Origin: Macrostomum hystrix
Lineage: Eukaryota > Animalia > Platyhelminthes
NCBI GenBank assembly: GCA_950097015.1
Contig: CATNEN010000031.1
Coordinates: forward strand, 2,852,001 to 2,916,000
Direction: 5' to 3'
Length of the DNA stretch: 64,000 nt
The notes under the pieces were generated by a model, which worked only from the letters and a program-made list of their open reading frames with translations, did no database searches and was not told the origin of the DNA. Numbering within the stretch: position 1 is the first letter of the stretch; each line of letters begins with the position of its first letter. Positions 1-64,000 of the stretch are shown here, one piece after another. The translations under genes and the position numbers were made by a program.

Positions 1-2459
1 TGGGACTACTACAGGGATTCTAGTAGGGACTGCTACAGGGATTCTAGTTGGGACTGCTACAGGGATTCTAGTTGGGACTGCTACAGCGATTCTAGTGGGG
101 ACTGTTACAGCGATTCTAGTGGGGACTGATAAAGGGATTCTAGTAGGGACTGCTACAGGGATTCTAGTTGGGACTGCTAAAGGGATTCTAGTTGGGACTG
201 CTACAGGGATTCTAGTTGGGACTGCTACAGCGATTCTAGTGGGGACTGCTACAGGGATTCTAGTAGGAACTGCTACAGGGATTCTAGTGGGGACTGCTAC
301 AGGGATTCTAGAGGGGACTGATAAATGGATTCTATTAGGGACTGCTAAAGGGATTCTAGTAGGGACTGTTTAAGGGATTCTAGTAGAGACTGATAAAGGG
401 ATTCTAGTAGAGACTGATAAAGGGATTCTAGTAGGGACTGCTACAGGGATTCTAGTAGGGGCTGCTGCAGCGATTCTAGTAGGGACTGCTACAGGGATTC
501 TAGTAGGGATTGATAAAGGGATTCTAGTAGGGACTGCTACAGGGATTCTAGTTGGGACTGCTACAGGGATTCTAGTTGGGACTGCTACATGGATTCTAGT
601 AGGGACTGCTACAGGGATTCTAGTTGGGACTGCTACAGGGATTCTAGTAGGGACTGCTACAGGGATTCTATTAGGGACTGCTACAGGGATTCTAGTTGGG
701 ACTGCTACAGCGATTCTAGTGGGGACTACTACAGGGATTCTAGTGGGGACTGATAAAGGGATTCTAGTAGGGACTGATAAAGGGATTCTAGTAGGGACTG
801 ATAAAGGGATTCTAGTAGGGACTGCTACAGGGATTCTAGTTGGGACTGCTACAGGGATTCTAGTAGGGACTGATAGAGGGATTCTAGTAGGGACTGATAA
901 AGGGATTCTAGTAGGGACTGATAAAGGGATTCTAGTAGGGACTGTTAAAGGGATTCTAGTAGGGACTGCTACAGGGATTCTAGTAGGGACTGTTAAAGGG
1001 ATTCTAGTAGGGACTGATAAAGGGATTCTAGTAGGGACTGCTACAGGGATTCTAGTTGGGACTGCTACAGGGATTCTAGTAGGAACTGATAAAGGGATTC
1101 TAGTGGGGACTGTTACAGGGATTCTAGTTGGGACTGCTACAGGGATTCTAGTAGGGACTGCTACAGGGATTCTAGTAGGGACTGTTAAAGGGATTCTAGT
1201 TGGGACTGCTACAGGGATTCTAGTAGGGACTGCTACAGGGATTCTAGTAGGGACTGCTACAGGGATTCTAGTAGGGACTGCTGCAGCGATTCTAGTAGGG
1301 ACTGCTACAGGGATTCTAGTAGGGATTGATAAAGGGATTCTAGTAGGGACTGCTACAGGGATTCTAGTAGGGACTGCAACAGGGATTCTAGTAGGGGCTG
1401 CTGCAGCGATTCTAGTAGGGACTGATAAAGGGATTCTAGTAGGGACTGATAAAGGGATTCTAGTAGGGACTGCTACAGGGATTCTAGTAGGGACTGCTAC
1501 AGGGATTCTAGTAGGGACTGATAAAGGGATTCTAGTTGGGACTGCTACATGGATTCTAGTAGGGACTGCTACAGGGATTCTAGTGGGGACTACTACAGGG
1601 ATTCTAGTGGGGACTGATAAAGGGATTCTAGTAGGGACTGTTAAAGGGATTCTAGTAGGGACTGCTACAGGGATTCTAGTAGGGACTGCTACAGGGATTC
1701 TAGTAGGGACTGCTACAGGGATTCTAGTAGGGATTGATAAAGGGATTCTAGTAGGGACTGCTACAGGGATTCTAGTAGGGACTGCTACAGGGATTCTAGT
1801 AGGGGCTGCTGCAGCGATTCTAGTAGGGACTGATAAAGGGATTCTAGTAGGGACTGATAAAGGGATTCTAGTTGGGACTGCTACATGGATTCTAGTAGGG
1901 ACTGCTACAGGGATTCTAGTAGGGACTGCTACAGGGATTCTAGTTGGGACTGCTACAGCGATTCTAGTGGGGACTACTACAAGGATTCTAGTGGGGACTG
2001 ATAAAGGGATTCTAGTAGGGACTGTTAAAGGGATTCTAGTAGGGACTGATAAAGGGATTCTAGAAGGGACTGCTACAGATGTTCTAGTAGTGACTGCTAC
2101 AGGGATTCTAGTAGGGACTGTTACAGGGATTCTAGTAGGGACTGCTACAGGGATTCTAGTAGGGACTGCTACAGGGATTCTAGTAGGGACTGCTACAGGG
2201 ATTCTAGTAGGGACTGCTACAGGGATTCTAGTAGGAACTGAAAAAGGGATTCTAGTGGGGACTGTTAAAGGGATTCTAGTAGGGACTGATAAAGGGATTC
2301 TAGTGGGGACTGTTAAAGGGATTCTAGTAGGGACTGATAAAGGGATTCTAGTAGGGACTGCTACAGGGATTCTAGTGGGGACTGTTGCATGGATTCTAGT
2401 GGGGACTGCTACAGGGATTCTAGTTGGGACTGCTACAGAAGTTCTATTTGGGACTACTA
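1..2459. repeat. 24-bp minisatellite (GGGACTGCTACAGGGATTCTAGTA and variants), ~100 copies, truncated by window start
   Basis: Direct 24-bp periodicity. Variant units GATAAA, GTTAAA and GCTGCAGCG recur in blocks. Confidence 0.97.
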
Positions 2460-2504
2460 TACTAATAGTAATAATAATTGCAGGACGGCTATGGGCAATG
2501 GCCC

Positions 2505-2765
2505 ATTATTTGGCGACACTAGACCCACAGCCAGCGAGGAGGCAATTCTGCCCGTTTCGCTGACTCCTGAGCATAAACTCACACAGGTGTGTACATCTGC
2601 ACTGACTGTCTCATCGTCAAGCTGTGACACTTCACTGTGCCTTGGAGGTTGGCCCTCAAATGCGTAAATTGCACTACAAGCCCCAAGCCTTCTCTTTGCG
2701 GCTGCGGCCCAAATTAATGTTTGCTTTGCTGCGGAATCGAGCTCAGGGAACTTGTTGCGAGAGGC
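2505..2765. repeat. Dispersed repeat of unknown class, copy 1
   Basis: Colinear with 62892-63180, sharing CAGCGAGGAGGCAATTCTGC, CACACAGGTGTGTACATCT, CCTTGGAGGTTGGCCCTCAA and GGAATCGAGCT. Confidence 0.8.
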
Positions 2766-3481
2766 AATCACGTTGGACCACTCTGCCACTCCGTAAGGTG
2801 CGAAATAGATTTTCACAATAATTTCACTCTATTTCTCCCTTTTGGGAAGTTTCTAAGATTCTCCCTGGAATCTTCCTTGGTGAAGCACTCCATCTGGGGT
2901 TTGAGAACCACAGACTGCACATTCAGGCTGATGGCTGATGGCCTTAGCTGCTTTGAATTCTGTTTCCCGCCCACTAGCATGTTTGGCCAATGCTATCAAT
3001 AATAGCTGCTAACTTTGGCGTGGGCAGAACTGAGGTGTTGCTTTGACAGGATTAAATATTCATTGAATCATTCACTAAGACAGAATTAAAGAAAAATATG
3101 TGCTAATCGCTGCCAGCTGCCTCTACTAAGCCAATCGCAATCATCTATGGTGTGCATGGCAATGTCAAGCCTTGCTTACTTCGCAAAATAAATAGTATAT
3201 GACATTAAATCCCTGCGAAGGTCTTTTCCGGGATGTATTTTTACCATAGACACAAAACAACGAGCTAGAATTTGTATTTTTTCGAGTTGTATATTTTATA
3301 TTTCATTCTGGATGACAAAAAACGAGATTATGAATCTCGAGAATCTTATAACTGGAAAACGAAAATTTGCAGGTCTTATTGGTGGGCAACAAGGTAGCTT
3401 AGTTTACTTATGTTAGTTTGTTTCGACTTAAGGTAGATCAGTTCTTTGTTATTAACAGTTGGGTTCATCGCATGCATGTAA

Positions 3482-4801
3482 TCAATTTTTTATTATGACT
3501 GAGCAGTTATTAAAACTGAAATTCAGCTGACGCTCACCGCGGACGCTAGCTGCGTCTGTCTCAGCCTCGCGTAGTATTTTAGTGTCCAATACAGCGCAGA
3601 AATTGGCGATTTGAATGTCGGACGTCCGCTTGTACGTGCGGACTCCAGCCAAACTTCGGTGACCTGTTCGTTCCATTATTTGCTGTTCTTCAACGCCAGC
3701 TTGGTAAAGACGTGTAGCACATGTAGCGCGTAGACTATGATTAGTCTTGTGGCCAGAAATCTCGGCTTCAGTGCACATTTCATGCAGAAACTTTGTCAGG
3801 ATGTTTTTGCCAATTGGACGATTCGAGTACCATTGCTTCTCCGATGGTTGCTTCAGCGGCAGAAGGTAAAATCTATTACTCTGGCTAGGCCTGACTTTCT
3901 TAAAAAGCTCGAAAAGCCGAACATGACAACGTTCCGGATTGGCTGCATTGGCGAAGTGAAGAACTTCCTTTGGTTTGAAGCGAGTGTCGCGCAATCCACC
4001 AGCATTCGTCTTCGTGGCCATCTCTTTGTAAACAATACATTTCTGTCCCTCTCGCTCTTGCACACTGAATTGCGAAATGCACAGGGCACTATGTTCCTCA
4101 CCGCCACGTAGAGCAAAATGCAAGCCGTTAAGATAAAACAAAGCTCTGATCAGACTCGTAGGATCTTTGTCGCCTAACACTTTCTCCCAAAGTTTCTCCT
4201 CATCTTCATAGCCAACAACTTCAGCAGATTTCCTGGCTAGTCCTAAGCCATTTCTTATCCCAATCTTCATGGCGGCGTCCAGACTTTCACGCACAATGCT
4301 GAATCGCTCATTGCGAAATAAATCAACTTTACGCACCTTGCAGATAGTTTGTTGCAGACCAGCAACAATTGACACGAGTGTGTTTGGCGGATATTGAGTC
4401 CCATCGGCACGGGTAACTTCATGAATGAAAACAGGAAGGAATTCGTTTAGCTCATCATCGCTAAGTTCTTGCACAGCACGAATAGAATCGTTGGAACGGC
4501 CAGAGCGCCACCTATCAAAGACGCCAGCGGACCACTTGTTCCGATTGGCGGTATTGGCAGGCTTTGTCGACTCATTAACTGATCGAACCATATCGAGAGT
4601 CAAGTCCTTGGGCAGCGTTGATGGACCAGGTTCTTCACGCGACGACCGCACCTCTTGCAATGCGTAAGGGTTTCGCAAATCTTCACCAGCGTCCAGCAGT
4701 AGGTCTAAATCGTCCATCGTAAGCTTATTTGGATCATAGTCTCCGACATATTCTTTAGAATAATCAACTAACGGGTTTAAAATAAGTCTTCGTTCTGCCA
4801 T
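3482..4801 (-). CDS. Crypton-like tyrosine recombinase (DUF3504 / ZMYM-KCTD1-QRICH1-related YR), 439 aa, intact
   Basis: Catalytic R-H-R-H-Y set present: ALRGGEEH, TNHSLRAT, TGHRS, VRTYKR. N-terminal TKPANT..NKW and GTQYPPNTL motifs are typical of animal Cryptons. Confidence 0.9.
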   Translation of the reverse strand: MAERRLILNPLVDYSKEYVGDYDPNKLTMDDLDLLLDAGEDLRNPYALQEVRSSREEPGPSTLPKDLTLDMVRSVNESTKPANTANRNKWSAGVFDRWRSGRSNDSIRAVQELSDDELNEFLPVFIHEVTRADGTQYPPNTLVSIVAGLQQTICKVRKVDLFRNERFSIVRESLDAAMKIGIRNGLGLARKSAEVVGYEDEEKLWEKVLGDKDPTSLIRALFYLNGLHFALRGGEEHSALCISQFSVQEREGQKCIVYKEMATKTNAGGLRDTRFKPKEVLHFANAANPERCHVRLFELFKKVRPSQSNRFYLLPLKQPSEKQWYSNRPIGKNILTKFLHEMCTEAEISGHKTNHSLRATCATRLYQAGVEEQQIMERTGHRSLAGVRTYKRTSDIQIANFCAVLDTKILREAETDAASVRGERQLNFSFNNCSVIIKN

Positions 4802-5054
4802 TAGTTAAGGGATGTAAACTGTAGTGTAACTTTTAAGTACAAGTTAAATTTGTTTCAGTTAGGCTTTGCTGCTATTTATCTGTCTTATGTCTGTCTTTAT
4901 AAAATACTAGCTTTTTTTGCCCGTTGTTTTTGGGGCAGAAATTTAAAGCAAAGCAGTAAGCAATTCACGTCTCTGTATTAACTTTATAGTGAAGGTCACC
5001 ATTTATTTATTTACTGCATGAATGAAAAGTGAAGAGTTTGTTTAAGGGCGTACT

Positions 5055-7560
5055 GGCTCTGACAGCCAGTCAACGTCAGCATATCGAACCATCAGGTTCG
5101 GGTAAACTTTTGCCTTGAGCTCCTGCACTGACTGCACAATGGTTCCGATTGTAGCGATCGATGACTGCCCATTCTCTGTGCTAATCTCCAGCAGACCATT
5201 GCCGATTCGCAATAGATTGGCAGAGAACTCATGAGCTGTTTCGTCTCCTTGAATTGTAGCTCTCATGTTTGTTCGTAGGTGCAACTTCACAACCGATGGC
5301 CACAGGTGAGATGATTTTAGGAAAGCATTAATCTCATCAGCAGGAGTGCCTCGCGGAATCACAGGCAGCGTCTGTCTAAAGTCTCCAGACAGCAGCAGAG
5401 TGACACCACCCATCAGTTGATTGCTATTGCGCAGGTCTTTCAAAGTTAAGCTGAGTGCTTCAAATGCCAGTTTGTGGGACATGGTACACTCATCCCAGAC
5501 GATAAGCTTGCAAGCCTGAAGCACTCTGGCAGTGCCTGTGTTTTTCTTGATGTTGCACAGCGGATTCTCCGCTCAAGACAGATCAAGCGGCAACTTCAGT
5601 GCTGAGTGGGCAGTGCGACCGCCTGGCAGCAAGGTGGCTGTAATTCCAGAGGAAGCTACAGCAATGGCAACGTCGCCTCGTTGCCTGACCTTTGCCAGAA
5701 GGAGGTTGATTAGAAATTTTTTTCCTGTGCCACCTGGAGCATCAAGAAAAACCATGCCACCAACGTTGTTGTTGACTCTGCGCAATAGCTCGCGGTACGC
5801 CTCTAGCTGCTCAGGCATGAGTCGGGGCTCATTCTCCTCTATGAACTGTCCCAGCTGCTCCTGGTCATCCAGCTCTTCCAGCAGTCCCAGTCGCTGACAT
5901 GCTTCATGAAAAGTTTGGCAGGTATGGCCTTCCACCGTTCTAATGTGTCTAAATGACGTCGGACCAATCACGGTGTGTAGCAGGTAGTAGCATTCACTGT
6001 GGTTTGGGTGCACCGTGTACTCTGGCTAATGCATCAGTCTGTCGTATTTCAGGATGGCCCGGAACTGCAGCGCCTTGAACCCGCCGCTTCCATCCTTTCG
6101 AAGAGGCGTTCCATGTGTAATAGGCAGGCACCTGGTGGTACAGCAAAGTCCTGGCAAAGGGGTCTTCAGCGCACAACTTAAAGAAAGCAGTAAGAGTAGT
6201 GTCCTGTGGCCTTTGAGCACGCTGCTGGATGTTCTCCTCCGTAAAGTATACTCTCTGACCGTTTTCCAGGTGCACACTGAGGTGCATGACAGTTGGGTGG
6301 CGTTCATGAATAGAGAATCCGAAGATTCGCCACATTGCCTCGTTAGAGCTGATATAGGGATGCCAACCGGTTTTTAAACCGGTTTAAAAAACCGGTTTTT
6401 AGCAGGAAAACCGGTTCTAAAAAACCCGGTTTTTTTGTCCGTTTTTGACGGTTTTTAATGGTTTTTTATTTTAATTATGTCTCACAGAGTCACAATTTTT
6501 GCACTTTTAAGACAAAATAACTGGTAACAAAATTTGCTTCGTGGTGGCAGCGCTACTAAGTCCTTTCAAATTGAACATTAAACTTAAAATTAAATCTAAG
6601 TTGAACTTGATGTATAAATCTAAATTGGGGCCTAATCTAAAACTATCTAAGTCTAAACCTAAAAACATCAAGGGTTCGCCGTTTCTAATCTAACCATCCC
6701 AGGGTACCGCCATTTCGAGACTGTGACCAGTTTACCTTGGCCAAAATCATCAAATTAATCAATCATTGCTACCAGTGCATCATTAAGTTTAAAGTAATCT
6801 AATTATTCAGCAAAATTAAGAGTTCGCGAATTAGTTACGAACTGATCCGAACTAAATCTCTATTTATATTAAGTTCGCATTGGGTCTTTATTTTAGTTCG
6901 CATTTAGTTCGCATTGGCTACGGAACGATTCCGAAGAAAGTCCACGGAAAATTTGAATTGGCGCGATATTCAATTTCTGCGAAACCTAACTATAACTAAT
7001 TTAAAATTAATAATTCCAAGAAGCTTTTATTTTTATTAATCGGCACGCACACCTTTAACAAATTCACGATTGTATATAAGTTCTATCTTCTATGCTTATT
7101 TAGTGCTTTTTAAAAACTTGGCACACAAACCGGTTTTTAAAGACCGGTTTTCTTATAAAAGGCGGTTTTCAAACCGGTTAACCGGTTCTCAAAAAGGGCC
7201 GGTTTTTGGCATCTCTAAGCTGATACCTTCCGCTCTTGAAGCGATTGACTTCGTCAAATTCGTTTACTATGCCTCCAGGTCCCTCAATGTTGAACACTGC
7301 TTGGTCGCTACCCTTGTTCACGTACTTGCAAATGTACTTGATTGATTTAACAGAGTTGCAGTACTCAACGTTGATGTGTGGATTGAACACCTTGGACAGT
7401 AGCGGGCAGTAGGGAACGACCCATCTGTTGTCCAGATCGATCTCTTCATTCCCATGGCTGCATAGAATAATGCGAGTGGTAAAGCCGCCATCCTCACGTG
7501 ATCTCCGTCGATACAGCGGATAACCGTCTTGTATTTTAGCAAAGCACTGTACGCCAGCCT
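5055..7560 (-). pseudogene. Helitron RepHel fragments (Rep C-terminal region and PIF1 helicase N-half), frameshifted
   Basis: Motifs DGYPLYRRR, DNRWVVPY, HINVEYC, KYICKYVNKGSD, GRY/ISSNEAMWRIF (split by a MITE), HLENGQRVYF, LDAPGGTGK (Walker A), GRTAHS, WDECTM and GDFRQTLPV. Confidence 0.92.
6355..7217. mobile_element. hAT-family MITE inserted in the Helitron RepHel ORF
   Basis: TIRs TAGGGATGCCAA / TTGGCATCTCTA. 8-bp TSD AGCTGATA at 6347-6354 and 7218-7225. Subterminal AACCGGTT arrays at both ends. Removal restores GRYISSNEA. Confidence 0.93.
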
Positions 7561-8294
7561 CTCTCTTTCTTCTATCCCAGGCTGGCTGGAGAGAAATATT
7601 GACCGGAGAGCCCTGCGCACTGGGACGCCACCGCACTCACCGCACTCAGTCTCAGTGCTGCTTGGGGGCCAGTAGACAGTCTAGGGGTTTGGGCTGTGTA
7701 CATTCACGGCTTGAAATACAATGTACAGTCTGGGGCTTCGGCGCCCGGGGAAGGGAGGGGGTGGCTGTAATAAAATTTGGCCCGCAGAGTGGCGGAGGGG
7801 AGTTGGGGTGGCTGTCCTCGGAAAACAAAAAGTGACTCACTTTGAGATGATGCAGCTTTGCTCTGGATTGAGTAGAGATGTTCAAAATTGACAGCATTGT
7901 TGGAAAACATGTAAAGTGTAAGTGGATCAAATTTGGAGAAAATCTGACAAATTGGGGCGACGATATGTCGAATTGAGTGATTTTTTTACGATTTTTGAGC
8001 AGTTTTTTGCACTTTTGAGCAGGAAGGAAATGATTTTTCGGGAATTTGAGTAGCCTATTGCACTCAGCGTAGGTGGTTTTAGGTATGTGCAAAGTTTGGT
8101 GCGATTTGGTTGAGCGGTTTCGGCGTCTATAAAGACAAAAGGTTGCACACACACACACACACACACACAGACAGACAGACAGACAGAGTTTTCACTTTTA
8201 TATATATAGATGTCTATGGTATAGAATGTGGAGGCTTCGCCCCCACACCCCCAATACAGTATTGAAGTGTATGGCCAATTTGCGGGTTGTAATT

Positions 8295-8420
8295 AAATAC
8301 AACCCGGAGATTTCTTACTGATTGTTACATAAATTTGCGGGTTGTATTTTTAGCGCATGAATTTAAGTGATTTAAGCCCCGAGGGCCGAAGGCCCGAGGG
8401 GTTTAAGAAAAATACATCCC
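8295..8420. repeat. Hairpin-rich terminus (CCCCGAGGGCCGAAGGCCCGAGGGG), Crypton-like non-autonomous end
   Basis: Near-perfect hairpin at about 8377-8402. AAAAATACATCCC (8408-8420) is the reverse complement of GGGATGTATTTTT (3230-3242). Confidence 0.45.
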
Positions 8421-8560
8421 TAAACTCTATGTATTATCTTCTACATAAATTATTTCATAAACATGACTGCCCATAGACTAGAGGCTGTGCAGAAGCACTG
8501 GGCCGTTGATTTGCATTCATCACTTAGAAGAGACATTTTTTATGTCGTGACATCAAATGA

Positions 8561-8860
8561 GATTCGATTAGATTAGATGAGACAAGATTAGTTGAGATTA
8601 GATGAGACAACATTAGATGAGATAAGATGAGAATAGATTAGGTGAAATTAGACTAGATTAGATTAGATTAGATTAGATTAGATTTGATGAGATTAGATTA
8701 GATTAGATTAGATTTGATGAGATGAGATGATTTGAGATGAGATGAGATGAGATGAGATTAAATGAGATTAAATGAGATAAGATTAGATGAGATGAGATGA
8801 TATGAGATGATTTGAGATGAGATGAGATGAGATGAGAAGAGATGAGATGAGATGAGATGC
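8561..8860. repeat. (AGATT/AGATG)n pentanucleotide microsatellite
   Basis: Direct periodicity. Confidence 0.95.
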
Positions 8861-9571
8861 ATGATTAGAGATTCCTGATGAAGTTGAGATGAGAAAGAGA
8901 CATTTGATGTCATTACGGCATGCGGTTGCTTGGTCTTGCCTTTCACAGAAGCATTGTCTTAAATTCCCACTCAAATCAGTAGGTACATGCGCAGCAATGT
9001 GCACTTTTAGACTTGATTTTTGTTGTTGATCTTCTACTAAAGTTGATTAAAAAAGGTTTTCCTGTGCAATCCTCTATGCTAAGCTACTCAGAACTGCACG
9101 AGTATGTTATCGCTGTAGGTGAAATGAAAAATGAGTTTTGGTGTCAAATTTTCAGCATGCAGCTTTATATAGTCTCTGTTTTTCAACCGGCTTTCTTAAA
9201 CGCAGAAAACTCATTCTGAATTGTAGTTCCTAGCGAGAAACTCAGTATAATATCCTAAAAAAGCACAAGATGAACACAAGATGATAAACAGGGGCCCAGA
9301 AGTATTCAGAAGGATAATAATAATGCAACAGAATGAGAAGATAGAGAAGGATAGTCATTCAGGATGAGAAGGATTCAGCACTTGAGTGGGAGACATTGCA
9401 TGGTATGAGAATTAATACGCTCATACTCTAAGCAACAAGATGTTAGAGTGCACAGTTATGCACATTGTATCACTATTTGACGATCATTATTTGTAGTTTT
9501 TATGCGTTACAATTCATTGTTTGTTTGCCATTCGGCATTGAACCTAGATGAGAAGAGGTATGAATACACTC

Positions 9572-10154
9572 TACCATAGACATCAAAGTTTTCTTCAAGT
9601 TTTCTTCACACCCCCCTGCTATGAGCGTCTCACTTTTCTATGCCACAGACAGTTCATACGATTTGATCGTCCAATAGCAATACAATGAAAAGAAACAGCG
9701 GCCCCAGTGCGTGACAACGATTGTTATTTGCTCGCGCCTACCAGCCTACCAGCAAAACAATCGTTGTCACGCACTCGGGCCGCTGTTTATTTACTCATTA
9801 TACTCAAGAACTTTGCAAAAGTGCGTAGGTTTAGTCTGTGGTAACTATGGTTTGAAAGCTTAAGATTAGTCAACACAGATACTCTAAAAAATGCCGAAGT
9901 AATAAATGTCAAACCTTTAGCTCTACTATTTCATTTACTATAGCTTTTTGCGTTCAATTTTGGACAGCGGGCTTTGAATTTCGGCAAGGGTCTATGTGTC
10001 AGTCTCCCATCCCCTCCCATTGGTGTCTATGGCCAGAAAATGCACAGTGGGGCTTTCAAATTCGACAGCGGGCAAACAATTTCGGCATGCAACCGGATTG
10101 ACTGGAGCTTCTTTCTTACTGGCAATCCTCAGCTCGTGGCAGCTGTCTATGGTA
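9572..10154. mobile_element. Non-autonomous element with the same termini as the YR element (583 bp)
   Basis: TACCATAGACA at 9572-9582 and TGTCTATGGTA at 10144-10154. Internal ~33-bp inverted repeat. No convincing ORF. Confidence 0.7.
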
Positions 10155-10199
10155 CTATCATTTACTATAATAGATGCCAATTATCAAAATTTGCGATAA

Positions 10200-11100
10200 A
10201 AAGGTCTTCTATTGCGGCGAACAACTACATGAGTTCGCGGAGCGCTAACCTTATTTCCGACCCAGCCGATGTAAATTGTGTTCTCAGTCAAGATCGATTT
10301 GACTCAGAAAATTACCAAAGCAAAATAAAAAAAGTAAAACCAAGAATGCCGACGCCGAAAACGTGAAGTATGTTGACTGTAAACGCAAGGATGTGGACGG
10401 TAAAAACACTCGAGGCTCTCTGATAAATGGAAAGAAATACTACAAGATACTGAAGACAGAAGAGGCAAAGATGTGGATGGAAAAGGCACTCGAGGCTCTA
10501 ATAATACACGGAAAGAAACACTACAAGATACTGAAGACAGAAAAGACAAGGATGTGGACGGAAAAGGCACTCGAGGCTCTAATAATAAACGGAAAGAAAC
10601 ACTACAAGATACTGAAGACAGAAAAGACAAGGATGTGGACGGAAAAGGCACTCGAGGCTCTAATAATCAACGGAAAGAAACACCACAAGATACTGAAGAC
10701 AGAAGCGGCAAAGATGAGGATGGTAAAGGCACTCGAGGCTAGCTCTCGTGCAAATAAAACATCAGCATATGCAGGAAAGGGGGTCATAAAAGCTGTGGAC
10801 CGAAAAAATCCACTGGCTCTCAGAGCCGAAAAGAAGCTGCCCAATATTTCGAAGACGAATCTGATGATGATGATGATGATGATGATGGTGGTGATGATGA
10901 TGAAGATGATGATGGTGATAGTGATGAAGATAAAGATGAAGAATGGAGATAAAGATGAAATAGGAAGGCAAAAATCTGCTCAGCTTCTAGCAATGTGGCT
11001 CGGGTTGCTTTAAAGTGGAAATCGATGATGGTCGTCAAGTGCTGAAGATATTGGAGGTTGCGAAGTCACTGAAGGCAAAGACGTCAAGTTAAAAAGACGC
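10200..11100 (+). pseudogene. Decayed charged low-complexity coding remnant with an 81-bp tandem repeat and a (GAT)n poly-Asp tract
   Basis: About 4.4 copies of DGKGTRGSNNKRKETLQDTEDRKDKDV and an EDESDDDD tract in the same frame, interrupted by stops. Possibly a transposase tail. Confidence 0.3.
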
Positions 11101-11524
11101 AAATTTTACTGAAGTGTGGGGCCCTTGTAAATGCCATGTGTTGGCGCCGCCATTAATTGATGTTTGCATAAGCTGAGAAGTGAGACAATTAGTTTTGCTT
11201 TGATTCTGTTATAAATTTTACAAAATTTAATTTTATTTTAAACTTCAACCTGTTGCAAATTTTGCTGTACTCATGCCAAGTGCACGTTTAAATAAATGGT
11301 GTGTTGAGCAATAATACTACATGACCAATGCGGATGGTCATTCAGAATGAATGCAGAAATAAGGCACAGGGTGCCATTTGGCAAACAGCTTGCTTTATGG
11401 TCGAGTAAGTCATTTAATGGCATCCTCAAATTCTTATGTTTTGTAGGGGCCGCCGGATAATTGCAATCCCGTATCCCGATATTTTATTAATTTTCCTGGC
11501 ATTAGCAATGCCCAGCTTATTCAA

Positions 11525-11760
11525 AAGGGGTTGTAGCTTAGTGTTTAGAGAGTCAGACCTACGACTTCAAGTTCGATGGGGGGGCTCGATTCCCGACTTC
11601 ACTGGAACATTTTGTGTCCTTTAGCGAGAGACACACTTAACTCTGCATTGCTTCAGTTCACCCAGCAGTTAAATGGGTGCCAGCATCAGCTGGTTGTCGT
11701 ACCGATTTGAACGGGCGAAGGGCCGAAACACACTCCATGGAACTCATGCAGCGAACTAAG
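11525..11760 (+). mobile_element. tRNA-derived SINE-like element
   Basis: A-box-like GTAGCTTAGTG and B-box-like GGCTCGATTCC, followed by GTGTCCTTTAGCGAGAGACACACTTAACT..CACCCAGCAGTTAAATGGGTGCC, which resembles central SINE domains. Confidence 0.55.
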
Positions 11761-12297
11761 AGACAAGAAATAATTTAACGTTAATAGGATTGATAGTTTA
11801 TTGTATTAAGCTCGTAAGAATAAAATTTAAATTACAGATGATTGGATAAATGCTGCAATTAATGCTACTATTTTAACGGAAAACAGTTGTACTTGTACAC
11901 TTGAAAATTGATGTTGCGCTTGGTCTTTAAAAGTTTATTCGTGACATTTTCATATTTTGAATCGGGACAGAACTATAGTAAATAAATAAATATACCATCA
12001 TTTATCTACAGCCATACCCGTCTTATCTTATAAATTCACTTGCACAGTGAAAGCTTTTCAGTACTCTCGTTTCAGTCTGTACCTATCTATAGTGTAGTTT
12101 ATTCTTATTTGAAACTTTATATAATCGACTAAGTAATTAGGAACTCCAGCAATGATAATTAGCTTACATTGCATTAAGAATCACTACTTTATTTCTTGCG
12201 ACAGTATTTTGTCCTTTGTATTGTGTTGCACAATTAGTTTTTTATTGTGCTTGTAACCAGTCTAACAGACTTGCAAATGTAAGACATCAATGACATG

Positions 12298-12322
12298 TGG
12301 TGGCCCTGAAAAGGGCCGTTTT
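12298..12322 (-). terminator. Replication-dependent histone mRNA 3' stem-loop
   Basis: Minus strand AAACGGCCCTTTTCAGGGCCACCA, the canonical SLBP site, about 80 nt after the H4 stop. Confidence 0.95.
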
Positions 12323-12399
12323 AACGTTCATTGTTAAATTTTAAGTTGCAACATCAGCTTGATGCTCGAGGAATACGATTTATTTAGACATTTACTTAG

Positions 12400-12732
<333 letters not shown>

Positions 12733-12793
12733 TTATGTTTGAAGTTGATAGTTAAGTCTTGGGTATGAGTTCGAAGTGTTTTATGGCATTGGC

Positions 12794-12832
12794 ATTTTAT
12801 AAGCCTTCAAGCTTTGCTCGCTTCTTATTGGC
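12794..12832 (-). promoter_or_regulatory. H4 promoter: TATA and CCAAT boxes
   Basis: Minus strand TATAAAA about 85 bp upstream of the ATG and AGCCAAT about 115 bp upstream. Confidence 0.7.
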
Positions 12833-13157
12833 TGACGCCATGAGCAAAATTATCGATCACCCAGTTTTTCTTTAATAAAATTGAACATAAAATTGCTTTA
12901 TCTTCTTTAATTATTTATAACTTGCTTTTTTTGCCCGTTGTTTTTGGGGCAGAAATTTAAAGCAAAGCAGTAAGCAATTCACGTCTCTGTATTAACTTTA
13001 TAGTGAAGGTCACCATTTATTTATTTACTGCATTAATGAAAAGTGAAGAGTTTGTTTAAGGGCGTTTTAAGTAAAAAATAAGTGAAAAGTTTGTCCAAAC
13101 AGCCCCCTCTTGATTACTTCTTTAGAAACATGTCTTTTAGCCACTCCTCTATACAGT

Positions 13158-13430
13158 CAGTGGCAGATCCAGGAATTTTGTTTTGGGGCGGTCTGTCAGG
13201 GGAGCGCCATGAGAATCACAGAGGGGGTGCCAGCGGCCAAAAAAGGGCGCCAGGAGCCAAGAAAGGGCGCCAGCGGCTGAAAAACGGGAGCCAGCGGCTG
13301 AAAAAGGGGCGCCAGCGGCCGAAAAGGGGCGCCAGTCGCAGCACTGGCGCCCCTGGTGGGGGCATCTTATTCCCATGATTAAAATTTAGGGGGGCGACTG
13401 CCCCCCCGCCCCCCCCTAAATCTGCCTCTG
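13158..13430. mobile_element. hAT-type MITE (273 bp) inside Helitron copy 2
   Basis: Imperfect TIRs CAGTGGCAGAT / ATCTGCCTCTG. 8-bp TSD TATACAGT at 13150-13157 and 13431-13438. Internal GGCGCCA repeats. Confidence 0.88.
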
Positions 13431-13582
13431 TATACAGTATGCATGTACACGCGTATACATAAGGAAAATAGCCATGGCATAACAATAACAATGTCAAAGA
13501 AACAAAATTAAACTGTTTCAGAGTTCAGAGTTAGACAGGTCAAGGTCAATTCGTGACTACTTTTCTATTAATTGCTTGCGAG

Positions 13583-14546
13583 TCACCTCAAGGCCTGGGG
13601 ATACACCACATTCTTCGTTCTTCCCCTTGGTGCGAAAATGAATAGGCCAGCTGGAGTTCCAACATGGGAGCAGGCGACATAAAGCTGCCCATGCGAGAAG
13701 CAAGGAGTCTCCAGGTTGATGCCAGCCACCTTCAGCGACTGTCCCTGAGCCTTGTTAATAGTCATCGCAAAGCACACTCTCACAGGGAACTTCAGTCGCT
13801 TGAACTGAAATGGCAGGTCCGTGGGGATAATTGGAATCCGGGGAACGAACACAGACTCTCCTCTGCCAGATCCAGTCATTATCGTGGCCTCAATCACGTG
13901 TGGGAAGAGCCGCCTGACTATCAGTCTGGTGCCGTTACACAGCCTTGGCGCATTCAGGTTGCGGAGGAGCATAACTGGTGCCCCAACTTTCAGCTGCAAG
14001 TTGTGCGATGGAGTTCCAGGAGGATCTAGAGAGTTCAGAAACTCAACAGGATACTCCACAGCGGTGTCATCAGTCAACGTTGTATCAATTGACTTGTAGG
14101 TGAAAACTGCACCTGGCAACTCCTGAAGCAGTTGGTAGTTAATTTCGTTGGCGGCATCATTTCTAGGACACAGAATTGCCCTCTCTGACAGCCAGTCAAC
14201 GTCAGCATATCGAACCATCAGGTTTGGGTAAACTTTTGCCTTGAGCTCCTGCACTGACTGCACAATGGTTCCGATTGTAGCGATCGATGACTGCCCATCC
14301 TCGGTGCTAATCTCCAGCAGACCATTGCCGATTCGCAATAGATTGGCAGAGAACTCATGAGCTGTTTCGTCTCCTTGAATTGTAGCTCTCATGTTTGTTC
14401 GTAGGTGCAACTTCACAACCGATGGCCACAGGTGAGATGATTTTAGGCAAGCATTAATCTCATCAGCAGGAGTGCCACGCGGAATCACAGGCAGCGTCTG
14501 TCTAAAGTCTCCAGACAGCAGCAGAGTGACACCACCCATCAGTTGA
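13583..14546 (-). pseudogene. Helitron PIF1 helicase C-terminal half
   Basis: GDFRQTLPV, RAILCPRND, EFLNSL, LLRNLN..LCNGTRL, FAMTINKAQGQSL, FSHGQLYVACS, TKNVVY. The N-terminal part is deleted. Confidence 0.92.
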
Positions 14547-16509
14547 TCGCCAGCCTCTCTCTTTCTTCTATCCCAGGCTGGCTGGAAAGAAATATCGACC
14601 GGAGAGCCTAGCTGCGCACTGGGACGCCACCGCACTCACCGCACTCAGTCTCAGTGCTGCTTGGGGGCCAGTAGACAGTCTAGGGGTTTGGGCTGTGTAC
14701 ATTCACGGCTTGAAATACAATGTACAGTCTGGGGCTTCGGCGCCCGGGGAAGGGAGGGGGTGGCTGTAATAAAATTTGGCCCGCAGAGTGGCGGAGGGGA
14801 GTTGGGGTGGCTGTCCTCGGAAAACAAAAAGTGACTCACTTTGAGATGATGCAGCTTTGCTCTGGATTGAGTAGAGATGTTCAAAATTGACAGCATTGTT
14901 GGAAAACATGTAAAGTGTAAGTGGATCAAATTTGGAGAAAATCTGACAAATTGGGGCGACGATATGTCGAATTGAGTGATTTTTTTACGATTTTTGAGCA
15001 GTTTTTTGCACTTTTGAGCAGGAAGGAAATGATTTTTCGGGAATTTGAGTAGCCTATTGCACTCAGCGTAGGTGGTTTTAGGTATGTGCAAAGTTTGGTG
15101 CGATTTGGTTGAGCGGTTTCGGCGTCTATAAAGACAAAAGGTTGCACACAGACAGACAGACAGACAGACAGAGTTTTCACTTTTATATATATAGATCTTC
15201 AGTCAATTTTTTCGACTAAATAAGGTATATCATATAGAAATGCCCAACAAACCTTTCTTGGACTAAACAAACCTTGAAGTTACTATACAATCGTAGCTAG
15301 TAAAGTTAAATAAGCTACAAGCTACGCAACGCATAGCAAATCAAAGCATAGCAAAAAAAGTTGTGATAGTAGAGAAATATATAGTTTTACCTAAGTATTC
15401 AAGCTCATTTACAACCATGCAGAATTTTAACATGGCAATATATATTAACGTTTTTATTTACCTTTTTAAAGAAGTTTATGAGTGTTATAATTCGCATTAG
15501 TTTTATATCTAAAACGGCCCATTTCAGGACCGACTGTAATAGAGCAGTTTTACATAGGCCACTGAATACGTAGGCTTCATGCCATATTTTTTCATCAAAG
15601 AAGCTACCAATTTATAAGTAAGGATTGAGTTTTTCAAAATTCAGGAGTACATTTACTACGAACAATTTTTTTCCTTTAAACGGCCCTTTATAGGGTAAAA
15701 TTTGGAAGCGATGTTCCACCAAGCAGTGATAAAAAATATAATATTAGTAATGATCTAAGACATGATCTATTACATCAAACGAGTGCTTATTATGTCTTAA
15801 CTAATGAACATAAAAAATGTCACTCCTTTTGTACTCTCGTAGACTCGTACTGTGTTGAAAAATGGCTTGAGTTGAGTTCTCAATGTCTCATGTTATCTGT
15901 CGAATTGATTATCAAACTGATTATTATACCCCAAATTGGTTACAAATTGATTACAAATTGATTACAATTGATTACAAATTGATTATTATACCCCAGTTTC
16001 TAAAACGTTGATTTTACGTTGGGGGAGTCTCAAGCACATCTTATCTCGGTCTCGTTTGTCCTGCACTTCGACCTAACTAGTTTCTAAGTTTCCATAATTT
16101 CTTTCCTTTCCAGGATTTTAATACTTAGTACTCGTATTACTGCTTTCGAATGATTTTAATGCAACGAGCTTGCAACTGGCTGTTTAATATTAATAAATTA
16201 GTTTTCTTTGATAAATTTGAAGGTCCGCAACTCGATAAAATATATTCATGTTTCTACTCTCAGTAAGTAGTATTCTATAGTAAAAAGTTATTTTAAGCAA
16301 GTTTTGCCCGTAGCTTTTGTCGTATTGTTAATTAAAAAAATACCAGCTGATATTGTATTTGAAATTAATAAAAGTTAACATGAAGAACATTTGAGTAAAC
16401 GGACAGCAGTGAAACACACACAAATAGTATGAGCTGTTGGACACCACCCGCAGTTGCATAATGTGGGGATTGGATCGCCTTGACATATAAAAAATTCAAA
16501 CAAAAATTC

Positions 16510-18366
16510 CTAGTCGTATGGGCACTCGCCAATCATAGGATCTGGGCAGCTGTCCTCCCAGAAGCATGTTGCTAAACAGTAGTTGAAATGCGTTATGCCA
16601 TTGCAGCAAACCGGATTATAAGTTGATGGACACTTTCTACGACCGCAGTTGAATGAAACTTCATCGACTGGAGAGCCAGGCCACATTGGGAGATTTAGAT
16701 CCGGCTCTTCCGGGTCTAAGGACGCCAGAATGTTATCAAGATTGTAGTTGTAAGTCTCAGATTCATCTGTCTTATAAATTGGTTCCGTTGGTTCCACTTC
16801 AGGTTCTTGCGTTGGTTCCACTTCAGGTTCTTGCGTTGGTTCCACTGTAGGTTCTTGCGTTGGTTCCACTTCAGGTTCTTGCGTTGGTTCCACTTCAGGT
16901 TCTTGCGTTGGTTCCACTTCAGGTTCTTGCGTTGGTTCCACTTCAGGTTCTTGCGTTGGTTCCACTGTAGGTTCTTGCGTTGGTTCCACTGTAGGTTCTT
17001 GCGTTGGTTCCACTTCAGGTTCTTGCGTTGGTTCCACTTCAGGTTCTTGCGTTGGTTCCACTTCAGGTTCTTGCGTTGGTTCCACTTCAGGTTCTTGCGT
17101 TGGTTCCACTTCAGGTTCTTGCGTTGGTTCCACTTCAGGTTCTTGCGTTGGTTCCACTGTAGGTTCTTGCGTTGGTTCCACTGTAGGTTCTTGCGTTGGT
17201 TCCACTTCAGGTTCTTGCGTTGGTTCCACTGTAGGTTCTTGCGTTGGTTCCACTTCAGGTTCTTGCGTTGGTTCCACTTCAGGTTCTTGCGTTGGTTCCA
17301 CTTCAGGTTCTTGCGTTGGTTCCACTGTAGGTTCTTGCGTTGGTTCCACTTCAGGTTCTTGCGTTGGTTTCACTTCAGGTTCTTGCGTTGGTTCCACTGT
17401 AGGTTCTTGCGTTGGTTCCACTGTAGGTTCTTGCGTTGGTTCCACTGTAGGTTCTTGCGTTGGTTCCACTGTAGGTTCTTGCGTTGGTTCCACTGTAGGT
17501 TCTTGCGTTGGTTCCACTGTAGGTTCTTGCGTTGGTTCCACTGTAGGTTCTTGCGTTGGTTCCACTGTAGGTTCTTGCGTTGGTTCCACTGTAGGTTCTT
17601 GCGTTGGTTCCACTGTAGGTTCTTGCGTTGGTTCCACTGTAGGTTCTTGCGTTGGTTCCACTGTAGGTTCTGTTAAAGATGTTGAAGTCACTTCAGGCAC
17701 TGATGTTGAAGTCACTTCAGGCACTGATGTTGAAGTCACTTCAGGCACTGATGTTGAAGTCACTTCAGGCACTGATGTTGAAGTCACTTCAGGCACTGAT
17801 GTTGAAGTCACTTCAGGCACTGATGTTGAAGTCACTTCAGGCACTGATGTTGAAGTCACTTCAGGCACTGATGTTGAAGTCACTTCAGGCACTGATGTTG
17901 AAGTCACTTCAGGCACTGATGTTGAAGTCACTTCAGGCACTGATGTTGAAGTCACTTCAGGCACTGATGTTGAAGTCACTTCAGGCACTGATGTTGAAGT
18001 CACTTCAGGCACTGATGTTGAAGTCACTTCAGGCACTGATGTTGAAGTCACTTCAGGCACTGATGTTGAAGTCACTTCAGGCACTGATGTTGAAGTCACT
18101 TCAGGCACTGATGTTGAAGTCACTTCAGGCACTGATGTTGAAGTCACTTCAGGCACTGATGTTGAAGTCGCTTCAGGCACTGATGTTGAAGTCACTTCAG
18201 GCACTGATGTTGAAGTCGCTTCTGTCAGTGGAGTTTTAGTCTCAGCAGCAGGCACCGGAGTTGTAATCAGCTCGCGAACAGTAGAAGTACTGTTTAGTTG
18301 AGTAGCCACAGAGCAGGACATGATGACTGCCAGTAGAAACACAGACTGATGATTTCTAGAAGCCAT
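16510..18366 (-). CDS. Secreted mucin-like protein (TSTSVPEV and EPTQEPTV/EPEV repeats) with a C-terminal atypical Kazal domain, 618 aa from the likely start Met
   Basis: Signal-peptide-like MASRNHQSVFLLAVIMSCSVAT. Two in-frame 24-bp arrays. Unique tail CPSTYNPVCCNGITHFNYCLATC matches the Kazal pattern. An upstream in-frame ATG lies at 18471. Confidence 0.8.
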   Translation of the reverse strand: MASRNHQSVFLLAVIMSCSVATQLNSTSTVRELITTPVPAAETKTPLTEATSTSVPEVTSTSVPEATSTSVPEVTSTSVPEVTSTSVPEVTSTSVPEVTSTSVPEVTSTSVPEVTSTSVPEVTSTSVPEVTSTSVPEVTSTSVPEVTSTSVPEVTSTSVPEVTSTSVPEVTSTSVPEVTSTSVPEVTSTSVPEVTSTSVPEVTSTSVPEVTSTSVPEVTSTSVPEVTSTSLTEPTVEPTQEPTVEPTQEPTVEPTQEPTVEPTQEPTVEPTQEPTVEPTQEPTVEPTQEPTVEPTQEPTVEPTQEPTVEPTQEPTVEPTQEPTVEPTQEPEVKPTQEPEVEPTQEPTVEPTQEPEVEPTQEPEVEPTQEPEVEPTQEPTVEPTQEPEVEPTQEPTVEPTQEPTVEPTQEPEVEPTQEPEVEPTQEPEVEPTQEPEVEPTQEPEVEPTQEPEVEPTQEPTVEPTQEPTVEPTQEPEVEPTQEPEVEPTQEPEVEPTQEPEVEPTQEPTVEPTQEPEVEPTQEPEVEPTEPIYKTDESETYNYNLDNILASLDPEEPDLNLPMWPGSPVDEVSFNCGRRKCPSTYNPVCCNGITHFNYCLATCFWEDSCPDPMIGECPYD

Positions 18367-18715
18367 GATAATATATATTATTATTATATTTTCGACAATA
18401 ATAAAAGTTGACACTGCAGGAAAAGTGGCAGTTGAGTGTTTAGGTAACCCTGCTTTTATGGACTTGGCCATCGAAGTTTACGACAGGAGCAAGGTGCGAT
18501 AAAAAAGTTTAAATTTTCAATTGTGACTCGCAAATTTAATTGCAAGCTGCGTGCATGTAACAGATTAATTAGCACTTATTAACCTAACATGCAGCTGAAT
18601 GCTTTCAAAATTGTTACTGATCTGAAAATAAAATACAAAAAAACACAATAGAAATTAAAAACATTTTAACTAATTGAGTACGATTGCAGTAATAGCTGAT
18701 AATATGTATCCTCAA

Positions 18716-19840
18716 TCTGTCCAATAAGGTGTGTCACCTGTCCAATAAGGTGTGTCACCTGTCCGATATGGTGTGTCACCTGTCCAATAAGGTGTGTCAC
18801 ATGTCCAATAAGGTGTGTCACCTGTCCAATAAGGTGTGTCACCTGTCCGATATGGTGTGTCACCTGTCCAATAAGGTGTGTCACCTGTCCAATAAGGTGT
18901 GTCACCTGTCCAATAAGGTGTGTCACCTGTCCGATATGGTCACCTAGCTGTCCAATAAGGTGTGTCACCTGTCCAATAAGGTGTGTCACCTGTCCAATAA
19001 GGTGTGTCACCTGTCCAATAAGGTGTGTCACCTGTCCAATAAGGTGTGTCACCTGTCCAATAAGGTATGTCACCTGTCCGATATGGTGTGTCACCTGTCC
19101 AATAAGGTGTGTCACCTGTCCGATATGGTGTGTCACCTAGCTGTCCAATAAGGTGTGTCACCTGTCCAATAAGGTGTGTCACTTGTCCAATAAGGTGTGT
19201 CACCTGCCCGATATGGTGTGTCACCTAGCTGTCCAATAAGGTGTGTCACCTGTCCAATAAGGTGTGTCACCTGTCCGATATGGTGTGTCACCTAGCTCTC
19301 CAATAAGGTGTGTCACCTGTCCAATAAGGTGTGTCACCTGTCCAATAAGGTGTGTCACCTGTCCAATAAGGTGTGTCACCTGTCCAATAAGGTGTGTCAC
19401 CTGTCCAATAAGGTGTGTCACCTGTCCAATAAGGTATGTCACCTGTCCGATATGGTGTGTCACCTGTCCAATAAGGTGTGTCACCTGTCCGATATGGTGT
19501 GTCACCTGTCCGATATGGTGTGTCACCTGTCCAATAAGGTGTCACCTGTCCAATAAGGTGTGTCACCTGTCCAATAAGGTGTGTCACCTGTCCGATATAA
19601 AAGGTGTCTCGCCTGTGCAATATGTTGTGTCACTAGACGACAATGGTTTTCACCTGTGCGATAAGGGGTATCACCTGTACGATTAGGGGTGTCGCCTGTC
19701 CGATAAGAATGTCACCTGTACGATAAGGGGTTGCCACCTGTACTATAAGGGTGTCCCCAGTACGAGAAAATATGTGTCACCTTGTCGGGTTGGGTTTTAC
19801 AAGCTGTACGATAAGGGGTGTCACCTGTACGATAACCTGT
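18716..19840. repeat. 21-bp minisatellite (TGTCCAATAAGGTGTGTCACC), degenerating after ~19600
   Basis: Direct periodicity, with a TGTCCGATATGG variant and recurrent TAGC insertions. Confidence 0.95.
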
Positions 19841-19880
19841 CCCAAAACTTTGTCGATAAGGCTGGCTTTTTGCGAAGTCT

Positions 19881-20730
19881 TCTAATACCTAAATCTGTGT
19901 ATGTTTCTGCCTATGTCTGTCTGTCTGTCTGTCTGTCTGTCCGTATGTTTCACGTTTTAAGCTGAATGCCTGGACCATTTTCAACCGGATTTGTTGAATT
20001 CGATTCGAAATTTTCAGCCGGTGGTGTGGCTTAAAATTGGTTGAATTCTGTTTATATTAAGACTGTTAAATTGACAGAAAACTGTATTTTTTGCAAAGTT
20101 CATTCAAGTTCAAACATGCTCGGCTGCTCTGGCTTGCTAAAAGTGTTCATTTCATTAGATTGCATCAGCAGTGCCCAAGTTCAATTTACTCTCTTACCCT
20201 CTTTTCTGCATAGGCTAAAAAATCCATGCGCATCAATGTGCGTGTGGACCTTTCCTGCCGGCCAAATGAATTGCCCAGTGCTAAATGTGCATATCGTGTG
20301 TATTTGTGGGTCCCGCTTACCCTGGCTGGCTGAATTATTCATTGCTAGCCTAGACGCACTAAAATGTACACTTCTTAGCTAGCTAGCAGTGAGAGATTCA
20401 AACATAAATATGCAGATTTTTGTGCCCTCACATCAACGGTCGGATAGCCAGCTGGTAGGCACTTAGGCTAGGTTAGGCTAGGATTCCCCGGCTCGAGTCC
20501 CCAGTGCGGCTGGCAAATTAATTGTCTTAATGGATGCCACCTGCTACTTTCAGTAACAGTCAGTGTGCTAAGTAACATTTTTTCTTTTGTATGTTTCACG
20601 TATGTTTCACGTTTTTAAGCTGAATGCTAAATGAGATTATCGCTTACATTTGCGATTGGCTGCTGCATTCAATACAGAAATTTCTGTATTGACAGGGTAC
20701 AGTTTGTACAGGTACAAAGGCGAATGTACA
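19881..20730 (+). mobile_element. Old degenerate Helitron-like element with a tRNA-like segment
   Basis: TCTAATACCTAAA start, then a (TGTC)n microsatellite and a TCAACCGGATTT motif. The tRNA-like block at 20437-20515 resembles 28060-28135 in Helitron unit 5. Confidence 0.4.
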
Positions 20731-20758
20731 AATCCACTATACTAAAAATGAAATGCTT

Positions 20759-21110
20759 GCTAAACCAGAGTCTGAATCATGGCTAAACCAGCGTCTGAAT
20801 CATGGCTAAAGCAGAGTTTGAATCATGGCTAAACCAGAGTCTGAATCATGGCTAAACCAGAGTTTGAATCAAGGCGAAACCAGAGTTTGAATCATGGCTA
20901 CACCAGAGTTTAAATCATGGCTAAAACAGAGTTTGAATCATGGCTAAAGCAGACTTTAAATCATCACAGCGTCTGAATCATGGCTAAACCAGAGTTTGAA
21001 TCATGGCTAAATTAGAGTTTGAATCATGGTAAAACGAGAGTTTGAATCATAGCCCACCAGGGTTTAAAACATGGCGGAACCTGAGTTTGAATCTTGGCTA
21101 ACCCAGCGTT
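20759..21110. repeat. 23-bp minisatellite (CTAAACCAGAGTCTGAATCATGG)
   Basis: Direct periodicity. Same unit as 28220-28935. Confidence 0.9.
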
Positions 21111-21119
21111 TGAAAAATC

Positions 21120-23045
21120 AACGTCAACTGGGGAGTCATCATCAAAATGGGGATCAAGGTAAACTGGGTGATCATCATCAACTGGGGGATCATTGTCAAC
21201 TGGAGGAACATTGTCAGCTGGAGGAACATTGTTAACTGGGGATCATCATCAATGGGAAGACTTCATCAACTGGGGGATCATTGTGTACTGGGGGATCTTT
21301 GTTAACTGGGGAATCATTCTCAACTGGGGAATCATTCTCAACTGGGGGATCATTCTCAACTGGGGGATCATTGTCAACTGTGGGATCATTGTCAACTGGG
21401 GGATCGTTGTCAACTGGGGGATCATTTTCAAATGGGGGATCATCATCAACTGGGGGATCATCATCAACTGGGGGATCATCATCAACTGGGGGATCATTGT
21501 GAACTGGGCAAAACGAGAGTTTGAATCATAGCCCACCAGGGTTTAAAACATGGCGAAATCTGAGTTTGAATCTTGGCTTACCCAGCGTTTGAAAAATCAA
21601 CGTCAACTGGGGAGTCATCATCAAAATGGGGATCATGGTAAAATGGGGGATAATCGTCAACTGGGGGATCATGGTAAACTGGGGGATAATTGTCAACTGG
21701 GGAATCATCATCAAATGGGGGATCATGGTCAACTTGGGGATCATTGTCAACTGGGTGATCATCATCAACTGGGGATCATCATCAACTGGGGGTTCATTGT
21801 CAACTGTGGGATCATTGTCAACCGGCGGGATCATTGTCAACTGGGGGATCATTGTCAACTGGGGGATCATTGTCAACTGGGGGATCATTGTCAACTGGGG
21901 GGTAATGTTCAACTGGGGGATAATTGTCAACTGGGGAATCATCATCAAATGGGGGATCATGGTCAACTTGGGGATCATTGTCAACTGGGTGATCATCATC
22001 AACTGGGGGATCATCATCAACTGGGGGATCGTTGTCAACTGGGGGTTCATTGTCAACTGTGGGATCATTGTCAACTGGGGGATCATTGTCAACTCGGGGA
22101 TCATTGTGAACTGGTGGATCGTTGTCAACTGGGGGTTCATTGTCAACTGGGTGATCATCATCAACTGGGGGATCATTGTCAATTGGGGGAACATTGTCAA
22201 CTGGAAGAACATTGTTAACTGGGGATCGTCATCAATGGGGAGTCATCATCAACTGGGGGATCATTGTGAACTGGAGGATCTTTGTCAACTGGGGGATCAT
22301 TGTCAACTGGGGGATCATTGTCAACTGGGGGATCATTGTCAACTGGGGGATCATTGTCAACTGGGGGATCATTGTCAACTGGGGGTTCATTGTCAACTGG
22401 GGGATCATTGTCAACTGGGGGATCATTGTCAACTGGGGGATCGTTGTCAACTGGGGGTTCATTGTCAACTGGGGGATCATTGTCAACTGGGGGATCATTG
22501 TCAACTGGGGGATCATCATCAACTGGGGGATCATTGTCAACTGGGGGTTCATTGTCAACTGTGGGATCATTGTCAACGGGCGGGATCATTGTCAACTGGG
22601 AGATCATCATCAACGGGGGGATCATCATCAAATGGGGGATCATTGTCAACTGTGGGATCATTTTCAACTGGGGGTTCATTGTCAACTGGGGGATCATTGT
22701 CAACTGGGGGATCATTGTCAACTGGGGGATCGTTGTCAACTGGGGGTTCATTGTCAACTGGGGGATCATTGTCAACTGGGGGATCATTGTCAACTGGGGG
22801 ATCATCATCAACTGGGGGATCATTGTCAACTGGGGGTTCATTGTCAACTGTGGGATCATTGTCAACGGGCGGGATCATTGTCAACTGGGAGATCATCATC
22901 AACGGGGGGATCATCATCAAATGGGGGATCATTGTGAACTGTGGGATCATTTTCAACTGGGGGATCATTGTCAACTGGGGTATTATTGTCAACTGGGGGT
23001 TCATTGTCAACTGGGGGATCATTGTCAACTGGGGGATCATTGTAG
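21120..23045. repeat. 18-bp minisatellite (AACTGGGGGATCATTGTC)
   Basis: Direct periodicity, briefly interrupted near 21510-21600 by a duplicated junction segment. Confidence 0.95.
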
Positions 23046-23136
23046 CTTTAAAAAGCTGTAAATTCAGCTGCTAAAAAGTATATACTAGACGAATTAAAAG
23101 TATTTCTGCTCCCCGAAGGGGGGCAAAACTTGCTAG

Positions 23137-23463
23137 TCTAATATACTAAAAATGAAAATCTTGCTTGCTTGTTTGCAATCGACTAGCTCCCGAACGGCTC
23201 AACCGATTTTCACAATTCCTTCGCCAAAAGATCACAAATGGGCCCGAATCGGTACACGTATTTTTTTTTAGCTTAATTCCATTGCCAAGGGGATTAAATA
23301 TTCGAAAAACAGTTTTAAATAGGCTTTTCTAATGCATTCTTGTTTTCAGCTTGTGCACAGTGAGGCTCCAGTGCCAATTTTTATGATTGCATCAGAGCCA
23401 GTTTTGATAACGAACTGATAAGAACTCCAGTGAGGCTACCCAGAGGGTAGCGAAGGCAGCTAG
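23137..23463 (+). mobile_element. Non-autonomous Helitron, stack unit 2
   Basis: TCTAATATACTAAAAATG start. Hairpin GCTACCC-AGA-GGGTAGC then CTAG end. Confidence 0.88.
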
Positions 23464-23806
23464 TCTAATATACTAAAAATGAAAATCTTGTTTGTATGTT
23501 TGTATGTTTGTATGTTTGCAATCGACTAGCTCCCGAACGGCTCAACCGATTTTCAAAATTCCTTCGCCAAAAGATCACAAATGGGCCGGAATCGGTACAC
23601 GTAATTTTATTAAGCTTAATTCCATTGCCAAGGGGATTAAATATTCGAAAAACAGTTTTAAATAGGCTTTTCTAATGCATTCTTGTTTTCAGCTTGTGCA
23701 CAGTGAGGCTCCAGTGCCAATTTTTATGATTGCATCAGAGCCAGTTTTGATAACGAACTGATAAGAACTCCAGTGAGGCTACCCAGAGGGTAGCGAAGGC
23801 AGCTAG
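23464..23806 (+). mobile_element. Non-autonomous Helitron, stack unit 3 (near-identical to unit 2)
   Basis: Same ends as unit 2. Differs mainly in the 5' microsatellite. Confidence 0.88.
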
Positions 23807-24334
23807 TATATACTAAAAATGAAATGGTTGCTTGGTTGCTTGTAATTGATTTTCTCCCGAACGGCTCAACCGATTTTCACCATTTCTTCACCAAAATATG
23901 CCAAATATGGGCAGAATTTTACACGTATTTTTAATATGCTTAACTTCATTGTTAAGGGGATTAAATATTCGAAAAACTGTTTTAGATAGGATTTTTAATG
24001 CATTTCATCAGAGCCAGTTTTGTCAACGTGCATTCCACTGCCAATTTTATTGATTGCATCAGGGCCAGTTTTGTTAATAGTGAGTACACTGATAAGAATT
24101 TCACTGTGTCAAATGTACATAGCTATGTCAACCCCACTGACGAGACAGTCAGTACGAATTTATAAATAGATTACATCACAGCTTTTCTCACCCGTGTGTG
24201 TGTGTGTGTGTTTGATTTGAATAGGTAAAATGTGCATAGCAGACTTCAATTCAACGATATATTGAGACATCTACTCCTTTCTTACTACAACATATAAATC
24301 ATCAAATCTTTAACAAAATTTCAATCGAGAAAAG

Positions 24335-26690
24335 TGTCCAACAGTTTTTTAAATGTCCAACAGTTTTTTAAATGTCCTACAGTTTTCTACATGTGTTTAC
24401 CAGTATTCTAAACGTGTTTACCAGTATTCTAAAAGTGTTTACCAGTTTTCTACATGTGTTTACCAGTATTCTAAAAGTGTTCACCAGTATTCTAAAAGTG
24501 TTTACCAGTATTCTAAATGTGTTTACCAGTATTCTAAAAGTGTTTACCAGTATTCTTAAAGTGTTTACCAGTATTCTAAAAGTGTTTACCAGTATTCTAA
24601 ATGTGTTTACCAGTATTCTAAAAGTGTTTACCAGTATTCTAAAAGTGTTTACCTTTTTAGTTTTTTAAATGTCCAACTTTTTTTTTTAATTGTCCTACAG
24701 TTTTCTACATGTGTTTACCAGTATTCTAAATGTGTTTACCAGTATTTTAAATGTGTTTACCAGTATTCTAAAAGTGTTTACCAGTTTTCTAAATGTGTTT
24801 ACCAGTATTCTAAATGTGTTTACCAGTATTCTAAATGTGTTTACCAGTATTCTAAATGTGTTTACCAGTATTCTAAAAGTGTTTACCAGTATTCTAAATG
24901 TGTTTACCAGTATTTTAAATGTGTTTACCAGTATTCTAAATGTGTTTACCAGTATTCTAAATGTGTTTACCAGTATTCTAAATGTGTTTACCAGTATTCT
25001 AAAAGTGTTTACCAGTATTCTAAATGTGTTTACCAGTATTTTAAATGTGTTTACCAGTATTCTAAATGTGTTTACCAGTATTCTAAATGTGTTTACCAGT
25101 ATTCTAAATGTTTTTACCAGTAGTCTAAATGTGTTTACCAGTATTCTAAAAGTGTTAACCAGTTTTCTAAATGTGTTTACCAGTATTCTAAATGTGTTTA
25201 CCAGTATTCTAAATGTGTTTACCAGTATTCTAAATGTGTTTACCAGTATTCTAAAAGTGTTTACCAGTATTCTAAATGTGTTTACCAGTATTCTAAAAGT
25301 GTTTACCAGTATTCTAAATGTTTTTACCAGTAGTCTAAATGTGTTTACCAGTATTATAAATGTGTTTACCAGTTTTCTAATTGAGTTTACCAGTTTTCTA
25401 AATGTGTTTACCTGTTTTCAAAATGTGTTTACCAGTATTTTAAATGTGTTTAACATTTTTCTAAAAGTCTTCAACTGTTTTCTAAAAGTGTTTAACCGTT
25501 TTCTAAATGTATTTATCAGTTTTCTAAATGTATTTATCAGTTTTCAAAATGTGTTTACCAGTATTCTAAATGTGTTTAACATTTTTCTAAAAGTCTTCAA
25601 CTGTTTTCTAAAAGTGTTTACCTGTTTTCAAAATGTGTTTACCTGTTTTCAAAATGCGTTTACCAGTATTTTAAATGTGTTTAACATTTTTCTAAAAGTC
25701 TTCAACTGTTTTCTAAAAGTGTTTAACCGTTTTCTAAATGTATTTATCAGTTTTCTAAATGTATTTATCAGTATTCTAAATGTGTTTACCAGTATTCTTA
25801 ATGTGTTTAACATTTTTCTAAAAGTCTTCAACTGTTTTCTAAAAGTGTTTAACCGTTTTCTAAATGTATTTATCAGTTTTCTAAATATATTTATCAGTTT
25901 TCAAAATGTGTTTACCAGTTATTCTAAATGTGTTTAACATTTTTCTAAATGTGTTTACCAGTTTTCTAAATGTGTTTATCAGTTTTCTAAATGTGTTTAC
26001 CAGTTTTCTAAATGTGTTTATCAGTTTTCTAAATGTGTTTACGAGTATTCTAAATGTGTTTAACAGTTTTCTAAATGTCTTTAACAGTTTTGTAAATGTG
26101 TCCAACAGTTTTTAATGTGTTTACATAGTTTTCTAAATGTGTTTACCAGTATTATAAATGTGTTTAACAGTTTTTAAATGTGTCCAACAGTTTTCTAAAA
26201 GTGTTTAACCGTTTTCTAAATGTGTTTAACAGCTTTCTAAATGTGTCTAAAAGTTTTTTAATGTGTTTATAGGTTTCTAAATGTGTTCAACAGTTTTCGC
26301 AATGTGTTTAACATTTTTCTAAATGTGTTTACCTGTTTTCTAAATGCGTTTTCCAGTGTTCTAAATATGTTTAACAGTTTTCTAAATCCGTTTTCCAGTA
26401 TTCTAAATGTTTTTTTCCAGAATTCTAAATGTGTTTATCAGTTTTCTAAACGTTTATATTAGTTTTCTAAATGTGTTTAACATTTGTCTAAAAGTGTTTA
26501 ACTGTTTTCTAAATGTGTTTATCAGTTTTCTAAATGTGTTAAATAGTTTTTTAAAGGTGTAAATCGTTTTTCAAAATGTTTCCAGTAGTTTTTTAATGTG
26601 TTTAATAATTTTCTAAATGATTTCAAGAGTTTTCTAAATGTGTCCAGTAATTACCGCTTTTCTAAATGCGTCTAAAAGTTTTTTAATTCG
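24335..26690. repeat. 21-bp AT-rich minisatellite (TTTACCAGTATTCTAAATGTG), degenerating rightwards
   Basis: Direct periodicity. Confidence 0.95.
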
Positions 26691-26719
26691 TTTATTGGTT
26701 AAAAATGGTTATTTGCTGC

Positions 26720-27285
26720 TGGTGGGATTAGTTCTCTGCTGCAGGGGGGGGATTAGTTCTCTGCTGCAGGGGGGGAATTAGTTCTCTGCTGCTGGGGGGA
26801 ATTAGGGGGGGAATTAGTTCTCTGCTGCTGAGGGGAATTAGGGGGGAATTAGTTCTCTGCTGCTGAGGGGAATTAGGGGGGAATTAGTTCTCTGCTGCTG
26901 AGGGGAATTAGGGGAGAATTAGTTCTCTGCTGCTGGGGGGGGAATTAGGGGGGAATTACTGCTGGGGGGAATTAGTTCTCTGCTGCTGAGGGGAATTAAG
27001 GGGGAATTAGCTCTCTGCTGCTGGGGAGAATTAGTTCTCTGCTGCTGGGGGGAATTAGGGGGAATTAGTTCTCTGCTGCTGGGGGGAATTAGTTCTCTGC
27101 TGCTGTGGGGAATTAGTTCTCTACTGCTGGGGGGAATTAGTTCTCTGCTGCTGGGGGGAATTAGGGGGGAATTAGTTCTCTGCTGCAGGGGGGAAATTAG
27201 TTCTCTGCTGCTGGGGGGAATTAGGGGGGAATTAGTTCTTTGCTGCAGGGGGGAAATTAGTTCTCTGCTGCTGAGGGGGGGGACA
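26720..27285. repeat. G-rich minisatellite (GGGGGAATTAGTTCTCTGCTGCT, variable length)
   Basis: Direct periodicity. The reverse complement of a related unit occurs at 39385-39600. Confidence 0.9.
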
Positions 27286-28219
27286 TTCGTTTTTTATTGC
27301 TGAGGGGATAGTATTCACATGTACCCCAGTAGCATTAAGCTGAGTTGTATCAAACGGAAGTTACTTGGGTTATTTTTGCCCCAATGGGGCTCTTGGTGTA
27401 CTGACCGAATGTCTCAGAATGTATTCAAGCTCAGCCTGACTATTTTTGTATTTAGTGAGAATTCTGATTCTCGTTGACTCGCAATAACGTATATTCGCAA
27501 TCAGGGAAATTATGACTGACGAAATGAGTTTACGTTTTTGTTTGCTTTCAGGTGTTTTATCCTTCTGCATTGCACAAGATTTTTTTGTCTGACCAGTAGT
27601 GCTCCCCGAAGGGGGGCAAAACTTGCTAGTCTAATATACTAAAAATGAACTGTTTACTTACTTGGTTGTAATTGATTTTCTCCCGAACGGCTCAACCGAT
27701 TTTCACCATTTCTTCACCAAAAGATGCCAAATATGGGGACAATTTTACACGTATTTTTATTAAGCCTAACTTTATTGCTAAAGGGATTAAATATTCGAAA
27801 AACATGATTTTTCAAAGGTCAAACCATCTTGGCCTATTGAGAATTTTACTCACTGCCGCTGAATTGGAATTGCATCGTCAAATTGCGCAACACCCCCTCG
27901 CTGACTGAGTTAGAAGCCTGCACTCTGGAGACAAATTTGAAATAAATGTACACAACCAACCGCGAGACTGAGTGTACTCTATTTTCTCACTTCATTGTAC
28001 AAAGCCAGAACTTTGAGAATTCATTTTATAAGGCTGATTTTTGCACCCACCAACCAACAGTCGGAATAGCCGATGTGTAGGCACTAGGAATAGGTTATAG
28101 GCTAGGCTAGGGTTCGATTCTGCACTGCGTCAAATCATTTAGACTACTTTTCAGCCAGTAGTGATTGAAGATTATTTTGATTTTTTTTTTCATTTCGTAA
28201 ATAAAATATCATAAATCAT

Positions 28220-28935
28220 AGCAAACCTGAGTTTGAATCATGGCAAAAATAGAGCTTGAATCATGGCTAAACCAGCGTCTGAATCATGGCTAAACCAGAG
28301 TTTGAATCATGGCAAAAATAGAGCTTGAATCATGGCTAAACCAGAGTTTGAATCATGGCAAAACCAGAGTCTGAATCATGGCTAAACCAGAGTTTGAATC
28401 ATGGCTAAACCAGGGTCTGAATCATGGCTAAAACAGAGTTTAAATCATGGCTAAACCAGAGTCTGAATCATGGCTAAACCAGAGTTTGAATCATGGCTAA
28501 ACCAGGGTCTGAATCATGGCTAAACCAGAGTCTGAATCATGGCTAAACCATAGTCTGAATCATGGCTAAACCAGAGTCTGAATCATGGCAAAACCAGAGT
28601 CTGAATCATGGCTAAAACAGAGTTTAAATCATAGCTAAACCAGCGTCTGAATCATGGCTAAACCAGCGTCTGAATCATGGCTAAACCAGAGTCTGAATCA
28701 TGGCTAAACCAGCGTCTGAATCATGGCTAAACCAGCGTCTGAATCATGGCTAAACCAGAGTCTGAATCATGGCTAAACCAGAGTCTGAATCATGGCTAAA
28801 CCAGAGTCCGAATCATGGCTAAACCAGAGTTTGAATCATGGCTAAACCAGAGTTTGCATCATGGCTAAACCAGAGTCTGAATCATGGCTAAACCAGAGTC
28901 TGAATCATGGCTAAACCAGCGTTTGAATCATGGCA
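28220..28935. repeat. 23-bp minisatellite (CTAAACCAGAGTCTGAATCATGG)
   Basis: Direct periodicity, ~30 copies. Confidence 0.95.
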
Positions 28936-29084
28936 AAATTTTTCTTTTGTCATTGAATTGAATTTTGAGTTTGTTATCTCATAACGTCATAATGATATAA
29001 TTTGTATGATAAATATTTTGCCTAATAATCATTTAATTGTTGTTCTTCTCAATTTTCTACAAAAGAAGCTAATATAAAAATTAA

Positions 29085-30560
29085 CTGGGCAACATTGTCA
29101 ACTGGGCATCATCATCAATAAGGAGTCCTCATCAAATGGGGGATCATTGTCAACTGGGGGATCATTGTCAACTGGGGGATCATTGTCAACTGGGTGATCA
29201 TTGTCAACTGGGGGATCATTGTCAACTGGGGATCATTGTCAACTGGGGGATCATTGTCAACTGTGAGATCATTGTCAACTGGGGGATCATTGTCAACTGG
29301 GGGATCATTGTCAACTGGGTGATCATTGTCAACTGGGGGATCATCATCAACTGGGGGATCATTGTAAACTGGGGGATCATTGTCAACTGTGGGATCATTG
29401 TCAACTGGGGGATCATTGTCAACAAGGGGATCATTGTGAACTGGGGGATCATTGTCAACTGGGGATCATTGTCAACTGGGGGAACATTGTCAACTGGGGG
29501 ATCATTGTCAACTGGGGGATCATTGTCAACTGGGTGATCATTGTCAACTGGGGGATCATTGTCAACTGAGGGATCATTGTCAACTGGGGTATCATTATCA
29601 ACTGGGGGATCATTGTCAACTTGGGAATGATTGTCAAATGGGTGTTCATTGTCAACTGGGGGATCATTGTCAACTGGGAGATCATTGTCAACTGGGGGAT
29701 CATTGTCAACTGGGGGATCATTGTCAACTGGGGTATCATTATCAACTGGGGGATCATCATCAACTGGGTGATCATTGTCAACTGGGGGATCATTGTCATC
29801 TGAGGGATCATTGTCAACTGGGGTATCATTATCAACTGGGGGATCATTGTCAACTGGGGAATGATTGTCAAATGGGTGTTCATTGTCAACTGGGGGATCA
29901 TTGTCAACTGGGAGATCATTGTCAACTGGGGGATCATTGTCAACTGTGGGATCATTGTCAACTGGGGGATCATTGTCAACTGGGTGATCATTGTGAACTG
30001 GGGGATCATTGTCAACTGGGGATCATTGTCAACTGGGGGATCATTGTCAACTGGGGGATAATTGTCAACTGGGGGATCATTGTCAACTGTGAGATCATTG
30101 TCAACTGGGTGATCATTGTCAACTGGGGGATCATTGTCAACTGGGGGATCATTGTAAACTGGGGGATCATTGTCAACTGTGAGATCATTGTCAACTGGGG
30201 GATCATTGTCAACTGGGGGATCATTGTCAACTGGGTGATCATTGTCAACTGGGGGATCATCATCAACTGGGGGATCATTGTCAACTGTGGGATCATTGTC
30301 AACTGGGGGATCATTGTCAACAAGGGGATCATTGTGAACTGGGGGATCATTGTCAACTGGGGATCATTGTCAACTGGGGGTTCATTGTCAACTGGGGGAT
30401 CATTGTCAACTGGGGGATCATCATCAACTGGGGGATCATTGTCAACTGGGGATCATTGTCAACTGGGGGTTCATTGTCAACTGGGGGATCATTGTCAACT
30501 GGGGGATCATCATCAACTGGGGGATCATTGTCAACTGGGGGATCATTGTCAACTGGGGGT
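29085..30560. repeat. 18-bp minisatellite (AACTGGGGGATCATTGTC)
   Basis: Direct periodicity. Confidence 0.95.
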
Positions 30561-31370
30561 TTATTTTAGCTTTAAAAAGCTGTAAATTCAGCTGCTAAAC
30601 AGTATATACAAGACGAATTAAAAATATTTCTGCTCCCCGAAGGGGGGCAAAACATGCTAGTCTTCTAGCTATAGATCTAATGAGTCGAAATGGCCTAATC
30701 TGCAATTAATTGTACGAAACTACACTCAAAAAATGTATCAATGTAATAACACCTCAATGAAAATAGAATTTGTCTCTCTGATTCTTCTATTAAATTCAAC
30801 TTTAAAGATGATATGAATATGTGCATATATGTATTATATTCAAGTAATTGCACAACGTATATATTTTTCGTTTTTACGAGCGTAATAATGCGCCATACGT
30901 GTAATTTCACAATTACATAATCTCTATTTACACTTTCTCCATAATCATTTAACTTTAAACACAGTTTTTCAGTACTTATCTAATCCTTCTCAATAAAAGT
31001 GTCATAATTGCTTCAACATCAACGTGCAAAATCTAATTAGCTCCAGTCTGCAGCTTTGATCGACAGCTGCTCACAAAAATTATCTGCATATTATTGTATA
31101 AGGCTTAGTGGTTGAAGCAAAATTGTTTATTATAGCAAGCAATTATATCTAAACCCTAGTTAAATTTTGTGTGTTTTCAAGACCAATCGCAACTAATGAT
31201 AGTTGTTTTGTGCAGTAAGATTTAATTCAACGTGTTAAAGAAATCGCGCGTCACAATTAGCTTACAAAATGTACACAAATACATGTGCGGTTCCATTTTG
31301 ACCTGAATTAAGAACATTCAAAGTGACGGAAATTTCGAGCGATAACTTTACCAGCAGTAAAATATTAATT

Positions 31371-31675
31371 ATGACCAATTTCGTGATTTTAATTTGCCCT
31401 GTCTGCTATGTTTATATCCGCCACAGACTTTACAAAGTTGACGCTGTGCCGAGAAGCTCGAGATTGTGCCAACTCGCCTGCTCAGCGGCTGATGATCCGA
31501 TCTGCTGCGCTGGCGGTGTCACAGCTAAGAACTTCTGTCACGCCCACAGATAAATATATAACAGTTATATATTATCTGTGGTCACGCCTGGTGCCTCGGT
31601 GTCAGCGAAGCCTGTTGGCCCGGGCCCTGCCAGCTAGATATGGGAGGCCACAGAGCAGATGCCGAGATCCGCTGA
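31371..31675 (+). pseudogene. Small secreted 8-Cys Kazal-like protein, disrupted by a 44-bp footprint
   Basis: Removing the 36-bp hairpin plus one TSD restores LCQLACSAADDPICCAGGVTAKNFCHAWCLGVSEACWPGPCQLD..R-stop. The insertion introduces an in-frame TAA and a frameshift. Confidence 0.75.
31545..31580. mobile_element. 36-bp hairpin with 8-bp TSD: probable P-superfamily excision footprint or minimal element
   Basis: CACAGATAAATATATAAC-A-GTTATATATTATCTGTG, flanked by GTCACGCC at 31537-31544 and 31581-31588. Confidence 0.8.
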
Positions 31676-32035
31676 ACTGCATGTGTGGGCCACCTTCAGC
31701 CTGACTAACCGCGACGGCGGTAGAGCACTGCAAGAAGCACACGCGGCTATGATATGTCGAGATGAGGGAAGCTTGCAGTAATATTAAGTGGAGTCGGTAA
31801 ACCCGCAAGGGCTGTTTCGCTTGGAAGTTGCTTAATTTGTGCAACTGAATAAAGCTTGTGAAGTGCATGAATATGTATTTTCAATTCGTACGATAAATTT
31901 ATATAGAATATAAAATCATGCACTACTGCAGGTGTATATAAACAGGATGCTTAGGTGCATGCTTTCATGGTTTAGTAAATTTCATGCGTTAACTCGACAT
32001 AAATTTTAATGATTATTTATATGGTTATGGGTAAC

Positions 32036-35000
32036 TGTTGTGGGTTTCGTTACGATAATTCCGTAAATAGTTTTCCAGAACTTTCTACCACTTGTTATAA
32101 CACTCTGTTGTTTCCAGAATCTTCTCTGCGCCTCCCCCGCGGGCTATCTATGAGAACTTTCTAGAAAGTTCTCCCACTCGCTCCCCAGGCTATAAATAGA
32201 AACCCCCGCGCGGTGCACACACTCAAAAACTTTCCAGTATTTAATAATACTGCTGTTACAAATATACGCTTATCCAGTCGACTGCCGAGTGCTCCTTTCG
32301 GCGCTATACTTACATTTACCAACACTACAATTGGAATCTCTGTATTCGTTACTTCAAGAATACAACAGGGATTTTCTGGCGTCGCAAGCAGGATCTTGAT
32401 CAACTTCGAGGACGTCTAATCTACAACGACTGTCACTATTGACCGAAGGATCAAGCTACTACAATCATGCCCGAAACGATGCAAGACGAGGATATAATCA
32501 GCCTCCTACGGCAGCAGATGGAAGAAGAGCGCCAACAGCGGAACGCTGACCGGCAGATGATGCTCGACCTCATTCGGTCTCTAAAGCCTGCAGCGGACCA
32601 GTCCCAGGCTGCAGCTTTGCCGACACATGTGACGACGTCGACTCCGGGTTTCTCGCCATTCGACGCCACGTCCGAGCTCTGGCCCGACTACTTGGCCAGA
32701 TTCTGCACCTTCACGGGCGCGAACTCCATACCCGACGACAAGAAGGCTCAGGTGTTCCTGACGAACCAGTCTCCGTCTGTCTACAAGCTTCTCTCAAACT
32801 TGGCAGCGCAGCAGACGCCGCGGAAGGAGATCAACAAGCTCACTATGGACGAGATTGAGAAGTTCATGGAAGAACAGTATGACACCAAGCGCTTCATCGT
32901 GCGGGAGCGTTTCCGGTTCTGGAGCGACATGCGGCGGAAACCGGGTGAGACGATCCAGGAAATGGCTGCGAGAATCCGCCAGGATGCAACCACCTGCGAT
33001 TTCTCTTCCATCAAAGATCCACTGGACGAGGCGCTGCGCACGCGTTTCATCTGCTCAGTGAGGAACGAAGCAGTACTCAAAGCTTTGTTCAAATTAAAGG
33101 TGGAAGAGCTCACGTTCGCCCGGGCTGTCGAGATCGCCATCGAGACAGAGGAAGCCGCCCGAGTCGCCAAGGAGACGGTTTACGGCGACAAATCCAGCCC
33201 CGTAAACAAGGTTAAGCAGAAGGTTCGGCGACCCGGAGCCACTTCGGCGAAATTTACGACAGATTCTACTGCTTCCAGGTCTACTACTGACTCTGCGTCT
33301 GGTTCGTGCTACCGCTGCGGAGCGAAGAACCATCGGGCAAACGATTGCCGATTCAAAGACGCGACCTGCCGGCACTGCAAAAAGGTGGGTCACCTAGAAT
33401 CTGTCTGCCGTTCCAAGGCCAAAGGATCTGCCCCTGCGGCGAACTTCAAGAAGCCAGTGAAACAGGTCGAGGAGCATGTGCTTGTACATGCTGTAGCCCG
33501 AACCGAGGACGACCTGCCTAAGCTGGAAGTGTCGATCCACATCCAAGGCAAGGCTCTCGCCATCGAGGTCGACACTGCGACAAACGGCAACTTCATCACA
33601 GAGTCATTCTGGAAGAAGCTGGGGACGCCGCCGCTCGAAGTAGCGATGTCACGCTACGAGTCCGCCAGCCGACACGACTTACCTGTACTAGGTACCTTCG
33701 TCGGGAAAACGACATTGCCTGGCTCAGCTCCTGAGCACGACATCCAGTACATCGTCACACAGGTGCCCGGCTTGAATCTACTCGGCCGGACCGCCACGAA
33801 GCTGTTGGGAATCTCCGTCGACAAACTGCTCGGCGCTGCCAGCGCCATTCAAGAAGTCAACGCAGTGTTTGACCACCTGCCGCCGGACGAGGCTCTTCAA
33901 AAGGCCTGCCGAAATCTTTGCGACGAATTCCCGGACCTGTGGAAGGACGAGCTGGGTTGCCTCAAGGACTTCAAGCTCGAGTTGCAGTTTAACCCGGATG
34001 CAAAGCCGGTGTTCCGGAAGGCTAGGCCTGTCCCCTTCGCCATCCGCGAGGAGCTCGAGCGCGCCTACGACGAGGGCATCAGGAGAGGCATCTGGGAGCC
34101 TACTGACTTCAATGACTACGGGACGCCCGTGGTCCCCGTGCGAAAGCCCTCGACCGGCTCAGAGCAGCCGAAACTGCGAGTCTGCGGAGACTACTCGTGC
34201 ACTATCAACCCGCAGCTGGAAGACAACCGTCACCCGCTGCCCCTCCCAGAGGAACTGCTACAGAAGCTGGGAGGCAGCTACTGCTTCTCAAAGGTAGATC
34301 TGGCCGACGCCTACAACCAGATCGAGTTGGGACCGATGAGTCAGAGGCGCCTGGCACTGAGCACCCACCGGGGTGTGCTTCTTCAGAAGCGGCTCGCTTT
34401 CGGCCCGAAGTCTGCAGTGGGTGAGTTCCAGTTCATCATGGAAATGGTAGCCGGTGATCTGCCCGGAGTCGTTTTCTACTTGGACGACTACCTGGTCGGC
34501 GGCGCGACCGCTGATGAGCATCTCGCAAACCTACGCCGGCTTTTCCAACGCCTTTCTGACAAGGGAGTTCGCTGCCGACGGGAGAAGTGCAAATTCGCCA
34601 TGCCCAGCATCGAGTACCTTGGCTATGTACTGTCAAAAGAAGGCATCGCCAAGGGAACCAAGGTGGACGCTGTCCGCGAAAGGCCTCCACCAAAGGACGT
34701 GTCCAGCCTCCGGTCATTCCTCGGCTCGGTCCAGTTCTACGCGAAGTTTCTGCCGCCAAGCATGGCCACGATCTCCGAGCCGCTGTACCGGCTCACCAGG
34801 AGGGACACACCGTGGACCTGGAAAGACGCAGAGCAGCGGGCCTTCGACCAGATCAAGGAGGAGCTCTCGTCGGACAACGTGCTGGTCCACTACAATGCCG
34901 ACCTCCCTCTCGGGCTCTCCTGCGACGCATCCAACGTCGGGATCGGCGCCGTCCTGTTCCACCGCTACCCGGATGGTAGCGAGCGGCCGATCGCCAACGC

Positions 35001-37099
35001 TTCAAAGTCTCTGACGGATGCTCAGCGCCGCTATCCTCAGATTCAGAAGGAAGCCCTTTCAATCATCTTCGGCCTAAAGAAGTTTTTCCAATACTTGTTC
35101 AACCGCAAGTTCATCCTGGTCACGGACCATAAGCCGTTGATTTCTCTATTCGGGCCCGAGAAGGAGACACCAGTGATGGCGGCAAACCGGCTGGCACGGT
35201 GGGCTAACCTGCTCCACAACTTCACCTACGAAGTCGAGTACCGCCAGACCAAGAGTCACGGAAACGCGGATGCCCTGAGTCGCCTGCCAATGGGAGACGA
35301 CCCAGATTTCGACGGGGAGGAGAGCACAGCCGACTTCGACATGGTCTGTGCGATCAAGGTCCTAAGCTTGCAAATCCAGCCGGCTGACGCCTCAGCCGTG
35401 GCCAAAGAATCATCGAGGGACCCGGTGATCTCCACCGTCATGCGCTACTGTCGAGAAGGATGGCCACCAGACAGGCGAGACGAAGACGCCGAGGTGGCCC
35501 GCTTACGGAAGGTCAAAGATTCGCTCTCCTGCTGCAACGGATGTCTTCTGCAGGGCTGTCGTCTTGTGATTCCTCAAAACCTTCGGAAGGAGGTGCTGAA
35601 GATTCTCCACCTCGGACACTTTGGAATGCAGAGGATGAAGCAGCTGGCTCGATCGGCAGTCTACTGGCCGAACATCGACGACGACGTCGAGCACCTGTGC
35701 CGCGGCTGCCATAGCTGCGCTGAGCACCAAAATCATCCGCCAAAGGCCGCCGTTCATCCGTGGATGATGCCTGAGAAGCCTTGGAGTCGCCTACATCTGG
35801 ATCACGCAGTCAACTTCCTCGGCACCAACTGGCTAGTGCTCACGGACGCCTACTCGAAGTACCCGTGCATACCCCCGACGCAATCCATGTCAACGCGGGC
35901 AACGATCGAGCTTCTGGAAGAAGACTTCGCCCACTTCGGCTACCCTCACGCCATCGTCACTGACAATGCAGCGGCATTCATGGCTGAGGAGTTTCAAGCT
36001 TGGTGTCGCGAACACGGCATCGCGCACCTCACAGGAGCTCCGTATCATCCTGCAACAAACGGAGCGGCCGAACGACTGGTTCAGACCTTCAAGAAGGCCC
36101 TGAAGAAATCCAGCCTGCCACCTGCCAGGGCGCTACAGCAGTTCCTGATGCAGTACCGACGGACTCCTGCGATCAACGGCTACTCTCCGAGCGAACTCCT
36201 AAATGGCCGGCAGATCAGGACGCAGATTGATACTCTGCTGCCATCTCCAGCCCATCTCGCCCAGGATCGCCAAGTCAAGCAGGCCGAAGAGTCCAGAGCT
36301 CGGAAAAAGGTGTCTCGCGTCCGAGAAGGCTACAACGTTGGAGATCCGGTCTACGCTCGCTACTACGGACCACACCGCGAGAAGGAAGGCCGCTGGGTTC
36401 CGGCAGTGGTCACCAAGCGGCACGGCAGCCGCAGCGTCAACGTCAAGGTTGTCCCAAGCGGCCCGGTGTGGCGACGGCACTTCGACCAGCTTCAACCGCG
36501 ACACGTGTCCGCGGAAGACAGCGAGCCAGGATCACTGCCGACTCAACAAAACGAAACGGCCGGCCACCTGATGCTGCCGGCCACACCAGCGGTGGCACAT
36601 CCAGGATCTCGACCCAGGCCTCCAGGATGGCGAGCGCCGGACCAAGTCCAACACCCGCCGCCCTACGGACCAGATAATCCACGACGGTCGGCTAGGCAGC
36701 GAAAGCCACGGCTACAAATGGACTTATAGACTTTCTATCAGCTGTACTCACAGTTTTGGTGGGGAGGTGTTGTGGGTTTCGTTACGATAATTCCGTAAAT
36801 AGTTTTCCAGAACTTTCTACCACTTGTTATAACACTCTGTTGTTTCCAGAATCTTCTCTGCGCCTCCCCCGCGGGCTATCTATGAGAACTTTCTAGAAAG
36901 TTCTCCCACTCGCTCCCCAGGCTATAAATAGAAACCCCCGCGCGGTGCACACACTCAAAAACTTTCCAGTATTTAATAATACTGCTGTTACAAATATACG
37001 CTTATCCAGTCGACTGCCGAGTGCTCCTTTCGGCGCTATACTTACATTTACCAACACTACAATTGGAATCTCTGTATTCGTTACTTCAAGAATACAACA
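32036..37099 (+). mobile_element. Full-length Ty3/Gypsy LTR retrotransposon (Mag-like), apparently very young
   Basis: 332-bp LTRs (32036-32367 and 36768-37099) with TG..CA ends, identical by eye. 5-bp TSD GTAAC. PBS-like TGGCGTCGCAAGCAGGA at ~32377. PPT GGTGGGGAGG before the 3' LTR. Confidence 0.97.
32467..36729 (+). CDS. Single Gag-Pol polyprotein (CCHC x2, PR, RT, RNase H, IN), 1420 aa
   Basis: CYRCGAKNHRANDC and CRHCKKVGHLESVC knuckles, EVDTA protease, YLDD RT, CDAS/EAL/TDH RNase H, HHCC zinc finger and D-D-E (LDHA, VTDN, AERLV) integrase, in Gypsy domain order. Confidence 0.96.
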   Translation: MPETMQDEDIISLLRQQMEEERQQRNADRQMMLDLIRSLKPAADQSQAAALPTHVTTSTPGFSPFDATSELWPDYLARFCTFTGANSIPDDKKAQVFLTNQSPSVYKLLSNLAAQQTPRKEINKLTMDEIEKFMEEQYDTKRFIVRERFRFWSDMRRKPGETIQEMAARIRQDATTCDFSSIKDPLDEALRTRFICSVRNEAVLKALFKLKVEELTFARAVEIAIETEEAARVAKETVYGDKSSPVNKVKQKVRRPGATSAKFTTDSTASRSTTDSASGSCYRCGAKNHRANDCRFKDATCRHCKKVGHLESVCRSKAKGSAPAANFKKPVKQVEEHVLVHAVARTEDDLPKLEVSIHIQGKALAIEVDTATNGNFITESFWKKLGTPPLEVAMSRYESASRHDLPVLGTFVGKTTLPGSAPEHDIQYIVTQVPGLNLLGRTATKLLGISVDKLLGAASAIQEVNAVFDHLPPDEALQKACRNLCDEFPDLWKDELGCLKDFKLELQFNPDAKPVFRKARPVPFAIREELERAYDEGIRRGIWEPTDFNDYGTPVVPVRKPSTGSEQPKLRVCGDYSCTINPQLEDNRHPLPLPEELLQKLGGSYCFSKVDLADAYNQIELGPMSQRRLALSTHRGVLLQKRLAFGPKSAVGEFQFIMEMVAGDLPGVVFYLDDYLVGGATADEHLANLRRLFQRLSDKGVRCRREKCKFAMPSIEYLGYVLSKEGIAKGTKVDAVRERPPPKDVSSLRSFLGSVQFYAKFLPPSMATISEPLYRLTRRDTPWTWKDAEQRAFDQIKEELSSDNVLVHYNADLPLGLSCDASNVGIGAVLFHRYPDGSERPIANASKSLTDAQRRYPQIQKEALSIIFGLKKFFQYLFNRKFILVTDHKPLISLFGPEKETPVMAANRLARWANLLHNFTYEVEYRQTKSHGNADALSRLPMGDDPDFDGEESTADFDMVCAIKVLSLQIQPADASAVAKESSRDPVISTVMRYCREGWPPDRRDEDAEVARLRKVKDSLSCCNGCLLQGCRLVIPQNLRKEVLKILHLGHFGMQRMKQLARSAVYWPNIDDDVEHLCRGCHSCAEHQNHPPKAAVHPWMMPEKPWSRLHLDHAVNFLGTNWLVLTDAYSKYPCIPPTQSMSTRATIELLEEDFAHFGYPHAIVTDNAAAFMAEEFQAWCREHGIAHLTGAPYHPATNGAAERLVQTFKKALKKSSLPPARALQQFLMQYRRTPAINGYSPSELLNGRQIRTQIDTLLPSPAHLAQDRQVKQAEESRARKKVSRVREGYNVGDPVYARYYGPHREKEGRWVPAVVTKRHGSRSVNVKVVPSGPVWRRHFDQLQPRHVSAEDSEPGSLPTQQNETAGHLMLPATPAVAHPGSRPRPPGWRAPDQVQHPPPYGPDNPRRSARQRKPRLQMDL

Positions 37100-37606
37100 G
37101 TAACTATATTGGGTAATTTTTTATAGCTAATATAGTGGCTGCTATATCGATGAAATTGAAACACAAAGTATAAAAGTGTATATAATTTGTAATATACATT
37201 TATATGTATGTATTTTACTTTCACGAAGGGACTTCGGTAAAGTAAAAGAGTCATGATTACAATAAGTTTAAAAGAGTTTCATTACTTTATTAAATTTTTA
37301 TATGACTATTTTCAGCTTAATTAATTTTTATAATTACATCAAGCTTGATAATCATACTTAATAAGCTGGGTATTTGATATGTCATTGTGCTGATCATCGT
37401 AAATCACGAGGCTTGGCAAAGAAACATTAAAGTTTTTACGACTACACATTTGCCGTCCATGTTTGTTTCCCCTTGCAAACAAAGAGTAAGTTGTCTGATG
37501 CTAATAAGATCGAGATTCTGTTTTGCTCTAGAACTGAGTTGCAGGCTGACAGTCTATTAGATTCTTTTCTGCACGTTCACATTATTAACGTTGATCTGGT
37601 GTGGAA

Positions 37607-40600
37607 ATGACATCTGCTTTGACTGGAACTAAGAAACGTGTTTGCTACTATTATGATGGTAAGTCGAATTTTTAGACTAGATTATGAGATTACCACTTGT
37701 TTGTAGTACAGTGCTAGTTGTGTCTATTAAAATATATCGTATTTTAATTATCTTTATCGCTCAGAATCTTGCAATCAATACCGATTAGCATTAGCTTTAT
37801 CCATACCATAGACATAGTCAGTAATATCCCTTTGCTTGGAAAATTCCAGCACAGAATGAGTTTGAACAGGCACCAACTCAGAGCTCTAGCAAAAGGTAGA
37901 AAGAGCTAGCTATTCATATTTAGTTATTTCACTTTCAGACTTTCAACTTAAGTGTAAATAGACAAGCCTAACATAGTTAGGATCCTGTCTTATGTGAGAA
38001 AGAATTGAACATTCATTTTGGAGTCCCTTTCCTTTAGGATGGCTTTATTATCTGGCTGCGTTTTTGCAATCCCTTAATCGTAATGTGGTCCAAAAAGTGG
38101 AAACTGATTTCACAAATTGCATTATATATCTCTTTGCTAAGGAAAGAAAGTCCCTTATTTTTGGCTAACAAGTTTTTCTAGTCTAGTTTTCCATGCCAGC
38201 ATGTGAAAGACCCAAAAACGTTTAGGTCTGCCTATGATTTGGGCTGGTGGGTAGGGCTGGCTCTGACTTCATGTAGCTCTAGATGAATGAGGGGGTAGGT
38301 ATAAAATATACATTAGTGTAAGGATGATTTGTGCACGCAAGTTGTGCATATCAAGCCTGTTGTCCCTATCACCCTCTGTCACCCATTGATTCTAAACATA
38401 GGGGCAAGGAAAGGTTTGACACAAATTAAAAAACTAGGCCCCTAAGTGTTTTACTTGCCTGACAGAAAAAAACTACAATTCTTTCTTTAATTAACAGCTA
38501 GTTCTAATCTTGGGCATTGACTATAAAATACAATGGTATCAACATAGGCCTAACCATAGAAATAGCACAAACAGACATAAGGCAATTTTGCATTGACAAA
38601 GAACTTTTTTAGAGATAAATGGAAAGGCACAGTGCTTTATCTGCATAGGAACTGTCACTGTTTTCAAGAATGCTTATATCTGCCTTCATTTGGATTCTGC
38701 ACAAGGCATCAAGGTATATAACAATAGACACTGTTGCTTGCCAGAATGTAGCAATAAAAACCATAGTTTTGTAAAATTCAGCTATAATTATCTGTATATT
38801 TAGATAAAAGTAACAATAACTACTATTATTTAAATAGCCAAGCAACATTTTTTACAAATTGCCATAAGCTGGTGCATGCATTAAGAATACTTTATTGACT
38901 ATAGTACTTATTAAATTAATATTTATACTAAAATGTTTGTTAGCCAAGTTGTATCCATAATAAAGTGGTATCAAAAATAGCAAATATTTAAGCTAGTGAA
39001 CAAAATATTTATGAAAGGTAAAGAAAATTGCGTGATGAAATTTAGTGTAGTGGTATACCAATGGACCCCTTTCAAACTTCGACATTTAATATTTAGTTAC
39101 CTTTAACATAGTAGTATATAGTAATATAACAAATACTACTACAAATACTAAAAGGTACATACAACTACAAATACATTTTTTTCTTCTTGCAATGGGTAAC
39201 TTGGTCTGAGTAGTAAAAAAGCAACTTTAGTGTCCCTCTGGGGGCACAGGCAGAATTTTAGGATTCATACAATCCCCTAATGCAAATTACACTTGTCCTC
39301 TCAATCAGCTAATACTCCCCTCCCTGTTGGCCCCAAACATAATCACCTCTTGGCTGGCAACCTAGGCAGACAAAACCTACTCTCTCCAGCAGCAGAAAAC
39401 TAATGTCCCCCAGGAGCAGAGAACCAATGTCCCCCAGCAGCAAATAAACAATGTCCCTTAATAGCAGAGAACCAATTAAGTGTCCCCCTAGCAGCAGAGA
39501 ACTAATGTCCCCCCAGCAGCAGAGAACTAATGTCCCCTAAGCAGCAAATAACCAATGTCCCCCCAGCAACAAAGAACCAATGTCGCCAAACAGAAGAGAA
39601 CCTCCATAATACCAGGCTACCAAACCCCCCACAAGAAATTGGTAGCCCCCCACACAAAACTTTCTCCCCTTGACAGCAAACCATTGCCCCCATATAGCAG
39701 AGAAATTATGATTTTAGTCAGCCCTGCAAATATCTCCCAGCAGTTAACCAGTAACCCCTTTAGCAGAGAAAAATATCCTATTTTAGCAGAAAAATGTTTT
39801 TCCAATAACATATTTCAGAATTTAATTAAAAAATACAAAGCACTAAAAATCAGTAAGCCAAGGACAGTTGAGAATGATTTACACAAATTACTACGCAAGG
39901 ATGTCGACCAATGTCCCTCAGCAGGTAATGAATGTTCCTCAGCAAGTAATGAATGTCCCTCAGCAAGTAATGAATGTCCCTCAGCAGGTAATGAATGTCC
40001 CTCAGCAAGTAATGAATGTCCCTCAGCAGGTAATGAATGTTCCTCAGCAGGTAATGAATGTCCCTCAGCAGGTAATGAATGTCCCTCAGCAAGTAATGAA
40101 TGTCCCTCAGCAAGTAATGAATGTCTCTAAGCAGGCAACCAATGTCTCCCTTTAGCAAAGAACTAATGACACATTTAGCATGTAACCTGCTAAATGTTGG
40201 CTTTATTGCAAAAACGTGGCTATGTCTGCAGGTGATTGAATGTTAAGTCCCAAGGAATTTCATGGAACTTTAGTTCCCTTTGATTAAAACCTGAGATTCG
40301 AACTCCCGACCATGTAAGAGTTGTATTCAAAAGTCCAAAGCTCTAACTACTCGTACTCGGCCACTGGACTAATCTACACACGGATTAATACCTTTAGAGA
40401 GCTCAAAAGTAATGATATACTTTAATTGCTTATTTAAATGTAAAAATCGGATTAACAAGGTTGAAATCAAACCCATTTGAAACGCCAGGCGACATCGGCA
40501 ACTACTACTACGGGCAGGGCCACCCGATGAAGCCGCACCGCATAAGAATGACACACAACCTGCTGCTGAACTACGGCCTGTACCGCAAGATGGAGATCTA

Positions 40601-42357
40601 CCGGCCGCACAAGGCCACGGCCGAGGAGATGACGCGCTTCCACAGCGACGACTACATCAAGTTCCTGCGCTCCATCCGGCCTGACAACATGCACGAGTTC
40701 AACAAGCAGATGCAGCGCTTCAACGTTGGCGAGGACTGTCCCGTGTTCGACGGCCTGTACGAGTTCTGCCAGCTCAGCACCGGCGGCTCCATCGCCGGGG
40801 CCGTCAAGCTAAACAAGTGTGCCACCGACATCGCCATTAACTGGGGCGGCGGCCTCCATCACGCCAAAAAGTCCGAGGCCTCCGGCTTCTGCTACGTCAA
40901 CGACATTGTGCTGGCCATTCTCGAGCTGCTCAAGTACCATCAGCGGGTGCTGTACGTTGACATCGACATTCACCACGGCGACGGCGTCGAGGAAGCCTTC
41001 TACACCACCGACCGCGTCATGACCGTCTCGTTCCACAAGTACGGCGAGTACTTTCCCGGCACCGGCGACCTCAAGGACATTGGCGCCGGCCGCGGCAAGC
41101 ACTACGCCGTCAACTTCCCGCTCAGGGACGGCATTGATGACGACGCCTTCGAGCAGATCTTCGCTCCCGTCATCACCAAGGTCATGGAGCACTACCGGCC
41201 CTCCGCCATCGTCCTGCAGTGCGGCGCCGACTCTCTGGCTGGCGACCGTCTCGGCTGCTTCAACCTATCGCTGAAGGGCCACGGCCGCTGCGTCCAGTTC
41301 ATGAAGAAGTTTGACACCCCCCTGCTTCTGCTGGGTGGCGGTGGCTACACGATCAGGTGGGTCCGGGCTGTGGGTGGCTTCTGCTGGCTAGAATGCAGCA
41401 TCAGGCAGCTGGGCAGCATCAGGCAGCTGGGCAGCTGGGGATGGAGCATCAGGCAGCTGGGGATGCAGCATCAGGTAGTTGGGGATGCAGCATCAGGCAG
41501 TTGGGGATGCAGCATCAGGCAGCTGGGGATGCAGCATCAGGCAGCTGGGGATGCAGCATCAGGCAGCTGGGGATGCAGCATCAGGCAGCTGGGGATACAG
41601 CCTTATGCAGATGGGGATTCAACGAATCCCGCCTCCGCAGGAACGTGGCCCGCTGCTGGACCTACGAGACGGCCATCGCTCTGGGCCAGGAGATCCCAAA
41701 CGAGCTGCCCTACAATGACTACTTCGAGTACTTCGGACCGGACTTCAAGCTGCACATCCAGCCGTCGAACATGTCCAACCAGAACACCCCGGAGTACCTG
41801 GAGAAGATCAAGACTCGCCTGCTGGAGAACCTGCGAATGCTGCCCAACTCACCTGGAGTTCAGATGCAAGGTGAGCTCTGGCTTCTGTGCTCAAATCCCA
41901 CCTGCTTTAGATCCCACCCACTGCACCATCCTAATCTGTGTCATACAAATACATACAACTCATAAAAATCCCACACAGTCTCATACGAATCCCATAGAGT
42001 CTCACAGATCCCATATCAGAGAATTCTCAAACTCCAACACCCGCAGACATCCCGGAGGACGGCATGGTGGTGGACGCGGACGTGGCGCAGGAGGAGGCGG
42101 AGCAGGACCGCGGCAAGCGGGACGAGCAGCGGGTGAGCATTCGCTCGTCTGACAAGCGCGTCTCCGGCGACAACGAGCTCAGCGACAGCGAGGACGAGGC
42201 CGGCGACGGCCGGCGCGACGTCAGGTCGCACAAGCGGCAGAAGCGGGACAGCCGCGGCGAGTCGGCCGCCAAGCCCGAAGGCGTCGCCAAGAACGGCGAC
42301 GGTGCCGGCAAGGCTGACTCAGCAACCAAGGGGGACAGCGAGGCGAAGACGGATTGA
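37607..42357 (+). CDS. HDAC1: Class I histone deacetylase HDAC1/2 (Rpd3), 4 exons, ~486 aa
   Basis: Exons 37607-37658 ([18 protein letters not shown]), 40489-41356, 41641-41870 and 42047-42357, all GT-AG with consistent phases. Motifs [33 protein letters not shown] and GGGGYT. Confidence 0.96.
39385..40140. repeat. Two minisatellites in HDAC intron 1 (CAGCAGAGAACTAATGTCCCC and the 21-bp AATGTCCCTCAGCAAGTAATG)
   Basis: Direct periodicity at 39385-39600 and 39905-40140. Confidence 0.85.
40290..40366 (-). other. tRNA-like sequence (SINE head or pseudo-tRNA)
   Basis: Minus strand AGTGGCCGAGT..GTTAGAGC..GGGAGTTCGAATCTC shows A/B box-like motifs. No clean cloverleaf established. Confidence 0.4.
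41393..41600. repeat. 22-bp minisatellite (GCAGCATCAGGCAGCTGGGGAT) in HDAC intron 2
   Basis: Direct periodicity between the GT at 41357 and the AG at 41639-41640. Confidence 0.9.
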
Positions 42358-43274
42358 AGGAATCGTCTGTGGACTCTTCTCTCGGCAGCTTTACTAATTT
42401 AATCCCCGTGCACCCATTGAGGAGAAACCGCAGCTGAAGGATCCCAATTCTGATTCAGTTCAAGATCCCAATCGCATAGAGATGTCACCCTGGCTCTTTT
42501 AAAATCAAACTATGCTACTCTTGATCTGTTTAGGCGCATATTCTCCGTAGTAGCCTACTCACTTGGTTTCTTCTAGTAAGTAGTATAATTGGCATATCGC
42601 ATTGTTTTTTATTTTGTTGTTAAATACGACTTTAATGAGTGTTTTTATTAAATATTCAGGGCTAGTTCGGTTAAAAATCTAATTCGTTGTATTTTATGAG
42701 TTTATCGGAAGTCTAATTTATCTTTTCGTCTTGCATAGTGTTGTTTGAAAATCGTTACACACTTGCTAGCTTGTACTTTTATTCTCTCAGTTTCTAAAAA
42801 AATACATTTCTCTACTGCTTTTTTAATGCTTGCAGTCAAAACAAATAAAAATATTGCCGCATCCAACACTTTATTGTCCACGCCGTTGCTACTAATTAGC
42901 TGAAAACCGTTAAAGTTGTTTCTCATTTCTCATTGATGTCTCATACGAGCGTACAAATCCATAAAAATATTATGCAGGTCTTTAGTTAACAGATTTGGTA
43001 AATTTCAAACTTTTGAAACATATTAGGTAAATTCTAGACTTTAAGTACGACAGAAGCAAATAGGAACTCCACTTTGTTATCAAGGTCATTGGAGCATTAC
43101 TGACTTAGCGACAAAACTGGAGGGACAGAGATCGAGAAGCACCCATATCTCTGCTGTAGTCTATGCGTCTACTGATTAAAACAAAAATTCTGTCTTTTTT
43201 GCAAAAAAAATTTACCTGCTCTGCAACTATTTTTCGTCAAGATAGTTGGAAAGGAACGTTAAAAACATTGTTTT

Positions 43275-44200
43275 AGAATTCGGGGTGTTAGTTAACAGAT
43301 TTAGTAAATTCGGGACTTTAGTTAACAGATTTAGTAAATTCGGGACTTTAGTTAACAGATTTGGTAAATTCGGGACTTTAGTTAACAGATTTGGTAAATT
43401 CGGGACTTTAGTTAACAGATTTGGTAAATTCGGGACTTTAGTTAACAGATTTAGTAAATTCGGGACTTTAGTTAACAGATTTGGTCAATTCGGGACTCCG
43501 GAAAACAGATTTTAGGAATATGGACTTTACTTAACAGATTTTGTAAATTCGGGACTTTAGTTAACAGATTTTGTAAATTCGGGACTTTAGTTAACAGATT
43601 TGGTAAATTCGGGACTTTAGTTAACAGATTTGGTAAATTCGGGACTTTAGTTAACAGATTTAGTAAATTCGGGACTTTAGTTAACAGATTTGGTCAATTC
43701 GGGACTCCGGAAAACAGATTTTAGGAATATGGACTTTACTTAACAGATTTTGTAAATTCGGGACTTTAGTTAACAGATTTTGTAAATTCGGGACTTTAGT
43801 TAACAGATTTAGTAAATTCGGGACTTTAGTTAACAGATTTAGTAAATTCGGGACTTTAGTTAACAGATTTGGTAAATTCGGGACTCCGGAAAACAGATTT
43901 TAGGAATTCGGGACTTTGGAAAACAGATTTTAGGAATTCGGGACTCCGGAAACCGATTTAAGGGAGTCGGGACTCCGGAAACAGATTTTAGGGAGTCGGG
44001 ACACCGGAAACAGATTTTAGGGAGTCGGGACTCCGGAAACAGATTTTAGGGAGTCGGGACACCGGAAACAGATTTTAGGGAGTTGGGACTCCGGAAACAG
44101 ATTTTAGGGAGTTGGGACTCCGGAAACAGATTTTAGGGAGTCGGGACTCCGGAAACATATTTAAGCAATTCGGGACTCTGTAAAATAGGTTTCAGGAATT
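43275..44200. repeat. ~30-bp minisatellite (TTAGTTAACAGATTTGGTAAATTCGGGACT) grading into CCGGAAACAGATTTTAGGGAGTCGGGACT
   Basis: Direct periodicity. Confidence 0.93.
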
Positions 44201-45018
44201 CAGGACTCTGGAAACAGATTTCAGGAATATGTAAAGGTATGCACACTGTAAAGTTCTTTCTAAGAAATAAAATAATTTTACGCATAAATAGAACTTTTAT
44301 ATTAGTTTTTTCATTGCTGCTAGAAAATATAAAGAAGGAAAATCGTATAATTGATATAATCAATTAAAAAAAAGGCTCCTAAAAAAGTTAAAAAGTGCAA
44401 AGCATCCTAGCTAAAAAATCGGATCCAATTGCTCGCTCCATCGGCCCGTGCAGATGCAGAGGCTTCAGTTGAAGTTGTATTTTGCGTCCCCACTTCGCAG
44501 TCGCATATATTAATTATAGTATCAACGTGAAACACTAGCAGCGCCCTGGGACAAGCGGGGTTTCCTTTGCTAGCTTGCAGGGGCTGTAAAAACCGGTTTT
44601 AGCCGGTTCACTCCACCGCCTGGGCCTTGCCTTTCGCCTCCGCCACCCCGCTGGTATGGGTAGGAAGGGTGGGGGACGAAAGACGGGAATGTACACCCCA
44701 ATGTACAGTGTGAGCCTCCTTGCCTTTACAAATTAGGGGGTAGTTTGGGAGACTCATTTTCGGCGTCTCCCCAAAAGAGGGATTGCCGGAGCAGTGAACA
44801 GGGGAGAATGCTCCGTTAATTCTCTTAGTTATTCAACAAGCCCTATTAAGTAGCCGCAATTGTATAGTAGCATTAAGAAGTTTAATTACATAGTGAACAG
44901 TGGCCAGATTGAACTGTGGCACACTATCTCGATGTGAAGTTGAAGAAATAAATTAAAGAGATTGACCTCGAGCTGGCCGCATTCAGTGTGCTTAATAATT
45001 ATTGCAAAATACTGATCG

Positions 45019-48000
45019 ATGGCGTCGAATCCCAGCAGAACAAGTGGCGGCGGAAAATCACAGCCGAAGCCGAAGCAGCCAAAGCCACAACCTCAGCAGC
45101 AGCAGCAGCAGCAAGAGCAGGAGTTAGATCCTGAACAGGCGCGACTGCAACTGCTGGATGCGTACAGGTACTGGACATTTCGGACAAGCGAGCAACTACA
45201 AACTAACCTGCCGAACTATCAAACTACCCTACCAATCTCAACCAATGCCTACCTACCAACCTATTAACTACCAACTACCAACCTACCAATCGACCTACCA
45301 ACCTACTAACCTACCTACAACCTACCAATTGAACTACCAACCTACCAATCGACCTACAAACCTACCAATCGACCTACCAACCTACTAACCCACCTACCAA
45401 CCTACCAATTGAACTACCAACCTAATAATCGACCTACACAACAAGGTCCGGCAAGCGGGACCTGCTGCGCCGGCTGTTGGCTCGCGCAGGTCTCTACGCC
45501 ACAGTTGACGGCAACAAGACAATCGCCGATCTGGCAGCCGAAGAAGGCGACGGCGAGACACTCAAAGCGCTGAAGTCCGCCGGCATGGATTTTGACAGAC
45601 GAAACAACGACGGCCTGACGCCGTTTCACTACGCAATGCGCCGCGGCCGCGCCAACACGCTTGCGCTATTGCGCCGTCTCGGCGCCAGCGTCGACCTGCC
45701 GATGCCAGCCGTGCTGGGCGCTGGCATGGGCGACTACCCGCTGCATGCCGCCTGCGCCGGCGGTGACGCCCGTCTGCTCGATGTGCTGCTAGGTTTGTCG
45801 TGGGATTTAGAATCCTAGGGATTTAGAATCCTAGGGATTTAGAATCCTAGGGATTTAGAATCCTAGGGATTTAGAATCCTAGGGATTTAGAATCCTAGGG
45901 ATTTAGAATCCTAGGGATTTAGAATCCTAGGGATTTAGAATCCTAGGGATTTAGAATCCTAGGGATTTAGAATCCTAGGGATTTAGAATCCTAGGGATTT
46001 AGAATCCTAGGGATTTAGAATCCTAGGGATTTAGAATCCTAGGGATTTAGAATCCTAGGGATTTAGAATCCTAGGGATTTAGAATCCTAGGGATTTAGAA
46101 TCCTAGGGATTTAGAATCCTAGGGATTTAGAATCCTAGGGATTTAGAATCCTAGGGATTTAGAATCCTAGGGATTTAGAATCCTAGGGATTTAGAATCCT
46201 AGGGATTTAGAATCCTAGGGATTTAGAATCCTAGGGATTTAGAATCCTAGGGATTTAGAATCCTAGGGATTTAGAATCCTAGGGATTTATAATCCTAGGG
46301 ATTTATAATCCTAGGGATTTAGAATCCTAGGGATTTAGATTCCTAGGGATTTAGAATCCTAGGGATTTAGAATCCTAGGGATTTAGAATCCTTAACAGGT
46401 GGATTCGCTGTGTTCCGCAGACCAATGTGGCGCGAATCCCGATGTGCTCGACGCCCAGGGGAACTCGCCCCTGCACCGCGCCTGCCTGGAGGACAACGCC
46501 GCCGCTGTTCGCGCCCTGCTTCCGCGCCTGCAGCCAGCCCTGCTGAACCTTCGAGGACACGACGGCCGCACCGCCCTGCACATCGCGGTGCTGAACCAGA
46601 GCCGCCTCATTGTCTACCTGCTGCTATCGCGCGGCGCTCTAGTCGATGTACCCGCAGAGAACGGTAAAACCGTCATCGACCTGATCCTGCAGACCAGCAA
46701 TCCGGTCCTGCTGAATGACTTCGCCAGGTTCTACACTGTTCGCATGACCGACGGCGCGCCAGTCTCGGACCTCGCCAGCCTCTGCAGCCAGCCGCAATTC
46801 CTTCGCTACCTGGAATTCCTGTCTAACGTTGACAACGAGTTCAGCCTCTGCAGCCTGGAGTACCGCCCGGTCGGATCCGCCGAGATGGCAGCGCTGCGAG
46901 CCAAGCTTCGCGACGATGACCGCATCGATGTGGTAGAATTCAAAGAGGTCATCCTGCGACTGCTGCAGACCGAGGAGATCCACTCGCTGTGCCTGGACTA
47001 TGATACCCTGGTCAAGGTGGTGGAGAACATCGTGCACTATGTACTGTTCAGGGAGGACGCGGATCTCCTGGAGAGAATCATGCAGTGCGGCCCACTCTGG
47101 TCACGCATCGCTCCCCTGCTGCAGGAAAACCTCGACTCGCTCTATCTGCAGACTCCGGAGCGAGAGGTCAACGGCATCATCGCCCACTTTAGGGCTAATT
47201 TTGTGCGCAACGGCCGAGTGATGCACGACCGATTGGCCGGGTACTACGGCCGCAAGCTGGCCTGCTTTGGCCTGCCTGCCTGCCCGAGTCAGACCGGACC
47301 TGGCCAGCTGCCAGTTGCGCCCTACATGCGCCACCCGATGCACAGCCTGACCGTCTGGTCCGTCCTGTCTGGCCGGCTTCGCCTAATTCAACTGCTGCTG
47401 CGTCAGGAGCGATTCGATGTCGTGCCGCTGGCCCTGTTCTGCGCCGGACTGCTGCGCACGTTCCCGGACAATCAGGAGCTGGCCGTTGAGGCGGAGGAAA
47501 TTGAACACCTGGCACTCACCTGCGAGAGGTTCGCTCGAAAGGTGAGATCATGAAATTTGATTCGAGCGCCACTGCTTGCTTCTTCAAATCCGAATCCTCA
47601 ATCCTCACCCAGAATCCGAATCCTCAATCCTCACTAAGAATCCCTATCATCAATCCTCACCCAGAATCCAAATCCTCAATCCTCACCCAGAATCCAAATC
47701 CTCAATCCTCACCCAGAATCCGAATCCTCAATCCTTACCCAGAACCTGAATCCTCAATCCTCACCAAGAATCCGAATCCTCAATCCTCACCCAGAATCCA
47801 AATCCTCAATCCTCACTAAGAATCCCTATCCTCAATCCTCACCCAGAATCCGAATCCTCAATCCTCACTAACAATCCCTATCCTCAATCCTCACCAAGAA
47901 TCCAAATCCTCAATCCTCACTAACAATCCCTATCATCAATCCTCACCCAGAATCCCTATCCTCAATCCTCACCCAGAATCCAAATCCTCAATCCTCACCC

Positions 48001-51000
48001 AGAATCCGAATCCTCAATCCTCACCCAGAATCCCTATCCTCAATCCTCACCAAGAATCCCTATCCTCAATCCTCACCCAGAATCCAAATCCTCAATCCTC
48101 ATCAAGAATCCCTATCCTCAATCCTCACCCAGAATCCGAATCCTCAATCCTTACTAAGAATCCCTAGCCTCAATCCTCACCAAGAATCCGAATCCTCAAT
48201 CCTCACCCAGAATCCAAAACCTCAATCCTCAACCATAAACCCAAACCTAAATTATCACCCAGAATTTTAAATCCTCAATCCTTAACAAGAATCCAAATCT
48301 TCAATCCTCACTCAGAATCCAAATCCCCAATCGTTACCAAGAATCCCAGTCCTCAATCCTCACTCAGAAACAATCCTTAATCCTCACTCAAAAATCTCAA
48401 ACTCAATTTGCACTTTGGATGCCAAACCTCATTTCAAAATGACCTCAAATTGATTCCAAATCCTAAATCACTAAATTCGATTTCGGTACATCAGTTCCTC
48501 CCTAAAAATCCTTACCCTCCTCCATTCGCGAATTCTGAAACATTCAAGTCCACTCAAAATCGCAGGTGACAGAGAAGGTGAACTCAATCGACACCTCCTA
48601 CGGCCGGTCGGTCAGCTCCGACTACCTGCTTCGGCCGCTGGAAGCCTACGGCGGCGTCACCTGCATCCGGCTGGCCGCTGGCAACGGCTGCGCCGACTTC
48701 CTGCAGAGCGAGGTCTGCCAGCGCGCCCTGGACAGGCAGTGGTACCGCAGCCTGCACCCGATGCCCCCCGGCCTGAGGGAGATGCTCATCTGGATGGGCG
48801 CCGTTCCGTTCAACGTGTTCGCCCCGCTGCTGCTGCTGTACTTCGAAGAGACTGAGGCCTTGGCGGCTAGGCGGCACGAGGAGCGATCCTTTGTGGGATC
48901 TGACAATGGGACTCAGGTGATAAGAGAATGGGATTCAAGCTCTGAAATCTAGGGATTTCGATTCCGAATATTAGGGATTTCTAATCAGAATCCGGGGGAT
49001 TTCTAATCAGAATCCGAGGGATTTCTATTCAGAATCCGAGGGATTTCTAATCAGAATCCGAGGGATTTCTATTCATAATCCAAGGGATTTCTATTCAGAA
49101 TCCAAGGGATTTCTATTCAGAATCCAAGGGATTTCTATTCAGAATCCAAGGGATTTCTATTCAGAATCCAAGGGATTTCTAATTAGAATCCAAGGAATTA
49201 TGATTCAGTACTAATTTTCAACATCCAACAGACAGTCACCAAGTTTCGTCTGACGCTGCCAATCGTTGCCAAAAGATCTGACACAGTTGATAGAAAATCA
49301 CTCGACTTTGATTCGTCGATGGAGGCTGCCGAAAATATGCGCCGAGCAAAATCAATCGATAATCAGCAGCAGCAGCGGCAAGAACAGCCAGAGTCTGTGC
49401 AGCTGCTTGCAGTTGAGGCCAGGGCCAATCCCATCTCGACCCCTAACACGGACAGCGAGCCGCAGTCTCTGATTCGCCCGCTGTCTGAGCCCGGCGGTCG
49501 CAGCGGATTGGTCCGGCGGTTCGGTCGGTTTTTCCAGCTAATTGACGAATTTTATTCTGTGCCGGCTGTGAAATTTCATTATCACGTGGCTTCTCACCTG
49601 CTGTTGGTCCTACTGCTGTCTTACCTGTTGCTGGTTGACTTCAAGTACGCATTGAGCTTCAAAGAGGGCCTAGCCTACGCCATCCTGTTCGGTTTCCTGC
49701 TCGAGGAGGCTGTCCAGGTGATGCAGAGCGTCCACGTTCGCGACTTTCGCAGCTACTTTCGCACCAAATGGAATCTGATTGACTTGGCCGGACTGGCTTC
49801 CGGCAGTGTGGGCTTCGGACTGAGAGCTGTGCGCCTGGGAGCCGCCGAGACCGACTGGTCCGAGCCGGCCAGGGACTTTGATGACAACCTGTGGTATTTA
49901 TCCAGGGTCATGCTCAGTGAGTGCTTCGGCTGCTCTGAGTGCTTGGGAAAGGACTAGGGAAACCAAGGACTAGGGAAACCATGGACAAGGGAAACCATGG
50001 ACAAGGGAAACCAAGGACTAGGGAAACCCAGGACTAGGGAAACCATGGACTATCAAATCCAAGGACTAAGAAACCATGGACTGTCTAATCCAAGGACTAA
50101 GAAACCATGGACTGTCTAATCCAAGGACTAATAAACCCAAGGACAATCAAATCCAAGGACTAAGGAAACCAAGGACTATCAAATCCAATGACTATCGAAT
50201 CCAAGGACTAAGGAAACCAAGGACTATCGAATCCAAGGACTAAGGAAACCAAGGACTATCAAATCCAATGACTATCGAATCCAAGGACTAAGGAAACCAA
50301 GGACTATCGAATCCAAGGACTAAGGAAACCAAGGACTATCAAATCCAAGGACTATCGAATCCAAGGACTAAGGAGCCCGAGGACTATCGAATCCAAGGAC
50401 TAAGGAAACCAAGGACTATCAAATCCAAGGACTATCGAATCCAAGGACTAAGGAGCCCGAGGACTATCGAATCCAAGGACTAAGGAAACCAAGGACTATC
50501 AAATCCAAGGACTATCGAATCCAAGGACTAGGGAAACCAAGTAATTGGGAATCCAAATAGTAAGGGTCATTTGGGACGCACAAAGCCGCACTCCATACCC
50601 CTGCACCACCCAGCCACCCACTCGCCAATCACAGCGCAGCAGGGGGATGGCTGCCCGGATTGGCAGCCAATCAGCGTGCAGTAAACAAGCGATTTAACAA
50701 CGGGGGTTAAGTGACGCCAAGCAGAAAATGAGGCTACGCAATACACATGAAATGAATTACATGAAAGAATAGAATTACAAATTATAAGTGAGATAACTTT
50801 CAAGAAAGTTGCATCCAGATTGAATGGCAGTTGTACTCTACCATAATCTGCGCAGGCATCTGTTGCATGCTGTACTGGATTCGACTGCTGTACGTGTCTA
50901 CAGTGCTAGAGAATCTGGGACCGAAGCTCAAAATGATTGCCACCATGATCACCAAGGACTTGCTACCATTCCTGCTAATTCTGTTCATCTTCATCTTTGG

Positions 51001-52731
51001 CTTCGGCGTGCTCATCCACAGCCTGCTCTATCCCAACGGCTACAAGGCGTGGAATCCCAATAAGCTGAGCAAGGTGCAAGTGCTTCTCAAAATGCTCAAA
51101 GTCTGTTTCTACAGCATGGTCGGCGAGTACAGTCTGGACATTCTGATGGGCGACGAGGTCTGCGAGCAGCTGTACGCCAACGGCACGGCGAATGATGAGA
51201 GCTGTCCGCATCCGTTTGGCAGGTGCGGCGGGCTCGGGGAAGCTGGCTTCGTTTGAGGATTGGATTCCATTAGGTAGAGGTTTGGATTCCATTAGGTAGA
51301 GGTTTGGATTCCATTAGGTAGAGGTTTGGATTCCATTAGGTTGAGGATTGTATTCCATTAGGTTGAGGATTGGATTCCATTAGGTTGAGGATTGGATTCC
51401 ATTAGGTTGAGGATTGGATTCCATTAGGTTGAGGATTGGATTCCATTAGGTTGAGGATTGGATTCCATTAGGTTGAGGATTGGATTCCATTAGGTAGAGG
51501 TTTGGATTCCATTAGGTTGAGGATTGGATTCCATTAGGTTGAGGATTGGATTCCATTAGGTTGAGGATTGGATTCCATTAGGTTGGGGATTGGATTCCAT
51601 TAGGTTGAGGATTGGATTCCATTAGGTTGAGGATTGGATTCCATTAGGTTGGGGATTGGATTCCATTAGGTTGAGGATTGGATTCCATTCGACCGAGTGT
51701 TGGGTTCCGCAGGTTTGAAGGATTGGGTTTCACAGGGTCAAGAAATAGAATTTAGTCGCTATGGCTATCCAGCCGTATGTGCTTTATCTACTAAAGAGTT
51801 TGGACTCACCGCAGATATCTGGTGCCTTATGTGGTCCTACCGCTGTACGTGATTGTGACCGAGATCCTGCTGCTGAATCTCATCATCGCCATATTCAGCA
51901 AGACGGTGGAGACCATCGACTCGCGCAGCAAGGGCCTCTGGCAGTTCGAGCGGCACGACCTCATCGAGGAATTCGAGGGCCGCTCCGGCCTGCCGCCACC
52001 TCTGAACGCTCTGGATTTGGCGCGCCGGCTGCTCGTACGGCTGGCCAAGCGGCTGTGCTCCAGGGCTGACCGCCCCGGCACCTTCAGCCGCTTCAGCCAG
52101 AAATTGGTGCTGCAGTTCCTGCTGTTTCAGGTGACACGGCCTGACTGCATGTCACCAACTGAACACTCAGATTCGAAGTCTCTCCAAATATCTCTCCTTT
52201 CACCGGCCACTCTTCCTCTTCCCCTTCACTTTCTGGCCATTTTCTCCTCCCACTATCCCTCTTTCCCTCCCTTTTCGTCTCTTCCCCTTTGCTGCCCTAT
52301 TCTTCAACTCCCCTATCTCTTTTTCTACCCTCTCTCTTTATTTTAGTCTGTTCTCATTTACTCAATCCATTTCCATCGCTTCTTCGCAACCTCTCTGCCA
52401 ATACAGCATTCCTTCTACTTTATCACCTCCTCCAATATTTAGCTCACTCCTGATTTAAACTCTCCTGCTTAACCAGGCGTTCGGCCTACGCAACAGTCGC
52501 GCCATTTTAATGCGCCTGTCGCTGCCCAAGCAGGAGACTGAAACCGATGAGATGCTGCAGCGAGTGCGTGAAATTGTCGAGGACGCCATGGACCGGGTTG
52601 GCTGCGGCTTGCAGGACCGGGTGGCGCCACCAATCTACCGCAACACCCTGCTGGAAGCCCGGCCAGCGGCAGCCCACAGCTCTGGGGACACTGGCCGAAG
52701 TCAGCCTGGAGGCGACGGCAGCTCTCACTAA
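45019..52731 (+). CDS. TRP cation channel: ~6 N-terminal ankyrin repeats, TRPM-type MHR3/4-like region, 6TM and TRP helix; 8 exons, ~1196 aa
   Basis: Exons 45019-45167, 45446-45792, 46421-47541, 48566-48916, 49232-49916, 50856-51222, 51815-52130 and 52477-52731, GT-AG, total 3591 nt. ANK motifs GLTPFHYA, GNSPLHRA, GRTALHIA. TRPM-like motifs LTVWSVL, LLRPLEAYGGVTCIRLA, LGPKLKMI, LLNLIIAIF, WQFERHDLIEEF..LPPPLN. Confidence 0.88.
45230..45440. repeat. ACCTACCAA-type low-complexity repeat in TRP intron 1
   Basis: Direct periodicity. Confidence 0.85.
45800..46391. repeat. 16-bp quasi-palindromic minisatellite (GGATT-TAG-AATCC-TAG), ~37 copies, TRP intron 2
   Basis: Near-perfect periodicity. Confidence 0.97.
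47590..48400. repeat. AATCC-rich ~26-bp minisatellite, TRP intron 3
   Basis: CCAGAATCCGAATCCTCAATCCTCAC and variants. Confidence 0.9.
48950..49200. repeat. 22-bp minisatellite (AGGGATTTCTATTCAGAATCCA), TRP intron 4
   Basis: Direct periodicity. Confidence 0.9.
49950..50540. repeat. CCAAGGACT-based composite minisatellite, TRP intron 5
   Basis: Alternating CCAAGGACTAAGGAAA and CCAAGGACTATCGAAT units. Confidence 0.9.
51255..51690. repeat. 22-bp minisatellite (GGATTGGATTCCATTAGGTTGA), TRP intron 6
   Basis: Direct periodicity. Confidence 0.93.
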
Positions 52732-52764
52732 CATTTTTACAGTAACGTGCGCACGTGCGCACCC

Positions 52765-53290
52765 TAGTTAAATGGGGTGTTGGTCAGTGTGTGATGTGCA
52801 CACCCCTCTGTCCTTCCCAGTTAAATGGGGTGTTGGTCAGTGTGTGATGTGCGCACCCCTCTGTCCTTACAGTTAAATGAGGTGTTGGTCAGTGTGTGAT
52901 GTGCGCACCCCTCTGTCCTTACAGTTAAATGAGGTGTTGGTCAGTGTGTGATGTGCACACCCCTCTGTCCTTACAGTTAAATGAGGTGTTGGTCAGTGTG
53001 TGATTTGCGCGCATCTCTGTCCCTCCCAGTTAAATGAGGTGTTGGTCAGTGTGTGATGTGCACGCCTCTCTGTCCCTCCCAGTTAAATGAGGTGTTGGTC
53101 AGTGTGTGATTTGCGCGCATCTCTGTCCCTCCCAGTTAAATGAGGTGTTGGTCAGTGTGTGATGTGCGCGCATCTCTGTCCCTCCCAGTTAAATGAGATG
53201 TTGGTCAGTGTGTGATATGCGCGCATCTCTGTCCCTCCCAGTTAAATGAGTGTTGGTCAGTGTGTGATGTGCGCGCATCTCTGTCCCTCC
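52765..53290. repeat. ~52-54-bp tandem repeat just downstream of the TRP stop
   Basis: CAGTTAAATGAGGTGTTGGTCAGTGTGTGATGTGC.. about 10 copies. Confidence 0.92.
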
Positions 53291-54134
53291 CTGTTTAATC
53301 ATGTGTTTGTTAGGGCTTTTGTCCATCGAATTTTACTAGCCGGGCTGATTAAGGGTCGGCGTGTGTTCCTTTCTGCCTCCTTAATTTTTTATGTGACCTG
53401 AAGCCCCTGTTTAACGAATGAATTTATTTTAGGTCGGGAGTACTTGATTAAACTGGTGCAAATTAATCGTACACATTAACCATTATTTATGCGCGTAAGT
53501 CTCTAAACTCGTAGCATTTCTTTACCACCGCAACACATTTTAGCCATTCATGCTGCGCTTTGCCAACGATTATCCTTCTTTTAGTCTCTGTTTCTGAACA
53601 AACCTGGCCTATGCTACTCGGCTAGCAGTATTCGAGTCACTAATTAACGCGTGCTTAATAATTTTGTTTATATAAAAATATTTCTAAGCCCTTGAATTTC
53701 CATATCGGCTCCACAGCTTTTTCTGTGTTTTTCAACATAATTTTACCTGCTATTCGAGTAATTGTGTATGTAACTTATGGCTAGTATGTGATCAGTGTAC
53801 TACGCCACCTTTTAAAGTCACGTGACTACCACTGTACGCACATGCTAAATCAACCTAATGCGGCATTTACACTTCGTTAATACTCTGTTGTAGTGCAATT
53901 TATTTCATTTCCTAAAGATGCACATCGTTTTGATTGACAAGCCTGTTTAACATTTTTATTGCTTTAGCCGAACTCAGCCAAAAATACTACCCGATAAAAA
54001 ATAATATATTCCGCTGTATACCATTCCGCTTTAAGCTTCTATGAGTATGTGCTAAATGTGCTGAAAGCTTTAGAATTGACTGATTTCTGGTTTCATAAAA
54101 ATACCCGGGGCATGCCAGAGAAAAGTGAAGAGAA

Positions 54135-55940
54135 GGGTGTGGTTCCAGCCAACACTGAGAACCGTAGAAGAGAAGGATATGGTTCCAGCCAACACTGAGA
54201 ACCATAGAAGAGAAGGATATGGTTCCAGCCACGACTGAGGACCATAGAAGAGAAGGATATAGTTCCAGCCAACACTGAGGACCATAGAAGAGAAAGATAT
54301 GGTTCCAGCCAACACTGAGAACCATAGAAGAGAAGGATATGGTTCCAGCCAACACTGAGAACCATAGAAGAGAAGGATATGGTTCCAGCCACGACTGAGG
54401 ACCATAGAAGAGAAGGATATAGTTCCAGCCAACACTGAGGACCATAGAAGAGAAGGATATGGTTCCAGCCACGACTGAGGACCATAGAAGAGAAAGATAT
54501 GGTTCCAGCCAACACTGAGGACCATAGAAGAGAAAGATATGGTTCCAGCCAACACTGAGGACCATAGAAGAGAAGGATATGGTTCCAGCCAACACTGAGG
54601 ACTATAGAAGAGAAGGATATGGTTCCAGCCAACACTGAGGACCATAGAAGAGAAGGATATAGTTCCAGCCAACACTGAGGACCATAGAAGAGAAGGATAT
54701 GGTTCCAGCCAACACTGAGAACCATAGAAGAGAAAGATATGGTTCCAGCCACGACTGAGGACCATAGAAGAGAAGGATATAGTTCCAGCCAACACTGAGG
54801 ACCATAAAAGAGAAGGATATAGTTCCAGCCAACACTGAGGACCATAAAAGAGAATGATATGGTTCCAGCCACGACTGAGGACCATAGAAGAGAAAGATAT
54901 GGTTCCAGCGAACACTGAGGACCATAGAAGAGAAGGATATGGTTCCAGCCACGACTGAGGACCATAGAAGAGAAGGATATAGTTCCAGCCAACACTGAGG
55001 ACCATAAAAGAGAATGATATGGTTCCAGCCACGACTGAGGACCATAGAAGAGAAAGATATGGTTCCAGCCAACACTGAGAACCATAGAAGAGAAAGATAT
55101 GGTTCCAGCCAACACTGAGGACTATAGAAGAGAAGGATATGGTTCCAGCCAACACTGAGGACTATAGAAGAGAAGGATATGGTTCCAGCCAACACTGAGG
55201 ACCATAGAAGAGAAGGATATGGTTCTAGCCAACACTGAGGACCATAGAAGAGAAGGATATGGTTCCAGCCAACACTGAGAACCATAGAAGAGAAAGATAT
55301 GGTTCCAGCCAACACTGAGAACCATAGAAGAGAAGGATATGGTTCCAGCCACGACTGAGGACCATAGAAGAGAAGGATATAGTTCCAGCCAACACTGAGG
55401 ACCATAAAAGAGAATGATATGGTTCCAGCGAACACTGAGGACCATAGAAGAGAAGGATATGGTTCCAGCCACGACTGAGGACCATAGAAGAGAAGGATAT
55501 AGTTCCAGCCAACACTGAGGACCATAAAAGAGAATGATATGGTTCCAGCCACGACTGAGGACCATAGAAGAGAAAGATATGGTTCCAGCCAACACTGAGA
55601 ACCATAGAAGAGAAAGATATGGTTCCAGCCAACACTGAGGACTATAGAAGAGAAGGATATGGTTCCAGCCACGACTGAGGACCATAGAAGAGAAAGATAT
55701 GGTTCCAGCCAACACTGAGAACCATAGAAGAGAAAGATATGGTTCCAGCCAACACTGAGGACTATAGAAGAGAAAGATATGGTTCCAGCCAACACTGAGG
55801 ACTATAGAAGAGAAGGATATGGTTCCAACCACGACTGAGGACCATCGAAGAGAAAGATATGGTTCCAGCCAACACTGAGGACCATAGAAGAGAAGGATAT
55901 GGTTCCAGCCAACACTGAGGACCATAGAAGAGAGGGATAT
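54135..55940. repeat. 40-bp minisatellite (GGTTCCAGCCAACACTGAGGACCATAGAAGAGAAGGATAT), ~45 copies
   Basis: Direct periodicity. Confidence 0.97.
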
Positions 55941-56169
55941 CGCATAAGTCAAGACTTGGTACGTTAAAATAATTTTTAGCTGTTAATTCAGCAAAAGCAC
56001 GCACCAAAGTTGGAATGCCGAATTGTATTTAGTAAAAACTCTAGATAACTTATCAATAATAGTAAATGTGAAGGTGCAAGACATACAGTAGATTCACAAG
56101 TAAGGCAAATAGAGCGAAATAAACAATTTACTGTTGCATCAGCGACTTCAGGTGGTTATTAAAAAGCAA

Positions 56170-59100
56170 CTACAATCTCTCCACAAGCACGCTGGAATTC
56201 TTAGACAACTGCTGATTGGCCTGATTGATTTCTGACTGGTTCGGTGCATCAGTCTGCCCTGTTACCGCTGATGCGCCAGCAGTGTGAGAACTGAAATTTT
56301 ATTTTACAGTCTTTCAGTGCAAGATTGTCTTGAACAGTCAGTCACTAATGTTTAAATAATAGGATAGCATACATAATTTACAATGGCAGTTACATCTGAC
56401 ACAATGTTCTAAAAATAGATTTGTTGTAAGCAGTCGTCGCCAGCCAATCAGTGATAGTTGGAGGGTAAGGAGTTAACTTTTGTTGTTGCACTTTAAGAAA
56501 GGCGCAAGTGGACGGTGTGATGAAAAAAAATATCTTTTTTCCACAGTCCTCACCAGCCAATCAGATGTAGGAGTTTGAATATAGGAATTTCTTGCTAGAA
56601 GAAATAAACTAAATAAAAAAGTAACTTACGCAACCCTGGATACATCGGCGGGCCCTCTAAGCAGTCGATGCGCGACCACCACAGTTGTTGCGACAATTGT
56701 AGCCACACAGGCTACTGCTAGTAGCGAAGCTCCAACGCTATTCAGCAATTCGCCTGCCGAAGCCAAGGATGAAGAGGATCGGCCGGCGCTGCCGCCGCCA
56801 CCGCCACTGCCTCCTCCAGCACCCTGGCCCTCAGGCCAATAGAGAGCTTGGTCTAGGCCGGACGTGACGCGTGTCAGATTGACGCCGCAGCAAGCGAAGG
56901 TGACCGAAGCCAGAAGGGACTCTCGCTGTGCAGCCAGGCTGCCAATCAGGGCCTCGGAGGCCAGGAAACTGGCATAGCTGACGTTGCTGACGTCGCCGCA
57001 GAAGGCAACAGACACCGAGGCCGGAGCGACCAGGCTGACTGACAGCTCGCCAGTGGCGGTGACATTGATGCCACTGGCGGCGAGACGTAGGTCGCCGGTG
57101 GTCAAAATGCTAGAGTTGCCTGGAGGTGTCCCCGACGATGGGCAGCAGACGGAGAAGTTGGCGCGGCAGAAGTCGTTAATGGCAGTCAGGAGCGGCGACT
57201 CGAGAGCGCGCCAGAGGCTGGGCCACTGCGGCGAGAAAAAGTTCAGAATGCGGCAAACTTCTCTAACTATGGTCACGTGCTTACAAAATTCTATAAAATT
57301 AGCGACAGCTGAGCGCTAAGCGGCCTTATCTATCTAATTTTGAAGGCTCGTTTCCATCAAAAGTTGAGTGCAACTCATGCTCACAAAGCTCTTGGGCACT
57401 GGGAAGTAGGACCGGCTGCGCAGTTCTCCACCGAAGCGCAGCTGAAGCGACGAGGCGAACTGGACTCGATTGTCTGTGGGGTGTGGGTTGTGTACACTGT
57501 CTGCCTGCTAATCAATAAACAAACCCAGACACACGGTGAAATGTACACTGCCTCCCTGCTAACCTATAAACAACCCCAGACACACAGTCAAATGTACACT
57601 GCCTGCCTGCTAACCCCTAAACAACCCCAGACACACGGTAAAATTTACACTGCCTGCCTGCTAATCCCTAAACAACCCCAGACACACAGTGAAATGTACA
57701 CTGCCTGCCTGCTAACCTATAAACAACCCCAGACACACAGTCAAATGTACACTGCCTCCCTGCTAACCTATAAACAACCCCAGACACACAGTCAAATGTA
57801 CACTGCCTCCCTGCTAACCTATAAACAACCCCAGACACACAGTCAAATGTACACTGCCTGCCTGCTAATCCCTAAACAACCCCAGACACACGGTGAAATG
57901 TACACTGCCTCCCTGCTAACCTATAAACAACCCCAGACACACAGTCAAATGTACACTGCCTGCCTGCTAACCTATAAACAACCCCAGAAACACAGTACAT
58001 TTGTCAAATGTACACTGTCCGTGCAAGCTCTTTTCAACTACACCCTTATCAGGTGCATAAACGGATCTGCAAAGAACGCCCTGTGGACGGCACTCACACT
58101 GGCACTGGTCGCCATAGAAATCCGCCGCGCATGCGCAGGTGCAGTTGGTCGGACTGGCCCCAATGTCTGTGCCATTGTTCAAGCAGGGAGTCGCATCGGC
58201 ATCACACTTAGTGCACGGAGTGTAGGTGCCTACAGAGGAGAAGCACGTGTAACTAAATGACTCTTAAATAACCTCCAGCAATGCCATACAGTGAGACCGA
58301 TGCTCACCAGAGCAGTCGCAGAGATCGGAGCTGTTTGACCCGGCTCCAACTAGTTTGGCGCAGATCTTGCAGGCCAGCGAGCAGGCTAAAATGTTTTTTT
58401 ATTCTGACTTTAGCCCAGTCGGTAAATGGATTTCTGACCGAGAGGTCTTAGTTCTTTGTCTCAGTATTAGCTACTAAGATTAAATAGAAGTCGAATGCGC
58501 GTGGCGGCTCCCAAGTCCATGGACTGAGCAGCTGTACACATCTGCCCCAACAAGGCTGTCTCCACTCACTGAATCTGCGAACATAAGACCTGCGAATACT
58601 TCAAAGCTGCAATCAATGATCAGAGGGGACTCACTGGAGCCAGCGGTGCCTACTGGGACGCACAGACCGTCAAGGCAGCGCGGGTAGCTGCTGCTGCAGC
58701 CGCTGCAGGCGGCCCCGGCTGTGTAGGGCGGCGAGCCCGAGCTGCAGAAGGAGACGAAACAGCATCAACCAGCCCTGCATCAACCAGCCCTGCATCAACC
58801 AGCCCTGCATCAACCAGCCCTGCATCAACCAGCCCTGCATCAACCAGCCCAAGCTGCATCAAACTTACCCTAGCTGCAACAGAACAGCCCTAGCTGCATC
58901 AGACCAGCCATAGCTGCATCAGATCAGCCCTAGCTGCCCTAGCTGCATCAGACCAGCCCTAGCTGCATCAGACCAGCCCTAGCTGCCCTAGCTGCATCAG
59001 ACCAGCCCTAGCTGCATCAGATCAGCCCTAGCTGCATCAGACCAGCCCTAGCTGCATCAGACCAGCCCTAGCTGCCCTAGCTGCATCAGACCAGCCCTAG

Positions 59101-62100
59101 CTGCATCAGACCAGCCCTAGCTGCATCAGACCAGCCATAGCTGCATCAGACCAGCCCTAGCTGCATCAGACCAGCCCTAGCTGCCCTAGCTGCATCAGAC
59201 CAGCCCTAGCTGCATCAGACCAGCCCTAGCTGCATCAGACCAGCCCTAGCTGCATCAGACCAGCCCTAGCTGCATCAGACCAGCCATAGCTGCATCAGAC
59301 CAGCCATAGCTGCATCAGACCAGCCATAGCTGCATCAGACCAGCCCTAGCTGCATCAGACCAGCCCTAGCTGCATCAGACCAGCCCTAGCTGCATCAGAC
59401 CAGCCCTAGCTGCATCAGACCAGCCATAGCTGCATCAGACCAGCCATAGCTGCATCAGACCAGCCATAGCTGCATCAGACCAGCCCTAGCTGCATCAGAC
59501 CAGCCCTAGCTGCATCAGACCAGCCCTAGCTGCATCAGACCAGCCATAGCTGCATCAGACCAGCCCTAGCTGCATCAGACCAGCCATAGCTGCATCAGAC
59601 CAGCCCTAGCTGCATCAGAACAGCCCTAGCTGCATCAGACCAGCCCTAGCTGCATCAGACCAGCCATAGCTGCATCAGACCAGCCCTAGCTGCATCAGAC
59701 TAGTCCTGCACCAAATCAACCTAAAAGAACAGCTCTTAACTGCAATATGTAACTCACCCAGAATTGTACTCGCACACGATGAGCACACTTCCTGAGCAGT
59801 CTCTCTTTCCGCAGCCGACCTCTCGTATCGTTGCTTGTGCCACCTTCGCAAAGAGATTGAACGAATTAGTTTAAACTATTTTCATGCTCGCACCACACTA
59901 CTCACAAGTCGGCCATTCAAGTCATATATAATAATAGGTGACAGCTTTAGTAATAGAGTGCCATAGAAGCACACCTGATAATAGTGGCCGCATGTGCTGG
60001 CGTACTGCGGATAACGGCCATTGCCGTAAGCTGCTCCGCACAGCTCAGTGCCGCTGCTCAGCCTGTAGTTCTCCCGCTCGATGAACCACAGCATGACGGC
60101 CAGGCTGGAGTTGGAGCCGCCCATGTACAGATTCTCACCTTTGCCAGCGTAGGCTCCGCCGTAATTGTGCTCAAATCGGCAGGTGTCCGCCGCCTGCTGG
60201 GCCAGGACGCGCAGAGAGGCCGATGCGACCTTGGGACAAAATGAAATTCTTATTCATTCATATGACACTACTTGTAGTAGGAGGTAAAGGGTGGCCAATA
60301 TTTATTGATCTATTGATTAGAAAAGGGTAAGGATAAATTGATATATTGATCAGGTGAGGCTACAAACTTGAGGTAAAACTTCATTCAGCCACCCCTTGGC
60401 CTGATTCGTTGGGTCAAGGGGTTATCTTAAAAAGTACATTTCCATACGCTACTCATTATAAAAAGGCCAAATGTTCAGTGCACACGCTACACCTATTCTC
60501 GTCACCTTGTGTTTGTCTAAGGCAGCAAGGGAGAATAGAAACGATTTAGCTGTGAAATCGATCCCGATTCTATACGAGTAGTTGGGAATGCGCTAAGGAA
60601 TTGAATTCCACTGTCCTTTTGAAACTGCTTTCAAGAAATTTCGTCGGGTAAAAACAGCTTTGTAGCTTTTGTATTCTTAAAAAGATTGCCAGAACTTGCT
60701 AGCAAAAACAGTAAAAATTCACTGTCAGTCTGTGACAGCAGTCTCTATGACCAGACACAGTCAGTCTGCGACAGCAGTCTCTATGACCAGACACAGTCAG
60801 TCTGTGACAGCAGTCTCTATGACCAGACACAGTCAGTCTGTGACAGCAGTCTCTATGACCAGACACAGTCAGTCTGTGACAGCAGTCTCTATGACCAGAC
60901 ACAGTCAGTCTGTGACAGCAGTCTCTATGACCAGACACAGTCAGTCTGTGATAGCAGTCTCTATGACCAGACACAGTCAGTCTGTGACAGCAGTCTCTAT
61001 GACCAGACACAGTCAGTCTGTGACAGCAGTCTCTATGACCAGACACAGTCAGTCTGTGACAGCAGTCTCTATGACCAGACACAGTCAGTCTGTGACAGCA
61101 GTCTCTATGACCAGACACAGTCAGTCTGCGACAGCAGTCTCTATGACCAGACACAGTCAGTCTGTGACAGCAGTCTCTATGACCAGACACAGTCAGTCTG
61201 TGACAGCAGTCTCTATGACCAGACACAGTCAGTCTGTGACAGCAGTCTCTATGACCAGACACAGTCAGTCTGTGACAGCAGTCTCTATGACCAGACACAG
61301 TCAGTCTGTGACAGCAGTCTCTATGACCAGACACAGTCAGTCTGTGATAGCAGTCTCTATGACCAGACACAGTCAGTCTGTGATAGCAGTCTCTATGACC
61401 AGACACAGTCAGTCTGTGACAGCAGTCTCTATGACCAGACACAGTCAGTCTGTGACAGCAGTCTCTATAACCAGACACAGTCAGTCTGTGACAGCAGTCT
61501 CCATGACCAGACACAGTCAGTCTGTAACAGAAGTGTCACACAGTCAGTCTGTAACAGAAGTGTCACACAGTCAGTCTGTAACAGAAGTGTCACACAGTCA
61601 CTCTGTAACAGAAGTGTCACACAGTCAGTCTGTAACAGAAGTGTCACACAGTCAGTCTGTAACAGAAGTGTCACACAGTCAGTCTGTAACAGAAGTGTCA
61701 CACAGTCAGTCTGTAACAGAAGTGTCACACAGTCAGTCTGTAACAGAAGTGTCACACAGTCAGTCTGTAACAGAAGTGTCACACAGTCAGTCTGTAACAG
61801 AAGTGTCACACAGTCAGTCTGTAACAGAAGTGTCACACAGTCAGTCTGTAACACAAGTGTCTATGACCAGTCACTATGACCCAGTAAGTCCGTTACAAAA
61901 AGCTATCCATGACCAGATATCATTCTGTAACCAAAACCCCGGACATTCTAAACTCTAAATATATCTAGGCCAGGCATTACAGACTGTTACATACCAGCTG
62001 GTTCATATTGGCGGCCTCGGGTTGCACAGATCTCCTCAGCCGATTGTGCAGCTCAACCAACCCGTTGTGCTCGGCATCAGTCATCTGACTGGAGGCAGGT

Positions 62101-62183
62101 GGCAGCAGCAGCAGCAGCAGCAGCAGAAGCAGCAGCAGCAGGGTAGCCTTGCTCTCAATGTAAATAGTGCTAAAATTAATCAT
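56170..62183 (-). CDS. Type I membrane CAP/SCP (venom-allergen-like/CRISP) protein with EGF-like modules; 9 exons, ~568 aa
   Basis: Exons 62183-61995, 60229-59975, 59843-59758, 58741-58635, 58385-58308, 58229-58098, 57473-57385, 57279-56630 and 56290-56170, total 1707 nt with consistent phases. Poly-Leu signal, HNRLRR, FEH, GENLY, CGHYYQ, VGCG..VCEY, CRISP hinge PYTAGAACSGC, EGF-like CLNNG..CTCAC..FYGDQC, TM LLAVACVATIVATTVVVA. Confidence 0.85.
57490..57990. repeat. 51-bp minisatellite in a CAP gene intron
   Basis: AAATGTACACTGCCTGCCTGCTAACCTATAAACAACCCCAGACACACAGTC about 9-10 copies. Confidence 0.93.
58765..59705. repeat. 15-bp then 20-bp (TAGCTGCATCAGACCAGCCC) minisatellites in a CAP gene intron
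   Basis: Direct periodicity. Confidence 0.95.
60720..61860. repeat. 36-bp then related 27-bp minisatellite in CAP intron 1
   Basis: CAGTCAGTCTGTGACAGCAGTCTCTATGACCAGACA, then CAGTCAGTCTGTAACAGAAGTGTCACA. Confidence 0.96.
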
Positions 62184-62891
62184 AGTAAAAATCAGGTTCA
62201 ATTCCCAAATAACAGACTGGCCGGACTAAGATTCCCCGCCCATATCTACATATATACCAGGCCCTCTCAAACCCTGCAGCACTTCCATAAATTTTCTTCC
62301 TTCATTTCTCGCCTGTCAGGAGCTGTCTGTTGTCATGGCAACATAAGGTACACTGCTTAGTTAAAAATAATTGGCTGGCTGAGTTGAGGGGCGGGAAGGC
62401 AGTCGGGACAATCTCCCTTCTCTCCCTCCTAGGAGCAAACAATTGCCTGCTCGCCAATATCCCAAACTGAGTGCAGCCTAACAAAGAGAGGAAGCGGCAG
62501 AAACAGAACAGAGACTGTCGGCTGGCCCGCCTCATGCGGCTCATTAAGGCGGATGCTCTTCTAGGGAGACTGGAAACTCAAACGGATTCTTCAGAAATGC
62601 GCAGCGAGCCTAAAAACCAAAGACTGAAAATGTATTCACTTAACAATGCACTGTGAATGCACGGGCTCTCTGTTGCGTTTGCACTTTAGTACTCGCATTG
62701 TTGCTTCGATGTCTCTGTCTCTCTCTTTCCGTTCTCGCGCGCGCTATCGCTTTACCCCTTAGCCAGCCCTGTGTACAAGTACATTTGCGCTTGCACAATA
62801 GTGGATGGTTTAAGCCCCGGCCAATCAGAGGGCGTTAAAAAACGAACCTACAAAAAAAGCAAAAATATTATTTGCAGTAAGACTGCAGGCA

Positions 62892-63180
62892 CATTTGGTG
62901 ACACTAGATTTGCAGCAGCGAGGAGGCAATTCTGCTCATTTCGCTGACTCCTGAGCACACAAGCTCACAGATACCGTACGCAGACACACACTCACACAGG
63001 TGTGTACATCTACCTCGACTTTCTCATCATCAGGCAGTGTACACTATCACTGCGCCTTGGAGGTTGGCCCTCAAGGGCGTAAATTGCATGACAAGCCTCC
63101 AAGCCTTCTCTCCGCGGCTGCACCAAAATTTAATGTTGCCTCGCCGTGGAATCGAGCTTAGGACCTTGGTGCAAGAGGCG
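62892..63180. repeat. Dispersed repeat of unknown class, copy 2
   Basis: Homologous to 2505-2765, with a ~30-bp indel. Confidence 0.8.
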
Positions 63181-63317
63181 AACGCGTTAGAAGATGTTGG
63201 TCCAATATTGTGCATTGTTTTGCATTATTACAACAAAAATACTTTCAACTTTTCGGTTTACTTCTCCACTGCTTTCATCGCTAGCAACCTGACTTTGATT
63301 TTGACGCGACTAACACC

Positions 63318-63421
63318 CACAGATCATTCACAGTGAACACCCTGGATTCACAGATCATTCACAGTGAACACCCTGAATTCACAGATCATTCACAGTGAAC
63401 ACACTGGATTCACAGATCATT
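63318..63421. repeat. 31-bp tandem repeat x3
   Basis: CACAGATCATTCACAGTGAACACCCTGGATT. Confidence 0.85.
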
Positions 63422-63422
63422 C

Positions 63423-64000
63423 TGTAAGGTGTGCGGTGATTCATTCTCGCATCGCGTCGTAAGTTGGCTTCGTAAATTGTGCAATGCGATGTACATTCTC
63501 TGGTGTACATAGCCAAATATAAAGTCGCTCACTTGAGGCTTTAGTCACCTCGTGTTTTCTCGGTTCTCGCGCAAGTCTCGCCTTCTGAGCTAGTTTACAT
63601 TGGTGGCAGCGGTCTCTATCTCAAGTCGGCCCACTCACTCATGGCGCACGCCAATGCACTTTTGCCACCCAAGTTTTCCGGCTCAGACGATGCCGACATC
63701 AACATGTGGCTGCAAATGTTTGAGGACTTCGCCACGGATTCCGAGTGGGACGACAAAAAGATGGCATCGAAAATCCGGCTGCTCTTATCTGGCGAGGCGC
63801 TCGTCTTCGTGTGGGACCTGCCGGAGGAGAAGAAGAAGAGCTTCGCGACCATCAAGGACGAGCTGGTCAAGTTCTACCGTGGCAAGGAGAACTCGTTCTG
63901 CGCCATGTCGGAGTTCGAGAGCCGGAAACGACGCCAAGGAGAGTCGCTGAGGGAGCTGTGCCACGCTCTCAAGCTCCTGTACCGGAAGGCACGCCCTGAC
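63423..64000 (+). mobile_element. 5' end of a second LTR retrotransposon (177-bp LTR 63423-63599, PBS, gag start), truncated by window end
   Basis: TGTAA..TTACA LTR ends. PBS TGGTGGCAGCGGT (tRNA-Leu-like) at 63601. A gag-like ORF follows. Confidence 0.8.
63641..64000 (+). CDS. Retrotransposon Gag (partial)
   Basis: MAHANALLPPKFSG..WLQMFE..LLLSGEAL..RKRRQGESL resembles the Gypsy gag capsid. Open to the window end. Confidence 0.75.
   Translation, partial: MAHANALLPPKFSGSDDADINMWLQMFEDFATDSEWDDKKMASKIRLLLSGEALVFVWDLPEEKKKSFATIKDELVKFYRGKENSFCAMSEFESRKRRQGESLRELCHALKLLYRKARPD

Follow-up and report, generated by a model that had tools for sequence, protein, structure and literature searches.

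TRPC, TRPN and TRPA channels normally bear ankyrin repeats. A locus of Macrostomum hystrix raises the question of whether such repeats can stand at the head of a TRPM-type channel within a single gene and, if so, to which group of channels that gene belongs. We analyzed a window of 64,000 nucleotides (contig CATNEN010000031.1, positions 2,852,001 to 2,916,000 of the forward strand), in which an initial annotation had read a chimeric ion channel with about six ankyrin repeats. Between 45019 and 52731 on the + strand we find eight exons, with GT-AG at all borders, that join into a closed frame of 3588 coding bases (1196 codons):

Exon 1, 45019..45167, + strand: start codon, Q/P-rich leader of ~35 residues, then the beginning of the first ankyrin-like repeat (..LLDAY)
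Exon 2, 45446..45792, + strand: ankyrin repeats ~1-4 (Pfam Ank_4 4.9e-12, Ank_2 1.1e-10)
Exon 3, first part, 46421..46836, + strand: ankyrin repeats ~4-7, the last cap-like (Pfam Ank_2 3e-11)
Exon 3, second part, 46837..47541, + strand: helical MHR3/MHR4-like region (weak PF25508, fold matches)
Exon 4, 48566..48916, + strand: end of MHR4 and pre-S1 region, with the TRPM motif LA..g...FL....CQ..L...W
Exon 5, 49232..49916, + strand: variable Q-rich loop, then the pre-S1 elbow, S1-S3 and the first part of S4
Exon 6, 50856..51222, + strand: remaining S4, S4-S5 linker (LGPKLKMI), S5, pore helix, filter (VGEY) and pore loop
Exon 7, 51815..52130, + strand: S6 (LLLNLIIAIFS), TRP helix (LWQFERHDLIEEF), LPPPLN motif and post-TRP helices
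Exon 8, 52477..52731, + strand: short C-terminal tail, in which one acidic helix is predicted, and the stop codon

The limits and junctions of this model were examined against proteins of Macrostomum lignano, including the hypothetical proteins PAA64798.1 (P0001) and PAA64780.1 (P0012). Full-length M. lignano proteins align along the exons in order, their residue numbers running on from each exon to the next (tblastn), and all eight exons are free of stops and frameshifts. An in-frame stop lies immediately 5′ of the ATG at 45019. The upstream gene encodes a histone deacetylase (HDAC, 40416-42354); no coding ORF was found between it and this ATG, and tblastn with the N-termini of relatives detected no further 5′ exons at 42300-45600. 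The donors of exons 1, 2 and 3 (border marked by a slash) are cag/GTACTG in phase 2, tag/GTTTGT in phase 1 and aag/GTGAGA in phase 0. The peptide across the exon 1/exon 2 junction, LLDAY/RSGKR, agrees with P0001 (VLDAYKANRLEQL), whose residues 142-243 align to 45489-45791 in exon 2 and residues 1220-1291 to 52474-52665 in exon 8 (tblastn). Exon 4 is collinear with the relatives (tblastn), and the same segment is aligned within the family profile. The least certain of all borders is the exon 5 acceptor at 49231; the tblastn HSPs of two further relatives (P0007 and P0033) begin at 49244-49250 in this exon. The S4 junction between exons 5 and 6, RVML/SICCMLYWIRLL, aligns to the family without gaps. 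For exon 6 we discarded another possible acceptor, at 50804, as it adds 17 residues to S4 that are absent in relatives. The last two exons are bordered by a donor at 52131 and an acceptor at 52476, both phase 0.

Could the ankyrin exons and the channel exons belong to separate transcripts? Ankyrins and the MHR-like region share one uninterrupted reading frame within exon 3, and the exon chain is collinear with the M. lignano proteins. In the gene of the closest M. lignano relative, residues 1-982, from the ankyrins through S3, lie on a single exon, and because of this we regard the ankyrin-channel fusion as real. The locus thus appears to be an intact eight-exon gene, whose splicing and expression we infer from sequence and homology.

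Pfam domains were searched exon by exon rather than on one joined model. Exon 2 matched Ank_2, Ank_4, Ank and Ank_3 above the Pfam cut-offs (E 5e-12 to 1e-9), as did the first ~105 residues of exon 3 (ankyrin matches, E 3e-11). Reading the sequence gives 6-7 repeats, the first beginning at the end of exon 1, in line with the number in the initial annotation. The PDB matches of the ankyrin part of exon 3 are ankyrin proteins and NOMPC, and in an AF2 model of exon 3, residues 1-138 matched ANK domains at Z 16. The SLOG/MHR1-2 module (Pfam LSDAT_euk, PF18139), which the annotation had not seen either, gave no match at E<=1 in any exon, nor in the relatives. These results support the proposal that, within one gene, ankyrin repeats stand where TRPMs have the SLOG/MHR1-2 module, ahead of the MHR3/4-like region and the channel core.

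The helical region that links the ankyrins to the channel had been assigned MHR3/4-like motifs. In exon 3 the TRPM2-like domain PF25508 scores weakly (E 1.7e-3, 19 bits, below the 27-bit cut-off) since the domain is interrupted by intron 3; in full-length relatives it scores 28-46 bits, above the cut-off. As fold searches with the whole of exon 3 yielded mostly ankyrin proteins, we folded this linker separately (AlphaFold, pLDDT 87.5). Against 48,161 chains, VIA-align placed TRPM structures in all of the top 11 positions (residues ~400-690, Z 9.2-6.6), with about 135-200 of the 235 residues aligned. The best Foldseek matches are TRPM2/3 (prob 0.9-1.0), at E values of only 0.04-0.3. The predicted structure and the sequence of the region together match TRPM MHR3/4, in agreement with the earlier assignment.

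From the pre-S1 region onward, each of exons 4-7 has a TRPM as its best PDB match, as expected from the TRPM-like pre-S1, pore and TRP helix read previously. The sole PDB match of exon 4 is Nematostella TRPM2 (660-753, E 0.021). For exon 5 the best 60 of 63 matches are all TRPM, led by zebrafish TRPM2 (7e-7), with EE..Q and WN..D aligned to them. Nematostella TRPM2 is the best match of exon 6 (7.7e-8), and exon 7 matches TRPM2 at 6.5e-14, the next non-TRPM structure being TRPV3 (4e-6). A family profile built from ten M. lignano relatives retrieved only TRPMs among its top 60 PDB matches, with Nematostella TRPM2 best (6.6e-74 over residues 610-1141). In that channel Ca2+ is held by E893, Q896, N918, D921 and E1110 (PMC5976436). 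At these five positions the window gene has E, Q, N, D and E, the first four within the exon 5 motifs E-E-x-x-Q (S2) and W-N-x-x-D (S3). The filter VGEY has one acidic residue, and the pore loop of exon 6 carries two Cys and an NGT site. The stretch after the TRP helix is about 150 residues long. Across the exons Pfam detected neither a NUDT9H nor a kinase domain; exon 8 has no Pfam domain at all, and the C-terminal tetramerisation coiled coil (PF16519) had no match there or in the relatives, so that the short enzyme-free tail of the initial annotation was borne out. Judged by its sequence, the core (S1-S6 with a sensor-like S1-S4 domain, S4-S5 linker, TRP helix and the following PPP) is TRPM-type, and the parts from the MHR3/4-like region to the tail are arranged as in TRPMs. 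Canonical TRPMs (Nematostella TRPM2 6co7, TRPM3, TRPM4) share with the window gene the MHR3/4-like fold, the pre-S1 motif, LGPK in the S4-S5 linker, the Ca2+ site E/Q/N/D with the TRP-helix E, and W-x-F-x-R followed by PPP. They differ in having SLOG/MHR1-2 where the window gene has ankyrins, and the window gene lacks NUDT9H, kinase and a detectable tetramerisation coiled coil.

To place the gene among TRPM-type channels, we computed an unrooted tree in which 12 M. lignano representatives, together with one further ankyrin-bearing protein, P0047 (UniParc UPI00060A7D51), split from 26 other TRPM-type sequences, most of them SLOG-bearing (SH-aLRT 100). Exon 3 of the window gene clusters with P0001 and P0012 (support 98). 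The ankyrin-bearing clade thus stands on its own long branch, separate from the other TRPM-type sequences sampled. In Macrostomum it comprises at least 13 protein clusters, and its M. lignano gene models number about 40. The M. lignano relatives carry no annotation beyond hypothetical or 'ANK_REP_REGION domain-containing'. P0047, from an AT-rich organism, has a long branch and joins the Macrostomum clade with full support; it shares the linker motif, LGPKLKMI and LPPPLNIL with the Macrostomum family. Membership of the window gene in a lineage-specific clade, one of two affinities suggested earlier, is supported. The other, a relation to TRPS, did not hold. TRPS (TRP soromelastatin, e.g. C. elegans ced-11) has a TRPM-like transmembrane core and a sister-type relation to TRPM. 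TRPS channels carry SLOG and Nudix domains, ankyrin repeats were not detected in them, and they were not found in lophotrochozoans outside molluscs (PMC7306681). The window gene is the reverse, with ankyrins and without SLOG and Nudix, and we rejected this identity.

The same layout is known from a channel of parasitic flatworms, the meclonazepam-activated, 'TRPM-like' TRPM_MCLZ (Schistosoma mansoni Smp_333650, UniProt A0A5K4FCC0), which lacks SLOG, has N-terminal ankyrin repeats and ends in a short enzyme-free tail (PMC10788528, PMC11731825, PMC12861061; 2023-2026). The window gene shares with it the absence of SLOG/MHR1-2, the N-terminal ankyrins, the TRPM-type S1-S6 and TRP helix, the short enzyme-free C-terminus and a flatworm origin. 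Its source is a free-living macrostomid, whereas the TRPM_MCLZ papers concern parasitic flatworms only; it has 8 exons against 3, and it is one of many paralogues, with one or two TRPM_MCLZ isoforms reported per parasite. The S1-S4 pocket positions of TRPM_MCLZ are H827, H831, Y864, E868, R943 and H/Y/F946. Placed by motif and spacing alone, the putative counterparts in the window gene are H, H, F, E, R and Y. The S1-S2 spacing is 33 in both and the S2-S4 spacing 79 versus 75, so that the first four positions are spaced alike and the S4 pair (R, Y) lies four residues farther from S2. P0047 has H-x3-H in S1 and Y-x3-E in S2 at the spacing quoted for Sm.TRPM_MCLZ. We infer kinship from the layout in common, from these few pocket residues and from the position next to TRPMs that the papers give to TRPM_MCLZ. 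The term 'chimeric channel' is apt as a description, but the novelty it implied is not: the architecture is already published for TRPM_MCLZ, and the window gene is a probable free-living relative that adds no new channel architecture.

We conclude that the locus is probably a Macrostomum gene for one 1196-residue subunit of a tetrameric TRP cation channel, in an ankyrin-bearing, TRPM-like flatworm group that includes TRPM_MCLZ. Such a channel would be Ca2+-permeable and non-selective, and would be opened by cytosolic Ca2+ at the S2-S3 site together with a ligand or a lipid occupying the S1-S4 cavity, the S4-S5 linker and TRP helix providing the coupling. It would not be expected to sense ADP-ribose or nucleotides, because the SLOG and NUDT9H modules are both missing, and its ankyrin ring may offer a surface for protein partners or assembly. 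The layout may have originated by the domain swap that the annotation proposed, by loss of SLOG with expansion of the ankyrins, or from an ancestor that already bore ankyrins, three histories that are not separable here because the tree has no outgroup. In the boldest form of the last, ankyrin-bearing TRPM-like channels would form a TRP subfamily of long standing in flatworms (or more widely), sister to TRPM and TRPS together, that retained ancestral ankyrins and always lacked a SLOG module, and so would not be TRPMs with an exchanged N-terminus; we consider this unlikely. If it were true, Macrostomum would have built a large sensory repertoire by expanding the subfamily, and the ligand pocket of a parasite drug target could be studied in free-living worms as a tractable model.

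It is also improbable that the Macrostomum clade is no kin of TRPM_MCLZ, having lost SLOG and gained or sharpened its ankyrins independently as a convergent free-living family. A single-sequence HMMER search of 1.84 billion representatives with the linker returned 11 matches, all from M. lignano and none from a schistosome. Word-index searches with the transmembrane regions of P0001 and P0007 and with the family profile likewise reached no schistosome protein, returning Macrostomum, other TRPM-type sequences (most with SLOG) and P0047. This one ankyrin-bearing relative from outside Macrostomum sits on a long branch, as convergence would allow; yet it groups with the Macrostomum clade at full support and shares that clade's motifs and the S1/S2 pocket pattern, and the published work, which reports these three features of layout for TRPM_MCLZ as well, puts that channel beside TRPMs.

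A TRPC-, TRPN- or TRPA-type channel whose core only resembles TRPM is hardly credible, even though TRPC has the same plan of ankyrins, helical linker and TRP helix, and a language-model search with a full-length relative retrieves TRPN, TRPA, TRPC and pyrexia clusters. Those matches track ankyrin content and involve no alignment; a shape search for look-alikes gave only TM below 0.5. The 60 best profile matches in the PDB and the margin of TRPM over TRPV3 in exon 7 speak against such a channel. So does the linker fold, for which NOMPC reaches only Z 4.4. A TRPC identity was rejected: the TRP_2 domain (PF08344) had no Pfam match in the exons or relatives, and TRPC was absent from the top sequence matches and the top 50 fold matches. 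An untranscribed or decaying paralogue, its minisatellite-filled intervals being insertions that are not spliced out, is very unlikely. Minisatellites and tandem arrays do make up most of six of the seven introns, and five of the seven are missing from the gene of the nearest M. lignano paralogue. However, all seven have GT-AG ends placed so as to restore the frame and collinearity with relatives, the exons are undamaged and keep their conserved functional residues, and arrays also lie inside introns of M. lignano paralogue genes.

TRPM_MCLZ is the target of meclonazepam and TRPM_PZQ that of praziquantel, both anti-schistosomal drugs. If the window gene is kin to TRPM_MCLZ, our results suggest that the ankyrin-bearing TRPM-like design extends to a free-living worm that is open to genetic work, where it has multiplied greatly. 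The gene and its paralogues would then be comparative material on the evolution of the S1-S4 drug pocket and of the ankyrin N-terminus. The two nearest paralogues, P0001 and P0012, have the domain order of the window gene and fall in the same subclade, with exon 3 identities of 64% and 60%, respectively, and up to 75% in exon 6. They differ from it in a longer disordered N-terminus (about 120 versus 35 residues) and in having fewer introns.

The channel gene has eight exons on the forward strand of the window, whose DNA is eukaryotic, and its canonical GT and AG sites all keep the frame (3588 coding bases, 1196 codons).

45019-45167, + strand: exon 1, open stretch with GT/AG borders
45446-45792, + strand: exon 2, open stretch with GT/AG borders
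46421-47541, + strand: exon 3, open stretch with GT/AG borders
48566-48916, + strand: exon 4, open stretch with GT/AG borders
49232-49916, + strand: exon 5, open stretch with GT/AG borders
50856-51222, + strand: exon 6, open stretch with GT/AG borders
51815-52130, + strand: exon 7, open stretch with GT/AG borders
52477-52731, + strand: exon 8, open stretch with GT/AG borders

We searched exon by exon, translated junction contexts of ~30 residues to choose splice sites, and used Macrostomum lignano relatives as stand-ins for full-length questions. Full-length M. lignano proteins match the eight exons in the same order, with consecutive residue numbering over most borders and alignment ends at exon ends. 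In the hypothetical protein P0001 (PAA64798.1) the numbers at the borders are 243/244, 616/615, 984/975, 1104/1104 and 1221/1220, and the exon 4/5 border (737/780) is a variable loop. Exon 3 is a single unbroken frame that passes from 3-4 ankyrin repeats into a helical TRPM-like region, and in the gene of the closest relative, P0015 (M. lignano contig NIVC01000126.1), one exon covers the ankyrins through S3 (residues 1-982). Ankyrins and channel therefore belong to one gene, which is real on sequence evidence, and the exon chain proposed in the initial annotation holds at this level.

Ankyrin repeats exceed the Pfam cut-offs in exon 2 and the beginning of exon 3, and 6-7 are counted by eye, close to the six or so first noted. 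An AlphaFold model of exon 3 (pLDDT 85.3) places the ankyrin stack at residues 1-138, followed by the helical domain. Modelled separately (235 residues, pLDDT 87.5, pTM 0.85) and compared with 48,161 representative chains, the helical domain has TRPM channels as all 11 of its top matches: TRPM2 chanzyme and TRPM3 (Z 9.2), TRPM4 (8.6), Nematostella TRPM2 (8.1), and TRPM7, TRPM5 and further TRPM4, TRPM2 and TRPM3 entries, values that are moderate for a helical domain; ~135-200 of 235 residues are aligned. Each TRPM match covers residues ~400-690, immediately C-terminal to SLOG. The highest-ranking unrelated chain scores Z 6.3 and NOMPC 4.4, and TRPC is absent among the fold matches listed. Foldseek also puts TRPM2 and TRPM3 on top (prob 0.9-1.0), yet with E just 0.04-0.3; the unanimity of the top 11, the alignment coverage and the Foldseek ranking are mutually consistent. 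The Pfam TRPM2-like domain PF25508 scores only 19 bits on exon 3 (cut-off 27 bits) because intron 3 divides the domain, and reaches 28-46 bits in five full-length relatives. The MHR3/4-like region of the initial annotation is thus supported by both fold and profile, and its observation that SLOG, NUDT9H and kinase domains are missing agrees with the Pfam search, which found no SLOG (PF18139), NUDIX, kinase or TRP_2 domain anywhere in the gene.

The TRPM-like pre-S1, pore and TRP helix noted initially recur in the PDB searches, where the best matches of exons 4-7 are TRPM. The single match of exon 4 is the pre-S1 region of Nematostella TRPM2 (residues 660-753); the best 60 of 63 matches of exon 5 are TRPM (60/60; lowest E 7e-7); Nematostella TRPM2 ranks first for exon 6 (7.7e-8); and for exon 7 TRPM2 scores 6.5e-14 and the first match outside TRPM 4e-6. 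A profile built from 10 relatives, spanning linker end to C-terminus, aligns with residues 610-1141 of Nematostella TRPM2 (6.6e-74), and its best 60 PDB matches are TRPM throughout. In that channel Ca2+ is coordinated by E893, Q896, N918 and D921, with help from E1110 (PMC5976436); their counterparts here lie in LLEEAVQ (S2), WNLID (S3) and DLIEEF (TRP helix). The filter, VGEY, aligns with YGEL in the Nematostella channel, which is Ca2+-permeable.

MHR1/2 is the defining feature of canonical TRPMs; this protein has none and so falls outside strict TRPM membership, though probably working like a TRPM. Kinship with TRPS (soromelastatin), which the initial annotation had considered, was rejected, as TRPS carries both SLOG and Nudix and no ankyrins were detected in it (PMC7306681). 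The schistosome meclonazepam-activated channel TRPM_MCLZ "lacks the NH2-terminal MHR1/2 or SLOG domain" and is shorter at the C-terminus, "lacking any enzyme domain" (PMC11731825). N-terminal ankyrin repeats are also part of its published layout (PMC10788528, PMC11731825, PMC12861061). The same departure from canonical TRPM is thus already published for flatworms, and the gene is a new example of a known architecture rather than the novelty first implied. A full HMMER search with the linker (the helical MHR3/4-like region) against 1.84 billion representatives returned 11 proteins, all from M. lignano, and word-index searches with family sequences reached no schistosome protein. The bridge is indirect. 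P0047, known only as UniParc entry UPI00060A7D51, is an ankyrin-bearing, TRPM-like protein of 826 residues whose source organism is AT-rich. It carries the linker motif of the family as well as LGPKLKMI and LPPPLNIL. In a quick, unrooted tree built on the sequence from pre-S1 to TRP, with P0047 on a long branch, P0047 and 12 M. lignano representatives stand on one side of a branch (SH-aLRT 100), and 26 other TRPM-type sequences, most with SLOG, on the other. At the quoted Sm.TRPM_MCLZ S1-S4 pocket positions (H827, H831, Y864, E868, R943 and 946 H/Y/F), located by motif and spacing, the channel gene has H, H, F, E, R and Y, with an S1-S2 spacing of 33 in both and an S2-S4 spacing of 79 versus 75; P0047 fits the first four positions exactly, its S4 Arg and Tyr lying one residue earlier than in the quoted numbering. 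Together these motifs, branch and positions lend indirect support to kinship, and membership of a TRPM_MCLZ-type group is likely but unproven.

We infer a tetrameric, Ca2+-permeable, non-selective cation channel. Cytosolic Ca2+, acting at the S2-S3 site, would drive its gate together with a ligand or lipid bound in the S1-S4 cavity, by analogy with TRPM2/4/5/8 and with meclonazepam as proposed in TRPM_MCLZ. Since SLOG and NUDT9H are both missing, ADP-ribose would not be sensed through either. The predicted ring of ankyrins probably helps the channel to assemble or to bind partners.

The protein itself is absent from protein collections, and every close relative found is from M. lignano, P0047 being the sole clade member found outside Macrostomum. 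In the exon 3 tree the gene groups with P0001 (64% identity) and the hypothetical protein P0012 (PAA64780.1; 60%), a trio with support 98. M. lignano has at least 13 clusters of ankyrin-TRPM-like proteins, about 40 gene models, annotated as hypothetical or by domain only. Two models, P0017 (A0A1I8IEK2, 2903 residues) and P0018 (A0A1I8I4G8, 3003 residues), each fuse two tandem paralogues, one also taking in an integrase piece; each half aligns to the channel gene on its own, and the fusions look like annotation artefacts.

Next upstream lies a class I histone deacetylase gene (40416-42354, + strand; Hist_deacetyl 1.2e-86), broken near 41315-41700 by a repetitive stretch of QHQAAG-type units. 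Nothing coding was found between 42354 and the channel ATG at 45019, and a search upstream of the ATG with the relatives' N-termini gave no additional exon; their ankyrin domain begins at the same LDAY point, the sole difference being a longer disordered leader. An LTR retrotransposon (32164-37120) encodes reverse transcriptase, RNase H and integrase in an intact frame of 1428 codons and has flanking repeats at 32164-32415 and 36896-37120 with almost identical translations.

Intron positions (introns 1-4 and 7) are strongly unlike those of close paralogues (L001:10001-16812 and L001:2600-6330, on M. lignano paralogue DNA). The P0015 gene shares only introns 5 and 6, and a P0014-type gene introns 2 and 5. 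The differences would reflect one of two histories: introns lost repeatedly, or array-filled introns gained recently. Six of the seven introns (45168-52476) are mostly one tandem minisatellite apiece (periods 16-26, 63-94% of the intron). The five arrays of introns 2-6 have a common AATCC/GGATT core that occurs 21-118 times per kb, compared with 3.4 per kb upstream of the gene (1-44900), and M. lignano paralogue introns (L001:13139-16044) also hold arrays, of other units. The window is unusually minisatellite-rich, with further long arrays at 53990-56028, 60623-61955, 29225-30595 and 43246-43900 in which several reading frames stay open on both strands.
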